In this document: in pieces, positions 1 through 64,000 of the stretch | How positions within the stretch are numbered: the first letter of the stretch is position 1 | Layout: every line of letters starts with the position of its first letter | Origin: Nemertoderma westbladi | Lineage: Eukaryota > Animalia > Xenacoelomorpha | Direction of reading: 5' to 3' | Length of the DNA stretch: 64,000 nucleotides | Assembly: GCA_032718475.1 (NCBI GenBank) | Contig: JAUCBJ010007030.1 | Coordinates: 62,001 to 126,000, forward strand | Notes under the pieces: generated by a model | Database searches by the model: none | What the model saw: only the letters and a program-made list of their open reading frames with translations | Told to the model about the DNA's origin: nothing | Made by a program: the position numbers and the translations under genes

Positions 1-769
1 TGTTATAAATTCCGACCTTTAGTTGTTATTAAGAGGCATAAATTACCATTTTAATTATTACACAGTCAAATAGACAATTTTAAATTTTGCGCGGGAAGGT
101 TTAAAAACTTTAAATGCATTTTACTGGTCTTTATTATTTCTCGATTTTGGGATTTTCTAAATTTTTTAAAATGCTACTCCTCCGCCATTTCTCAATGGAC
201 TTTGATTCTGTTTCTTTTGCTCTGCTCATAAACTCAATAAGAATATAATTCTTTGACAGAATTTCGAAACTAGAATTTGTTCTCATTTTATAACCAAATA
301 AGTATGAAAAAAGATTTTCTAAATTTTGAATTAAGAAAAGTGCCCTAACAATTTAATTTTTGTGAAATTTGAAAATGTAAAAATGACATAAATGATTTTA
401 TAAATAAGTTAGTTAGCTTATATTTATGTTGGCGGTTGGAGCCATGTTATAATAATATAGCTTGGCCCTACTGGTTATTAATAGCTATACCCCGCCTACC
501 GGTAGGTAATGCAGTAGGCCTATCTGGCTGTTAGGCAAATTTCCACCTATTGTTTACGTGGTAACCAATGACGCCGTAACTTTACAGCTTGCCGTCATTG
601 GTTATTACATAAACAAGGGACATTACAACACCCAATACAATACTAAATGTACAGGCCAATACAATGCTGTAATGTCCTCAAAAGTTGTAAAGTGCTAAAT
701 AACAACTCGCTGTTAATACTAACGGCGTTGTGTAATGTTACAATTTTGGAATAAAAAATATTACATATA

Positions 770-1235
770 TTAAGGATGATGTGTCGGATTGTCGATAAAA
801 TTGCGCCGCCACAACTCCATAACAGTCATAACATTTGCTAGATCATCAGCATCTTCAAGGATAGTGTATTTTAAGATGCGTCTCAAGAAAGTCATGGGCT
901 GTCCACCTTGCTTATTCACTATATGAGGACGCCCAAGCACAAGATTATGCACTGGCTGGTCCTCACGGCGATAGCAATGTCCTGCAAAGCGGAGGCAGCG
1001 CAGTTAAAATGTCAAGTTGGGTGAGACTAATGAAATATCTCCAATGTTGTATAGAGTCTCATTGGAGATGAGTTCATTGTATTTGACAAAATAAACCCGG
1101 CTCAGCATTCTTGTGTAAGCATGCAGAGATTTGGTATCTTCTGCAGTTAAAGTCCAGTATGGACCCCATTTAAGGGGAATGGTTCTACTGCACCCCTAAT
1201 TAATCGAACCTTGAGATTCTGTTTTAACGGCTATA
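770..1235 (-). mobile_element. RTE-type LINE 3' fragment
   Basis: Degenerate C-terminus (LRFAGHC..REDQPVHNL...WRRNF), clearly the same family as the copies at 46887-47392, 10270-10910 and 58239-58880. Confidence 0.8.
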
Positions 1236-1669
1236 ACATAAACCTTGAGAATCCCACCACACCCATATCTTGTACAGTATAGAGTTTCTTGTACAGAATC
1301 CCACCACCCATCTCTTGTACAGAGTTTCTTCATTATCATCATATGCCTGAAAGGAAATCAAACATAAATTTTAGGCTTTTCCAGCATTTCAATCAAATAA
1401 ATAAAGAGCTCACAAATCAAATCGAACAATAGAACATTTATTACAAACTCATAAAATAATATACTAATTTGGTAATTTCATTTTAATCAATAATTTCAAT
1501 TTCATTGTTATAATAGGATGGGATCTCCATCCACATTTCCCATCTAATTATTATAATGATTCATCAATAAATTAATATATTAAATTACAATCATATTTTA
1601 TCGGGCTCTTTATTACGGTTTTTGAGAATTATATTTCGTATGATTCTAAAAAAATTTAGTGTATTTTGA

Positions 1670-1896
1670 AGGGCAACTGTCTCGACTGTTACCTATAAGG
1701 CAGGGATGAGGGCGCCACACAAACTCCCAATGGTAAACACTCCGTAAATATATTTATTTTTTTTTCTCCCCCAGCATAAGCCAGATTCACATAGGCCTAT
1801 CGCTGGGTTGGTTCTTACGAAATGGTAACTGGCTCGCCAAGGGATCGAATCCGGGACTCCCATCTAGAAGCATTCGAGTGACTACTCCACCAGCTA
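1670..1896 (-). mobile_element. tRNA-derived SINE (degenerate)
   Basis: Minus strand TAGCTGGTGGAGTAG...GGATTCGATCCC (A/B-box-like) followed by a non-tRNA body. Confidence 0.5.
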
Positions 1897-2582
1897 GATG
1901 GTGGAGTGGTTAAACGTAGCTAGCAACATTTGAAATTTCAAAATTTAGTTAGAAATTTTATAGTTACTGTAATAAACATTTTGATAAATTACAGTAGATA
2001 AATAGTGGCAAACATTTTGTTTTAATAATAATTTACCTACTTATGGCTCTACCTCCCCTTTACTGTCTGCTGATTGGTTATATGAGTGAGTGAGATTATA
2101 TGAGTGAGACTCGCAATTAATAAGTTTTCCAGCATAAATTGGTCGCATATGAAATACAATTTGTTTATTATATTGGTTAGAAAATACCTACACAGTAAAC
2201 TGCTCCTTATTGTTTTAAATTAATTACGTTTTTTTAAAACCCATTTACAATGTATCATTTTTGAGTTCATTTTTGTTTGCATGTTCATTTGAATGAATTC
2301 GGAGGGAGTTAGGTGGATCTGCGGAATAGAGAAACCAACGTTTGGAGGAAGGCGAGTTGAGTAGCGCTGTGTTCTGGGGATACTTTAGTAAATAATGAGC
2401 CTAAATTTGAGTCCGGATTAAATATATTAGTGTTTGATCGTGAGGGATCCTACTTGGAGTTTATAGAGGAGGGCAACGTAATCTAGGTAGAATGCCAAGA
2501 GGCTTATATATCGGTTTAGAAGAAGTTTGGTAGTTCGAGGATATAAAGCAGCGGACGTGAATGAGTGAAAAGGATGTTGAGT

Positions 2583-2650
2583 TTACGTAGCGGGAAGCAG
2601 TTGTACAGTTATGGTGAATGTGCGCAATGGATGAAGTTGATGCTCAATAT
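2583..2650 (-). CDS. Probable terminal coding exon (DIEHQLHPLRTFTITVQLLPAT*)
   Basis: ttctattcag acceptor 111 nt after the previous donor, phase 1 compatible, TAA stop; no recognisable domain. Confidence 0.5.
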
Positions 2651-2761
2651 CTGAATAGAAATAAAAGTATAAACAAATTCGAAATTTTAAACAACAACTA
2701 ATATTATTTGGATTTACATTGATGATTCAATGATGATACAAATACTTTAATTCCACCTAAC

Positions 2762-2930
2762 CTTGCCAATTTATTTTGAATCCTGGGCGAGTAACGGAAG
2801 AATCAGAAGTGAACTTTAGAGTCATTGTATTGCCAGTTGATGTAATTGGGGATGGAACATCGGCCCCAGACAACTTTGCCATTTGAGGTGGATCATCATT
2901 CCCTGACCACAACATAAGTCCATCATAAAC
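2762..2930 (-). CDS. CUB3 C-terminal half exon (VYDGLMLWSG...LSGADVPSPITSTGNTMTLKFTSDSSVTRPGFKINWQ)
   Basis: tttaag acceptor, gttagg donor, FTSD.S....GF motif; not present in the ORF track. Confidence 0.92.
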
Positions 2931-3345
2931 CTTAAAAATAAAACAATGAATGTGTGAATCAGGCTTATTTATTAAGCCAGGGAAAGAAAACTAATGTGGT
3001 GTACCACAATATTTTGCCCCCCCCCCCCCCCCCCCCCCTACAGCCAAAACGGCAAAATCTCAATGTGTTAAAACGCGTGTTAAGTAGAATTTAAATACAA
3101 TTCTTCTTACATCCAACTTTTATCAAGTTATATCAGCTTTTACTCGCAATCTTAGTAATATTAGAATAGGTGGATATTCAAATTAATTGTTTTTGTATTG
3201 ACAAGCGATTGGTACTAAATTGTTTGATATACCGTACCGGTACAAACCAAAACCAATAATAATTAATGTTGTAATCTAACTAAGCAGACTGCAGACGTAG
3301 AATGGCTGGTTTAATAAATGATAATGATGGGAATCGTGTTAAGCA

Positions 3346-3580
3346 GCGAGCCGTGCCGAGCCAGCCGAGCCGAGCCGAGCCGAGCCGTGCCGAGCCGAGC
3401 CGAGCCGAGCCGAGCCGAGCCGAGCCGAGCCGAGCCGAGCCGAGCCGAGCCGAGCCGAGCCGAGCCGAGCCGAGCCGAGCCGAGCCGAGCCGAGCCGAGC
3501 CGAGCCGAGCCGAGCCGAGCCGAGCCGAGCCGAGCCGAGCCGAGCCGAGCCGAGCCGAGCCGAGCCGAGCCGAGCCGAGC
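3346..3580. repeat. (GCCGA)n pentanucleotide microsatellite, ~46 units
   Basis: Directly visible; accounts for the spurious SRAEP/LGSAR ORFs. Confidence 0.98.
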
Positions 3581-3599
3581 TTTGGCTGTCGCATTTAGG

Positions 3600-4540
3600 A
3601 TCGCGCGCGATTTTCATTACGTACGAATTTCATTACAAAAAACTGGATTTCGAATGTCCGTGGCTGTTCATTGCGATGGGCGCAAGACAATTGGTCGAAG
3701 CCATTCGAAATTGGACGACCAATTGCTCTTTCACAAGAAACATGCAACATTATTCTTGCTTCAAGCGGAAGACAACGGAAAAGCCATCGTGAAGTTCAGC
3801 GTGAAATCCGAGTTGAGCGCAACAACTCGTCCCCATTTAAACAATCGGTCGGCAAAGAGAGAGGGAGGGCATCAAAGAGAGAGAGAGGGCATCAAGAAAT
3901 TCAAGGTTATCAAGAAACAATTGAAGACAGAACGAAATCGAGAGGATCGATTGTAGTTTGCGGCCTATTTAGAGGTTTCGACTGAAGATGTTTTTCTTCA
4001 CCTTGCTCCTTAAAGTTTTTTGTGTGGACTGTGCGTCGGGCTAATTCACAAAATGACTAGATTTGGGCTCATACATTAGATGACATTCCAGAGGAGGAGC
4101 GCTATCGATCGATGCCCAATCAACCTGCATACATTGGGATCTTCGTTTGTTTCACAGCTCTTAAGATGATGTGGGTAGGATGTTGGACAATCCTGGAATG
4201 GAATATCTTCGAAATATCTAACTCAGCATGTTATTCCATTCCTGCACAACGCAGACAATGTCTTGGATGCTGACGAAGTTGTTTTGATCCATGATAGAGC
4301 ACCATGCGTGCCCTCGCAACATAAGACCTCTTATGAACAAGTGGTTTAGATTTCTTTGCAAATGAAGATGGTCAATGCCCTGCCGCTTCTTCTGATTTAT
4401 GTGGTGCTGAAGGTATTGGTTCAAACCTGAAGAGAAGGGTGGAGGAGCTATGCATCGTCAACCACTAACTCACAGGCTATACTCCATGAGAAACTTCTTC
4501 TGGCTCTAAGCGAGTTGGAAAACCGTGTAGAATTATTTCA
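3600..4540 (+). mobile_element. Degenerate Tc1/mariner-superfamily transposase
   Basis: Frameshifted motifs GRP..LS, NSQND.IW, VVLIHDRAPC and PAASSDLCGAEGIG (resembles WP..SPDLN..E). Confidence 0.65.
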
Positions 4541-4588
4541 AGTAATGTAATAGAAATATAATTGTGAGTGAGTCTGAATGTTTCTTAC

Positions 4589-4773
4589 ATAGAGGGGGTC
4601 CCAGTAATTTTCTGTACGGAAGGCCTCAAAAGTTATTTTGACTTTTTTCCCTGGAGATGCGCGGATATAGTAAATGCATTCATCAATATCAGCTCCATAA
4701 TTATTAGGATAATTTGGTGATTCAATGGGATGGTTGTGGTATTCTCCAAATGAACCCCTTCCACTTCCGCATC
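4589..4773 (-). CDS. CUB3 N-terminal half exon (CGSGRGSFGEYHNHPIESPNYPNNYG...FEAFRTENYWDPLY)
   Basis: tttcag acceptor, gtaaga donor, SPNYP motif. Confidence 0.93.
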
Positions 4774-5801
4774 CTGAAAGCATCAAAAATTGAAAATAAA
4801 AGCTTGAGGTAATATAAAATATAATTGATGAATATGATTTTACTAAAATAGACCACTGGTTCATTGACAATAAAAACTTTAGAAAAATTTAATATACTCT
4901 TTATATCACTACTCATAGGAGCTGTATAACACCTAAGGTAACTTATTATTTGTGTGTTTGAGTGAATGAGTGGTTTCATATTATTATATCGAATCAACTG
5001 GACGAATCATTGTTAATATATTTCTTCGAAAAATCCAAATTATCAAGTATTTTCTTTAAATTCTGACACATTTTACCACTACATAGCCCTGTACTTCTCA
5101 CTACTAGTTACCTATGAGGGTTTTCTCTACGGAATTTTAATGTGGCGAAATAGTTACAACTATATATAATACATCGTTAATGAAAGTAAAAATAAGTAAG
5201 AATTTCAGAGCAATAACTATTAGCCAATACCAATGACATGCAGCGCCAAGGATGAAGAAGGAACATAGGTGACTGTAATACGAATAATACAGTATAATGC
5301 GGCAGTTGCAGTTGACAACAGACCGGTAGATCAGTAGATCACAGAAACGCTGTACGGTACAAAGCAGGTAACGTGACCGGTAAGGGGCCTAGGTACCTAG
5401 CACATCCGTACACTGAACAGTCAGCTCGGGTCGAGCCTAAGCAAGCACAGTCAACCATATCCCAGGGCGGATGATTAACATCCCAATCTAACTACAGTAG
5501 TGTGAGGTATGGCGCAACATCTATATATACATTTCTAAAAGTTCTCACAAGAGAAATATTGTTTGACACAGAAGTAGCTAAATTTCTGTATGACATTAAC
5601 ATACGTAAAAAACTAAACATTGCCAAAACATACTCCGTCATACAAGCACAATACATATAAATATCCGACGCAAAAATGGACAAACATTATTTGTCCATAA
5701 ACTTTCCCAAATATCTATAAACACGTAGGACAAAAATTTGGAATGAATTACATTTAGATTAAAAAACTTAACAACTAAAAGTGCTCTAGCAAATAAGTAA
5801 A

Positions 5802-5866
5802 CTATACGTAGGTTTCGGGCTATCAGGCCTCATCAGTAGCGCTAACCAGTTCAGCCACTCTCCCCT
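5802..5866 (-). ncRNA. tRNA-like A box fused to a hammerhead ribozyme core (3'-truncated copy)
   Basis: GGGGAGAGTGGCTGAACTGGTTAGCGCTA-CTGATGA-GGCCTGATAGCCC-GAAA-CCTACG-TA-TAG. Confidence 0.65.
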
Positions 5867-7620
5867 GATACCTGTAGTCCCATTCTATCGAACTGGTATT
5901 CGAACACCGGACCACCGCACCGACCTCAAGTATGTTAGAGTGAAACAGAAAAGGAAGAACATTATTTGAAAAAATTCCTATTTTTGCTGTGCCTTCCTCT
6001 TACTCGTGCAACAATATAGCAACCTGAATTCTGTGCACTAATCCAGTATAATTATTTTAAGGCAAGACTTTCCCTATAAACCATCACAACGTAATAAATA
6101 GAACTATTTATGAATTATTTTAACTTACCCATTGTAAATTTTTCAAATTAGAATGTAATAATTTTGGTATGACAAGCCGTATTTAGCAAGACGTAATCAA
6201 ACTCACATATCGGTTTCGTTTTTTCCCATGTTTCGTTTTTAGAAAGTAAACTATTTCAGAATTTGATATTTATTTTTAAGCGCTATGAAACTGAAACTTT
6301 TTTTTGGTTAGAAAATATCCCACCCCCGGGTAAGTGTGTAATATGATAGCAGATCGTTGTGCAGTTTTGATTTAGGTCTGGACCTTACCATATGCTAGTG
6401 AAATTACCCCCCCACCCACACCCCTCCCGAAAATACTATTTGCAAAACCATTTATATACAGCTGCTGTATAGGGTTATTAATCTATTTCATTCATTGAAT
6501 TAAACGAAATACAAACCAATGATATCTGGAAACTCCTGAACTATAATTATTAGTTTTAATAGGGATTGCAGTTTAACACACTAACACAGTCTGACTGCAC
6601 AGTCCGCGGTCCCCCCGGACTGTATCCGCGGGGGGACAGATTCCGCTGTTACACCGGTACACTTTCCAACATCTGAAACCGTCCTAACCTACAGTAGTTA
6701 TGCATACCATGTGCCTACGCGCAGTTTAATATAATAAGAATGTTGCTAACCGTAGCTCAACCTCAAATATTAAATCATGTAAAATATATCTGCTTCCATC
6801 TTACACAGAAAACCCATGCGATCATTCTGAGCAACGAACCAAATAAACCACTAAATTTTCACATTTAAATCACATTATTTATATATTTACACTTTCCGTA
6901 GTTCCTTCCGCACGTAGTTACAAGTACAAAAACTGAAAGACATCCTCTGTCCTTTTCACCAGCAACCCCAGTAAACTAACTAACTCAAAATTAAATCAGT
7001 TATTTTAGTTCACACGTTTCTTAGTTACAATACAAAACTATCAACATAAAATACAATCTTACCTATCTAAATCTTTAAATTTCAACATCAATTTAAATAT
7101 AATATGTAAAATGTAATATTACAGTACATTCATTACATTCATAGAAGCACCCAATGCGGCAATTTTGATACATATAACGGCTGATTTCACACATATCGAA
7201 ATCTACAATTTGCGACTTACACGGTAAATTTAAAATTAATCTAATATTCCAACATGTTAGGCTAGGACCTCAATATGGCTACACGTAGTTCAATATAATA
7301 TAACCGTGGTTACACGTAGATCAAAAATACCTTTAAAATTAAGTATAATATTCCAATATGTTAGGCTAGCAATCCCAATCTGGCTAGACGTAGTTCAATA
7401 TAATATAACGGTGGCTAAAAATATGGTAAAAAAATGGTCCAAAAATATCATTTATGTAAAATATAACGGCTGATTTACTCATCAGAAAACATTTTCAATC
7501 ATAGTCAGCAACAAACCGCATACACAACCTACTTCACACCTAAATCGCATTTTACATTTTGTATTTGTAATTGTAACTACGTAACGTGTATACAATGTAA
7601 CTTAATTTTGTATTGTTTCG

Positions 7621-7657
7621 TTCCTGAAGATGGCCCTAGCGGCAGAAATATATTGAA
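7621..7657 (+). ncRNA. Minimal type I hammerhead-like motif (Penelope pLTR remnant, degenerate)
   Basis: TTC-CTGAAGA-T-GGCC-CTAGC-GGCA-GAAA-TATA-TT-GAA. Confidence 0.55.
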
Positions 7658-7928
7658 GAGAACAGTTTCTATAATAGTATCGGGGCGGGAAACTCCATTT
7701 CTAAACCAATTTGATTATATTCTAAATGGATACCGGTACCCAAAAGTCGGCTTGTCGTAGTTTGAATGAAATAGTCGATATTGTCTGGATAGGGAGGGCA
7801 ATAAGGATCTGATTTACTGCGACTCTACCACCCCCCCCCCCCCCCACACAATTGTTTGAGTGTTCTACAGTAACTTGGTTGTATTTTGTACGAGTGGCGC
7901 CCAGCCCTGCAAAAACAGATATACTTAC

Positions 7929-8127
7929 CAGAAACATAAGGTCGATAGGTTAAAGCAAACCCTGGATCTGCAGCTCCATTGCTATTGGATACGAAACGCA
8001 TGGTAATTTGATTAAATCCGGGATTGGAAAGTTTATAGTTAACTTCCATACTTCCATGGTCCCAGTCTCCATTTACTATAGCTATTTGTTTGCTGCTGTC
8101 ATGGGCATCGATGTTACCATTATAGAT
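7929..8127 (-). CDS. CUB2 C-terminal half exon (IYNGNIDAHDSSKQIAIVNG...ITMRFVSNSNGAADPGFALTYRPYVS)
   Basis: tttatag acceptor, gtaagt donor, phase 0 to 1, CUB C-terminal motif. Confidence 0.9.
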
Positions 8128-8196
8128 CTATAAAAGAAAACGATAAAGATCTCATTAAAAATAGCCGTAATGGTTCAATATTTGCATATTTTGAAT

Positions 8197-8230
<34 letters not shown>

Positions 8231-8354
8231 ATCTGAAAAACGGCTTAGAGAGATCTCTTTTAGTTCTTGAGATATCGTGGAATATCTGCCTGCCAATCTG
8301 TCTGTCAAAATGTAAGACAGACAGACAGACAACCGACAGAAGAAAACTACTTAA

Positions 8355-9570
8355 CATACTAGAGCAAGACATTGGGGTGTGCCAGAACCCATTTAAGTTG
8401 GTTTAAATCGTATCTCGACGGACGCACACAACAGACTCGTGTAGGATGTACGTATTCCAGAACTCACAATCTGCGTTTCGGTCTGCCTCAGGGCTTGGTG
8501 CTCGGGCCAATTCTATTCACGATCTATACCAGATCTCTGTCTTCTGTGATTCGACGACATGGCTTGTCATACCACCTTTATGCGGATGACACACAATTGT
8601 ATATTGTTTTCAAGCCGGAAAATATAGAACAAGCAGTAAATGTTACCGAAAATTGCGTGAGTGATATCAATAATTGGATGACGACGTTTTTTCTAAAATT
8701 TAACACCGACAAAACGGAGGTAATGTTACTTCAATCTCGCTTTGGCACCAGATACCCCCCGCCAACGGTTAAGATAGGAAACGATGTGATTCACTGTAGT
8801 TCGGCCGCACGGAATATTGGCCTCGAGCTGGATTCCAATTTGACACTCACCAAACAAATCAAAACAACAGCATCTCCAGACTAAAACGGTACCTTGATAA
8901 ACATAACATGGAGACCTTGATACACGCCCTGGTTACCAGCAAGTTAGATGCGAACAAATCACTCTACTACAAAATCTATGGAAAAACTACAATATGTGCA
9001 AAATTCGGCAGCTCGTCTACTTTCCGGGGTAAAAAGACGGGATCATATTACCCCAATCCTTAAACCAATTGCATTGGCTCCCGATTAAACGTCGCATCGA
9101 CTATAAGATAGACGATGTTAACATATAAGTGTCTGAACGGATGCGCCCCAGCCTACCTGACTGAATTCTTAATCCCGTATACACCGGCTCGCGAGCTACG
9201 TTCAAGTCCTGTGGTCTACTCGTAGTCCCTAAATTTCGAACAGTCAATTACGGGAAACGCGCATTCTCAGTATCCGCTCCTACTACATGGAACGCACTCC
9301 CCCAACACATTCGTGAATCCGAATCGCTATTCTGTTTCAAAAAGTCATTAAAAACTCAATATTTTAATCTGGAATACAATAACTATGTAGAAATCAGAAA
9401 CTTTGTTTGTTTTTTAAATATGATTTTAGAATTTTTACTGTTGTTTTATTTAAGTACGATCTAGAATTTTACAGTTTTTATAGCCGCTGTTGTTATTTAG
9501 ATCGCGCCTTGAACAAAAACTCCGATAAGGCGCCATACAAATATAATATATTATTATTATTATTATTATT
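8355..9570 (+). mobile_element. 5'-truncated L2-clade LINE (RT C-terminal part)
   Basis: GLPQG.VLGPILF, YADDTQLY, DHITP.L..LHWLP motifs, frameshifts, (ATT)n tail near 9547-9570. Confidence 0.88.
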
Positions 9571-9737
9571 AAGGACAGACTGCATTCCCCCAAATGTTAA
9601 AACTGACATCGGAAATGAAACCAGCGACCCCGAAAACCCCTATAAATATAGGTTTAGCTTGGTGGTGTACTTCCTTCATATGTGATAACTGAATGTACCG
9701 ACATACTGACTAACAGGGGGTTGTTATGTATATATTA

Positions 9738-9866
9738 ACTTTAAGGTAAACACTAGAGTCTTACAACCTTTAACTACAAAAAAAAATATATATTTTTTAT
9801 ATATATATAATATATATATTTTTTTGGTAGTTAATGGTTGTAAGACTCTAGTGTTTACCTTAAAGT
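9738..9866. mobile_element. Short foldback/MITE with an AT-rich centre
   Basis: ACTTTAAGGTAAACACTAGAGTCTTACAACC...GGTTGTAAGACTCTAGTGTTTACCTTAAAGT inverted repeat. Confidence 0.75.
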
Positions 9867-10269
9867 ACTTCCTTCATGTCAGACACTATTAACCAACCAG
9901 ACACCATACAGGCAATTTTGCGGGAAGGTTTTGGCGGGGTAATATGGAAACTTTTGGTGCTAGCACCAAATTTCATACCCATCACAAAAAGTACAAGTTT
10001 GAGATGGCCAGTGCTGATTTTATTGGTTCCCTGTGTTTCAGGACCCTCATAAATCCTAATAACACATGAGACAAGATGATACTATCTATTGATCAATTTG
10101 CTCATATTCAAATATTTGATGCCCGGGCACACAAATTTTCACCTACAGCCGAAAAATACAAGTTTGAGAACTCTTATGCAATTTTTACTTATTCCATTGA
10201 ATTCAGAAACCCCACAAACCCGTATAACGCACAATCAAGGTGACACAATCAACTCGTTCATCTCAACTC

Positions 10270-10910
10270 ATTTGAACAGGCTGCTTCTAGTGTTGGTCTT
10301 TTTATTAACTCCAAGAAGACCAACATTCTGACAGTTAACATTGAAAGTCTTCAGGAATGTCTGATCGTATGACCATAAACTCCAAGGTCTGTTAAACTTC
10401 TGTTATCTGGAATCATGGATCCAGAAGTCAGATGAGGAAAACGCAAGGGAAAGCATAGGCTGTCCAGGATTTGGATGGATTATAGAATTCGTTGGAAACT
10501 TAAGGTTCCTTTTTTTAGAGCAGCAATAGAATACTCCTATATATATTGGGCTCTAACTTCTGAGGAAACCAAATCTCTGGAAGAGGCATACGTAAGAATG
10601 ATACACTACTGGGTACACTGTCAAATACCATACGCACATCTCCAACCAGATACTATACTGCATTGGAGGTATCTCAATGGTCCCACAAAGGTTTTGGAGC
10701 TGTCTCATTGATACCGCCTCTGCTATGCAGAAGATTCTGTTCACCAGGCGGACGAGCATGTTCACAATGTTTTGTTTTGGCAGCCTCATTGAGAAAAAAG
10801 TATGGTGGTCAGCCCATGAGTTTCTTGAGACGCCTGTTAATATAGGACAGTGGTCTTGAAGATGGTGATAATCTCATGATCATGAAAGTCTTATGGGGAT
10901 AGGGTGTTGT
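10270..10910 (+). mobile_element. RTE-type LINE 3' fragment (degenerate)
   Basis: Matches 58320-58880 and the reverse complement of 46887-47392. Confidence 0.75.
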
Positions 10911-11439
10911 TGCGGTTGCTATGGTTCGACAACATTTGTGTCTACTGTTGATGGTTACACACATTCATTTGAAGTATTATGGGGAGTCCTCCAAGGAGAC
11001 ATTGCACTAATATTTTGTAGAGCATATCATATCAATGTGCAGCTGGCAGCAATGTAGAAGGCCGATTATTAAGAAGCTCTTAGCTTCTTTCCTGTCTCAA
11101 TTTTTCTGCAGATTTTTGGACATGGTGATGAGGATGATGGTGATTGTGAAGAAAAAAAAGGTGTGTAATTTCTCCCTATTTGGCTAGAGCTACAATAACA
11201 TGTATAGGCTTATTATACTACAATATACTGGGAAGAGCTATTCAGTTGGCGGGATAATACATTACAAACTTGTGCAGGCCTAGCTATTAGATTACAGCTA
11301 TAGGCTCTATAGATTACAATGCACAGTTAATGTTTGCTTAGAGTCTGAGAGATAGTGACATTGCAAACACAGCCGATAGGGTGTGAGGTAGGCCTAGGCC
11401 TAGCAGAGAGTTGTAGTTGCCCCAACAGACTAACTGACA

Positions 11440-11960
11440 CTTTGCAGATATGGACCTGATCATAGGGTGCGTGTTTGGTGAGAACGCTGACCAGTCTGCC
11501 GCTAGGGGGCGAAATGTTAGAAAGTGAAAAGCTTCTCCCATTTTGTTATTTATAATGTATTTTAGATTTATTTTAGATTACGATTTTGTATTTTAGCTGA
11601 TTCTTGGCAGACGTTTATTACACCATAGGCCGCGTGTTTGGGGAGGGCGCGACCAGTCTGCAGTTCTACAGTCTACCGCTATAGGGCGAAATTTCAGAAA
11701 GTGAAAATCTTCTCCCATTTCGTTACTTATAATGCTTTTTAGCTGATTTCTGGCAGAGTTATACTACACCATAGACTGCGTGTTTGGCGTTGGCGCTGAC
11801 CAGTTTGCAGTTCTCCAGTTTACCGCAAGGGGGCGAAATGTCAGAAAGTAAAAGCTTCTCCCATTTCGTCGAATGCTTTTTGGCTGATTATTGGCACATG
11901 TCTACTACACCATAGGCCGCACAACCGTTTTGTATTTGCTTTGGCAGGTATCTACTACAC
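11440..11960. repeat. Partial copy of the Helitron internal tandem repeat (opposite orientation to 49400-51130)
   Basis: Repeated CCGCTAGGGGGCGAAATGTCAGAAAGTGAAAA-type units. Confidence 0.7.
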
Positions 11961-12568
11961 AGTATAAGCCTCATTTTGTATTTGTAGTAGCCTGCCAATT
12001 AAAGCTGATTTTGTTTGGGAGTACACTGAGTCTTGTGACTTTTTCTTCTAAGTTACAGTAAGTAATGAATTAATTAATTAATGTTTGAATGGTTAAAACA
12101 TTATTGATGTATATACATTACTTTGAGTGTAACTTGAACGAAGAGGTGGACAGTTGAATAGTCTTCTGAAGCTTGATAGCTTCTTTCGCGGTGCGCTAGC
12201 ACTGCCATCTAGTAGTAGTAGTAGTAGTTGCCAATATATTTGTATATTATTTTGTATATTGTTTACAATATTTCAAAGTAAAGTTACCCAGTTCGATGTT
12301 TGCCAATCATTTTAGATGGTTGATTTCTTCTTAAGTTAATTATTATCTGATTAAAGTAACTTGATTTCAGTTGGTTAATGTGCGAATAAATAGTTTGGCT
12401 TAAATTGTCCAGGAGAATTTTAGCCAATCGGAGACAAATAATATAAACAGGATCGAATGTGTTTTCAATGTCAAAGGAAGCAGTATATATATAATATATA
12501 TATAATATATATATTGTGGATTTATTGTTTTTTGATGTTGGATGATTATTCTGATGTTTGTCACCCAT

Positions 12569-13746
12569 TGTTCGCGCTTTTAGACCTTTAGCAGTTTAAC
12601 CTGCCAAATTTAGGTGTCTTTTAGGTTATAAATCGACTTTAGCCTATGACAAGTATTTGATACACTACATTAGCCGAAGCCAGCCTATGCGCGACCATTC
12701 ACCCGCTGGATATACCCGGGAGACTGGATTCGGAAGCTCTGACCTTATTGCGGTGTAGGCCTACTGTATTATTCGATTGATCGTTAATATATAATCTCTG
12801 ACAAATATTATTCACTTTCGGGAAATATTAACAGTTCCTTTAGGACGTGGCACTCTAAGTATGTAAACAGAGTTATGACTTACACTAAACACAACGGGAT
12901 GGCTATTGATTCACGTATAAAGCGCATTCTTTAGGAGATGCTTTGTTATCTATCACACTCATGCACACTACCGCACAATGCTGCACACCGATCTGCCGAC
13001 CTTCACTAATTTTAGTCACATATAAAGAGAACAGCAACTGACACCTGTAGGGCCTATGAAATAGCATTAAATTCACTCCAAAACCACTTTAATGTAAGTC
13101 GCAATTGCTATATGTAACCGGTCTCTCACCTTCAGTATATCAAGAAGATTGGGGTTTTATGGTTATTTATCGATATTTTCCAAATATAACAATATTCCAT
13201 CAACTGATACAATTAATAACTGACAGTAAATAGCAGTAAAATAATGTGGTGAAAGGTACGGCGAGTCTGGTATGCCAGGTATGGCAGACTGAGTTGAGTT
13301 GATAACAGTTATACGTTTCTATAATCAAAGCCTTTCTAATGTTTGGCTAAAGTCTGAAACACAGAATAATTCCACAGCCGATGTTCTAGGCTTAGGAAAA
13401 AAGGTAAACATAAACCATAATGCATTGCGCGATTTCCTGGAGGTTTCTGTACAAATAAAATGAAAATCACTCTGATTGGTCGACCGAACAAAGAACAGAG
13501 AAAAAGTTACACGTGTACATATCAGCTGATAGATGTCGTCATCTTGAACTACACTGTATCAAGAGTATTTGGCGTATTGCGACATAAAATTGCTAGTTAT
13601 GTCCGCTAAAGTACACATACAGAAGAAATGGCTTTTTATGTCCACTAAAACACCTACAGTAAGGAAATGGCTTTTTATGTCCGCTAAAATACCTACAGAG
13701 TACTTTGCGGGGAAAATGACTAGCTAATTCCGCAAAAGCCTTTACA
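12569..13746 (-). repeat. 3' LTR (1178 bp)
   Basis: ~99% identical to 21535-22711 (about 12 substitutions + 1 indel counted by eye). Confidence 0.97.
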
Positions 13747-13820
13747 CCGCTCCCAATGGGATTTAATTCTATAAAATATAAAAAATCACAGTTTCTAAAA
13801 TATAAAAATACTCTAAACAG

Positions 13821-14519
13821 TTAGTCTTTCTTGCGAGGACGGCGTTTACACAGTTTTTTGAGGCTAGCAAGAGTCCTTTTCTCTTTGGGGCGAGCCACTT
13901 TACTAGGAGGGCTATAACTCCTGGGTGAAGGGTGTAATACAATTGCATCAGAAGGTTTAGGATTACGGTCGGTGTATCCGCCGGTCGAGGTACCTGGTTG
14001 ATCGATATCAACTTCAGTGGAGCGAGGTCTAACAGCCTTTAGAGCGCGTCTTAGGACAGCAGCTCCTACGGGTCCCTGACGAGTCGTCTGAACGATAGCG
14101 GTAGGTGGACCGTGAGTGGTGAGAAACTTCCTCGGTTTAATGGTTCTTTCCAGCTCGCGTTCTCGGGCTCGATATTCGTAGGGCCATCGATGTACTTCCT
14201 GTAAATCAGGATGCGAGTTGATGAACAAATCGCCATACTCCGGGTCTTGACGGATGAAATTGATCAAATGGTATGAATTAATATCGTTAGGATTGATGTT
14301 CCTGAGATATTTTCGAACAAATTTGGTGGAAATACACTCACCAACACGCTTCATTAGTTCGTAACTCGGTGTGCGTGTTTTTTGTTCAACAGACGCGAAT
14401 AGATAAGGATGGAACGCGTAAACTCCTTCGTAGGCGCGTCCAGGGTAATAGCGATGGCGTGACTCACAATGTAAATCCGCATTCGCTTCCCAAGCTCGGA
14501 TGTAGCGCAGGGTAATCAT
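13821..14519 (-). CDS. Orphan ORF within LTR element (232 aa, basic NLS-like C-terminus)
   Basis: ATG ORF ending KKLCKRRPRKKD, 75 nt before the 3' LTR. Confidence 0.6.
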   Translation of the reverse strand: MITLRYIRAWEANADLHCESRHRYYPGRAYEGVYAFHPYLFASVEQKTRTPSYELMKRVGECISTKFVRKYLRNINPNDINSYHLINFIRQDPEYGDLFINSHPDLQEVHRWPYEYRARERELERTIKPRKFLTTHGPPTAIVQTTRQGPVGAAVLRRALKAVRPRSTEVDIDQPGTSTGGYTDRNPKPSDAIVLHPSPRSYSPPSKVARPKEKRTLASLKKLCKRRPRKKD

Positions 14520-14594
14520 CTCATCTACGCTTTCCAGATCGCGGTTAAAAGGTCAATTAAAACTGGCATGTCCTTTAAGTTGACAATGATGGCA

Positions 14595-14819
14595 TTAAGT
14601 CATAAATTGGGGGCAGACTGCGAAAATGTGCGAGTTATTGAGTCTGCAATACGCACAATAGATCTCCATCATCGGTTGTTCATGGAAATAGGAGCAGGGT
14701 ACGTCTGAGTCCATAGGGGTGAAATGATCTCTCGATGCGCATAATCGGCAACGTTTTCGAGAAACATAGTTGGCGTGCCGTAATCGTATGCGGTGAGACA
14801 TTGTGGACCTTGATACCAT
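14595..14819 (-). CDS. Small Cys/His-rich ORF with zinc-knuckle-like motifs
   Basis: CRLCASRDH...C and CAYCRLNNSHIFAVC; overlaps the end of the 308-aa ORF in another frame. Confidence 0.45.
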   Translation of the reverse strand: MVSRSTMSHRIRLRHANYVSRKRCRLCASRDHFTPMDSDVPCSYFHEQPMMEIYCAYCRLNNSHIFAVCPQFMT

Positions 14820-15595
14820 ACCAAGACGTAGTCGTTATCGCTGCTCCGGGGCGCTGTAGGCTGAATCTCCTCAGATTCTAAGCATATCGGTTCGTCTTCC
14901 AATTGCATAGTTGAGGTAGGTGCGGCTGTCTCCTCAAGCGAACCCACTGTCTGAACTTCCACGATAGAATAACCCGTGGGTATTCGAGGTCTTTGTATAG
15001 CAGATGAATGTAAGTTCTGTATACAAACGTCCTTGAAAATGGCAAATCCCGCGCTGTCTAACTTCTCAGCAGCTGAGTCTCTTAGGCTGAGCTTGGTCAG
15101 AGCGCGGTCCTTGAACTGACTATCAACGTTACGGAACGGAGTCAGAAAGCGCCTGAAACATTCGAAGCGGATGAATTTATTGTGTTCATCTAGCTTGGCG
15201 AGTTTGGTTCCAAGTATTAAGGGATGGGCGCGTATAGTACGACTGCACACATCGGCCAGCCAACCGGCAAGTGCTGCGTTTTCAAAGATCGTGTATATAG
15301 CTAAGGAGGGACGAAGTGGAACACTCATAAAGCTATACACGGCGCCAGGTGCGGTCAATGGTCCGTCAAAGTATAATCGAGAATAATGATCTCCATATAC
15401 TTGTGGGTAGTTGATAGGATTTCCAACCTTGAAATTCCATCCGTATTCTTGAAAGGCAAGATGTCCGATGGAGGTTCGTTGTACTTTAGTAATGCCGCTG
15501 GGTGTATTGGCATTCATAGTACGGAAGAAACCTCGGCGTTCTGCCCAGGGAGCAATCAGCTGAGTATCGACGAAAGGGTATGGAATGTTCTCCAT
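14669..15595 (-). CDS. Orphan ORF within LTR element (308 aa)
   Basis: Long ATG-initiated ORF with globular-protein composition; no RT/RNase H/integrase/protease motif recognised. Confidence 0.6.
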   Translation of the reverse strand: MENIPYPFVDTQLIAPWAERRGFFRTMNANTPSGITKVQRTSIGHLAFQEYGWNFKVGNPINYPQVYGDHYSRLYFDGPLTAPGAVYSFMSVPLRPSLAIYTIFENAALAGWLADVCSRTIRAHPLILGTKLAKLDEHNKFIRFECFRRFLTPFRNVDSQFKDRALTKLSLRDSAAEKLDSAGFAIFKDVCIQNLHSSAIQRPRIPTGYSIVEVQTVGSLEETAAPTSTMQLEDEPICLESEEIQPTAPRSSDNDYVLVWYQGPQCLTAYDYGTPTMFLENVADYAHREIISPLWTQTYPAPISMNNR

Positions 15596-16385
15596 GTTCC
15601 TGTCGTATGCCTAATATGTTTTCCGCCATTGATGGTAGAGAGCAGAGGAAAACTTATGTCGCATTCTGAAATATTCAGAAATACGATCTCAGTAGGAGGA
15701 TTGTATCATTCGATGACTATCTCCAAATGAATTTATCCCCAATTATTAAAGGAGGTGAACAACCAGATTTATGACACATAATGGTACCAGTTGTTCACAG
15801 ACTATCCACGTGTCCTTTCAGTCCTTGAATCACGGTTGTGGACTTAAGGAAATTATTGGTGGTTGATTATCTAATCAACGACAAGAGGGATGGAAGTTGA
15901 TATTATAAATACCAACACAATGGTACATGGACAGGAGGTGCAGACACTAATATAAGCATCCAGATCAATAGTAAGGGAAGGGGAGGTTTATTAGGAGGCG
16001 GTACGATTCATACAACGATAACACTAGGATTGGTCGATCGTCTCCCAAAGCTCCGAGCACGTTGGGAAGAGAAGGTGGGATGAAGTGCGTTGTATCTTTA
16101 ATAGCGATGTATAGAGGGATAATAGTAGTAAGGAGGAGGAAGGATATATGGTAGTATCTATAAGATACCACGATGGACATGTTTTCCATTATGTCATCAT
16201 TCATTCTTGCTCTTTAATTGCGACACTGATCACAATAATTACAGGAAGACGATGAAATAAGAGAAAATTACAGCCTCCCGAAGGAAACCGCCCGCGAGCA
16301 CCCGTGCCCCGGGGAAAACTATTCACATTATGGACCCTGGACACTAACGTATGTCTTTTCTCCAGTGGTTCTCATCTACTTGTCT

Positions 16386-16751
16386 TTACCAGCCTTCTTC
16401 CACATTCCATCTTTCGAGTCGGTTTCGAATAGAATTCTCGTGTTCTATTCTCGGTTTATCGTTCCGACTCCGCTGGGTATGATATTTAAATAAAACCATT
16501 TCCCTTTCGGTGTCTACATCGTCCGTATCGTGTAAATCGATAGGATGGCCAGTAGTTAAGAAGTCCATATACGTACCATTACGATGCGTATAGCGAGCGG
16601 TGAATTTTCTATAGTCCAATTCACGCGTAAGTTGCTCCTGGGACATTGGCGGTTCGATATAACGACCATCGTCCTCCGTAGTGGTTGGACCAGCGTCGCC
16701 GCGTATCAAGCTATCAACAAACGCTTGTAAAGGTAGAGTAGGGTTTCTCAC
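16386..16751 (-). CDS. Orphan ORF within LTR element (121 aa)
   Basis: Open frame directly after gag; no recognisable domain. Confidence 0.4.
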   Translation of the reverse strand: MRNPTLPLQAFVDSLIRGDAGPTTTEDDGRYIEPPMSQEQLTRELDYRKFTARYTHRNGTYMDFLTTGHPIDLHDTDDVDTEREMVLFKYHTQRSRNDKPRIEHENSIRNRLERWNVEEGW

Positions 16752-19634
16752 TTACCTTATTTTCCGGTGTCTTCTCTCTGGACTGCTTTAGGAGCTGTAA
16801 TTTTACCTCTCCATCTAAGAATGACATGAGATCAGCCATGGTAGGGTCTCTTCGTTGTTGTTCCATCATATATAACACTTTCTTGTCCCAGCGTGTACCT
16901 ACTCCACCCTTTGGCAAAGTTGATGCTAAGGCTCCTACAACCATAGAATTCTGGTATTCATGAGACTTACCTAACCAATCTAGTTGTCTACAGATCTCCT
17001 GAATCTCGTCAGAAAACTCTATAATCCCGCTGCTAAGAAACTTTCGGGGCGCCATTAATTTCTCATACAAATACCTAGCTATGTTATTCCTATTACCATA
17101 CCTGATGTTTAGTGTATCCCAAACTTGTCTTAATCCATCTGGATGTCCAATAAACTTTAACACCATTAACTTGGGAGATCCTTCCAAGCACTCGATGAGG
17201 AATCTAAGTTTCTCTCCGTTAGATAGCACAGAGTTCTGTATGTTATCTTTGTAATATTCATTAAAAGGTAACCATTTCATCTCATCTCCATTGAACTTGA
17301 CGATCTCTCCAACCTTTACCGCTTGATGGGCTTCGGTTCTAGCCATTTGATGCGTAAAACTTTCTTGGGCCATCGTATTATTTAATATCGAGTTATCGGT
17401 ATATAAATTTCTCGGATTATTATCAGGTCTATATGGAATATCATTGTCAACAGGTTTATAATTACCCTTAATAGGGTTTACTATAGGAGTTTCTACTTCA
17501 CTAGCAGTATAGATGCGTGTAGGCTCCACACCTTGCGCATGAAATACTTCAGACCTAACAGGTTGACACATTGTTACCGGGGTTGGTGGTATACCCTTTT
17601 GTATATTTACTAATTTATCGCGTTCTAACGCGATACTCTGCTGCACTTCTTGCAACTCTAACCTACCCTCTCTGACTGTTCTCATTAACTGCTGAACAGT
17701 TCCTTCCATCTCCCGGACCTGCTGAGATGAGCACAAACGGTGTTCCCTCAGCTGCCCGAGCAGGAGATCCATCTCCCGTCGTCCCTCATCCACCCACTCG
17801 ACCGCCGAAGCGGGAGCCGCCAACGTAGTAGCGGGCGGACGAGGGACAACGGGCACCAAATCATTAATATTTCGCTCGGAGTCCAGGACAGGAACTGTCT
17901 CAGGGGTTGTTCTGCTAGACACAGGTAGTTTAGTGCTGTGCAAAGGGAACTTAGAGGTAGGTTCTGGGAGTGCAGGTGTCTCTATCACCAAAGGGGTGGC
18001 TTCGAGAACAGGCCTAATTATTTCAGGCTCATCTACTATAGTAGGGAGTCTTTCTATTTTAATAATTTGGTCTGTGATAATAATTAGGTTCTGTACTACC
18101 TAAGTCGGTGCTAGCTAGTTGCCTTCTCACGGCGGGGGGCAAATCAGGCAATTTCTGACGGTGAGGCATTCTTCTACGCCTACTTAGACGAGATCTATTT
18201 CCTCCGCCTTCAAGATCGGTGGTATCGCCTTCATCCGATGATGTAAAGCCCTGTCTTTTGGGAGTAGATTGACTCATCATCTGCATTTGACTAGCTGTTA
18301 ACTGTTTATTTATGCAGTCTTGATTCTCTTGAATATTTTCCAACTCTAGTTGGGTAGTCTCTTCAGACGCTCTCCGTTCTGCTTCTGCCACTTTTCTTTC
18401 CGCTTCTGCCGCTGCCACTGCCGCTTTTCTTTCCGCCTCTGCTGCTACCACCGCCGCTTTCTTTCTGTCTTCTATACGTTTTTTCTTTACTTGTTCTTCT
18501 TGGAATCTAGCGATGTGGAGGCGTTCATCAAATTTAGCTTGGTTCGCAGCTAACATTTCCGCATCTATTGAGTCCAACACAAGCTTGGCTCCTTCACTAT
18601 TAGGGCAAAGTCCAGCCAGCCGTCTCCTCAACTCTTCATCACCTAGAAATCTTTGATAGTCTGACAGATAGATGTCAATAGCGTCCCTCGTCTGCGGTTT
18701 CTCTGCCGTCGCTTCGCTTTCCACTTGAGAAAAGGTAGCGTCTGTTGATTCTCGATGGGTTGAGCGCTCAGCCAGCTGAGATTTCCACTGGGCTGTTCCT
18801 TGAACCTTGAGACCCACCCGCTGGAACCAAGTCTTTACGGCAACTTGCAACGACGTGTCTTGTCTTCTTTTCGAAGCTTCCTCAAAGGCCGATAGGATTA
18901 GTCTGATTCTTAGAATTCTTTCTCTAACTTGATAAAGCAGCTCTCCCTGCTCTTGAGGTCCTTGGGGTTGTCGAAACAGTTGTTCCTCTAATCACTCCAA
19001 AGAGCTGAAGAATCCCTGTACATATCCTGCTGCCAACCTCTTCCACACAGCTGGATCACTAGTGTCTTCTGTCACTCCCATCCTGTGTATGTCTTCCCAA
19101 GCAGCTTCCGATAAGTCAAACGGGAGTCCGGGTCCGGGGAAGTTCCATTGCGACTCGACAATAGACTTCAGTTCCTCTCTTGTGTATCCCGCATAACTAT
19201 CCTTGGTCGATCGCTTACTTCTCGCCCAATCAATTTGGTGTTCCTCCACCGCAATCAATACCCTAGTGAGCTGCAGGAAGGATGAGAAGGGGATCCGAAT
19301 AAACCGCATCTGCCATCTTTGCTCCGCGCTCGGGTGTCAGCTCTACCGTATCCGAACTACTGGAGCTGTCGGGCCGCTGAGAAATAAGTTCTCGGCTCGG
19401 GTGTTGCTGCTGTTTAACAGCTGCTTTTTGGTCACGCTTGACTTGGGCCCGAGTGCCTATGATAGACCTACGGTGTTGGACTAGCCTAGGGTCTGATACT
19501 ACTACTGGAGGGATGATCTTTCTTACAGTAGGAGGTGAGTTGAACTTTGGTCTCACACATTCCACACTCCTGTCTGGGTCACAGATGGTTGTATCTAGGA
19601 GACTGTCTGACAGGTTTTGCTTTGTGTCAGACAT
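16714..19634 (-). pseudogene. Disrupted BEL/Pao-type gag
   Basis: ORFs 19634-19263, 19309-18059 (one in-frame TGA at 18992-18994) and ~18060-16714 join through two frameshifts; coiled-coil region, then KFNGDEMKWLPF...EKLRFL..CLEG.P...WDTLNIRYGN, resembling the Pao gag/DUF1759 core. Confidence 0.75.
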
Positions 19635-19759
19635 GTTTGTTTGTACAGTTGAATGCCTACTGCTATATTACAGTTAAAGCAAGTCTAGTAATTCAGGATC
19701 AACTGTTAGCCTAGTAATTAATTACCGATATCGTTACTCTATGTAACGTGATATATATA

Positions 19760-20030
19760 CAATATATTAGAATACCGGTATACACTTATAGTATATATAT
19801 AAGTATTATTACAGACTAGGTTTGTCACAGAATACCGGTATATAATTTCAGCGCAAATATATATAAATATATAATAAGCCTATCGTGAATACTGGTATAC
19901 AACTTACACTTATAGTATATAAGTATAATTATGGACTAGAATTAATTACAGAATACCGGTATATAATTTCAGCACAAATATATAGAAATATATAATAAGC
20001 CTATCGTGAATACCGGTATACAATTAGTTT
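19760..20030. repeat. Tandem duplication in the LTR element leader (AATACCGGTATA motifs)
   Basis: Two ~120-bp blocks each with repeated GAATACCGGTATA. Confidence 0.75.
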
Positions 20031-21534
20031 AGAATAATTGAATTTCTGAATTTTAGAGTTACTTGGTTACTTTACTTTACTTTATTACCGTTATTTAAGC
20101 AGTAGTCCAACTGACATTCAGACCTAATTGTTGTAAGACAGGCCTACTATTTTATAAATCGGTTTGAGTTGATTTATAATATATATACCCGTTTAATGGG
20201 TTTTTGTCAATATTTGAAATAAATGTTATTTTTTCTGGGAAAGAGTCACTACACAGAAGCTGTACGCTCTCAGTGAAGTGCTACTTGTTGGACACTAAAA
20301 CAAATAATTCTAATTTGCCTAAGTTACTTAATACGACAAATTACGTACAATACGGGGTGAGATTACAATCTCTAAATAAACACAAAAATTATACGTACGA
20401 ATTTTTAGGGTAATTTTACAAGAAGTCTACAAACCAGCCTAACAAGGGGTTAGAATTTCTGGTTATTACAAACGGACAGGATACTACGGTATTTGAAAGT
20501 AATAAAGCATTAGTAAATATACTGCGTTGTCCAGATAGGAAAAATACCACCGTCTGACGACTTATAGCCGTAGCGCTATAAGTACTACGTTATGTATCAC
20601 GGAGTGTTCCTACCTAGAATTTAATTACCGCGGCCTACAAGAGCCAACGTGCCTATTAACCACTTTACAACACAAATATACTGCCTACACACTAATTACC
20701 TTCGGAAAGCACTGTATACTAAACCCTAAATTAGGTACAAGTACTTATACAACAAATAACCAGCAGTTAAAAATACTTGAACAGCTAAAAGAACCACGGT
20801 ATCTGCCGGAGTGACCAAAGCATAAAATCTCCAGTCTTTACCTACGCCAAACAGCCCTGATGTAGTACCGGGGTTAATTTAACTATAACGGTATATATAA
20901 CAAGCACAATTACTGTAGGAATAAACTTGGGGGTATGAATGTTGCGAATAATCGCATAAACTCTGAATAATAAATATTACGCTACCCTTACAGACTACAC
21001 AAACAAAATACAGACCAAACGCTGGCAGACTACTATCAAGCCTAAATAAACTACAGTATATGCAGACTCCGAAATGGTTAGTTAGTATGCATTCTAACCG
21101 AGTAGTACGACTTATTCTTTCGGGGGGATTTACCTTACAGCACTGGATGCCCACCACATTCCTAACTAGTACTTTATCGGACATATACTCTACACACACT
21201 GCAATCTCTTCAGACTTAACAACAGTCAGACAACAGTCCAGCCTACAAATTACCTGTACAATCTGAGCGGGCTTACACGTCTTCTGCTCAATATTAACTT
21301 ACAATTAAATAGAACTGACAGAAATAAATAAGCTCCAAAAGAAACAAGGGGTGTACAGTCCCTAATCTCTTAAACAGCCTACCGGTATACAATATCACAA
21401 TCGAAATAATACTAATACCTGTACTGCTGTAAGTACCGGTTCGGGTGGTTAGGCAGTCAGGCCTACTGGTTACCGGTCGACCGGTACTTTAATCTTTATT
21501 GCCTACGTCGCAATAAAGATCCTATAACTGTTAT

Positions 21535-22711
21535 TGTTCGCGCTTTTAGACCTTTAGCAGTTTAACCTGCCAAATTTAGGTGTCTTTTAGGTTATAAATC
21601 GACTTTAGCCTATGACAAGTATTTGATACACTACATTAGCCAAAGCCAGCCTATGCGCGACCATTCACCCGCTGGATATACCCGGGAGACTGGATTCGGA
21701 AGCTCTGACCTTATTGCGGTGTAGGCCTACTGTATTATTCGATTGATCGTTAATATATAATCTCTGACAAATATTATTCACTTTCGGGAAATATTAACAG
21801 TTCCTTTAGGACGTGGCGCTCTAAGTATGTAAACAGAGTTATGACTTACACTAAACACAACGGGATGGCTATTGATTCACGTATAAAGCGCATTCTTTAG
21901 GAGATGCTTTGTTATCTATCACACTCATGCACACTACCGCACAATGCTGCACACCGATCTGCCGACCTTCACTAATTTTAGTCACATATAAAGAGAACAG
22001 TAACTGACACCTGTAGGGCCTATGAAATAGCATTAAATTCACTCCAAAACCACTTTAATGTAAGTCGCAATTGCTATATGTAACCGGTCTCTCACCTTCA
22101 GTATATCAAGAAGATTGGGGTTTTATGGTTATTTATTGATATTCTCCAAATATAACAATATTCCATCAACTGATACAATTAATAACTGACAGTAAATAGC
22201 AGTAAAATAATGCGGTGAAAGGTACGGCGAGTCTGGTATGCCAGGTAGGGCAGACTGAGTTGAGTTGATAACAGTTATACGTTTCTATAATCAAAGCCTT
22301 TCTAATGTTTGGCTAAAGTCTGAAACACAGAATAATTCCACAGCCGATGTTCTAGGCTTAGGAAAAAAGGTAAACATAAACCATAATGCATTGCGCGATT
22401 TCCCGGAGGTTTCTGTACAAATAAAATGAAAATCGCTCTGATTGGTCGACCGAACAAAGAACAGAGAAAAAGTTACACGTGTACATATCAGCTGATAGAT
22501 GTCGTCATCTTGAACTACACTGTATCACGAGTATTTGGCGTATTGCGACATAAAATTGCTAGTTATGTCCGCTAAAGTACACATACAGAAGAAATGGCTT
22601 TTTATGTCCACTAAAACACCTACAGTAAGGAAACGGCTTTTTATGTCCGCTAAAACACCTACAGAGTACTTTGCGGGGAAATGACTAGCTAATTCCGCAA
22701 AAGCCTTTACA
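21535..22711 (-). repeat. 5' LTR (1177 bp)
   Basis: Direct repeat of 12569-13746; short tandem repeats near the U3 end. Confidence 0.97.
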
Positions 22712-22989
22712 CCCATCACAGCTTCGACTAAAATGTGATGTATTATACCGGTGCCAAAAATTTAATTTAATGATATAGTATTCGGTCATATAATTTACCA
22801 AGAAGTTGGAAGAATACTGCAATAATTAATTATAACCTTTGTGAGATCAACTTTGAATGACCTACTTAAAAATATACATACAGTTCATCAGAATAGTCAA
22901 GATCGGTAGTAGTATTTGACATATCAACTCTAAGGTTTTACCCAGGAAATCATATCCATCCACCCTTCTTTGTTCGTCAAATACCTTCT

Positions 22990-23804
22990 TATCTGCACTT
23001 ACATATAGTTTATATTATATACTTACATATATAGTGAATCTACACTTACATAATATTCATCAACACTTACATATAGTTTATCAACACTTATATATAGTTT
23101 ATCAATACTTACATATAGTTTATCAACACTTTCACATAGTTTATCAATACTTACATATAGTTTATCTACACTTACATATAGTTAGTTTATCAACACTTAC
23201 ATATAGTTTATCAACACTTACATATAGTTTATCAATACTTACATATAGTTTATCAACACTTACATATAGTTTATCAACACTTACATATAGTTTATCTACA
23301 CTTACATATAGTTAGTTTATCAACACTTACATATAGTTTATCAACACTTATATATAATTTATCAATACTTACATATAGTTTATCAACACTTACATATAGT
23401 TTATCAATACTTACATATAGTTTATCAATACTTACATATAGTTTATCAACACTTACATATAGTTTATCAAGACTTACATATAGTTTATCAACACTTACAT
23501 ATAGTTTATCAACACTTACATATAGTATATCAATACTTTCATATAGTTTATCAACACATACATATAGTTTATCAACACTTACATATAGTTTATCTACACT
23601 TACATATAGTTTATATACACTTACATATAGTTTATCAAGACTTACATATAGTTTATCAACACTTACATATAGTTTATCAACACTTACATATAGTATATCA
23701 ATACTTTCATATAGTTTATCAACACATACATATAGTTTATCAACACTTACATATAGTTTATCTACACTTACATATAGTTTATCTACACTTACATATAGTT
23801 TATC
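22990..23804. repeat. 21-bp minisatellite (~38 units) derived from the CUB2 exon/intron junction
   Basis: Minus-strand unit GATAAACTATAT|GTAAGTGTT; the first unit is the real exon end and donor. Confidence 0.97.
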
Positions 23805-23962
23805 AAAGTATTCAGTGTGAAACGCTAGGAAATCTACTCGAACCCGGTTTCCTGCTGGAATTGTGATGTGGTACCAGCATACTTCGTTATTATTATAGTC
23901 ATTTGGAAAGTTTATGGATGTAATATAACCATATGTTGAGGTGAGATCTTGACCACCACACA
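23793..23962 (-). CDS. CUB2 N-terminal half exon (CGGQDLTSTYGYITSINFPNDY...FLAFHTEYFDKLY)
   Basis: ttgcag acceptor, gtaagt donor, classic CUB motifs. Confidence 0.93.
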
Positions 23963-24333
23963 CTGCAAGGAAAGTCAATAATTCGAATAATTTTATTTAG
24001 ATGTTGTCCGGTCTAAATGGGTGTAAGTGTAGGTAAAAATACCAAGAAATAGTAGTCAATACATAATTTAGTCTGTAAGTTGGTAGTAACATATATTCAG
24101 CAAACAGGTGTATGAAAGTGATAGACTGTTATTTGCATCAAAGTATGGTTTTTATCACTTGAGTCTTACACACCACTAATTACAAAAACGTAGAATCAGG
24201 ACATCAAGCCCACTATAATAGTACTAGGCCACTAGGGCCTCCACAACAGAAAAACCAAAAACAAACAAACAACACATAATTAGGACATTAATTAGGCTCA
24301 AAATAGTAATATTATGGTTTTGTTCAGAAATGG

Positions 24334-24437
24334 AAAAAATGAGAAAGCGCGTCACCGGGGGTTGAACCAGCGCTATACGTACGTTTCAGCCTATCAGGCC
24401 TCATCACTAGCGCTAACCAGTTCAGCCAATTGTCCCT
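24334..24437 (-). ncRNA. tRNA-like Pol III unit (A box, B box, T6 terminator) with an embedded hammerhead
   Basis: TGGCTGAACTGG...AGCGCTA-GTGATGA-GGCCTGATAGGCT-GAAA-CGTACG-TA-TAGCGCT-GGTTCAACCCC...TTTTTT. Confidence 0.7.
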
Positions 24438-25195
24438 GACATTCACTATCCCACCTAATCCACTTCTATTGAACAGGCAGTCTTAAGTTGCATAATGCAA
24501 CTTAAGACTTAATTAATCTCAAACACCTCGTCAGCTGGATATAAAATTAGCCAATGCCTATGGCCTATATATTATTGCACCAATGACCTAAAATGTTGTT
24601 TGCAAGTAGGTCTTTACTATACATTTATCAGCTACAATTGGCATAATTAACAGTGAATTTCCCATATTATAAAAATCAGTCTATGTTTTCATTACAATGG
24701 TAACTGATAATAATTTTTATTTTTGGTCAGTGGGATGGACTAATTTTGTTTATAGAGCTCTATTAATAGGTTGAGTGATACAGATTTGAATGAAGATCAG
24801 TTTTAAGTTTAAGACGATAAATGTTCGTTCTGGGTAGGTGGTAAACTTCCGTAATTAATGCAAGAACCGATTAAAAGTTAACATACAATACACATTGAGA
24901 CTCTCTTCCAAAGAAGACTGATAATAAAAATATCCAAACAAGACGGAGACCGCCAAGGGATGATATTTATGATCACTATGCTACAGTATGTAGAAAAAAA
25001 ACAGTAAATTTCATATTATTAAGTAATACAACTGTAAAAGCTATGTACTGGAGCTATCCCCCCCCCCCCCCCCTCACCTTGGCCCTATTGGCCTATTAGG
25101 ATTTAATATTAATATGACACTGTATTTGTAGTATTAAGAGATATTTAACCCGCATTCTTTTACACTATTGAGTAATTATTAGATATGTTACTCAC

Positions 25196-25355
25196 TTGAA
25201 GAATAGTCAAATTTGAATCCATATTTTGTGATACTGACATCACTCACTAACTTAAAGGTTAACTCGTTTGTGTTCGATATAATTCTTGCGGGATTTTCGT
25301 GCCCATTTGGTAAGTTTCCCGTGAATTGAGCTATCATATTAGGGCCGTCATATAC
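25196..25355 (-). CDS. CUB1 C-terminal half exon (VYDGPNMIAQFTG...LTFKLVSDVSITKYGFKFDYSS)
   Basis: cacag acceptor, gtgagt donor, VYDG and SD.S...GF motifs. Confidence 0.92.
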
Positions 25356-27179
25356 CTGTGTGAATTGCATAACTGATAAAGCACTGGTTTACTTTGACGA
25401 TTACGTGAATGAAATCTTTAAAATTGAGCAGTATTATTTAGGACGACAAAGCTGTGGCCTTAGGCCTTAGGCCACTGGCTTTCTAGTTTCCTAGTCGATC
25501 CAACGATCAACCACCTGTACTTCAGAACGGCTTCTCAAAGAAAAAACATATTTCAAACAGGATGTTGTACCTCGTCATTCGAAACTCGTATTGTGGAGGC
25601 GTGACTTATACAGCTTGGAGACAGGGGGGAAACTGGAAGCAAAATCCGCCTTGGCGAATTAATATCCCTCCTCAATGTTGAATTCTCAATTTAGGGAAAG
25701 GAGCTGGTTACAGTGGCACGTTATTTTAACCAAAACAATAAACTAAACACAATAGAACAAGTTACTGTTTTATTTTTGATGGTAATCAGCTGTTATTTGC
25801 GTTAAATTTCCCCTGAAAAGAATGAATTATTATTGCGTCCAGCCCCCCCCCCCCCCCCCCCCCCCCCCTATCTGACAGCTTGATACTTGTAATAAATTCT
25901 CCGTTTATTAGCAACTGGGGTTGCATGATAACAACTCTAATAAGCAACCGGTTTCCAATTCAATAATGTGCTTGACCTTTGATTATCAATGTGATCCGTT
26001 AAATAGCAACTGGGTATTCCGTAACAAATAACTTTAATTAGCGTTTTAATTAATTTTATTTCATTATTTTATCGTTTTATTTAATTAACTTTAATTTCGA
26101 TGAAATTTTCACAGCGGCTGGCTGACCGGATTCTAAGGTCCCTCGCATAATCTGTTAAGCCTTCCATAGACTCTGGGCTCGAAAAATAGACGTAAACGAA
26201 AAAACGCCCGAGGCGGATATTGAAAAATTATAGTGAGGGCCTCAGTAACGCTATTCAATGGATAGGCCCTAACTGCAGAGAAGTATATTACTTGCCAAGT
26301 TTTAGTAAGGCTGGGTATACTCACTCACTCTCTTCCAGTTTGTAATGTATCAATCCTGTCAGCTAATAGCTTTACCCTACCCAGTGAATCCTATGGGAAG
26401 ATCTTCAAGAAGGTTTCTCATACTCACTCTGCTATGTTAGGCAGCAGGCCAGCTGATTATACTGTGGATACGCGACTTTGGCATTATCAGATTATTCATT
26501 ATATCAGAAGATAAACAACTGTGTCAAACATTTTAATACCTACTGGTACTGGAGGGTAGCTAACAATGTGCTAACAGTTTACTGCGGATAGCATGCCAGC
26601 TGAATGATTTTTTAGTTAGTGAGTGTACGGCAATTGTGGGCCAATTTAGGAACTTGGAGTAATCGTTGTCGTAGTAGTACTTTCGAGCTATTATATTAAA
26701 TGGATAACTCAGGGTGGGGGCAGGATGGTGTCGTCGCGTTTCGGCAACAGTACTACTAATTTGGCTATATTACTGTAAGTTCATATTACTATAATAATTC
26801 GGTTGAATTCAACAATTTTTTATTAACAAAAGTAATTTGGGTGTAATTTGCTCTTTAGGAATTAATAGGCGTGAATTCTGAGTATAAACTGTTATTTCAA
26901 AAGAAGCACTTTAGAGTTTGTTAGGAGCAATCACACTGAAGTGAGTGGGTGAAAATAAAGCACTGCAATGTAGGCCTACTTTACAACAAATATGTATGCA
27001 AACTATACTTATGGAATTTGGTAATAAAGCCGCAAAGCAGGTGATTGCAGCACGTTCATTTATACTACTGTACACTATTTATATTATAAATAACCAAGAA
27101 GGCAATAATGCTATGCCGCTTATCAACAAAATTTCGCAACATTGAAACAGCTCTGTTATTGGAACCGAATGCTAATATG

Positions 27180-27556
27180 ATCCATGGTGACCTCTATATT
27201 AATAATATTATTCTAAGTAGAAATGCACTAATCTCAAAAGGAATTATTATCTGCATTTGACACACTAGGCTTAACTACCCATAATAAGTCTGAACCAACG
27301 AGATTACAGTAAGTAGAAAATCAGCAACATTATTAGATCTGGTAAAACATAGAACACAATCTCGTCCAAGAATGTAAGGTTTTCCCATTCTTCTACTCAG
27401 ATTATGAGCACACGGTACTACTGTAACTCTCAAACAAGCATAGCTCCAATACATCAGAAAATAAGTGGATAAACTTCAGGGACTTTAAAAAATTCAACAA
27501 TTCTGCTTTCTTAGCCGATATTAACAGTGTAAATTGGGAAAATATATATCTGTCAC
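27180..27556 (+). mobile_element. Degenerate LINE fragment left of the Gypsy insertion
   Basis: EPTR...DL and F..FNNSAFLADINSVNWE-like text, typical of the end of the LINE endonuclease region. Confidence 0.45.
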
Positions 27557-27584
27557 TGTAACAATTACTCCCCCTAAATACAAA

Positions 27585-29327
27585 AGCTATTAAGGGCTTG
27601 TGATCAGTTATTACTTTAAATGGTCTTCCATGCAGGTACGTATGAAATTTATGCACGGCCCATTTCAAAGCCAAAAATTCCCTATCTGTTGTGGAGTATC
27701 TTTTTTCTGTTGGAGTCAGTTTATGAGAAGCATACGCTATGGGTCTTTCATCAATTATTGGTTGACATAATACAGCTCCAATCCCCACTGAACTTGCATC
27801 TATTTCTAAGACAAATGGGGCCTCAAAGTCTGGCAAACGCAATACCATGTGTTCATCCTTTAAACATGCTTTCAAATGGGAAAATCCTCATTTGCATTCA
27901 TCATTAAATTTAAACTTATTTGATGGTAAAGTTTGAGCTGTATATAGTGGTGCCGCAATAGTTGCATAATTATGAATAAATTGTGAATAGTAACCGCACA
28001 TACCAGTGAACGTCTGTAATTGTTTTGGTGTTTTAGGTTCGTTATAATTCAGAATACCCTGAATCTTCTCCGGATCCGTCTTCATTAGGCCATTTTCAAA
28101 TATAAATCCAAATATTTTTATTGATTGTTTTCCAAACGAACATTTTCTTGGGTTTAGTTTCCATCCATCTTCGATTAATCTCGAGAAAATATTTTCCAGC
28201 ATATCAATATGTTCAGGAACATTAGTTGATGGAACTACAATATCGTCTAAATATGGATCAGGTAATTTCCTTGAACTTTCTGGTAGGTATTCATCTGTTT
28301 TTCTAACAGTTTGACGTATCTCTCTTTGAAACAATGGAGGACAGCGGTGAATGCCATATGGTGCTCTTGTAAATTTGTAAAATCCATTTCCTGCTTGAAA
28401 GGCAGTTTTGGGGCGAACTTCAGGATTGATCTTAATTTGCCAATAGGCTGATTGTAAATCCAATGTACTAACAACCGGACAACCTGATAATTGGTCGATT
28501 ATATCCGCTATGCGTGGTAAAGGATATTGGTCATGGTCAATGAGTTCATTAAGTTTTGAATAGTTCACACAAAATCTCTTTTTTCCTCCTGGCTTAGGAG
28601 CCAACAGGGCTGGGAAAGCCCATGGTGATTTACTAGGCTCTATCACTTTCATATCCAACATTGTTGTGACATGTTCCATGATTTCTTTCTCCTCAACTGC
28701 ACTCCGCCTATAAGCACGTTGAAATATCGGAGTATGATCTCTAGTCTCAAAATTAAGTTCGGCATGTTTATAACATCCTATATCTTCTGGAGAATTACTA
28801 AAGGCATCAGAGTATTTCCACAGTAATTGTGAAAGTCTACGTCTTTCATTCTCATTCCAATGAGCCGGTAGGCTGAACTGAGATAAAAAGTCTTCTTTCG
28901 AAAGTTCCTTTTTAATTGAAGCAGTTTCTGCAGGTAAACTAATTCGGGATAACCCAAAGTCGATAATTGCTCCACATTTATACAATATATCTCTGCCAAT
29001 AATAACACCGAAACGATTTGAATCAATAATACCGAACCAGTGATTACAAATTTTCCCACCAAGTTTAAATTCCAGCATTGCATATCCTAATATTTGAAAT
29101 GGATTTCCAACCAATGCCCTAAGTGTTCTATCTCCACAGCGAGTTTCTGTTGCAAATGATAACAATTGGTCATCATTCGGAATTAAACTAATTTCTGAAC
29201 CTGAGTCAATTAAAGCAGTTTTATGTTTACTCATACCACCTTTAACAAACTCAACAGAAACTGAACTGGCTGTCAGGGAACTACTGGACTGCGTTAGTTC
29301 GTCCCTGACAGCCCCGACAAGTTTTTT
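27585..29327 (-). pseudogene. pol: Gypsy pol (protease, RT, partial RNase H), frameshifted and truncated
   Basis: LIDSGS, SPWAFP, LDLQSAYWQI, YLDD, DASSVGIGAVL, TDHKPL; frameshift near 27880. Confidence 0.92.
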
Positions 29328-30010
29328 GACTTCACACAGTATCGAGAAATATGCCCACGTTGCCCACATGTGTAGCAAGTTAAATCCTTCCAACAGCGTT
29401 CAACAGTATGCCCAACTTTATTGCATGTTGAACATTTGAGTTTCATTCTTGATTCACTCCTATCGGTTGAAAAGTTCCTTCGACCGGTAATTCCTGCTGC
29501 AAACACGGAAGTTTCCTCGGGATCCGGAAGTTGTTGGATGAACTCGGCAACATCGCGCGAAGTTGCCTTCGGATTAGTCGCCCTCCATGCGAAAACTGTG
29601 GCTTTAATACTCGTCGATACGCTGTCAACTAAACGCTGAACAACCGCGTCGTCGCCGAGCGAAAGATAGTACGTTAAAAATTTCAATGTAATTAAACCTT
29701 TCTGGACTTCAGAGGGTTTCTCTAATTTAAACTTCGAGAAATCAACACTGGGCGATACCGGTTTCTTGCACTTATACCATTCCTTTTCCAGTGCTTCGAT
29801 TACAGTTTCAAAAGTGGAACGTTTATCAACGAGTTTGTACTCCATAGTGATAAGCAAATCTTCGGATACAAATTGTGGAAGCCATGTTAGTTTAGTTTCA
29901 CCATCCTTGGAATCAATATTTTTACGAGCATAGTAGGCGTCTAATTGTCTCTTCCACGCGTTAAATGATATGGAATCCACACTAAGATATGGTAAACTAC
30001 CCGGCGACAT
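29294..30010 (-). CDS. gag: Gypsy gag with two CCHC zinc knuckles
   Basis: CSTCNKVGHTVERC and CYTCGQRGHISRYC. Confidence 0.9.
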   Translation of the reverse strand: MSPGSLPYLSVDSISFNAWKRQLDAYYARKNIDSKDGETKLTWLPQFVSEDLLITMEYKLVDKRSTFETVIEALEKEWYKCKKPVSPSVDFSKFKLEKPSEVQKGLITLKFLTYYLSLGDDAVVQRLVDSVSTSIKATVFAWRATNPKATSRDVAEFIQQLPDPEETSVFAAGITGRRNFSTDRSESRMKLKCSTCNKVGHTVERCWKDLTCYTCGQRGHISRYCVKSKNLSGLSGTN

Positions 30011-30229
30011 TATAAACTGTTATATTTACACACTGCGCCAATGTTAAGATAACAGGTACGGTACTGAAGTAGGGTATCTAAAAGTCTGTCTTTCTCACAT
30101 TCCTACATTCCGCATTATATTCAACTAAAGAACAATAATCTCAAATCAAATCTCCCTCCATACACAAATAAGGCTAAAGTAATTCACAACAACTAATTCA
30201 CTACGTTACAGGGGCGTTATACACGGACA

Positions 30230-30575
30230 AAAAAATTATTGCAACAATATTCAATGAAGTTTATATAGATTTAGGTAATTTTATAACCAATGGCAATCCA
30301 GCTCATTCAAGTATAGGGAGAAGCCGGATATCTGGAAAGAAACTTAAAACTATATTCACATATAACGTGACACGAGAACTGACACACCAAATAATATCAA
30401 AACTAAAAGAAGATAAACCTAGTGGACCATCAAATATTCCAATGAAAATAATAAAATTGTTAAACCCAAAAATCGCTATAATATTAACACACATATTCAA
30501 CTGCTGTCTAACTCAATCGTATTTCCCAAAAAGACTCAAAATGCAATTGTCATTCCGATTTACAAAAAAGATTGT
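30230..30575 (+). mobile_element. LINE (L2/CR1-like) fragment right of the Gypsy insertion
   Basis: LKEDKPSGPSNIP...LTHIFNCCL..SYFP..LK.A.VIPIYKK pre-RT motif. Confidence 0.7.
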
Positions 30576-30990
30576 GGGGACTCCGAGCATAGAGACAATA
30601 TGGGAGTAGGTGAGGGTCTTGCCACGTTTAAATAAAAATTATAGATGGTTTACCGTATGCGCATTTTTCACGTTAATATATTAAAACATATATAAAAGCA
30701 ATTTAATTAAAATAAAATCTGCTCAGAGACCGGTAAATTAAGTACGTATAAATGTATATACTGTATGTTTGCAGACGGGAAGGGGGCGTACGACAATCAG
30801 ACAATACATACGGCAGTGCAGTGGGGTTATGTCCTGTCCTGGTGGCTATAGTATTTTTTGCCGAAAGGTATCTTTTTGCAGAAATTCAACTTTTTTTGCC
30901 AAATAGTGAATTTTTGCCGAATCGCAAAACTGTTGCCAAATCGTGACAGTTGCCGAAACGCGATGTAACCACAATGATATTTTAACTCAC

Positions 30991-31169
30991 ATATACAAAG
31001 TCCCGACCATTTTCTGTGTTATATTCTGTGAAATCAGTCTGTATGACATTTCCTTGAGGTAGTTTTATCTCATAATAACCGCAATAATTATTTGGGTAGT
31101 TATTCGGATGGTTCTTGGACACAACCTGCCCAGAGAAAGCTGTATAAGCGGTGTGTTCTTCTTGGCATA
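30991..31169 (-). CDS. CUB1 N-terminal half exon (CQEEHTAYTAFSGQVVSKNHPNNYPNNYCGYYEIKLPQGNVIQTDFTEYNTENGRDFVY)
   Basis: ttgcag acceptor, gtgagt donor, CUB motifs S.NHP.NYP and TE...D.VY; not present in the ORF track. Confidence 0.9.
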
Positions 31170-31419
31170 CTGCAATGAATATGATTAAGTATTAGAATTG
31201 GGGAAATCAATAATTTAATAAGAATAGCCATTGTCATTAAAATTTATTAATATTTATTAATAAGATTTTAGTCCAATTAAATTCAATTGCACAAAATAGT
31301 AATTATAAATATGTTGTTGGCGGGAAATTCAAATTTATGATTCAGAATATTATACAGTTATAGGATTCTGGGATTACTACAGTAGTAGTTTAGTTAGAAT
31401 AACTGTTTGACCTATAGCC

Positions 31420-33600
31420 TGGTAGCAGCCCCAATAAGGATTTCTATAACTGGTTTGTCAGCCCCTCGCCGTGCAGACCAGCCCAATCTCCAAACCACAA
31501 CTCCCGCCAGGAGCGATGGACACCCTGGTGAAGGCAGCGATGGAATTGGCCGGAGGACTGCGAACTGCAGCCACCGGCAAATACCCCCCAGCACGCACAT
31601 GAGAACTCTCTCATTCATACTATACTGCCCTGCCTTGACACGAGTGTCTCGGCAAGGTGGTGTATAAGAATCTGGTCCTCGGTGCAACATAGCAACCTGT
31701 TACGTCCACACAGCATTAAGCGGGTGCCACCTGTGGCTACATAGGGCATGTTACTACTTACTAAGGAAATAATCTGGTCTTTAATTAGGACACCCTTGGT
31801 TCTGGATTAAAAGGACCCATATACTCGCGGGAATTCCTGAAGACCAGTTGTGGTAACCAAAAAATAATAACCAAAAAATAATTATAAATAAGCGAATATT
31901 GCGGCCACATGCCTTGATTCAACGCTAAATTTGGTAAAAAAAAAAATGCACATGACAGGTACAGGTGCAAACTAGCAGACCATATATTTTGCTACTATTC
32001 GGCAGAGGCCAAATCTGGGAGCAAACCCATAACTGGGATTGGAAGAGGAAGAGGAAGAGAAGAAAGTGGAAGTTAATTTAGTGTATAAAGTATAATCAAT
32101 AAGATTTTGGGGGCAGTGCCCCCAAAGCCCCCCCCCCCCCCCCCCCGCACGAAACGGGCCTGCACCTACTGGAGATAGAATGACAATTATCTGAGTCCCT
32201 TTACTGATGACTTTTCTGGCCCAAACTCTGAGTCACCAGCAAGGCCAGATTGTGAAGGGAGAAGGATTCTGGAGTAGGAGGCTACTCTCATGTACCATTC
32301 CGACCAACCCAACCATTATTGGTGAACCTGAGTCAACTCATTAGCTAGACTTGACTCAGTTAGTTAATATTTCTACCACAGTGTACAAGCAGCTACTGGA
32401 GTTATATTTCTACCACAGTCTACAAGCAGCTACTGATGGAGTGGATCAGCATGCATTCTTATTTTTCCTGGATGCAAGTCTCCATCGCTTCTCAACATCT
32501 CCATGGGTATACAGTGGTAGTGTTAACCAAAATTCAGTCCATTTTAAGGAAATGGATTGTTTTCGGCTGGGAAACCGATCAAGAAGTGGACCTTGAAAGA
32601 TGTGGACTCTAACTGGACCCTGTGGGTACAAATCCCAGATAGACCATATTTTGTTTCATAAGAAATACTAGGGCTCTGTACATGACTGTGCAGCATTTAC
32701 TCTTTCGCTCCTTCACAAGTGATCATCTTCTTATTATGGACAAGGAAAGTCTTAGTCTCCATACTAGCCTGGCTAAGAAATCTTCTTTGTCATGACCATG
32801 AATGGTCTTCTCTGTTGCAATAGTGCTAAGTTGGAGAGCGCTTCCTGGGTGGACAGGAGGATCGTGTTGAGTAAACATACCACGAGGAGGATCACTCGGG
32901 ACGATATCTGGGTGAACTGTCAGTTGGAGATCAGGTCCGGATCCAATAGGAGCCGCTTATACTACGGAAATTCGGAGAAAATCCCGGATAAACGGGTAGC
33001 TGATTCTGGAGCCACGAATCCGCAATTATCTACCCAGTTTGAGATCCTGCTTCACACTACAGCTGAGCATAGTTTTGAGGCTTTTGCATCTGAGGAAGCA
33101 GATCACTGTCATGGATATACTGCCCTCGCAGGGGCAGTTAGGTTAGCAGCTCCAGAAATAGTTCATGTACACATTTGAAACAGGAAAAAGACAACCTGGG
33201 CTGATCACAGATTGTAAAATGACCTCTCTAAGGCGCAGAATATGTCCCACCATCTCATGTACACTAGGACAGCGACAGCCAAGGATGCAGTTGAGGCTAC
33301 ATCTAGATCTCTTAACAGGCAGTACTCTGACAGTAATCTGAAGGAGCTTATCAATAAGCAGGTTGATGCCATCAACAATGTTGATAACAGCTGGCACTCA
33401 GCTCAGACGTGGCACTTTGAGATGTAAACTATGAGCTTATGAGTTTCTTCTGAGTATTGCCTGATATCTTTGTGGTAAATTGTGTATCTGAGTCTATGCT
33501 CACAGATATTAGTCTATCCCCATTGCGCATTGGTGACATCTCCTTTGCTGACACCAAGACTGCTGCAAAGAGTATCAAGACCAATCGGGCCAGTGGAGGC
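31420..33600 (+). mobile_element. Fragmented RTE-type LINE (possible 5' UTR, endonuclease, linker) with internal insertions
   Basis: 32420-33600 closely matches 55890-56850 (GP.G.KSQIDHI, ELINKQVDAIN, IKTNRASG). Confidence 0.65.
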
Positions 33601-34230
33601 GTGATGGTTGCTCATATGCCTAATAAGCTAGGTTATACAGGGGTGGGAGGTTGTTTAGGATAGAATTGAGGACGTCACTGAGGTGGACACTGTTGAAGTT
33701 ATTTGCGAAAGCCACCTTTACCATGATGTTGGCTTCTTGTGATTCCTGAAGAAATCGCATACCGCTATGTAATGCTGCTTTTGCCCCTCTGGTTGCACCA
33801 CAGCAGAGTTGACATGGTGCTAGCAAAGCAAAGCTTGCTTTCAGCATGTTTTCGCAGTGAGCCGGTGTATTGTACACTGTACAGCTGAGAAGGGACATAG
33901 CTTTGCGTCATTCACATTTCAACATCAAGTTGGTTACTGTGGTGACTCCTCCCTGAAAGTTCGTTGCTGCATCACCAATGGAAAAAGAGCAGAGGTCTTT
34001 CAGGTTTTGGAGTCAGGATTTTCAGGATTTGGAGCTGATTGCTTTGGAAGGCTTTAATTGACTTATGGATTTCAAGGTAAGAGAGCTCAATGATTGGGGC
34101 TTTGGCATCATCTATTGAAGTTACACCTATATGATCTTCGGGTAGTTGGGATGGGCGTAGACATGGCCTACTTAAATGTTTAAGTAGGCCATAGTGTAGA
34201 GCAATGAGAGCATTTAGCATTGCCTGGTGC
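33600..34230 (-). mobile_element. CRE-like non-LTR retrotransposon RT fragment
   Basis: PCQLCCG..RGAKAALH...FL...KVAFANNFNSV resembles the CRE-clade QLG.G..GG.EAA.H...K.DF.NAFNS motif. Confidence 0.55.
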
Positions 34231-35199
34231 TATGGTGGTTGATGAGGATGCTCCGAGAGGGGGAGTCCCAAGGCTATATTTAAAGAAAAGTAGGTTTATC
34301 CACTCATGCATGGAGTTATGTTCGACTACTGCATTGCATAGCTTGGTTTAGTTGGTTGATGAGGCTAATTGTCTTGCTCCTCTGGGGTTGCATTTCAATG
34401 TACTATTGCGGATAAGAACTTTAAATAGTTTGAGGTAGTCATTGATGGACACTGGGTGGGTCTGATATTTGTTTGTTAATAATATTAATATGCTGAAAGA
34501 TACGCTGGTTTTTAGAGTAATCTCATTCGAATCAGCGACCCAGAAAACCTATAAAAATGCGTTGATATCAATCTTTTCCGGAACTTGAATGTTTCAAAAT
34601 TTTGAAGTGCCACGCACCATTTTTGGTGCACCAAAAATGAAGTACCACTACACTTACATACTTGTATAGTACAGTAGAGTGCTCCACACCACTTATAATC
34701 AATAAAAACCCCAAAATATCACTAAAGACAAACTCATAAATGATTTTGCTAAATATAGATTTTGATAAATGATTCAAAAAGATTTTGCAGGGGACCAAAT
34801 TTTGAGGTAGCACCCACATCAAAAAGTAGAAATCCATCTGCGACACCGTTTTTGTAAAAGATGCGCCATTAAATTTGACTAATTCCCAGAAAAACATTTG
34901 GCAGATACATAATGTGGTTGTGCAGTTTTACAGTAATTATAATATATGGCAGAGGGGGGGGGGGGGGGGGGGGGGGTTCTTTCGCCCCGGCGGGGGGCAA
35001 TTGCCCCCCGTCTCGTACGCCTATGTGAGCACAACTATAGTTCAGCTTTGAGGTGATTTATAAATAAGCTGAAGAATAACGGTGTCCCTTTCCCTTTCCC
35101 TTTCCGTAAAACGTCTAGTATGCAATCGTAAGGAGCAGATAATTGCCCATTTGATCGAACACAGGATTTTACGGAGCTCTACACAGTCTAATTACTCAA

Positions 35200-35560
35200 A
35201 TTAATGATAAATTTTCCACTGAACCCTAACGCCAATAGTTTAATCCATAATGCACTTATATCTACACTATAAACGGCTTTACGCAGATCAATAAATGCAC
35301 AATAAAGTTAATTGCTATTGCCCGAAAGAAAATGATCGATCAAGGATTTTAAGATTAGCATTTGGTCTACAATGGAATAGCCTGGTCTGAAACCACCTTG
35401 CGACTCCAATGTAATACCGAATGCGTCGGCCAACCATTGTAGACAACGATTTATTATAGATGTAAACAATTTACCGAAACACTCTATAGAGTAAAAGCTT
35501 TGCACCTTTTTTTTTAACAATGGGGCAACAATTCCTAATGCTTTCTTGTGGGGAAGTTAT
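35200..35560 (-). mobile_element. LINE RT fragment
   Basis: GIVAPLLKK, CFGKLFTSII, ESQGGFRPGYS..DQ, YCAFIDL.KA. Confidence 0.8.
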
Positions 35561-36538
35561 GAGTCGCTATTTAGATACAGCAAATGGACGAGTTGCGTCC
35601 AACCAACGATTCCGTGATTTGGACCCCTCCCACCCTCAATCTACGAATCCATTTCCCATTCTGCAGGCACCAGTAAATAACCTTTCTAAAATACTCCTCA
35701 ACCAGGACCAGAGAGACTTGCTCGGATTGGGGTTCACTTTCATTCCATACCATGGTACCGCACCCTCTGATGTTCTAGAGGCTAAGATTGATGTAGCCTC
35801 AGCAGCAACGAAAATTAGAACTAGATTTCGAAAATTGGTTAATCCACCTATGGATGAACAATCAGCAACGCCCCCTCAAACATCTGGCCAACTGCATCGT
35901 GCCACCGAAATCCCTGTAGCATCAAACACTTCTGCTACTCCCAAGGTTAGTACTGCCACGCAACTATCTCATACTCGTTCGCAACCGACAACGGCCCGCA
36001 AAAAACTATTCCCAGCCGCGAATACAGATGCTTATGAACCAACACCCCTTGTTGAAGTAATACAAGAGCTCAACAGAGCGAATCAACAGCCGGCTCCACG
36101 GACCCGACCCCGGGTAGAGTGCAGTTTGCACCCAGATTTTCCTTTGCAACTTGACCGCCGAGCTGGAGTTCTCATTCCTGACACACCTTCTTCGCGCACC
36201 CGTTCGAGAACAGCACAGGATTCAGTTAACTACAATCTGCGAGGTAAGAGTAATTCTAGACTTAACGCCATCCCGCAGTCACCCCCTATTGCTGTTAAAC
36301 CTCCTGATCCCCCTCACTTTAGCCATCCCCGTTGGGTAGCGTCATCTGTAGACAGCGTTTCTGTTGAGAATATTATTTCTGGCTTGCACAGAGCAGTGCG
36401 AAGGGTCAATGTAGATAAACTTAATGAGGATGTACGCCCTAATATCACCCCAGCACAGCAGTTGGCTCTCAAACAGCTCCGAAATAACAAGAATTTAGCA
36501 TTCCTTAAAGGTGACAAAACTGCTAATATTATTTTTTA

Positions 36539-38398
36539 TTGGATAAATCTGCTAAGGAATATGAGATCCTTCGAATTTTGGGTGATAAGAAAACATATGA
36601 GAAACTACGCAAAGACCCTACTGCACGATGTCGTGTTGAATGCCGATCGTTATTAGATTCCCTTGCTATTGGGAACCAACGGCTTCGCCATCACCTCTTC
36701 CCTAATACCTTCACTACCGGCCATATCTTTATAACTCTTAAAGACCATAAACCACGTGACGAATGGGTAACCCACCCTAATGGTGCCCTAATCCCAAAAG
36801 GTAGACCTATTATATCTAATACGGACGCATTTTTTAAACCCTTATCCAAAATGATGCACTACTACCTGCACCCTTTAGTTACTACTGCCGATAACTATCT
36901 AAAAAGCTCTTTGGATCTCAAACAAACCATGCCTACAACAACTAATAATTCCCATTTTACTTTAGTTACTATTGATGTAATCGACATGTTTACCGCCATC
37001 CCTCATGAATTGGGTATTGAGGCTACCATGCATGCACTTTCGGAGGATCCTACGTTACCTGAACGTTCTATTTTTACACCAACTCAACTCGCAGCAATTT
37101 TACGGTTTCTTTTATACCACAACTTTTTCTGTTACCAGAATATGTACTACCTGCAAATCGCAGGAGCACCTATGGGCGGTCACCACAGTAGTGATTATTC
37201 TATAATCAGTTCGTACAAAGTACTCAAGAGGGCGTTAACTATTTCGCTACGGACTCCTTCATTCTTTCGTACTCTGGTGGATGATAGTTTCGCAATTTAC
37301 GATGAGCGACTAACTGATCAGTATTTCGAGTTCATGAAGACCGCATTCAATTCAGCGTGCAGGAATTTATATAATAGTGATGCCATCCAATTTACAATGG
37401 AGTACTCCCATGCTAGTGTCGACTACCTCGATCTAACGATAGCTGCTAATGCCTACACCCTTAGAACTCGTTTATTTAGAAAACCAATGGCTAATAAACT
37501 ACCTATTATGTACTCTAGTTTCCACCATAAACCTACGTTACGGGCAGTGGTGAAATCGGAAATTTTGCGTATTCGCCGTTTAACTGACTCAAACCATTTG
37601 TTCACATGTTATAAACACCAGTACCTCGAGTTGTGTGAGAATCGAGGCTATCCGCTGGATTTCCTCCTCTCCCTCCATGCATCAAACCCAACACCTCTTG
37701 GTCCAGTGCCGATCACGCAGCAGCCGTCTTTACCAACAGAGGGGGATGGTCCATCAGCACCCCAAAATTTGAAGACTACATCGAATGGGCCAAAATACAC
37801 CTCTATATATCTCCCTACGACCCCACAGTTCCTGCCTGTCCTAGCGCCCGTTATCCGCAAATATAATGCTGACTTGCGTTCGCTAGGTATTAGTGTCCAA
37901 ACGGTCCCGCGTAACCTCCCATCGTTAGGTAAACTGTTGATCACCAAGTCCGAGCCAACTCTGCCTCTTGGTAATCACTCTTGCAATGGGCCTCGTTGCA
38001 AATGCTGCTCGGCCGTTCTAGACCAGCGCCGGACACCATGGGGTGACCCCATCCATGGGAGATTTAACTGCAAATCATTTAATGTGATATATTTTATCAA
38101 ATGTAAACTGCATCCACACTTGTGGTATCTTGGCCAGACAGAACAGCGTTTACATGAGCGCCTCCGAGGTCACCGTAGTGCCATAAATGAAGCAGCTGTC
38201 AAGGGGCTAGGAGTCGATTTATCGAGTCCTGAAGTCTTGCTACTGCAACACTTTGTTATTTGTGGGATCGGTGCGCTCAATATTACATGTTCTAAAAGGT
38301 TTACTAACCACGAGCGTAGGATTCATTTTGAAGCGGTTCTGATTAACTTGCATCGCCCCCCACTTATCACTGTAGTTCCCCGTATTGGTCTGTACTAA
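36539..38398 (+). CDS. Penelope RT + GIY-YIG endonuclease (continues the 35520-36538 frame via a frameshift in a T run)
   Basis: KGDKTANIIF / LDKS is split by a frameshift at ~36531-36540. Confidence 0.88.
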   Translation: MDKSAKEYEILRILGDKKTYEKLRKDPTARCRVECRSLLDSLAIGNQRLRHHLFPNTFTTGHIFITLKDHKPRDEWVTHPNGALIPKGRPIISNTDAFFKPLSKMMHYYLHPLVTTADNYLKSSLDLKQTMPTTTNNSHFTLVTIDVIDMFTAIPHELGIEATMHALSEDPTLPERSIFTPTQLAAILRFLLYHNFFCYQNMYYLQIAGAPMGGHHSSDYSIISSYKVLKRALTISLRTPSFFRTLVDDSFAIYDERLTDQYFEFMKTAFNSACRNLYNSDAIQFTMEYSHASVDYLDLTIAANAYTLRTRLFRKPMANKLPIMYSSFHHKPTLRAVVKSEILRIRRLTDSNHLFTCYKHQYLELCENRGYPLDFLLSLHASNPTPLGPVPITQQPSLPTEGDGPSAPQNLKTTSNGPKYTSIYLPTTPQFLPVLAPVIRKYNADLRSLGISVQTVPRNLPSLGKLLITKSEPTLPLGNHSCNGPRCKCCSAVLDQRRTPWGDPIHGRFNCKSFNVIYFIKCKLHPHLWYLGQTEQRLHERLRGHRSAINEAAVKGLGVDLSSPEVLLLQHFVICGIGALNITCSKRFTNHERRIHFEAVLINLHRPPLITVVPRIGLY

Positions 38399-39075
38399 AA
38401 CATGTGAACTTTGTTTTGTATATTCTACTTAGGATTTTGTATTAATCAGTTTGGTTTTATTTTATATCTTATTGTTTTGCTAACTATGTGGCTCGTCCCA
38501 CATGCCCGCCTTAATGATAATTTCACCTCCAGTCATACAGCTGCTATTTGCTTTTTGAATAGCTGGCCCCTCTGGATATTTACCCTATGGCGTAGTTAGT
38601 ATTACTCAATCATTCTGTTAGTTTTATTTAATTAATTTTAAAGATTTTATTACTGCTTTTATTTCTGAGGTTTTTATACACATGTCATTCGTATACACTA
38701 TATCACTGTTGTTTTATTATTTTATCAGCCTTTATTTGTTTTTATAGATATTCTACTTAATAGCAGGATAGGGTACACCATTGGTTTAGTTTTTATTTAC
38801 TATTAATTTTTTAAAAGTTTTTAACATTTTAATACCTTTATTTTAAATTTTGATTTGAGTTAGTTTTGGTGCATTATGAATTTCCGATATAATTTCAAAC
38901 CATGCTCAACTTCTTCTACCGGTCTGCCACTTTACACAGCTAATATCTTTATTAAAATAGTCATAACTACTGTACACTATACAGTACCATAACGGTATCG
39001 GTTTTGTATATATCTTTGTAGGTTTTGAATTGGTTGTTTTAGTTAAATTATATTAATATTGTGTTTAAAATAATA

Positions 39076-39118
39076 TACCACTGAAGACGCGCGGGAAGCG
39101 TGAAATAGCTATATGGTA
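39076..39118 (+). ncRNA. Minimal type I hammerhead ribozyme in the Penelope pLTR
   Basis: TACCA-CTGAAGA-C-GCGC-GGGAA-GCGT-GAAA-TAGCTA-TA-TGGTA. Confidence 0.85.
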
Positions 39119-39182
39119 AACTAACAATATTTTATATTAGCCGTGGCTCAAGACCCTTACTCGTCATTAATATTTATAATTT

Positions 39183-41353
39183 AGGTACAATAAATTAGCG
39201 TCCCTCTCTATAACAACCGTAGGTACAATAAATTAGCGTCCCTTTCTATAACAACCGTAGCTACAATAAATTAGCGTCCCTTTCTATAACAAACGTAGGT
39301 ACAATAAATTAGCGTCCCTTTCTATAACAACCATAGGTACAATAAATTAGCGTCCCTCTCTATAACAAACGTAGGTACAATAAATTAGCGTTCCTCTCTA
39401 TAACAAACGTAGGTACAATAAATTAGCGTTCCTCTCTATAACAAACGTAGGTACAATAAATTAGCTTCCCTCTCTATAACAACCGTAGGTACAACAAATT
39501 AGCGTCCCTTTCTATAACAAACGTAGGTACAATAAATTAGCGTCCCTTTCTATAACAACCGTAGGTACAATAAATTAGCGCCCCTCTCTATAACAAACGT
39601 AGGTACAATAAATTAGCGTTCCTCTCTATAACAAACGTAGGTACAATAAAGTAGCTTCCCTCTCTATAACAACCGTAGGTACAATAAACTAGCGTCCCTC
39701 TCTATAACAACCGTAGGTACAATAAATTAGCTTCCCTCTCTATAACAACCGTAGGTACAACAAATTAGCGTCCCTTTCTATAACAAACGTAGGTACAATA
39801 AATTAGCGTCCCTTTCTATAACAACCGTAGGTACAATAAATTAGCGTCCCTCTCTATAACAAACGTAGGTACAATAAATTAGCGTTCCTCTCTATAACAA
39901 CCGTAGGTACAATAAATTAGCGTCCCTTTCTATAACAAACGTAGGTACAATAAATTAGCGTCCCTTTCTATAACAACCGTAGGTACAATAAATTAGCGTC
40001 CCTCTCTATAACAAACGTAGGTACAATAAATTAGCGTTCCTCTCTATAACAACCGTAGGTACAATAAATTAGTGTCCCTCTCTATAACAACCGTAGGTAC
40101 AATAAATTAGTGTCCCTCTCTATAACAACCGTAGGTACAATAAATTAGCGTCCCTTTCTATAACAAACGTAGGTACAATAAATTAGCGTCCCTTTCTATA
40201 ACAACCGTAGGTACAATAAATTAGCGTCCCTTTCTATAACAAACGTAGGTACAATAAATTAGCGTCCCTTTCTATAACAAACGTAGGTACAATAAATTAG
40301 CGTCCCTTTCTATAACAAACGTAGGTACAATAAATTAGCGTCCCTTTCTATAACAACCGTAGGTACAATAAATTAGCGTCCCTTTCTATAACAAACGTAG
40401 GTACAATAAATTAGCGTCCCTTTCTATAACAACCATAGGTACTATAAATTAGCGTCCCTCTCTATAACAAACGTAGGTATAATAAATTAGCGTCCCTTTC
40501 TATAACAACCGTAGGTACAATAAATTAGCGTCCCTTTCTATAACAAACGTAGGTACAATAAATTAGCGTCCCTTTCTATAACAAACGTAGGTACAATAAA
40601 TTAGCTCCCTTTCTATAACAAACGTAGGTACAATAAATTAGCGTCCCTCTCTATAACAACCGTAGGTACAATAAATTAGCGTCCCTCTCTATAACAACCG
40701 TAGGTACAATAAATTAGCGTCCCTTTCTATAACAAACGTAGGTACAATAAATTAGCGTCCCTTTCTATAACAAACGTAGGTACAATAAATTAGCGTCCCT
40801 TTCTATAACAAACGTAGGTACAATAAATTAGCGTCCCTCTCTATAACAACCGTAGGTACAATAAATTAGCGTCCCTTTCTATAACAAACGTAGGTACAAT
40901 AAATTAGCGTCCCTTTCTATAACAAACATAGGTACAATAAATTAGCGTCCCTCTCTATAACAAACGTAGGTACAATAAATTAGCGTCCCTTTCTATAACA
41001 AACGTAGGTACAATAAATTAGCGTCCCTTTCTATAACAAACATAGGTACAATAAATTAGCGTCCCTTTCTATAACAAACATAGGTACAATAAATTAGCGT
41101 CCCTCTCTATAACAAACGTAGGTACAATAAATTAGCGTCCCTTTCTATAACAAACGTAGGTACAATAAATTAGCTTCCCTCTCTATAACAACCGTAGGTA
41201 CAATAAATTAGCGTCCCTCTCTATAACAACCGTAGGTACAATAAATTAGCGTCCCTCTCTATAACAAACGTAGGTACAATAAATTAGCTTCCCTCTCTAT
41301 AACAACCGTAGCTACAATAAATCAGCGTCCCTCTCTATAACAAGCGTAGGTAC
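39183..41353. repeat. 38-bp satellite, ~57 copies
   Basis: Unit AGGTACAATAAATTAGCGTCCCTYTCTATAACAAMCGT. Confidence 0.98.
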
Positions 41354-41764
41354 ATTGATTTCAATATTACAATATTGATTTCCTATCATTAGCGCTAAAA
41401 TTATCGTTGGGTCGGTGTATTGGAGTACCTGTGTTACAAAAACTAGATTCATGTGCGTTTATATAAGAATCACGAAATTCTTAATTATTTTCCAGAACGA
41501 CTTTGATTTAGTGGTAGAGTTTCAGCTTGTATGCTGTACTGAGGAATTCGAAACGTTTGTCAGACAGTAAGGCATAAGAGTCATAATTTCGTAATTTCCG
41601 CCAATTCTTTAACGCACTACTAAAATTACAATTATCATTAAATCATATTGAACCACTACTTGGGCTTTAGAGCCTTGATCAATATGGCACACACTTTCAG
41701 TATTTTTATTCGACATTTTAATTCATCTTGATGTTCTTATGAATTTATTCATGAGATAAATTAT

Positions 41765-41885
41765 TAAATACGCGAGAAACATATTAAACTCGCGAGAAAA
41801 TTATTATTCTCGCGAGATAAATGATTAAACTCGCGAGATAAATGATTAAACTCGCGAGATAAGCGATTAAACTCACGAGAAAATT
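41765..41885. repeat. ~20-bp tandem repeat (ATTAAACTCGCGAGATAA)
   Basis: About 6 imperfect copies. Confidence 0.8.
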
Positions 41886-42159
41886 TTTAGTAGCGGAACA
41901 ATTATTAACCACATGTTCAAGCATACCATCCTTTGAGCTGATGATCATGCGATTCAATAATCATTCATGCCAAATTTCACAAGAATTAGTTAATTTTTAG
42001 AAAAGCCTTTGCATATTTAAATTTAAAATTTGCATTCATCAGAAAATGCATTTAAAGTTTATACTAAGGGTATTTCTGTCCTATGAATTGTTAGAATGCA
42101 CACAACCCCACTGAAAATTTTATTGCAAGGGTTTTCCGGGTTGGTAGTATCATTTCTAA

Positions 42160-42790
42160 AGTCCGTTTACTCATTTGACAGAGTGATGTCTGTCTGTCAT
42201 TCCTGTCCGTCTGTCCATCAAAATATAACCGGCAGCTGAACAGACAAACAGACAATGTGGATGACAACAAACATGAAAACTGACATCGGAAATGAAATCA
42301 CCAACCATGAAAACCCCCATTACAAAGTTTTTAGCTAGTTGGTATGCATTCCTATTACTTCGACAGGCAGATCGCTGGACAGACAGACAGACATAGTAGG
42401 TTTTGTTAAAAGTGAAAACTGACATCGGAAATGAAATCAGCAACCAGTTTACCCCCATAACAAAACTTTTATCTAGTTGGAATGCTTTCCTTATATTTTG
42501 ACAGACAGACTGAAATGAAATCAGCGACCAAAAAACCCACAACAAAGAAGTTTAGGATAGGTGGTATGATGTCCTTATTTTTTTACAGACAGATCGTCGG
42601 ACAGATCGACAGACTGATAGACAGACACAGAGACATAATAGTTTTAGTTAAAAGTGAAAACTGACGTTTGGAATGAAATCAGCGACCAGGAAAACCCCCA
42701 TAGTATAACTTTTACCTAGAAAGAATGCTTTTGTTACATTTTGACAGACAAACCGTCAGAAACACAATGCCAGTCAGACACTTTTCACAG
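42160..42790. repeat. Dispersed repeat with tandem subunits (AACTGACATCGGAAATGAAATCAGCGACC; CAGA microsatellites)
   Basis: Same motif at 9596-9720 and ~34520. Confidence 0.65.
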
Positions 42791-43565
42791 ACACTTAGAG
42801 TAAGGTTAACTTTATCACTCATAACTTTTGAACTACATTAGCTATTAACAAACGGTTTGAAGTTTTGACATCCTCATAAAAATCTGCACTAGAGTGGATT
42901 GTAATTGAAAAATCGATTTTTTTCTGAAATAGTCAAACCCCCCATCATTAAGTCATCAACAAAGTCTAGGTCAGTTTAGGCAATGGACTGGACTTCCTCC
43001 ATTTCTGGAGACAGTAGGTGGTGGTGGTGTTACCATCATCCCATCGCCATTATGATCTAAGAACATGAGTAGAACATAGTCAACCACATCGTCTGTCTGT
43101 TGGCTGAAGTTATTATTAGTTTGAAAGTTTGAATCTTCTCCCATTTTTAGTTTCCGATATGACCAATGGAAGGAACCATTAGTGGTAGAAAGTTCGTTTT
43201 CTGATGTTTGTATATGTACTGAAATTGATTTAGCACACAGCATTAAGGCACTGATTACGACATCACATCATGTAGACTGCTTATACTTAAAGTTAGACAC
43301 ATACTTTGGAGCAGTTGTTTCAAGCAAATTGATTCTAATGTTCGGTTAGGACTTGTGTTTCTGTTTCTGATAGGCATCAAATACAATTTTGTTTCTCTAT
43401 ATCATTGAAAAATTTACAATAATATTCCTACTTTTTATTTTATTTTTGTCACTAATAATAACTAATATTAATAATAATTTCGTCAGCCACACAAAATAAT
43501 GTTTAAACACCGGATATACCGGAATGACATCTTTCGGGGCGTATTCGTTATGAAATAATTAAATA

Positions 43566-43831
43566 TTAAGTTGGTCTATGAGGGTCTTCGTCGCCGGGTT
43601 GTAAAAACAAAATACATAGACAATTCCTTTTCTCCGAACTAACTATTATGCTTAATTACTTACGTTGTATGTGCTTTTTACTATTTTATTTTCTATTGTA
43701 AATTATTTGATATAATGTTTCATTAATAATTAATCCCTGAAGACGGCCGGGAGGCCGAAATACGTATTGGATAAAAATGAAAAAATACTTTTTTATAACC
43801 CGGCGGCGAAGACCCTCATAGACCAATTTAA
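43566..43831 (+). mobile_element. Mini Penelope-like element: hammerhead flanked by ~42-bp inverted repeats
   Basis: Inverted arms at 43566-43607 and 43790-43831; hammerhead ATCC-CTGAAGA-C-GGCC-GGGA-GGCC-GAAA-TACGTA-TT-GGAT at 43733-43772. Confidence 0.75.
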
Positions 43832-43857
43832 ATCCTTACACAAAATAATGGTACAGT

Positions 43858-44130
43858 TTAGTTATTCTGAAACAGAAAGGATTCCTTTCTGATTCTTCCT
43901 GATTTTCTTTTCGGAACTGACCTGATGAAAATGCACGAACATTATTAAAGCTTTCAGATAAAGGTAATGGCTAATTTCACGAACCTATTGCAAATGTAGT
44001 TTTTCTTAGTAATTTAAGTAATTTGAGTAGACATTGCGTAAATCTGCGAGTTAATACTCGAATAATTATTCCCAATATTCGAATATGTGTAGAGGTTTGT
44101 GAGGAATCCTTTCTGTTCCAGAATATCTAA
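43858..44130. mobile_element. MITE-like element with terminal inverted repeats
   Basis: ATTCTGAAACAGAAAGGATTCCT / AGGAATCCTTTCTGTTCCAGAAT. Confidence 0.55.
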
Positions 44131-45199
44131 TCTTTGTGACATAACTGTTGGAAATTTCGCATTTATTTTAGCAGGAAGGCCTGTTGATAAACAATAATGT
44201 TTTGAATGTTTTGCTGAAGCGTTGGTTCTGAAATATGCTTGCGTTGTAATGGTAGTGAATAGTATAATAATTTTGAATCATTTTGAAAAATACTAATCAT
44301 TAGGACAATTATGCGATAAATCATCAATACACTTTACATAACTGTTTTTTTTTCTACAAGGTCAAATATAAACTCACCAATACACATTTCCTGCAATTTG
44401 GATACCGTTAATTTTTTGATGTAAAGTGTGACTCAATTGCCAATAAACGCGAATGACATCATCCCATCCACTAGTGACTGCTAACAAAACACCAATGATG
44501 TGCAGCTTGTGCCACGGTGTGTCAACCTCATCGTCTATGACAGTTAATACAAACTGAAGTTAACACCCCCCCCCCACCCCCCATTGAATCATTGAAACTA
44601 TTTACAAACAATTGTTACACGATTTCATTATTAATGTATTTGCTGGAAGTGCAGACACTGCAAAACTGGCGATCCGATGCAACATGCATCTACAACATGC
44701 AGGATGCAGCAGGTTAATTAACCGCATCGCATACTATACACCAACTCCTGAAATATGTTGTGGTTATTCTGGCACATGCTCCCCCCACCCCTCCCCCCAA
44801 AAATATTTCTACAAATCTTAAAGATATATTTATGAAATTTGAAATAGGGATAGTTTCACGTAACTCCTCCTGACTGGGTGAGTCAGAATTTTGATTTTTG
44901 CTCTCATTTTTTAGCTACAAGCGTTTAAAAAAAAGGTCTCTCCAACTATATTGCACCAGTTACACCGCAGTTATTCTTCAACCTTACAGCGAATTTGTTG
45001 GTACTGTTAGAAAGCTTGCCATGCAACAATTCCAAATATGTAACACAATCTGAATTTCATCGAATAATAGCTGAGATATGGGCATCCGAAAGTTGCATGG
45101 TTTTGCATCTGCGTAAGGCTATTTTATTCTATTAAATAAGACACTATTATTCTAGAACATTTTGTTTAAGTATGTATATCTACGTAATAGTATGATTAA

Positions 45200-47780
45200 A
45201 GAGGCATTGCATTGTTGCCCGTCAGTTGAATGTTAGGTCAGGGTCCCCAGATCCTGCTACCACTATGGCAGTAATGTGGAACTACCTGTTGCAGCCGGCA
45301 ACAGCAGTAGGGCAGCCCGATCAGTACCAGTAGCCTATTCATTAATTAGTTGATCAAGAGTGGTTGGTAAACCCCATCAACTAAATCAGTCATTGAGGGC
45401 TACGGCCCCTATAGTAGGCAGCAGGGCTGTAGACAATGGATAGGCGGAAGGTAATCTAGCAATGGCTAGCCATGCAGACAAGGTCGGCGGAAGGTAATCA
45501 ACCAATGGCGACCTACTGCGAAGACGCTTGTAGGAGTTGCGACCTCAAATGGTTTACTCCTACAATTGAAAGATAAGAGTATGATAACCCTCCAGATACC
45601 AGCTCGGTCGTCGCCCAGGTCAACAAGGACCACGTCCCCCAGTGGTACACCAGGCTATGGTCGAAAAATCGGGTACTGGAACAGAAGACAGAGAAGAAAG
45701 AAGAAGCAACCTGTTGAAATGTAAAATGATACTAAAGATTGCCACAAGGAACGCACGCACACTGAAAGCACATACCAAACAGGGTGACATGGTTGCTCTG
45801 GCAATGGAATATAACATCGACATCATCTGTATCCAAGAACATCGGATTTGTCATGAAGACAATGCCATGAAGTACAAGGCATTGAAAATAGATGGACTTT
45901 AGTAATAAGCTCAGCAGAAAGAAATTCGGCCAATGCATCAATTGGTGGAGTAGGAATTCTGCTAAGCCCATTTTCACTTCAGACCCTAAACAACATCGAA
46001 TCTATAAATTCCAGGGTCATGATTGCAACATTTGATGGGAATCCCAAGACAGCAGTAATATGTTGTTACATTCCAACCAATGCCTCAGAGCCAGAACAAG
46101 CAGTCAAGTTTTATGAAGATCTGACTGGAGTTATAAAGGACATTCCGAAATACAACGCCAAAGTCATTGCTGGTGATCTGAATCATCAAATTGGCCCAGA
46201 AGACTAAGAGTTACACCTATAACACCAGTTCGAACAGAAATAGGTGCCTACTCTTAGACCTAATGGAAGAATGTGAATTGATACCAACAAACACCACATT
46301 CGAAATGAGTAAGGGGAAGCTACGGCCCTTTCAATACCCTAATGGATCCAAAGCACAGCTGGATTACATCCTTATAAACAAAAAGTGGAAAACAGCATGA
46401 TTAACTGCGAGGCATACATCTCGTTCAACCTAATTGGTTCGGACCACAGAATTATGACTGCAGAACCCAGGACAAGCAAGCGAATCAACTATGACTGGGA
46501 GAAACTCAGAACTGACAATGCAGTAAAGGATGCTTACACAGCAGAAGTTCAAAAACGCTTTGAAGTACTTCAGTCAATGGATGAAGACCAATCCACCGAT
46601 TCAATATACCAGAATATAATAACAGCCCACAAGGAATCAGCCAAAAGGCATATTCCCCAGAAACCCAAATGAAAACATTATGTGCCATGGCAAGACTCTA
46701 AGGTTACTTGAAAGAGAGAAGATCTGAAGATAGCCTACAAAGTAAAAATCGACCAACCGAAACCATCAACAAGGTTGAGAAAGCCAAGGGAGATCTTAAA
46801 TTACAACATCAGTCAGGATAAGTACATACAGGACAAGATTGAAGAAATTACAACTGCTCACATATAGCAACAATCAAGACTTACCTATTACTACTACTAG
46901 GATCGGCATGCTGCATTGCTGCTGCATTTTTTAGAATGCTGTGCCGGCTTGTCAACAAAATTGCGCCGCCACAACTCCCTATCACCCATGACATTTGCTA
47001 GATCATCCGCATCTTCAAGGCCAGTGCCCTTTAAGATGCGTCTCAAGAAAGTCATGGGCTGTCCACCATGCTTATTCACTCCATGAGGCTGCCAAAGTAA
47101 AAGATTATGCACTGGCTGATCCTCACGGCGAAAGCAATGTCCTGCAAAGCGGAGGCGATTTTGTTCTAATGTCAAACTGGGGGGAACCAATGAGACACCT
47201 CCAATGTTATATAGTGTCTGGTTGGAGATGTGTGCATTGTACTTGACACAATGAACCCGGCGTAGCATTCTTGTGAATGTGCAATCCAGGACTTGGTGTC
47301 CTCAGCAGTTAGAGCCCAGCATGGACTCCCATAGAGGAGTACTGGAACTACTGCTGCTCTAAATAATCGGACCTTAAGTTTCCAAGTTTCTTAAGACTTA
47401 CCTGGCAAACTGTAAATGAGGTATCTGGTCGAAAAAGTTTTGCTAAGGGGCGCCTCAAAGCTGATAGTCCTGAAGAACGTGTTAGGAGATGGAAAGATCA
47501 CTTCAGCAACTTGCTTGGGCAGCCAAACATCGAGGTCAACCCTACAAGGAAAATATATGACAAGACACTACCTATAGAAACAGGGGACTTCACATCCGCC
47601 GAAATCCAAAGAAGCATTAAAAGCATGTTCAATCATAAAGCAAGTAGATTAGATGAAATCCCTGCAGAGGTATGGAAGACAGCTAAACAGACCATTATTG
47701 GATGTTTGCAACTGGATGCTGAAAGGGGAAATGCCACCACCAATTTGGACCAAAGGTGAACTAAAGCCTCTCCCTAAAGG
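45200..47780 (+). mobile_element. RTE-type LINE 5' portion (APE endonuclease, linker), frameshifted
   Basis: ATRNARTL, DIICIQEHRI, AGDLN, QLDYIL, GSDH, RWKDHF, KAS.LDEIPAEVWK. Confidence 0.85.
46887..47392 (-). mobile_element. 5'-truncated RTE 3' end inserted in antisense into the LINE above
   Basis: 11-bp TSD AAGACTTACCT at 46876-46886 and 47393-47403; (TAG)n tail. Confidence 0.9.
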
Positions 47781-48990
47781 CCTAGACCGCGCGGTGTACC
47801 ACAGGGCCAGTGGTACACCGCTGACTGTGAACGACCCAACAGGTAGTTGTGCGCTAAACCGCGTGGTTTACCGCAGCCCATTTAAACAATATTAAAACAA
47901 TTAATATAATTTCCTGTTGAATTCACAGTCAACAGAAAGACAATCAGTTACTGCAATGGTACCGTTGTGTGTGAACGGGCTCCGGGTAGTGTACCGCTAA
48001 CTTACCGCTCCAATGCCGCCAGACTACTTTACCGCTCACGCACCATTGGATGTGAACGGGGCATAAGAAAGGAGACCTCGGTGTAAGGTAGTAAGTAGGT
48101 CCAATACAGTACCAGTCTATGCGTTCTACACAGTAATGATGTAGGCCTATCATGTACTCAGGCCTTCAGGCAGTCAGAATTGAGCCTTCGAACGACTGGG
48201 GAATGATAGTAAAACACCTACCATCGACCTGAGTATGATAGTAGCCCAGTACAACACAAGGAAATACATGACGCACATTTGCGTCCCCGTGCTCTAGGCA
48301 TGAAACAAGTGTTGCATCAACGGGCCGAAGGGGTTAACAACCGATAAGAAGACCAACATTATCGCCCGAAACGAAAGCGGTTGCATGCTTCATCTCCAAC
48401 TGCTATAGTCTTACAGACATTAATTTTGCAACAAAACACCAGATGATTCTGGAATTTTTCGGGTTATTCAGAACAGGACTGTAATAGACTGATACGACAA
48501 CTACTTATCTTTATATTTAATATTTTAACATTCTGTCCATATAGTTCTCTCGGTTATTTTCATTGGACTGTTATCTATTTTAATGTATATTTATTTTTAC
48601 TATATATATCAATTTAATTGATTAAAGAAGAAGAATGATGATGGTGTTGTAAGATTGGTAGTAAGCCAATCAAGGAGACAGTTCATGCGTTAGTAGACGC
48701 GGACCTTTGCGCGATGTCGCGCTTGTTGTTATTATTTTTGTCCGTTACATTTCCACCAATGTTCTGGAGATTATGTTTTGTTTCTGAATGATATAACTGA
48801 TGGCAGTGTTCCAGAGTGTTCTATTCGATAATTTACATATATATTGTCTAAAATATTGAAGTCTCAATTAAGAAATCATTTATTTTAAGGATTTATTTAT
48901 ATTTTAACTATATATACCTTTGGGCTTTTTTTTTTACCGAATTGACCCAAAGTCTTGTACAAAAATAGTAATATTAATCGGTAAACCCAC

Positions 48991-49054
48991 CTGATTCCAC
49001 ATTCAAACACAATCCACTTATAACAATGGTAGCTATTAGTACACCAATCAACAT
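48991..49054 (-). CDS. CUB gene exon 1, signal peptide MLIGVLIATIVISGLCLNVES
   Basis: ATG, hydrophobic core, phase-1 donor CAG|GTGGGT; phase fits the first CUB exon. Confidence 0.7.
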
Positions 49055-49282
49055 TGTGTTACGAAATAGGAATTTGATTCTTGTTATTAAAAAGATTAAA
49101 GTAACTTTTGAGTATTTAAGTAGAAAATGTGATATTTGAGTACTCAAGTAAAAATAATATCTCCATAGCAACCACAATCATGCTTTGTCTATGAAGAAAT
49201 GAGGGGGGTGTCCGGACAATTGCGACAGTTTGATAAATTTTCTGGGTCCCAATTGTCCGGACATTGTATATTTATATAATTA

Positions 49283-51919
49283 CTAGAAAGCCTGTGGCCC
49301 TTCGGGCCACAGCTTTCTAGTGCACGTGCAGATGATATATGAATATGTGTGGGAGATTTGAGAACTGCATACGGAACAGACACCATCATTAAATAAAACA
49401 CCACCCCCATAAGATATAACTGTCAAGTTTCAACTTTAGGCAGATTGTAAATAACAAAATTTCCAGAAAATGATCACTTTCAGATCCACCCTCTACCTGC
49501 GGACTGGTGAAATGTAGACGGCGCTGCAGTTTGGTAAAGATGGGGTTTATGGTGAAGTAAAATCCCTGCCTTTCAAGTTTCAGCTTAAACAGATTGTAAA
49601 TAACAAAATTGGTGTAGATGTTCACATTCAGACATTTCACCCTCTAGCGGTAGACTGAAGAACTGTAGACGACTCTGGGACTCCGTAAAGATACAGAATA
49701 TGCTGTAGTAGATTCCTGCCAAGTTCCAGCTCAATAGGATTAAAAAGAACCAAATGGGATGAGGTGTTCACTATCAGATATTTCGCCCTCTAGCGGCAGA
49801 TACGGACTGTATAGAACTCTGTGACTCCGTAAAGGTACAGCCTATGCTGCAGTAGAAGCCTACCAAGTTTCAGTCTAAACCGTTAGTAAATAACAAAGTT
49901 GAAGAAGATGTTAACTTTCAGACATTTCACCCTCTAGCGGTAGACTGGGGAAGTGAATAGGATTCTGCAACCCCGTAAAGATACAGCCTATGATGTAGTA
50001 GATACCAACCAAGTTTCAGCTCAAAATGATTAAAAAGAACCAAATGGGAGGAGGTTTTCACCATCAGACAATTCGCCCTCTAGCGGCTGACTGTGGAACT
50101 GTAGATGACTCTACTACTCCGCAAAGATATAGCCTATGCTATAGTAGATGCCTACCAAGTTTCAGTCTAAAAGGATTGTAAATAACAAAGTTGGAGGAGA
50201 TGTTAACTTTCAGACATTTCGCCCTCTAGCGGTAGACTGGGGAATTGTAGACGACTCTGCGACTCAGTAAAGATACAGCCTTTGCTGTAGTAGATGCCTA
50301 CCAAGTTTCAGTCTAAACGGATTGTAAATAACAAAGTTGGAGAAGATGTTAACTCTCAGACATTTAGCCCTCTAGCGGTAGACTGGGGAATTGTAGACGA
50401 CTCTGTGACTCAGTAAAGATACAGCCTTTGCTGTAGTAGATGCCTACCAAGTTTCAGTCTAAACGGATTGTAAATAACAAAGTTGGAGAAGATGTTAACT
50501 CTCAGACATTTCGCCCTCTAGCGGTAGACTGGGGAATTGTAGACGACTCTGCGACTCAGTAAAGATACAGCCTTTGCTGTAGTAGATGCCTACCAAGTTT
50601 CAGTCTAAACGGATTGTAAATAACAAAGTTGGAGAAGATGTTAACTTTCATACATTTCGCCCTCTAGCGGCAGACGCGGGTACTGTAGACAACTCTGCGC
50701 GACTCAGTAAAGATATAGCCTATGCTGTAGTAGATGCCTACCAAGTTCAGTCTAAATGGATTATAAATAACAAAGTTGGAGAAGATGTTAACTTGCAGAC
50801 ATTTCGCCCTCTAGCGGTAGACTGGGAAATTGTAGACGACTCTGCGACTCAGTAAAGATTCAGCCTATGCTGTAGTAGATGCCTACCAAGTTTCAGTCAA
50901 AACGGATTGTAAATAATAAAGTTGGAGAAGATGTTATCTCTCAGACATTTAGCACTCTAACGGTAGACTGGGGAACTGTAGACCACCCAGTGACTCCGGA
51001 AATATACAGCCTATGCTGCAGTATATAGCTACCAAGTTTCAGCTCAAAAGCATTAAAAACAACCCAATAAGATCAGGTTTTCACTATCGGATAATTCGCC
51101 CTCTAGCGGCAGACGGGGGAACTTCAGACGGCTCTGAGTATTACGTTGCAACGAGTTAGGGCGAGACCTATCTAACGAGCTATAGTAAGCGAGATTTCAT
51201 CGAGATTAGATGTATAATATTAGATAACATAATAATACAGTAAGTATAGGCCTATAGAAATAATTATTTTTACTTTTAATATTCATAACAGTAAAACAAA
51301 AATGTTATAAACCTCTCCTTCCATGCAGCCAATGATTGAGAAAGCAGAATTACTACAACCCAAACCCACCCCAATCAACACTCCAGCCTGCTTGCTCCTT
51401 ATCTGTGCCCAGCCAGCTAGCTGCGAGTTCAATAATTACCTTAAGGTTGCTACAGAAAACAATCCTTCCCTATTCAATAACAATAGGCCAATTCGATCGT
51501 GCTTGGCGAATATGACATATTTATACACTATTTGTTTTTTAATCAATAAATAATCATACATATTTATATTAAACACTCGAATAAAATAAATACTTTGTGA
51601 GAATGGGACACGGCGAATCTACCCATGTTAATTTTATACCAGGTGGGATAAATGTTAGCCCTCTAAATCATTAATTACCGATAGAAGAACCGAAATAATT
51701 CGATAAATTTCGCCCGAAAATCACGAAAATCGCCCTCTAGCGGCAGACGGGCGAACTTCAGACGACTCTGAGTATTACGTTGCAACGAGTTAGGGCGAGA
51801 CCTTTCTAACGAGCTATAGCAAGCGAGATTTCATCGAGATGGGTTCGATTGTATAGCCGATGACAAACACACAGACAGACTGACTGACTGACAGACAATC
51901 GATATTTATATATATTAGA
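49283..51919 (-). mobile_element. Non-autonomous Helitron with an internal 146-bp tandem array
   Basis: Minus strand A|TC start at 51919, GC hairpin CTGTGGCCC-GAA-GGGCCACAG before the terminal CTAG|T at 49283, (CTGT)n microsatellite near the 5' end. Confidence 0.8.
49400..51130. repeat. ~146-bp tandem repeat (about 12 units)
   Basis: GCCCTCTAGCGG recurs at 50221, 50367, 50513 and onward. Confidence 0.92.
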
Positions 51920-52789
51920 TACTCATTTTGATTACTGTATAAATGTAGCTATCTCTTAATATATGTAGGGAGAGCCTCACCCCACATTATGTCAATGTTA
52001 TATTCTGGGATGATTTTATTTGTTGTGATTTGAGACTGTAATTACTATAGACTACATCTATAGACTATAGGCTATATTTAATTTACTGTAACATAGCTGG
52101 TGGCCCAAAATTATTCGCAATTTTATATTCTAGTATGTTTACAATTAAGTTTTTATTGTTTTAACTGTTGCTCTAAAAAATCAAAAGTGTTGGGGTTGGC
52201 GCATATCCCTATTATTGAATTGTGTGTATATTTTTGCGGTTCTTATAACCTGCACAGATTCGTTTATTGTTTTGGTTAGATTCACAAACTGGTGATTCAT
52301 AAATAAGCTATTCAGTTTTGTTATTCCAGGGACGTGTGGGGTGATCATTGATGAGCTAATATTTATGGAACCACCCATAACAGTAGTCTGTATAGCCCTA
52401 TATATGCATTTGCTAATTCATAAATAACAACCTAATGTTTGGATTTACTAGGAAATTTTATTGAAATATAATTTACTTGTAATACCCTACTACTTATTCA
52501 GTACGTTTTATAATGATATATTTGTCTTGAATAAAGAAATATCATTGGTGGAAATTATATGCGCACACACAATGTTAATGGCTGGGTTCGTATGCAAATT
52601 ACTGTGTTAATAAGTTGTACAATTTGTCAGTTAAATTCCATTGGAAGAAATATTAAAATGCTGTGGATTGGATATATTTTACGGCAAAACTATGAATGAT
52701 AAAGGCCTACTGTAGGCCAAAGTTTAATTTGAATTACTGCATTGCTCACCCCACAACCATAACTAGTGCTACATATTATACAGTTTTGG

Positions 52790-53992
52790 CGGTGTTCGGA
52801 CACTTCCCCCCCGGACACTTCCCCCTCGGACAGTTCCCCCCCGCTCAAGTAGGACACTTCCCCCCCGGACACTTCCCCCCCAGACACTTCCCCCCCGCGG
52901 ACACTTCCCCCCCCCCCCCCGACTGTTCTTAACTTCGCACATTCGTATTTTTCATTTTGTAAGGTAAACGGACCGCTTGTATCCAGATAAGTTGTATCCA
53001 ATTTTCCTTTCGTAGCTCAGAAAGTGATCTTTTGCATCCCGATTTTACATTTTATATCCAAGTTTTATTTATGGGTTTTATCAATGCAATTACATCGTAT
53101 TGTTTGCTAATCTTTAAACAATTAATTATATTAGATGACCTATAAATTCCATCCCCGGAATGATATACTGTTTTTATTAACTATAGAATTATAATAATTA
53201 ATTGTTTTAATTATAGGTATTATTATGTAATAGTCTTCTTCAAATTGTAGCAGATGGGGATGAATATTATTGTTGCAATCAAAATTATACCTCTCCAGGG
53301 TAAAATCGACATGCATCGACCTGTATTCTGTGTTCAGCATTACATATTGATATATATATTACTACTATACATACTATATAGATATTATACACACTACATA
53401 TTAAATTTCCTGGTTACTTGCAATATTTTTAATAGGATTTTGTTGAATTATATAATATTGTAGTAATTTATATATTAAATTGGTTAACATTCAATACAGC
53501 TCCTACTTTAGGCTTAGTCAATTTATTATCTGATGATACAAACATGAATTAATTATTTCAAAGTGGTCTCAAGTCTTTCACCACGGGCACTCAGGGAAAT
53601 GCCGGGGTCTGGGGCGATAACCCCCAATAAAAGAAGCGGAAGCGGGGGTTTGGGGGCGGCAGCCCCCAACAAAAGAAGCGGGGGTTTGGGGGCGGCAGTC
53701 CCCAATTAAAAGAAATTAAAAGAATTAAAGGAATTAAAAGAAAAACAAACAAAATTTGACTATAAAAATGTTTCTTTTATAATTTTGAAAAAACTTGTCT
53801 AGATACAACTTGTCCTGTAACCATCTTTAACTTTTGTTTATTGCTTTGATGCACCCAGATTAATTTCAACACTTTAACTGGGGGGAAGTGTCCGGGGTGC
53901 AAGTGTCCGGGGGGGAAGTGTCCTACTTGGGCGGGGGGGAAGTGTCCGGGGGGGGGGGGGGTAAGTGTCCGGGGGGGAAGTGCCCTAGATCC
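52790..53992. mobile_element. Non-autonomous DNA transposon with repetitive inverted ends
   Basis: (GGACACTTCCCCCC)n at left and (GGGGGGAAGTGTCC)n at right. Confidence 0.75.
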
Positions 53993-54214
53993 AGTTTTAG
54001 CACTTCGATACACCTATATTATATCAGGTTTTTTGTTATCTTACCAGTTATATTACTTGTGGAGTAAAGATACATCTTGATTTATCTTCATAACACCCCT
54101 AGGGATGTTATAATTGTTATATGTTCTAGAATAATTTACTAGCTATCCACATTGTTCTAAAGGGGTTTTGCTTGGGATAGAGCTCAAAAAACAGAGGCCA
54201 TGGACCACCCCGTA

Positions 54215-54395
54215 GAGTCCCTCGTTGTTAGTGAGTGAGGGGTCCACGGTCCCTATAATGGAGGCCGCATTGCCGACCAGGATGGCGATTGCAAGCCTTT
54301 GCAGGAGGAAGCGGTGTGATCGGGGTTCCTGGGTGACAGAGTCACCCAGTCTTGTCCCGATCTCCTTCAGGAAGTCGGATGTTTCAGGGATGTTT
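54215..54395 (-). mobile_element. CRE-like retrotransposon C-terminal fragment
   Basis: DFLKEIGTRL....EPRSHRFLLQRLAIAILVGNAASIIGT. Confidence 0.6.
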
Positions 54396-55462
54396 CGGAA
54401 GTTTTTAAACTAAAACATATAAATAAATTACACCTAAAATCCCAATTTTACTGTGTGAAAAATTTTCGCTAACATTAGTGGAAATGATTACATCTCCCTG
54501 AAGTATTTTTTTATAATTTTATATATATATATATATGTATATTTTTTTGTATCAGTTACCTTAAATAATATATCGGTAATTTTTTGATATACTTAAAATT
54601 TTGTTACAATTTGTTTGCGACCTTCTAGTTACCGAGATATAGCAACTAATGTGTAATAAAGATGTTTCTTCGCAGTTTATTTTCAATTTTGATGAGCTGT
54701 GGATTCTCCTGCTGCTGAATAGATTTATTTGTAGACAAGACTGCCGGAATAAATACTATGCCTTATTATATTGTTCATGTTTTTGATAAATAAACAATTG
54801 ATGATTAATCCATAATGTAGAATAAATTGTAAACACTCGATACTGTATTAAAAACTCTTCATCATTCACAATCTAACAACATTGTACAAATTGTATTAAT
54901 TTATCAAATTTTTAAAATGTTTATGTTGTGAAGGCTGAAAGGTATAAAAATAATTTAAGGGGCTTAAAATGATATGGAACCACCGAAGACCTGTCCAAGT
55001 CACTCCACTCCACGGTTTATAAGTTTAATTTTCCAATGTATTGACAAACAGGTGGCCTTAAAGGAAGGAGGGGTGGGGGGGTACCATCATAGTGACTGTA
55101 GTTAGTTGTTGTAGTACATACAAGCTGCAGTCTTGCTACCTACCTTCGTTTATACCGCTATTTTTCAAAATAATCTTCAAATTTTCAAAAAAGCACTTTT
55201 TTTCGTAAAAAATGTTATATCAGATGAACAAATTAAAAATTAAAAAATCTTCTCGAATTTTATTATTGCGCACAATACTAGCTTTCATTTCTGACTCGGC
55301 AAAAAGCACCCCCAACCCCCACAATGGATCACATTAGTAAAGTGGAGATCGTGGAGGTCCGGCTACTAGAGGCCAGTGGAATTACCGGACACAATTGGCC
55401 TCACAGGGGTCAGTTATCTCCTGACCGGCTGCCTGTCTCACACGTAATGTTAATTAATTGTA

Positions 55463-55693
55463 ACGGTATTGGTGGAAGTGTCTCAGGAATTCTTAGCCCG
55501 CGAGTATTCTTAGCCTGTGGGTATTCTTAGCCCGCAAAACAATAACGTTTATTGTTTTGGTTCCCCCAATACGCCTCTGAAACCTGCTCCTTTAATAACC
55601 TGCTCCTTTACTAACTCGCGGACTAAGAATACTCGCGGGCTAAGAATACTCGCGGACTAAGAATACTCGCGGGCTAAGAATTAACCCAACCGG
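55463..55693. mobile_element. MITE with repeated inverted ends
   Basis: TTCTTAGCCCGCGAGTA / TACTCGCGGGCTAAGAA repeats. Confidence 0.65.
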
Positions 55694-55694
55694 T

Positions 55695-56852
55695 GGAATT
55701 GGTCTATTGATGAATCCAACTGCACATGCAGCATTGGACAAAATAGACCAAATCTCTAAACGCATCATCCGTTGCCACTTATCATCATGTTCTGGAAGAC
55801 TGGCTAAGAAGTTTCCTAAGGTGGTCCTGATTGTGTGCTAATCTCCAACTAGTGTTGCCCCTGTAGAGGAGGTGGAAAATTTCTGATAGAGTGGATCAGC
55901 ATGCATTCTTAACATTCCTGGGAGACTTTAATAAGTCTGCATCAATCACATATATCGCCCTGGGTCTATAAGTTAACCGAAATTCCGTCATCTTCAAGAT
56001 TACATCTCTGGAAATGGATTGTTTTCGGCTGGAACCCAGTTCAAGAAGCGAACTGGAAAGCTATGGATTCACAGTGGACCCAGTGGTCACAAGTCCCAGA
56101 TAGACCATATTATGTTTCGTAGGAAATACAGAGGAGCTCTATACAAGACTGTAATACATTTACAATTCGACCCTTCTCCAGGACTGGTCCTATTTTTTGC
56201 AACAGCTCAGTGTGAGATCCAGCGTCATACTGCAGCTGAGCAACAGGTATGAATCTCTTGTCTCTGAGGCGGCAGATCACTGCGAGGGCTATACATACAG
56301 CCTTCACAGAAGCAGTTAAGTTAGCAGCTGCAGAAACAGTTCCTGTATACCCTCGAATAAGGAAAAAAGCCCCCTGGACTGACCACAAAATTCGGAAGTG
56401 TCGAAATGACCTCTATAAGGCGCAGAAAGAGTCCCGACTCAAACAGACTACAGCGGCCAAGAATGCAGTTAAGGCTGCATCTAGGTCCCTGAACAGGCAG
56501 TACTCTGTTAATCTACAGGAGCTAATAAACCAACAGGTTGATGCCATCAATGATGCTGATCCCAGGCATGGAAATCAATCAACTTGCTGACTGGGTGGAA
56601 AAGCCAACCAACCACCAAGGTAAAGGCACAATCACCAGCCGATCGCCTCAATGGTTGGAAGGCCCACTTTGAAAAGCTCCTCAATAGTGACAGGGTATTG
56701 CTTGATAACTTTATAGAAATAAAAGTGTCTGAGTCTGTACTCACAGATATTCCCATTCGCGATATCGCCTTTGCTGAAGTGAAGGTGGCTGCAAAGAGCA
56801 TTAAAACCAATCGTGCCAGTGGAGTAGATGGTGTCCCCCCTGAGGTCTTTAA
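55695..56852 (+). mobile_element. RTE-type LINE middle fragment
   Basis: LGDFN, SQIDHIM, WKAHFEKLLN, RASGVDGVPPEVFK. Confidence 0.8.
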
Positions 56853-56854
56853 AG

Positions 56855-57539
56855 ACAGATCAGGAAGAGCAGGAAGATCAGGAACTTCAGGTGAAGATCA
56901 GGAAGAGGACGAAGAAAGTGAAGGTCAGGAAGAGAATGAAGAAAGTGAAGAACAGGAAGAGGATGAAGAAAGTGAAGAACAGGAAAAGGATGAAGAAAGT
57001 GAAGAACAGGTAGAGGATGAAGAAGTGAAGAAGAGGAAGAGGATAAAGAAAGTGAAGGTCAGAAAGAGGGTGAAGAAAGTGAAGATCAGGAAAGTGAAGA
57101 AGAGGATGAAAATGATAATAATAAGGAAATATTGAGACAATTACTTGGAAATAATAATAAATTGCGGAAAATTATTAAACATTTAGAAGAGAATGATGAA
57201 AATAAAGAAGAGATATTGAGACAAATATTAGGAAACAAAAATCAAATGCGGAAATTTATTAAAGAAATGGAAGAAAATGAGGAAAATAGAGAAGAGATAT
57301 TAAGACAGGTTCTGGGAAATAAAAGTAAATTACTGAAAATTAATGAACAATTGAATAAAATTAACAAACAGTTGGGTAATGAGGAAGATGAAAGTAAAGT
57401 ATATCAACCAGCTTTTACTAATTTTCGAAGACCTATGATAAAAAAACTCTCGTTCAGTATATGCCCGCGCAGGACGACGCTATTGACATTTGTTTGTTTG
57501 AGTTCCTTTCATAATAGTATTAGGACTATTTATCCATAA
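56855..57539 (+). pseudogene. Coding-like fragment: Glu/Asp-rich repeat followed by 3 x 28-aa helical repeats
   Basis: EEDEESEEQ repeats, then EILRQ(L/I/V)LGN three times; one frameshift near 57023. Confidence 0.4.
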
Positions 57540-58238
57540 CAAGTATATATTAGTATTAGGAGTATTTATCCATAACAATTATATTAGTATTAGGACTATT
57601 TATCCATAACAATTGTATTAGTATTAAGAGTATTTATCCATAATAATTATATTAGTATTATAAATGCATTTAACCACAATATTTATTACTATTAGGTCTA
57701 TTTATTCAAGAAATTATATGTTTTTTATAATATACTTTAGAAAATTAGTCGACTAAGTCATAATTTTTAAAACTTTAAATAAGGGTTGAGTTATTTTGTA
57801 AAGTTAAGGTGTGAACCAACAGAGGCAACCTTAAGTCTAATCTATTGGCCCTTACTCATAAGACAGCGCATTAACTCCCAAGGTTGCATACTATCACTAT
57901 AGCTGGGAGAGTCAAAGCTAGTGTACACTACACTAGAGTCAGCCAAGAGCTAGGAAAAAAGAATAATGCTCTTCTAGGGTTCGAACTCACGACCTTCTAA
58001 TTAGAAAACTAAGCAAATGATCAGCTTGAAGGCCTTAGACCCTTAATCTGAGGCATCGAGCAGCCAACGAGAGAGCAGATGCGAGTACAGTGGTAAAGCC
58101 CATCCATGGTGAGATAACATCACACTAACTCTCAAGGATAGTTATACTCCCCATTCAAATATCCCTCGCTAACCAGATTCCCCCCCAGCATCTAAAGTAT
58201 TCCACTTCAATGCAAAATATATAGAGCTCTAGTATAGC

Positions 58239-58880
58239 ATGTACCTAACTGATCTAGACTTTGCTGATGACTTTGAAGTACTTTCAGAATCGCTAGTAGA
58301 GGAATTCCAACGGCCCCTTAGCTCATTAGAACATGCTGCTTCTAGTGTTGGTCTTTTTATTAACTCCAGAAAGACCAAAATTTTGACAGTCAACTTTGAA
58401 AGTCCTCAGCAAATCTCTGAACGGACTAGTATAAGATCAACAGATGGTATGCTTGAGCATGTGGACGACTTTTGCTACCTGGGATCATGGATCCGGAAGT
58501 CAGGCGAGGACCGTTGAATACGTAAGGGAAGGGCATGAGATCATTGTGTGACTGGGCTTTCCAGGATTTGGAAGTCACACAGAATTCACCGGAAACATAA
58601 GTTTCGACTATTTGGAGCAGCGCAGTAGTTACCAGTACTCCTCTATGGGAGTCCATGCTGTGCTCTAACTGCTGAGGACACCAAATCTCTGGATGTCACA
58701 TTCACATGAATGCTACGCCGGGTTAACTGCGTCAAGTACAATGCACATGCACAAATCTACAACCAGACACTATATAATATTGGAGGTGTCTCATTGGTTC
58801 CCCAAAGCGTGACACTAGAATAAAGCCGCCTCCGTTTTGCAGGACATTGGTTTCGCCGTGAGGATCAGCTTAAAGGACAC
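58239..58880 (+). mobile_element. RTE-type LINE RT/3' fragment
   Basis: LTDLDFADD, VGLFINSRKT, VDDFCYLGSWI, LRFAGH. Confidence 0.85.
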
Positions 58881-61837
58881 TGGCCTTGGAGATGCGGATA
58901 TTTACCGAGCACCAGCAAGGTTAATGAATGATGGAGAGATAAAAAAATGTTCTACGTTTTTTTCACATATCATACGTAATTTAATTCTTAAATTGGTATT
59001 TTGTGTTGCTAAATTCTTTAATAAAAGATAGCGATCGATGTACTGTAGTGTTATAAAATAAATTGAACTGCAGTATTTTACTATAATGCTTCCCCTCCTG
59101 ATGCTACCTTACTCAATGTTAAATAATTTAGTGTTCTGGAATATTCATTACGTAAGTAGAGAGCCGCTTAACAACCATATAAAGCAACATTGGACATTGA
59201 GTTCCTTTTTTTAAGATAAAAAAGTAAAATCAAAGCAATGCTATGGGTTCACTCCTTTTTCCCGATTTTGGGGTAGGCCTATATTCGAGAAAAAAAGTTA
59301 CAATTTAAGAATAAAAATGTTTTAGGGTAAATAGTAGGTAGTATTATTTAATTTGAAATTGGTTCAAAATCACCTCAATTCATTATAACTTTGTTACGTT
59401 AAACTTCTAATTTTAATTTAAAAAGTGAATATTTTAAAGAAAACAACATATTTTTCAAAAACAAGGTAGATTTATCCCCTTTGTAATCCGCATTTACTCG
59501 AAATAGTAAAAACATTTTTTCCTTTGCCTCGAAAAATATCAAACTGTACTTTTTCTATTCCCGAAAATGCGGATTAAAAGGTCTGACAGAAAAAAGGTAC
59601 TTTCCTTATTTTTAAAGAACGATTCTTTCATACTGTACTTTCTTTGTGTAAGATAATATCTTGGGTTATACATGTAAGGGCAGTTGGTTAGAATCTTACC
59701 CCTTTGGTAAAAAAATATGTCGAAAATATCTTTATGATCTACTATAATGAGCGATTAAATGATGTTTCCAAACCTGAAAACTGCTATTTAATACCTCTTT
59801 TAGTTTTCAAGTTATAACAATTTCCATTTAGGGAGACCTATAGAAATTACTATGTAAAGTATTAAAAAAAAAAAAAAATTAAAATCAAATATTTTATTTA
59901 TGAAATTGTCAACTTCAAAACCCTACTACTGTACTGTAGGCCTAAAGACCACCTTCATCAAACGACTTATCGGCTTGCATATATCCTCTTCCTCCACTCT
60001 TGCACTTAGACTAACTAACCAACAAACCTTCATCAACGACATTCTACTCAACACCCACATACAATTAAAACTCAGACGTTCTAGAACTCTACAAACAACA
60101 TCGATCTGATCGCAACGAAAATTTCAACCAACAACTCTACCAATTAGGACCGGTATTTAAGTCAAAATCTAGGAAAAACAGTAACCAGAAAAACCGACAT
60201 TTAATAACCAGATTTACATCCCACGGCTTCCATCACAGACTCTGTTTAACAACCTCTTCGCCCTTACTTGCCCACAGAGCCCCCCTTTATCTACTATAAC
60301 CAACCTCTAGCTACCTTATAAATTATTTTAAGAATTAAATTAAATATATTTTATAGTATTGCTGATTTAACCCGACTGGGGGTGTATAGATTAATATTAA
60401 AAAAAACCCTACTACTTCTACAATTTTTGAACAATTAGTCTGAAAATTTATGTAATAATAATAATAATATAAATAATAATAAATAATTTATAAATTTATG
60501 TTGCCTCCCTGCATAAAAGTATCAGACAACTTTTTTTTATTTTTCTTTGTAAATAAAATCTAATATTTATAACAAACCTAAAAAAATAGCATAAATTTGA
60601 GGCGCCACCTAGCGGTGCAGAATTATTTTCACACAATTTCGCATTATAGTTATATGTTGCCCCATCTTTGATCTATCATATAAAACGTGATAGGTACATG
60701 TAATTGTGAAATACAGTAGTTACATAGTGTGTTTAGTGTTTAAACGGGATCATATTATCTTACACTTCTGAAATATTAGAAATGGGCCGTGCACAAATGA
60801 TGTCACGGTATAAGAAGGGGAGGGGGGGGGGGTTGCAATTTTGTGACATGGTGGAGGGAGGGGGGGGGGGGGGGGGGGGAGAGTAGCTATACTTGTGACG
60901 TCACAATAGCACTTTGGTGAACAAATAAAATACATTTTACCAATACAAAACTTAGTACGATGATAAAATATATGATTCCGATATATGATTAAATATATGA
61001 TTAATATATGGAGATAAAGTTATATTCAAATAATTTTGCAATTGATTATTGGGTGGTTTACTGACAAAAATTCGATATAATCAAAACATTTCCGTTTGGC
61101 TGCTACTATTTATCAGATCTTCAAGAAATTTACTTAACTAATTGTAGGCCCACATCGGGATCCCGGTCTAAAAAGGTCGGGCCGGGATTGCATTATTCGC
61201 CGGCATCCCGGTTTTACGGGATCGGGATTCCGTTTAGACACTAGTGTGTATTCGAATACTGGACATACATGGTAAATGTATAGCGTGCCACATAAAGTTG
61301 GAAAATATGTCGCCCTGGCGATTTAGTGGTGCGAAATTAATTCCATACAAATAAATAAATATACATTAATCTGTTCTGGAACAATATATTTATCTAAATG
61401 TAGTTGGGCAATGCAACACTGCAATCCCTATAATATTACTATAACGTAGTCTATACCATACTAAGACGTCCTAAACTATAGTTTATGAGGCCTTGCTCTA
61501 GACATACATAAAACAATGTTCCAGAATATGGTGTGTTTATTAAATTGAATAAATTGCCACTCGTAGACGCAAAGCCACGCAACTTTCAAACGCCCATATT
61601 ACAACTATTTTACGACGAAATTCAGATTGTGTTACATATTTGGAATCCTTGCATAGCCCGGTTTCTATTGGTACCAAAAAACCTCGGGGGAGAAGAGGTG
61701 AGACAATCTCTGTTTCAAATATCATTTCATGCAATATCATTAAGATTTAAAGAAAAATTGGAGGGGGGGGGGGGGGGGGGGGGTCACTGAATTAAGATAT
61801 TATATTCCAGGTTATGTTGTACTGCAACATAAATGGA

Positions 61838-62521
61838 TCACTCAGGAGTCGCATACTCTTCATTATTTGTTTCGAAATGAAACTTATACAACGGATCTTC
61901 ACGTAGTTTCCGGGCTCTAGCTAGCAGTCTGTCTCTGTCTATGTGGTGAGAGTTGAGTCGACTAGCTAGACTGGCAGCTTGTACGCAGCCATCGGCGAGT
62001 CCGTAATCGCAGGACTTCATATAATATTGGAGGCTCTTCGATAAGTCCTTCGTCAGGGATCCATCACCCTCGAGATTCGCCCGTTTATATAAATTCGCGA
62101 CAGCGAAACAGGATTGGTTGTGTTTCAAGGAGGAATCGCAAGATTTTAAGAAGTAGGCGAGAGCGCGGGAATAGTTAGTAGCTGAGGCGACCCCAGCCCT
62201 GTAACAGACCCTGAGGTAGCCCTGCTCCAGACACGATATATCAGCGTATTGCAACCCGAGCATCCGTTCGCCACGCTCTAGGTAGGCTAACGCTACCTTC
62301 CCGCAACTGCGTCGGTGTCTGTAGTTGTCGCAGTTTGCACGATGTAGACGCAAAGCTTGGTCTGGGTCGCGTTTGTGCGTTCCCGTGTGCTCCGCCATTA
62401 AGCAACACGCCTCACTGTCGTTCTCGTGCAAACAACCCATCTCGAATTCCTCACCAACTATTTCGATTATTGCTTCCAAATCTTTGGGATTTGAGGGGTC
62501 TAGACCACCGACACCTGTCAT
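61838..62521 (-). CDS. COA7: Cytochrome c oxidase assembly factor 7 (Sel1-like repeat, Cys-rich), intronless CDS
   Basis: 227-aa ORF with the COA7 pattern GC.HEND.EAC..., NCD...H..SC.K, repeated K(S/A)CD...(S/G)C units. Confidence 0.85.
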   Translation of the reverse strand: MTGVGGLDPSNPKDLEAIIEIVGEEFEMGCLHENDSEACCLMAEHTGTHKRDPDQALRLHRANCDNYRHRRSCGKVALAYLERGERMLGLQYADISCLEQGYLRVCYRAGVASATNYSRALAYFLKSCDSSLKHNQSCFAVANLYKRANLEGDGSLTKDLSKSLQYYMKSCDYGLADGCVQAASLASRLNSHHIDRDRLLARARKLREDPLYKFHFETNNEEYATPE

Positions 62522-63417
62522 TGTTCTAGAATATTATAATTATAACATACGTATCGTATCGTTCTACATAGAAGTTAGTTAGTTAATAACCCATCCAGAA
62601 GGAATCGCTGTATTGAACTGAACCGTTTATTACTAGTGTGTGACGCAACGAAACATACACATCATATGTAATAATATGCATATTTTCTACTTTTAATTAA
62701 ATTAATAATAAAAAATATACGTGTTTCTTACTCATTTTGTATTTATGTCCCACTTTAAACTTTTTGTGTGTTAATTTATATTCATATTAGGCCCTCTAGG
62801 GTAATATGTGGCCGTATCTAAAACAACTCACACAGAAGGTTTGTAGTGCGACACAAATGCAAAAATGGTAACAAAACCCTTTATTGGCAGTTATCTCCGA
62901 TATTAGTTTAATTAAAAGGAGAAAATTTGGAAAGGAAATAATTAGATAATAATAAGTTGCATACTGTTAGTGTTACTGTACAATTCGGACTACATTACTA
63001 TAATAAACTACTGTTCCGTTGTATAACAACTTTTATCTATATATTCTGCGACGGAAATCGAATCCTAAGTTTATGTACGAAGTATCGGTAGTCAGTATGT
63101 TACATAATGAGACCCTTCTATTCTTTTAATCTACCGTAACTTTTTTGAAATTTGGGACATTATTGTACAAAACAATTGGCAAAACAAACATTTTTAAATC
63201 TTTTCAAACAGTCAAATATTCGATAATATTTTATAATTAAAATTAATTACAAATATAACATTACATCCTACATAATATAAAAATATGTTTTATATGATAT
63301 TAATTAATTAAAATACTTTTAGGGGTTTCATTTGACCGGCATCATAATTACTATTTATTTCGTGAATTATTCAGTTCGGAATTTATGTAATATTATTACT
63401 TAGAATGACTACGGGCT

Positions 63418-63999
63418 TCATGAATTACGAATACCAGGAGAAATATAATTAAGCGGAAGCAAAGCACTTAAAACTAAATCCAATATAGCAGCGGTGAACC
63501 CCCATATATTCAAAGGTGTTAAAGTAAAGACAATTGTTGTTTGTGTTAGAGTCTCATTGATCTTCCACCTTGTATATCTACAGTTCTTTGGATTGCTAAA
63601 AGTTTCTAAAGGAATCACAAATACGTCGTCAACTTCATCGGGATTACATTGGAGTTTGGATTCCTCCAACTCGCCAATGTAAGCGAGAAAGGGCTTAACG
63701 ACAAGTCTGTACGATATGGGCATACAAGAAGGGAGGGGTCCCCACACCTCCAATGAGTCAGTATCGATCCCTAACTCTTCGCGAGTCTCTCGTAACGCTG
63801 TTTCCAGCAGACTCGAGTCTCTGGGTTCGCACTTTCCGCCAGGGAAACTCATCTGTCCCGTAAACGATCTCATCGCAACTGATCTCTGAGTTAGTAACAC
63901 CGAAGGCCGGCCATCGCGGTCCCGACAAAGCGGTACTAATACGGCGGCTTTCGGTACATAATTAGGTGGAGCCAGTCGGACAGATATCCAATCGTTATC
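63418..63999 (-). CDS. NUDT8: Nudix CoA diphosphatase, NUDT8-like (5' end outside the window)
   Basis: AAVLVPLC, LLTQRS..MRSF.GQMSFPGG, Nudix box GGKCEPRDSSLLETALRETREELGI, IWGFTAAI; frame stays open to the window edge. Confidence 0.88.
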   Translation of the reverse strand, partial: DNDWISVRLAPPNYVPKAAVLVPLCRDRDGRPSVLLTQRSVAMRSFTGQMSFPGGKCEPRDSSLLETALRETREELGIDTDSLEVWGPLPSCMPISYRLVVKPFLAYIGELEESKLQCNPDEVDDVFVIPLETFSNPKNCRYTRWKINETLTQTTIVFTLTPLNIWGFTAAILDLVLSALLPLNYISPGIRNS

Positions 64000-64000
64000 G

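Follow-up and report, generated by a model that had tools for sequence, protein, structure and literature searches.

The window is a stretch of DNA of 64 kb, and it carries an LTR element of 10,143 nt on its minus strand, running from 22711 to 12569 (Table 1). The two LTRs agree at 1165 of 1178 alignment columns (98.9%), differing by 12 substitutions and one indel. Like BEL/Pao elements, which make 5-bp target-site duplications, the element is flanked by a perfect 5-bp duplication, CCCAT. The first-pass annotation had read these ends correctly, including TG...CA LTRs of about 99% identity. A 39-nt tandem repeat lies close to the start of the 5′ LTR, which contains AATAAA once, at 22137, and at the start of the leader stand a 12-bp hairpin and a 16-nt palindrome. 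No second copy or solo LTR was found in the 64-kb window. Sister contigs assembled from sequencing runs covered all 30 bins of the element in four of four runs, and the element belongs to a high-copy family. It is a recent copy, yet damaged.

Table 1. Features of the element and its flanks, in 5′ to 3′ order of the element (window positions).
Feature	Position	Strand	Remarks
Target-site duplication, upstream copy	22712-22716	.	CCCAT on the plus strand
5′ LTR	21535-22711	-	1177 nt, TG...CA
Candidate self-primer	22268-22279	-	12 nt within the LTR, predicted RNA 5′ end; putative role
Predicted stem-loop at LTR end	21553-21574	-	nested in a longer stem (21660-21538); adjoins primer site
Primer-binding position	21523-21534	-	complementary to the element's own LTR
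Leader, non-coding	19635-21522	-	~1.9 kb, 35% GC; indel-rich among sister contigs
Broken gag region	16714-19634	-	four pieces, presumably all of one gag
Gag core, DUF1759	16909-17295	-	Pfam, E 5.8e-14
Gag/cargo branch point, likely deletion junction	16734-16741	.	sister contigs continue into other sequence
ORF121, likely surviving end of a longer segment	16386-16751	-	no family
ORF79	15965-16204	-	one borderline hydrophobic stretch; sparse sister-contig cover; putative gene
Accessory gene, ~590 codons	13821-15595	-	ORF308 + ORF74 + ORF232
Three zinc-knuckle motifs	14553-14750	-	third cut by the second stop
Purine-rich short tract ahead of 3′ LTR	13747-13754	-	purines 7/8
3′ LTR	12569-13746	-	1178 nt
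Target-site duplication, downstream copy	12564-12568	.	CCCAT

The gag region is interrupted by frame changes near 19300 and 18080 and by a stop at 18994. Its core matched DUF1759, which we take to be a marker of Pao Gag, at 52.8 bits against a cut-off of 25.4, in agreement with the Pao-type core noted at first pass. A pattern scan of the last gag piece found no Cys-His box, and differences among sister contigs were synonymous in 6 of 12 and 2 of 6 cases in gag, numbers too small to weigh for or against constraint. Profile searches in which stops were read through as X detected no pol or env family from gag to the 3′ LTR in six frames, or in the leader in three sense frames; as a positive control, they recovered a reverse transcriptase elsewhere in the window (E 2e-21). 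Pattern scans found no motifs of protease, reverse transcriptase, RNase H or integrase. The possibility that the cargo is a pol remnant was accordingly rejected on both profile and pattern evidence, and the earlier statement that it contains neither pol nor env stands.

That annotation had further described the cargo as a cassette of separate orphan ORFs of 121, 79, 308, 74 and 232 aa. The last four exist, whereas the figure of 121 aa runs from stop to stop and shrinks to 86 aa if counted from an ATG. ORF308, ORF74 and ORF232 are fragments of one gene, interrupted in this copy by a frameshift near 14780 and by stops at 14597 and 14555. ORF74 and ORF232 lie in the same frame, and 14 codons separate the two stops. 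Where ORF308 overlaps the frame encoding the knuckles, the synonymous differences below 14780 number 5 of 6 when read in the knuckle frame, against 1 of 6 when read in the 308 frame; above 14780 they number 5 of 6 in the 308 frame, against 2 of 6 in the other. The synonymous bias thus switches frame at the indel, as expected of one gene and not of a cassette.

Five indels with a share of at least 10% were recorded between 13790 and 15720. Only that at 14780 falls inside the gene, the remaining four all lying upstream of the ATG. At 14780, the depth-weighted fraction of covering contigs that differ from the window was 87% in run X2, 79% in X3, and 100% in both X4 and X5, the last being possibly an RNA run. 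Because 13% and 21% of the depth in X2 and X3, respectively, is without the indel, the frameshift may be common to a minority of copies. At the first stop, every aligned sister contig departs from the window sequence, and no variant was among those listed at the second; contigs drop rare variants, and mutation and assembly error are indistinguishable as sources of these lesions.

In the joined frame, 26 of 38 scored differences were synonymous against an expected 28% (p 3e-7), the 38 being drawn from the 40 best-supported of 533 variants, a non-random sample that does not amount to a dN/dS estimate. Only 2 of the 8 above 14837 were synonymous, and for the 250 N-terminal residues the evidence of constraint is therefore the lack of gaps in contigs. 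Sister contigs within the gene extend for 350-540 nt at 81-86% identity with 0-1 gaps, whereas contigs of the leader show 21 gaps over 527 nt and 12 over 318 nt, and contig cover drops approximately 15-fold immediately ahead of the ATG (15595). Most contigs in four runs lack the frameshift, and the many sister copies keep the gene in frame. By these comparisons the accessory gene is under coding constraint among sister copies. Selection on the cargo, as originally suggested, therefore holds for the family; the cargo of this copy was not spared from decay and is as broken as its gag, and the proposal that the 308- and 232-aa frames had stayed open while gag was broken fails, as both belong to a single gene that carries three lesions.

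The cargo had also been described as lacking any recognisable motif, but three CX2C...H zinc-knuckle motifs are present, two with the patterns CX2CX4HX9C and CX2CX5HX4C and a third interrupted by the stop at 14555. The accessory protein has a net charge of +20, with 14 lysines or arginines among its last 40 residues. Neither a signal peptide nor a membrane span was found in it; the best 19-residue hydropathy values were 1.19 and 0.59, and the N-terminus is not hydrophobic. An env identity for this third gene was rejected, as it matched no envelope family and showed no glycoprotein signal or anchor features.

Searches for relatives returned no homologue of ORF308 among proteins of 169-539 aa, none at E 0.001 by phmmer against 1.84 billion representatives, and no homologue of ORF232 among proteins of 127-406 aa. 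A weak search with the knuckle region and the ORF232 core found nothing among proteins of 432-2000 aa. No match was confirmed for the 308 part in viral contigs, or for ORF232 and gag in metagenome contigs. The best entry in the ESM Atlas (0.85, 65 of 256 features shared) was not a usable match, the PDB searched by sequence gave nothing below E 0.09, and no capsid or Gag family matched the accessory protein. A Pfam EAD2 assignment for ORF232 fell below the cut-off and was rejected. Single-sequence AlphaFold2 models had mean pLDDT values of 31.6 and 37.1, and the lack of a Foldseek match at E 0.001 for such models is uninformative. Judged by its motifs, the accessory protein is likely to be a nuclear nucleic-acid-binding protein.

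Approached from the gag side, 60 X1 contigs depart from the window sequence at 16740, as do two X5 contigs at 16734, and none of the contigs listed spans the gag/cargo junction. Because many sister contigs carry other sequence beyond 16740, this copy or its subfamily is likely to be an internal deletion, by which the Gag Cys-His box and pol would probably have been lost; in sister copies, pol would presumably lie between gag and cargo. ORF121 is matched by sister contigs at ~80% identity with 0-1 gaps.

No TGG occurs within 30 nt of the 5′ LTR, no tRNA primer site was found there, and no tRNA genes were found within the 64-kb window. Instead, the 12 nt that directly follow the 5′ LTR are perfectly complementary to a sequence within the LTR, one that is identical in both LTRs. 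Only one of 7776 internal 12-mers is an exact LTR complement, the one at offset 0, and none of 3000 shuffles reached a 12-nt complement. The predicted probability of pairing was 0.94 for an RNA starting at 22279 and 0.84 for a start at 22286, falling to 0.0 when the start was placed 32 or 132 nt farther upstream. The predicted stem-loop at the LTR end may be comparable with the U5-IR of Tf1. The primer sequence is near-palindromic and AT-rich, and the LTR site is also TATA-box-like, with an initiator-like TCAGTC ~20 nt downstream. None of the variants listed among sister contigs falls in either of the two complementary sites. The complement and the folding predictions make it likely that reverse transcription in this family starts from the 5′ end of the element's own RNA.

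Belpaoviridae have LTRs of 0.2-1.2 kb, genomes of 4.2-10 kb and tRNA priming (PMC8742986; the comparison also draws on the available portion of the survey PMC3118150). The LTRs of this element are near the top of that range and its length is at the upper limit, and it shares the DUF1759 Gag core. Unlike BEL/Pao elements, the copy has no PR-RT-RH-IN pol, and because of this it is filed as BEL/Pao-derived and not as a full member. It also differs in that its Gag lacks the triple Cys-His box (described in the part of PMC554778 available to us), it has no 18-nt site that would pair with the 3′ end of tRNA-Arg or tRNA-Gly, and its third gene is not an envelope. The BEL/Pao polypurine tract is ~10 nt, compared with 7 purines in the last 8 nt before the 3′ LTR here. 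The family is of BEL/Pao type with an unrecognised 3′ accessory gene.

Extra genes inside the LTRs have precedents in the available portions of two reports: Anakin carries a chuvirus glycoprotein and roo, Tas and Cer carry env (PMC7642597), while the Bel/Pao element eBxnv-1 carries a nodavirus RdRp and an unknown protein (PMC5177903). Two-LTR defective copies are common there, and the present copy is likewise defective with two LTRs. In place of their glycoproteins or polymerase, the present family has a soluble knuckle protein without a homologue, kept in many copies. A non-env accessory gene under selection, sORF2/FAST of MDG1-group elements, is marked in the accessible text (bioRxiv 10.1101/2025.03.14.642691) by a single membrane span, an MGxxxS/T motif and a basic patch after the span. 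ORF79 is likewise small with one hydrophobic stretch, but its best hydropathy is a borderline 1.65, it has no MG start, and a single lysine or arginine occurs within 15 residues past the stretch; lacking the myristoylation motif and the basic patch, it was rejected as FAST-like, and the main cargo here is large and soluble. As far as the sections at hand go, the Tf1, Tj1, Tf1/sushi, Tcn1 and TAR groups have no tRNA site (PMC4600332, PMC6317226), and self-priming is recognised by at least 10 nt of complementarity to the LTR starting 0-5 nt past the 5′ LTR (PMC6317226). The present element resembles them in its 12-nt complement at offset 0 and its lack of a tRNA site. In contrast to those Ty3/gypsy or Ty1/copia elements, it has a Pao-type gag, and its self-priming is predicted from sequence and folding.

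We consider the following reading moderately probable: the element is a broken copy, recently inserted, of an LTR family of high copy number in which a BEL/Pao-type gag is followed by a single conserved additional gene; the copy has likely undergone internal deletion at 16740, the additional gene likely encodes a nuclear nucleic-acid-binding accessory protein, and the family is likely self-priming. Transcription would start near 22279, and the first 12 bases of the RNA would fold onto the primer site, as in Tf1, where a full-length partner's RNase H would cut them off. A subgenomic RNA may serve as template for the accessory protein, whose basic tail could mediate nuclear entry and whose knuckles may bind element RNA or DNA, and which might help the element to be expressed, to be exported or to escape silencing. 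Neither protein can be made from this copy, which could move only with another element's enzymes.

It is possible, but doubtful, that the family is pol-less throughout, an animal counterpart of plant TR-GAG with gag and an accessory gene that is moved in trans by another BEL/Pao element, the gap at 16740 being short (Cys-His box and spacer). The absence of any pol remnant whatever would fit, as would the complete bin coverage in all four runs and the constrained appearance of both genes, and in the available part of PMC8704663 gag-only elements with two LTRs and no pol transpose in plants. However, contigs branch at the 16740 join, which is not the common form, this gag lacks a nucleocapsid box, and BEL/Pao elements with foreign genes are known both complete and defective (PMC7642597, portion available). 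TR-GAG, moreover, has a single intact gag ORF as far as that source goes, whereas this animal element has a broken Pao-type gag, a second long gene and probably a deletion. We regard as quite improbable a structural role for the three-knuckle protein, in which it would not be a regulator but would package or chaperone RNA as an additional or relocated nucleocapsid. Three CCHC-type motifs in a row recall the three of Pao Gag, and this gag has none; their spacing is nevertheless unlike the Pao box (CX2CX3-4HX4C, CX2CX2-4HX4-5C, CX2-4CX3HX4H in the accessible text of PMC554778), loss of the box from gag coincides with the branch point, and ~500 further residues are kept with no capsid or Gag family match. 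That the cargo consists of separate orphan ORFs, or of a host or viral fragment lately captured and passively carried, is very improbable and largely refuted. The ORFs do lie apart in the window, and a Bel/Pao element is on record that holds an unknown gene beside one captured from a virus (PMC5177903, in part), but against this stand the frame switch at the indel, sister contigs gap-free at 14-19% divergence, and the lack of a donor in any library searched.

A more far-reaching reading, which we hold to be rather unlikely, is a BEL/Pao lineage that primes itself and is organised like a complex retrovirus, in which a new class of nuclear zinc-knuckle regulator (RNA export or anti-silencing) replaces env, and pol-less members that keep the gene spread in trans to hundreds of copies in at least two animal species.

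The analysis indicates that an orphan ORF cassette read from a single copy can be one decayed gene. Among the BEL/Pao elements in the available portions of the literature consulted, most additional genes are envelopes captured from viruses; a soluble knuckle protein of 590 residues that is conserved and has no homologue would represent a novel type of accessory gene. The self-primer, if true, would extend the Tf1 mechanism to a third superfamily, and the accessory protein would be a candidate for retrotransposon self-regulation, or for a counter to host silencing, in animals.

The element is bounded by LTRs of 1177 and 1178 nt that start with TG, end with CA and are identical in 1165 of 1178 columns, with CCCAT at both flanks. 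Contigs of two public sequencing runs from two studies (X1 and X3; the window may derive from either) span 22686-23000 and match it throughout, so both runs contain the upstream insertion junction. The element lies downstream of a CUB-domain exon in the same sense, and its site is likely an intron of the host gene. Its gag region, split into four pieces, matches DUF1759 (E 5.8e-14) and ends about 60 residues past this domain; the gag end of the window copy has no Cys-His box. A six-frame search from gag to the 3′ LTR, with stops read as X, matched no pol or env family, a control reverse transcriptase in the window being matched, and pattern searches found no pol motifs. The LTR alignment, the DUF1759 match and the six-frame search thus bear out the first-pass annotation of an LTR element with a CCCAT duplication, a Pao-type gag core and no pol or env.

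Features of the element, of its accessory protein and of the surrounding window
Feature	Position	Strand	Details
Element	22711-12569	-	10,143 nt
Hairpin (12 bp) and perfect 16-nt palindrome	21521-21471	-	directly behind primer position; candidate packaging or dimerisation signals
Leader duplicated block	19770-20023		137 nt; copy number varies among sisters
Contig joints in gag	18718-19587; 18246-18681		further internal deletions
Gag coding repeat	18385-18465		33 nt; copy number varies among sisters
Second branch point	18053		at frame change inside gag; 16 contigs of X1, 4 of X3 (among the best 24 of 2648 loose-end rows)
Accessory protein, N-terminal region			about 210 residues
Acidic proline-rich linker			variable between sister copies, with loose contig ends at 14900
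Three knuckle motifs	14750-14553	-	
Region after knuckles			about 120 residues
Low-complexity tail			14 K/R within last 40 residues
CUB-domain exon of host gene	23790-23960	-	Pfam E 8e-11; AG and GT ends; its donor region recurs behind it in tandem copies
Broken Gypsy-like element	27402-30019	-	pieces of knuckle gag, protease, RT and RNase H; RVT_1 E 2e-21
ORFs of 388 and 623 aa	35490-38398	+	resemble Penelope-type RT with C-terminal endonuclease
Tandem array	39050-41300		38-nt unit, about 59 copies, 93-98% identity
Intronless ORF, 231 aa	61838-62533	-	helical repeats rich in Cys; probable host gene

Downstream of gag, ORF74 and ORF232 share one frame, with two stops between them at a spacing of 14 codons. 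Five indel rows reach a share of at least 10% within 13790-15720. Just one falls inside the coding span, a single-base indel at 14780 found in 87%, 79%, 100% and 100% of the covering depth in X2, X3, X4 and X5, respectively; the remaining four precede the ATG at 15595. Difference rows were then scored by frame (38 rows, from the best 40 of 533 chosen by support; a row at a stop codon and another upstream of the ATG were excluded). Below 14780, synonymous differences made up 19/24 in the knuckle/232 frame and 6/24 in the 308 frame. Where the frames overlap, the synonymous bias changes frame at the indel: 5/6 in the knuckle frame vs. 1/6 in the 308 frame below it, and 2/6 vs. 5/6 above it. In the joined frame 26 of the 38 differences are synonymous, where 28% would be expected (p 3e-7), a figure distinct from dN/dS in that the rows share ancestry and were picked by support.

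Of the 8 rows above 14837, just 2 are synonymous; most of the 8 have a share near 100%, the pattern that changes private to the window copy would give. Constraint there is read from gap-free divergence. Sister sequence in X4 has 91 differences and no gaps over 470 nt, and that in X2 has 30 and none over 167 nt; one 151-nt partial match does have a gap. The leader, for comparison, has 21 gaps in 527 nt. Taken together, the single coding indel, the frame switch, the synonymous excess and the gap-free sisters show that 15595-13821 holds a single gene, some 590 codons long and subject to coding constraint, in place of the separate orphan ORFs originally described. The window copy has three breaks in this gene and three in gag. 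At the first stop every contig compared differs from the window, and the second gives no row among the best 40 of 533; since contigs drop rare variants, mutation and assembly error are inseparable at these breaks. The earlier proposal of selection on the cargo therefore holds for the family, by the synonymous excess and gap-free sisters, and fails for the window copy with its three breaks.

Neither a signal peptide nor a membrane span was present in the accessory protein. The protein, structure, viral and metagenome libraries searched gave no homologues, and predicted folds gave no usable model. Its motifs suggest nucleic-acid binding and nuclear import. Upstream, ORF121 has sister sequences about 80% identical to it, with 0-1 gaps. 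ORF79 sits in the least covered bin of the element, and differs from sORF2 and FAST proteins as characterized in the accessible text on them.

Sister copies are known here solely as contigs of public sequencing runs. The stretch or part of it is present in five of seven listed runs (four of organism A, one of organism B), and all 30 bins of the element were covered in 4/4 runs compared. In X3, one contig over 14142-14495 has a depth of 7329, with flank contigs at 6.7 and 30.9; this contrast in depth points to a copy number very roughly in the hundreds. X5 (organism B) gave 35 cargo contigs, none of them 99% alike to the window. In X4, 16410 is joined to 14848 by a contig of depth 2918, and this joint may mark a sister subfamily that lacks ORF79 and the accessory gene's N-terminal region.

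The first-pass annotation had also proposed a pol-less family mobilised in trans. At 16740, however, 60 contigs of X1 continue from the cargo into sequence unlike that of the window, a number comparable to the 14-87 contigs at nearby difference rows; in X5 at least two do so from gag at 16734, and another stops at 16741 (all among the best 24 of 2648 loose-end rows). Because so many sister contigs branch off at 16734-16741, the direct gag/cargo join is probably confined to a minority of copies or to this one. If the usual BEL/Pao order applies, the Cys-His box and pol would lie in the segment missing at 16740, and the accessory gene would then occupy the env position. A short spacer at 16740, and hence a pol-less family, is a possible alternative reading of the same branch.

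The 30 nt next to the 5′ LTR contain no TGG. Immediately behind this LTR come 12 nt that are exactly complementary to LTR positions 22279-22268, the sole case among 7776 internal 12-mers, and 0/3000 dinucleotide shuffles reached 12 nt. Such a complement agrees with the self-primer criterion in the accessible text of PMC6317226. The predicted duplex depends on RNA start (0.94 at 22279 and 0.84 at 22286; near nil at 22311, 22411 and 22275, with 0.0, 0.0 and 0.02), a stem-loop is predicted just ahead of the primer site, and a single AATAAA follows the LTR site at a distance of 142 nt. The family may thus prime itself, although the 12-nt motif is nearly palindromic and the LTR site could also serve as a TATA box.

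BEL/Pao elements carry gag, pol and sometimes env, with tRNA-Arg or -Gly as primer (ICTV profile, PMC8742986). The window copy departs from the BEL/Pao pattern in pol, Cys-His box and primer and matches it in gag, and we class it, by gag alone, as BEL/Pao-derived. Extra genes of BEL/Pao elements described in the accessible parts of the sources are viral glycoproteins (PMC7642597, PMC13524379) and a nodavirus polymerase plus an unknown gene (PMC5177903); self-priming is described there in Tf1/sushi, Tcn1, TAR and Tj1 (PMC6317226, PMC4600332). Neither a knuckle accessory gene nor a self-primer was found for BEL/Pao in the open literature, including the accessible text of PMC3118150, PMC3601003 and PMC6238403, a search of open main texts, such that subscription papers, supplements, Repbase or GyDB could already hold such a family. 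We infer a function for the accessory gene, together with autonomy and self-priming of the family; what is firmly established as new is that a high-copy BEL/Pao-type family carries one conserved orphan knuckle gene.

What the first reader, a model, noticed from the sequence alone, without database searches (positions are those of the whole stretch)
21492..22279. No tRNA primer site: the 12 nt after the 5' LTR are complementary to a site inside the LTR (possible self-priming)
Seen: right after the 5' LTR the sense strand reads ATAACAGTTATA (21534-21523), not the TGG expected of a tRNA PBS. Its exact complement TATAACTGTTAT lies in the LTR at 22279-22268. A perfect 11-bp hairpin (21492-21520) follows 2 nt later. 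Known: S. pombe Tf1 and related chromoviruses prime reverse transcription by annealing the 5' end of their own RNA to the PBS. Inference: self-priming in a BEL-like element, which I do not know to be described. Caveats: the 12-mer is AT-rich and quasi-palindromic, and a TCAGT initiator-like motif at 22258-22254 could put the start site just downstream of it.
Basis: partly seen in the sequence, partly recalled or inferred. Interest (0 to 1): 0.75.

Follow-up and report, generated by a model that had tools for sequence, protein, structure and literature searches.

The report
Self-priming signature in BEL-like retrotransposon
A young jumping gene with a BEL/Pao-type capsid gene has no standard tRNA landing site; the site instead pairs perfectly with 12 letters of its own terminal repeat, and family copies diverge sharply right behind those letters, so it likely starts DNA copying with a piece of its own RNA, as the yeast element Tf1 does.

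Summary
Observation confirmed. The element is 10,143 nt long, on the minus strand, with 98.9%-identical LTRs, a 5-nt target duplication, BEL/Pao-type Gag and no pol. The 12 nt after the 5' LTR pair perfectly with LTR 22279-22268 (9 of 20,000 shuffles; best of 7,758 internal positions); no TGG follows the LTR. Two new supports. (1) Both PBS-flanking segments pair with the LTR downstream of the 12-mer (z -3.9, -4.2), giving the three-duplex 'pretzel' topology described for Tf1; the 11-bp hairpin is a competing fold. (2) In family contigs from four DNA runs, 22267-22298 shows no variant at 2% or more, then cover collapses: 18 of 25 listed pieces end at 22265-22269, followed by a C-rich tract that differs between copies and holds the TCAGT motif. 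That boundary is where primer cleavage and strand transfer would fall. Not shown: the start site, any RNA, compensatory change, the host tRNA set. Best reading: Tf1-like self-priming with RT supplied in trans (0.7). Ten open-access searches found no report for BEL/Pao; this scan noted the same signature earlier in other genomes, without the variable tract.

The parts
12569..22711 (-). Whole LTR element, 10,143 nt, non-autonomous (no pol)
   Evidence: tblastn with 150 Gag-related proteins hits the element only at 16.5-17.5 kb
21535..22711 (-). 5' LTR, 1177 nt, TG...CA
12569..13746 (-). 3' LTR, 1178 nt, 13 differences from the 5' LTR
22712..22716 (-). Target-site duplication ATGGG, upstream copy
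12564..12568 (-). Target-site duplication ATGGG, downstream copy
21523..21534 (-). Primer-binding-site position, 12 nt directly after the LTR's terminal CA
   Evidence: single-stranded between two stems in the local fold
22268..22279 (-). Putative self-primer, exact complement of the PBS (duplex -11.4 kcal/mol)
   Evidence: no variant at 2% or more in four runs
13302..13313 (-). Copy of the 12-mer in the 3' LTR
22218..22266 (-). Copy-variable, C-rich tract that starts right behind the 12-mer plus one C; holds the TCAGT motif
   Evidence: 20 C in the 50 nt 22267-22218 against 17.9% in the rest of the LTR, binomial p 2e-4, not corrected for choosing the tract
21707..21726 (-). LTR segment a, predicted to pair with the leader just 3' of the PBS (pretzel outer duplex)
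   Evidence: -26.2 kcal/mol
21501..21521 (-). Leader segment a', partner of a; also most of the 11-bp hairpin
   Evidence: z -3.9, 0 of 300 shuffles
21648..21660 (-). LTR segment b, predicted to pair with the U5 end (pretzel inner duplex)
   Evidence: pair probability 0.96-1.0 for the outer helix
21538..21552 (-). U5-end segment b', ends 3 nt before the PBS
   Evidence: z -4.2 for 21558-21535 against the LTR
21492..21520 (-). Perfect 11-bp hairpin (-14.5 kcal/mol), alternative fold to a:a'
22282..22289 (-). TATA-like TATAGAAA (one mismatch to a recalled TATAWAWR consensus), one of 13 such sites in the LTR
16714..18099 (-). Gag-like ORF piece with DUF1759 (E 1e-13); no CCHC knuckle in any sense frame of the internal region
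18059..19667 (-). Three upstream ORF pieces (134, 114, 310 aa stop to stop) separated by stops or frame changes; no Pfam match above cut-off for those scanned
14669..15610 (-). Accessory ORF, 313 aa, no family
13821..14552 (-). Accessory ORF, 243 aa, no family above cut-off
13747..13754 (-). Short purine-rich run GGGAGCGG before the 3' LTR (possible polypurine tract)

Best explanation
This pol-less LTR element with BEL/Pao-type Gag has a primer site that pairs exactly with 12 letters of its own LTR, and it likely primes reverse transcription with that piece of its own RNA, Tf1-style, using an RT inferred to come from an autonomous partner. Steps. (1, inferred) Some transcripts start at or just upstream of 22279. 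(2, predicted) The U5 end and the leader pair with LTR segments b and a, holding the PBS open between two stems; the 12-mer pairs into it (pretzel). (3, inferred from Tf1) The partner's RNase H cuts the RNA just behind the 12-mer and frees a 3'-OH that sits on the first base after the LTR. (4, inferred) RT copies about 730 nt of U5-R to the new 5' end near 22267 and transfers to the 3' LTR. (5, inferred) Untemplated or slipped bases at that transfer point are now and then fixed, which produces the copy-variable C-rich tract seen behind the 12-mer. Shown directly: the boundaries, the complement, the absence of TGG and pol, and the conserved-to-variable boundary.
For: Complement: 12/12, zero offset, 9 of 20,000 shuffles, unique among 7,758 internal positions. 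Read as a direct repeat the two sites match only 10 of 12; the two differing positions are the ones that pairing needs (sequence). Pretzel: a' against the LTR z -3.9 (40 shuffles; 0 of 300), b' z -4.2; of 127 control 24-mers from the internal region 1 reached -3.9. 21660-21430 folds at z -6.15, 0 of 200 shuffles, with the PBS unpaired; sense z -7.0 against antisense -3.2. Family: no substitution or indel at 2% or more in 22267-22298 among 163, 108, 90 and 1 contigs laid; X1 summed depth 78,362 (22271-74), 59,306 (22267-70), 10,841 (22263-66), 1,242 (22259-62); X2 and X3 alike; 18 of 25 listed pieces end at 22265-22269, 9 at 22267; loose ends there are unlike each other. One X4 contig has 14 listed substitutions in 22219-22264 and none listed in 22265-22298. 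The tract is C-rich and not G-rich (20 C, 7 G of 50), unlike what copying a cap would leave (inference). [quoted passage not shown]
Against: No start site was mapped and no compensatory change between the two 12-mers was seen; invariance says nothing on pairing. The 12-mer is only the end of a 32-nt invariant block, so its conservation may be promoter conservation, and variants near contig ends can be clipped. PBS variation was seen only through 40 of 416 variant rows. The conserved block ends one base past the duplex (C22267), not flush with it. No TATA-like site sits about 30 nt upstream of 22279; the nearest (22289) points to a start near 22260. In nested folds the primer duplex wins only when the RNA is cut at 21480 (p 0.94); with longer RNA p is 0.01-0.02 and forcing it costs 3.3-3.6 kcal/mol, though these folds cannot hold the pseudoknotted pretzel. 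a:a' against hairpin shifts from 0.97-0.99 to 0.39 with fragment length. At 21642 the family-majority letter (97% of X1 depth, also in the 3' LTR) would break one pair of an inner U5 stem unless its partner also varies. Summed contig depth is not a copy count. The host tRNA set could not be searched.
Confidence: 0.7

Rival explanations
1. The RNA starts at about 22266, so the variable tract marks the U3/R border and the 12-mer is the last piece of U3. The copy in the 3' LTR pairs with the PBS, circularises the RNA and, after a cut behind it, primes from the 3' end; RT then has to jump with little or no homology, adding bases each cycle.
For: The same complement and boundary. A homology-poor jump would explain frequent insertions better than a long R match. 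No TATA-like site fits a start at 22279.
Against: No precedent in the papers read. 22289 lies only 23 nt from 22266, short for TATA-directed initiation (recalled range about 28-33). The tract is not G-rich, as cap copying would make it (inference). The pretzel duplexes match the Tf1 arrangement.
Confidence: 0.1
2. The two sites are copies of one palindromic protein-binding or RNA-dimerisation motif (Myb/Ovo-like TAACNG, recalled; or a DIS-like or GalEa CHS-like site), and priming is by something else.
For: The core 11 nt are a palindrome around one base. Fungal GalEa elements have a palindrome plus hairpin in place of a PBS, with no LTR complement (PMC5445492 passages). The LTR site lies in a conserved promoter block.
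Against: The centre base and the 12th base are complementary, not identical. The heteroduplex (-11.4) beats both homoduplexes (-6.4, -5.9). A binding site gives no reason for variability to start at its edge, and leaves the element without a primer.
Confidence: 0.08
3. A tRNA fragment or other small host RNA primes at this PBS, and the LTR match is secondary.
For: Half-tRNA priming exists in Ty1/copia lineages (PMC6317226 passages). The host tRNA set is untested: no genome is held and no tRNA gene lies in the window.
Against: No TGG, so intact 3'-CCA priming is excluded. It does not explain a 12/12 LTR match at 9 in 20,000 that coincides with the variability boundary.
Confidence: 0.07
4. Chance match in AT-rich DNA, or a PBS that decayed or was rearranged in this one copy.
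For: The 12-mer is 10 of 12 A or T and quasi-palindromic; the copy's gag region is in pieces.
Against: Shuffles keep composition. LTRs are 98.9% identical, so the RNA was copied recently. Two divergent contigs span the LTR-PBS junction (X1 record 4, X3 record 10) and the PBS bin is well covered. Flanking duplexes and the boundary are separate coincidences.
Confidence: 0.05

Closest known systems
Tf1/Tf2 of Schizosaccharomyces pombe, Tj1, Tosmo1-3 and the Tf1/sushi group (Ty3/gypsy): self-primed reverse transcription
   Same: PBS directly after the LTR's CA, complementary to 11-12 nt inside the LTR; two flanking duplexes between PBS-adjacent sequence and LTR sequence downstream of the primer.
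   Different: Gag is BEL/Pao-type (DUF1759), not gypsy; no RT or RNase H of its own; predicted R-U5 of about 730 nt; quasi-palindromic primer; a competing 11-bp leader hairpin; a copy-variable tract behind the primer, which the passages read do not describe.
Belpaoviridae (BEL/Pao, Semotivirus)
   Same: DUF1759 Gag whose best hits include Pao-peptidase polyproteins (6 of 18 scanned carry PF05380; all 18 carry DUF1759); TG...CA LTRs of 1.18 kb, within the 0.2-1.2 kb of the ICTV profile; 5-nt target duplication.
   Different: The ICTV profile gives an 18-nt tRNA-Arg or tRNA-Gly PBS and tRNA priming (PMC8742986, whole text); neither fits. No pol, no zinc knuckle; best Gag hits only 21-37% identical over the matched stretches.
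TAR lineage (Houba, Osr-1) of plant Ty1/copia and Tcn1 chromoviruses
   Same: Self-priming predicted from PBS-LTR complementarity alone, outside Tf1 proper (PMC6317226 passages).
   Different: Other superfamilies and hosts; they show that self-priming arose more than once, which makes a BEL case less surprising.
Conserved Hairpin Site of fungal GalEa copia elements and bivalve biv-TRIM
   Same: Palindrome and hairpin where the PBS should be.
   Different: GalEa has no LTR complement by the authors' own search; here there is a perfect one.

Membership tests
Belpaoviridae (BEL/Pao) | Gag with BEL/Pao-type capsid region | tested here: met
   DUF1759 E 1e-13; hits include Pao polyproteins. No CCHC knuckle found.
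Belpaoviridae (BEL/Pao) | pol with PR-RT-RH-IN, RT in the BEL clade | tested here: not met
   No Pfam pol domain in 7 internal ORFs; no tblastn hit outside Gag with 150 proteins, some full polyproteins. Filed as a BEL/Pao-derived non-autonomous element, not as a member.
Belpaoviridae (BEL/Pao) | LTRs of 0.2-1.2 kb, TG...CA, flanked by a target duplication | tested here: met
   1177 and 1178 nt, ATGGG duplication.
Belpaoviridae (BEL/Pao) | 18-nt PBS complementary to the 3' end of tRNA-Arg or tRNA-Gly | tested here: not met
   No TGG within 55 nt of the LTR end.
Belpaoviridae (BEL/Pao) | Polypurine tract of about 10 nt before the 3' LTR | tested here: inconclusive
   8-nt run with one C.
Tf1-type self-priming (mechanism) | PBS adjacent to the LTR, perfectly complementary to about 11 nt in the LTR | tested here: met
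   12/12.
Tf1-type self-priming (mechanism) | The complement is at the 5' end of the transcript | not testable with these tools
   No raw RNA reads were offered. Indirect only: variability starts behind it.
Tf1-type self-priming (mechanism) | Three-duplex pretzel | tested here: met
   By prediction only: a:a' z -3.9, b:b' z -4.2, primer:PBS -11.4 kcal/mol; the pseudoknotted whole was not modelled.
Tf1-type self-priming (mechanism) | Compensatory change between primer and PBS | tested here: inconclusive
   LTR site invariant at 2% or more; PBS variants not fully displayed; no sister family with DNA found.
Tf1-type self-priming (mechanism) | RNase H cleavage behind the primer | not testable with these tools
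   The element encodes no RNase H; the partner is not in the window.
Tf1/sushi group (Ty3/gypsy clade) | Gypsy-type Gag and Pol, chromovirus RT clade | tested here: not met
   BEL-type Gag, no Pol. It works like Tf1 but is not a member.

The most novel reading that the evidence does not exclude
A high-copy BEL/Pao-derived family self-primes through a Tf1-like pretzel evolved independently, and each round of reverse transcription can add a few bases at the primer-cleavage junction, so the tract behind the primer grows from its primer-side end and keeps an ordered record of past transposition cycles in every copy.
Probability: 0.35. Interest if true: 0.85.

Novelty: new variant of a known kind. 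Interest (0 to 1): 0.62.

Why it matters
The ICTV profile describes BEL/Pao replication as tRNA-primed and poorly understood. A self-primed lineage would extend tRNA-free priming to the third LTR superfamily, with an RNA fold convergent on Tf1, and would mean that a partner's RNase H can process a primer in trans on a pol-less RNA. Pipelines that need a tRNA PBS would miss such families. If the variable tract is a replication scar, it locates the primer-cleavage or strand-transfer point from DNA alone and could serve as a natural lineage barcode that orders transposition events.

Tried and rejected
No whole genome is held, so full copies, sister families, the autonomous partner and host tRNAs could not be searched. 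No RNA holder listed; X5 (guessed RNA, organism B, small share) gave only contigs and no cover at 22223-22411, which is not used. Relatives with DNA: none in metagenome contigs by protein (143 pattern matches, 0 confirmed) or by the junction pattern (0), none in viral contigs (8 matches, 0 confirmed); alignment A1 was too divergent to search with. The search for homologous proteins gave 0 of 445 candidates. Splice-made primer (lead from earlier notes): no GT-AG junction in the LTR gives 10 or more nt complementary to the PBS; rejected here. A long stem from the tract to 21972-21910 has z only -1.5 and involves the variable tract; not counted. Rfam: one chance-level hit, E 0.78. ARAGORN: 0 genes. 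ESM Atlas for the 313-aa ORF: only scores under 0.9. I recall that the Tf1 primer begins with similar letters; searches did not find the sequence, so it is not counted. Literature: 10 searches; in the listings and the passages read none reports self-priming for BEL/Pao or a variable tract behind a self-primer. Subscription papers, Repbase entries, figures and bioRxiv supplements were not seen and may hold such a report. PMC3118150 has no hit for primer, PBS or tRNA; PMC6388632 is not held.

Full report
Observation. Self-comparison of the window finds one long direct repeat pair at 98.9% identity. Alignment fixes the LTRs at 22711-21535 and 13746-12569, both TG...CA, with ATGGG duplicated on both sides, 13 differences in all. 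The 12 nt after the 5' LTR (21534-21523) are the exact complement of LTR nt 433-444 (22279-22268). The 3' end of the would-be primer lands on the first base after the LTR, the geometry needed to copy U5. Nine of 20,000 dinucleotide shuffles of the LTR give 12 nt or more, and of 7,758 internal start positions only this one does. There is no TGG in the next 55 nt. The 11-bp hairpin is real and is one of five such hairpins in 64 kb.

What the element is. It spans 10,143 nt. One ORF piece carries DUF1759 (E 1e-13). A search of 1.84 billion representatives found 347 hits at E 0.001 or better, none close; of 18 hits scanned, all carry DUF1759 and 6 carry the Pao peptidase domain. No pol domain was found by Pfam in 7 internal ORFs or by tblastn with all 150 listed proteins, and no zinc knuckle or RT motif by pattern. 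The gag region is in several pieces; whether this is decay or programmed recoding is unknown. Two ORFs of 313 and 243 aa without family follow. It is a BEL/Pao-derived non-autonomous element and must borrow RT, RNase H and integrase (inference).

RNA structure. The stretch 21660-21430 folds far better than shuffles (z -6.15, 0 of 200) and leaves the PBS unpaired between a U5 stem and the leader hairpin. Tf1 needs three duplexes: primer with PBS, and each PBS-adjacent sequence with an LTR sequence downstream of the primer (10.1101/2022.12.06.519325, passages; figure not seen). Both extra duplexes are predicted here: 21660-21648 with 21552-21538, and 21726-21707 with 21521-21501 (-26.2 kcal/mol). 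The two PBS-flanking 24-mers score z -4.2 and -3.9 against shuffled LTR, and 1 of 127 control 24-mers reached -3.9. The outer duplex crosses the primer duplex, so nested folding cannot show all three. This may be why the primer duplex has probability 0.94 in one fragment and 0.01-0.02 in longer ones, but that result also counts against the model.

The family. Seven runs were listed, all contigs, none on record as RNA. Four were laid on 20900-22760 and four, three of them the same, on 22215-22334 (X1 and X2 are one sample). The family is abundant and diverse: 16,425 contigs laid in X1, 245 variable places at 5% or more in 1,861 nt. In the narrow view only 22299-22301 vary at 2% or more; 22267-22298 shows nothing. 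Summed depth in X1 falls from 78,362 at 22271-74 through 59,306 and 10,841 to 1,242 at 22259-62, and X2 and X3 do the same. Of 25 listed pieces 18 end at 22265-22269, 9 of them at 22267. The loose ends behind that point are unlike each other, and by eye those that reach the conserved motif at 22217-22206 do so after fewer bases than this copy. One X4 contig that crosses the region has 14 listed substitutions in 22219-22264 and none listed in 22265-22298. The TCAGT motif is inside this tract: changed at three positions in that contig and at one in the X1 and X3 contigs that cover it. From the far side X1 depth falls in steps (13,365 at 22219; 2,049 at 22227; 1,150 at 22236; 482 at 22244; X3 9,093, 500, 500, 0), from the primer side abruptly. 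This is the nesting expected if bases are added at the primer-side end, but it rests on a few rows listed for another reason, and summed depth is not a copy count. The tract in this copy is the most C-rich 50-nt stretch of the LTR (20-21 C against at most 17 elsewhere) and has 7 G.

Mechanism. In Tf1 the first 11 bases pair with the PBS and RNase H cuts between bases 11 and 12 (PMC7175516, passages; the primary papers were not read). The template then ends at the base behind the primer, and that is where strong-stop DNA ends and transfers. Tf1 RT adds untemplated bases readily (PMC3185545, passage), and RTs can extend 2-nt matches that contain C or G (PMC3035444, passages). A variable tract that begins right behind a perfect PBS complement is what this would leave (inference). 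The boundary and the complement are independent observations that meet within about 2 nt in a 1,177-nt LTR. The main alternative puts the capped start at that boundary and uses the 3'-LTR copy of the 12-mer; promoter spacing supports neither start well. Tf2 shows that most transcripts may start downstream and lack the primer (PMC5341516, passages), so one downstream start would not settle it.

Against and open. No start site, no RNA, no compensatory change, no host tRNA set. The 12-mer's invariance is shared with 20 nt upstream; at the X1 average of 0.13 variable places per nt, 12 nt would be free of variants about one time in five (my estimate). The conserved block ends one base past the duplex. 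The majority letter at 21642 breaks a predicted inner U5 pair unless compensated. PBS variants were visible only through 40 of 416 rows.

Comparison and novelty. The ICTV profile (PMC8742986, whole text) gives BEL/Pao an 18-nt tRNA-Arg or tRNA-Gly PBS. Self-priming is shown for Tf1, proposed for Tj1 (PMC4600332, passages) and predicted for Tcn1 and the copia TAR lineage (PMC6317226, passages). Passages of PMC5445492, PMC6934838, PMC3601003, PMC2864245, PMC5443660 and PMC8220671 do not report it for BEL/Pao. Ten searches of the open-access library found no such report; closed papers and Repbase were not seen. This scan has noted the same signature in BEL/Pao elements of other genomes, some with a splice-made primer, which I tested and did not find here. 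Those notes are unchecked and were not used as support.

Verdict. Real feature; works like Tf1 self-priming with probability about 0.7; not a member of the Tf1/sushi group and, lacking pol and a tRNA PBS, filed as BEL/Pao-derived. New variant of a known kind, interest 0.62. The growing-scar reading has probability 0.35 and would deserve 0.85.

Noticed in passing
window 13821-15610 (-): Two accessory ORFs (313 and 243 aa) behind gag, in place of pol; no Pfam family above cut-off; Atlas leads for the first are all under 0.9.
   Followed up: partly
window 19635-21522 (-): About 1.9 kb of leader before the first ATG (19634), with an internal duplication at 19770-20023 and sense-strand folding bias at 21400-21031 (z -2.4 against +0.7).
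   Followed up: partly
window 22137 and its 3'-LTR counterpart: The only AATAAA of the LTR reads GATAAA in the 3' LTR; an ATTAAA lies at 22059. The poly(A) site is not settled.
   Followed up: no
window 21389-21531: One contig each in X1 and X3 skips 141 nt and with it most of the PBS: probably a deleted copy.
   Followed up: no
window 22475-22537: A second dip in family cover with many indels, in the U3 region.
   Followed up: no
window 27402-30019 (-): Broken Ty3/gypsy-type ORFs with zinc knuckle, RT and RNase H; no LTR pair found in 24-36 kb.
   Followed up: partly
window 35490-38398 (+): Two long overlapping ORFs, the second ending in a GIY-YIG domain (E 8e-5), with no Pfam RT hit; Penelope-like by recall.
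   Followed up: no
window 39011-41500, 49420-51136, 22989-23806: Tandem arrays with periods of 38, about 146 and about 21 nt; the last abuts what looks like a CUB-domain exon (recalled motif, untested).
   Followed up: no
window 61838-62533 (-) and 8363-8884 (+): A Sel1-repeat ORF and a short RT fragment.
   Followed up: no
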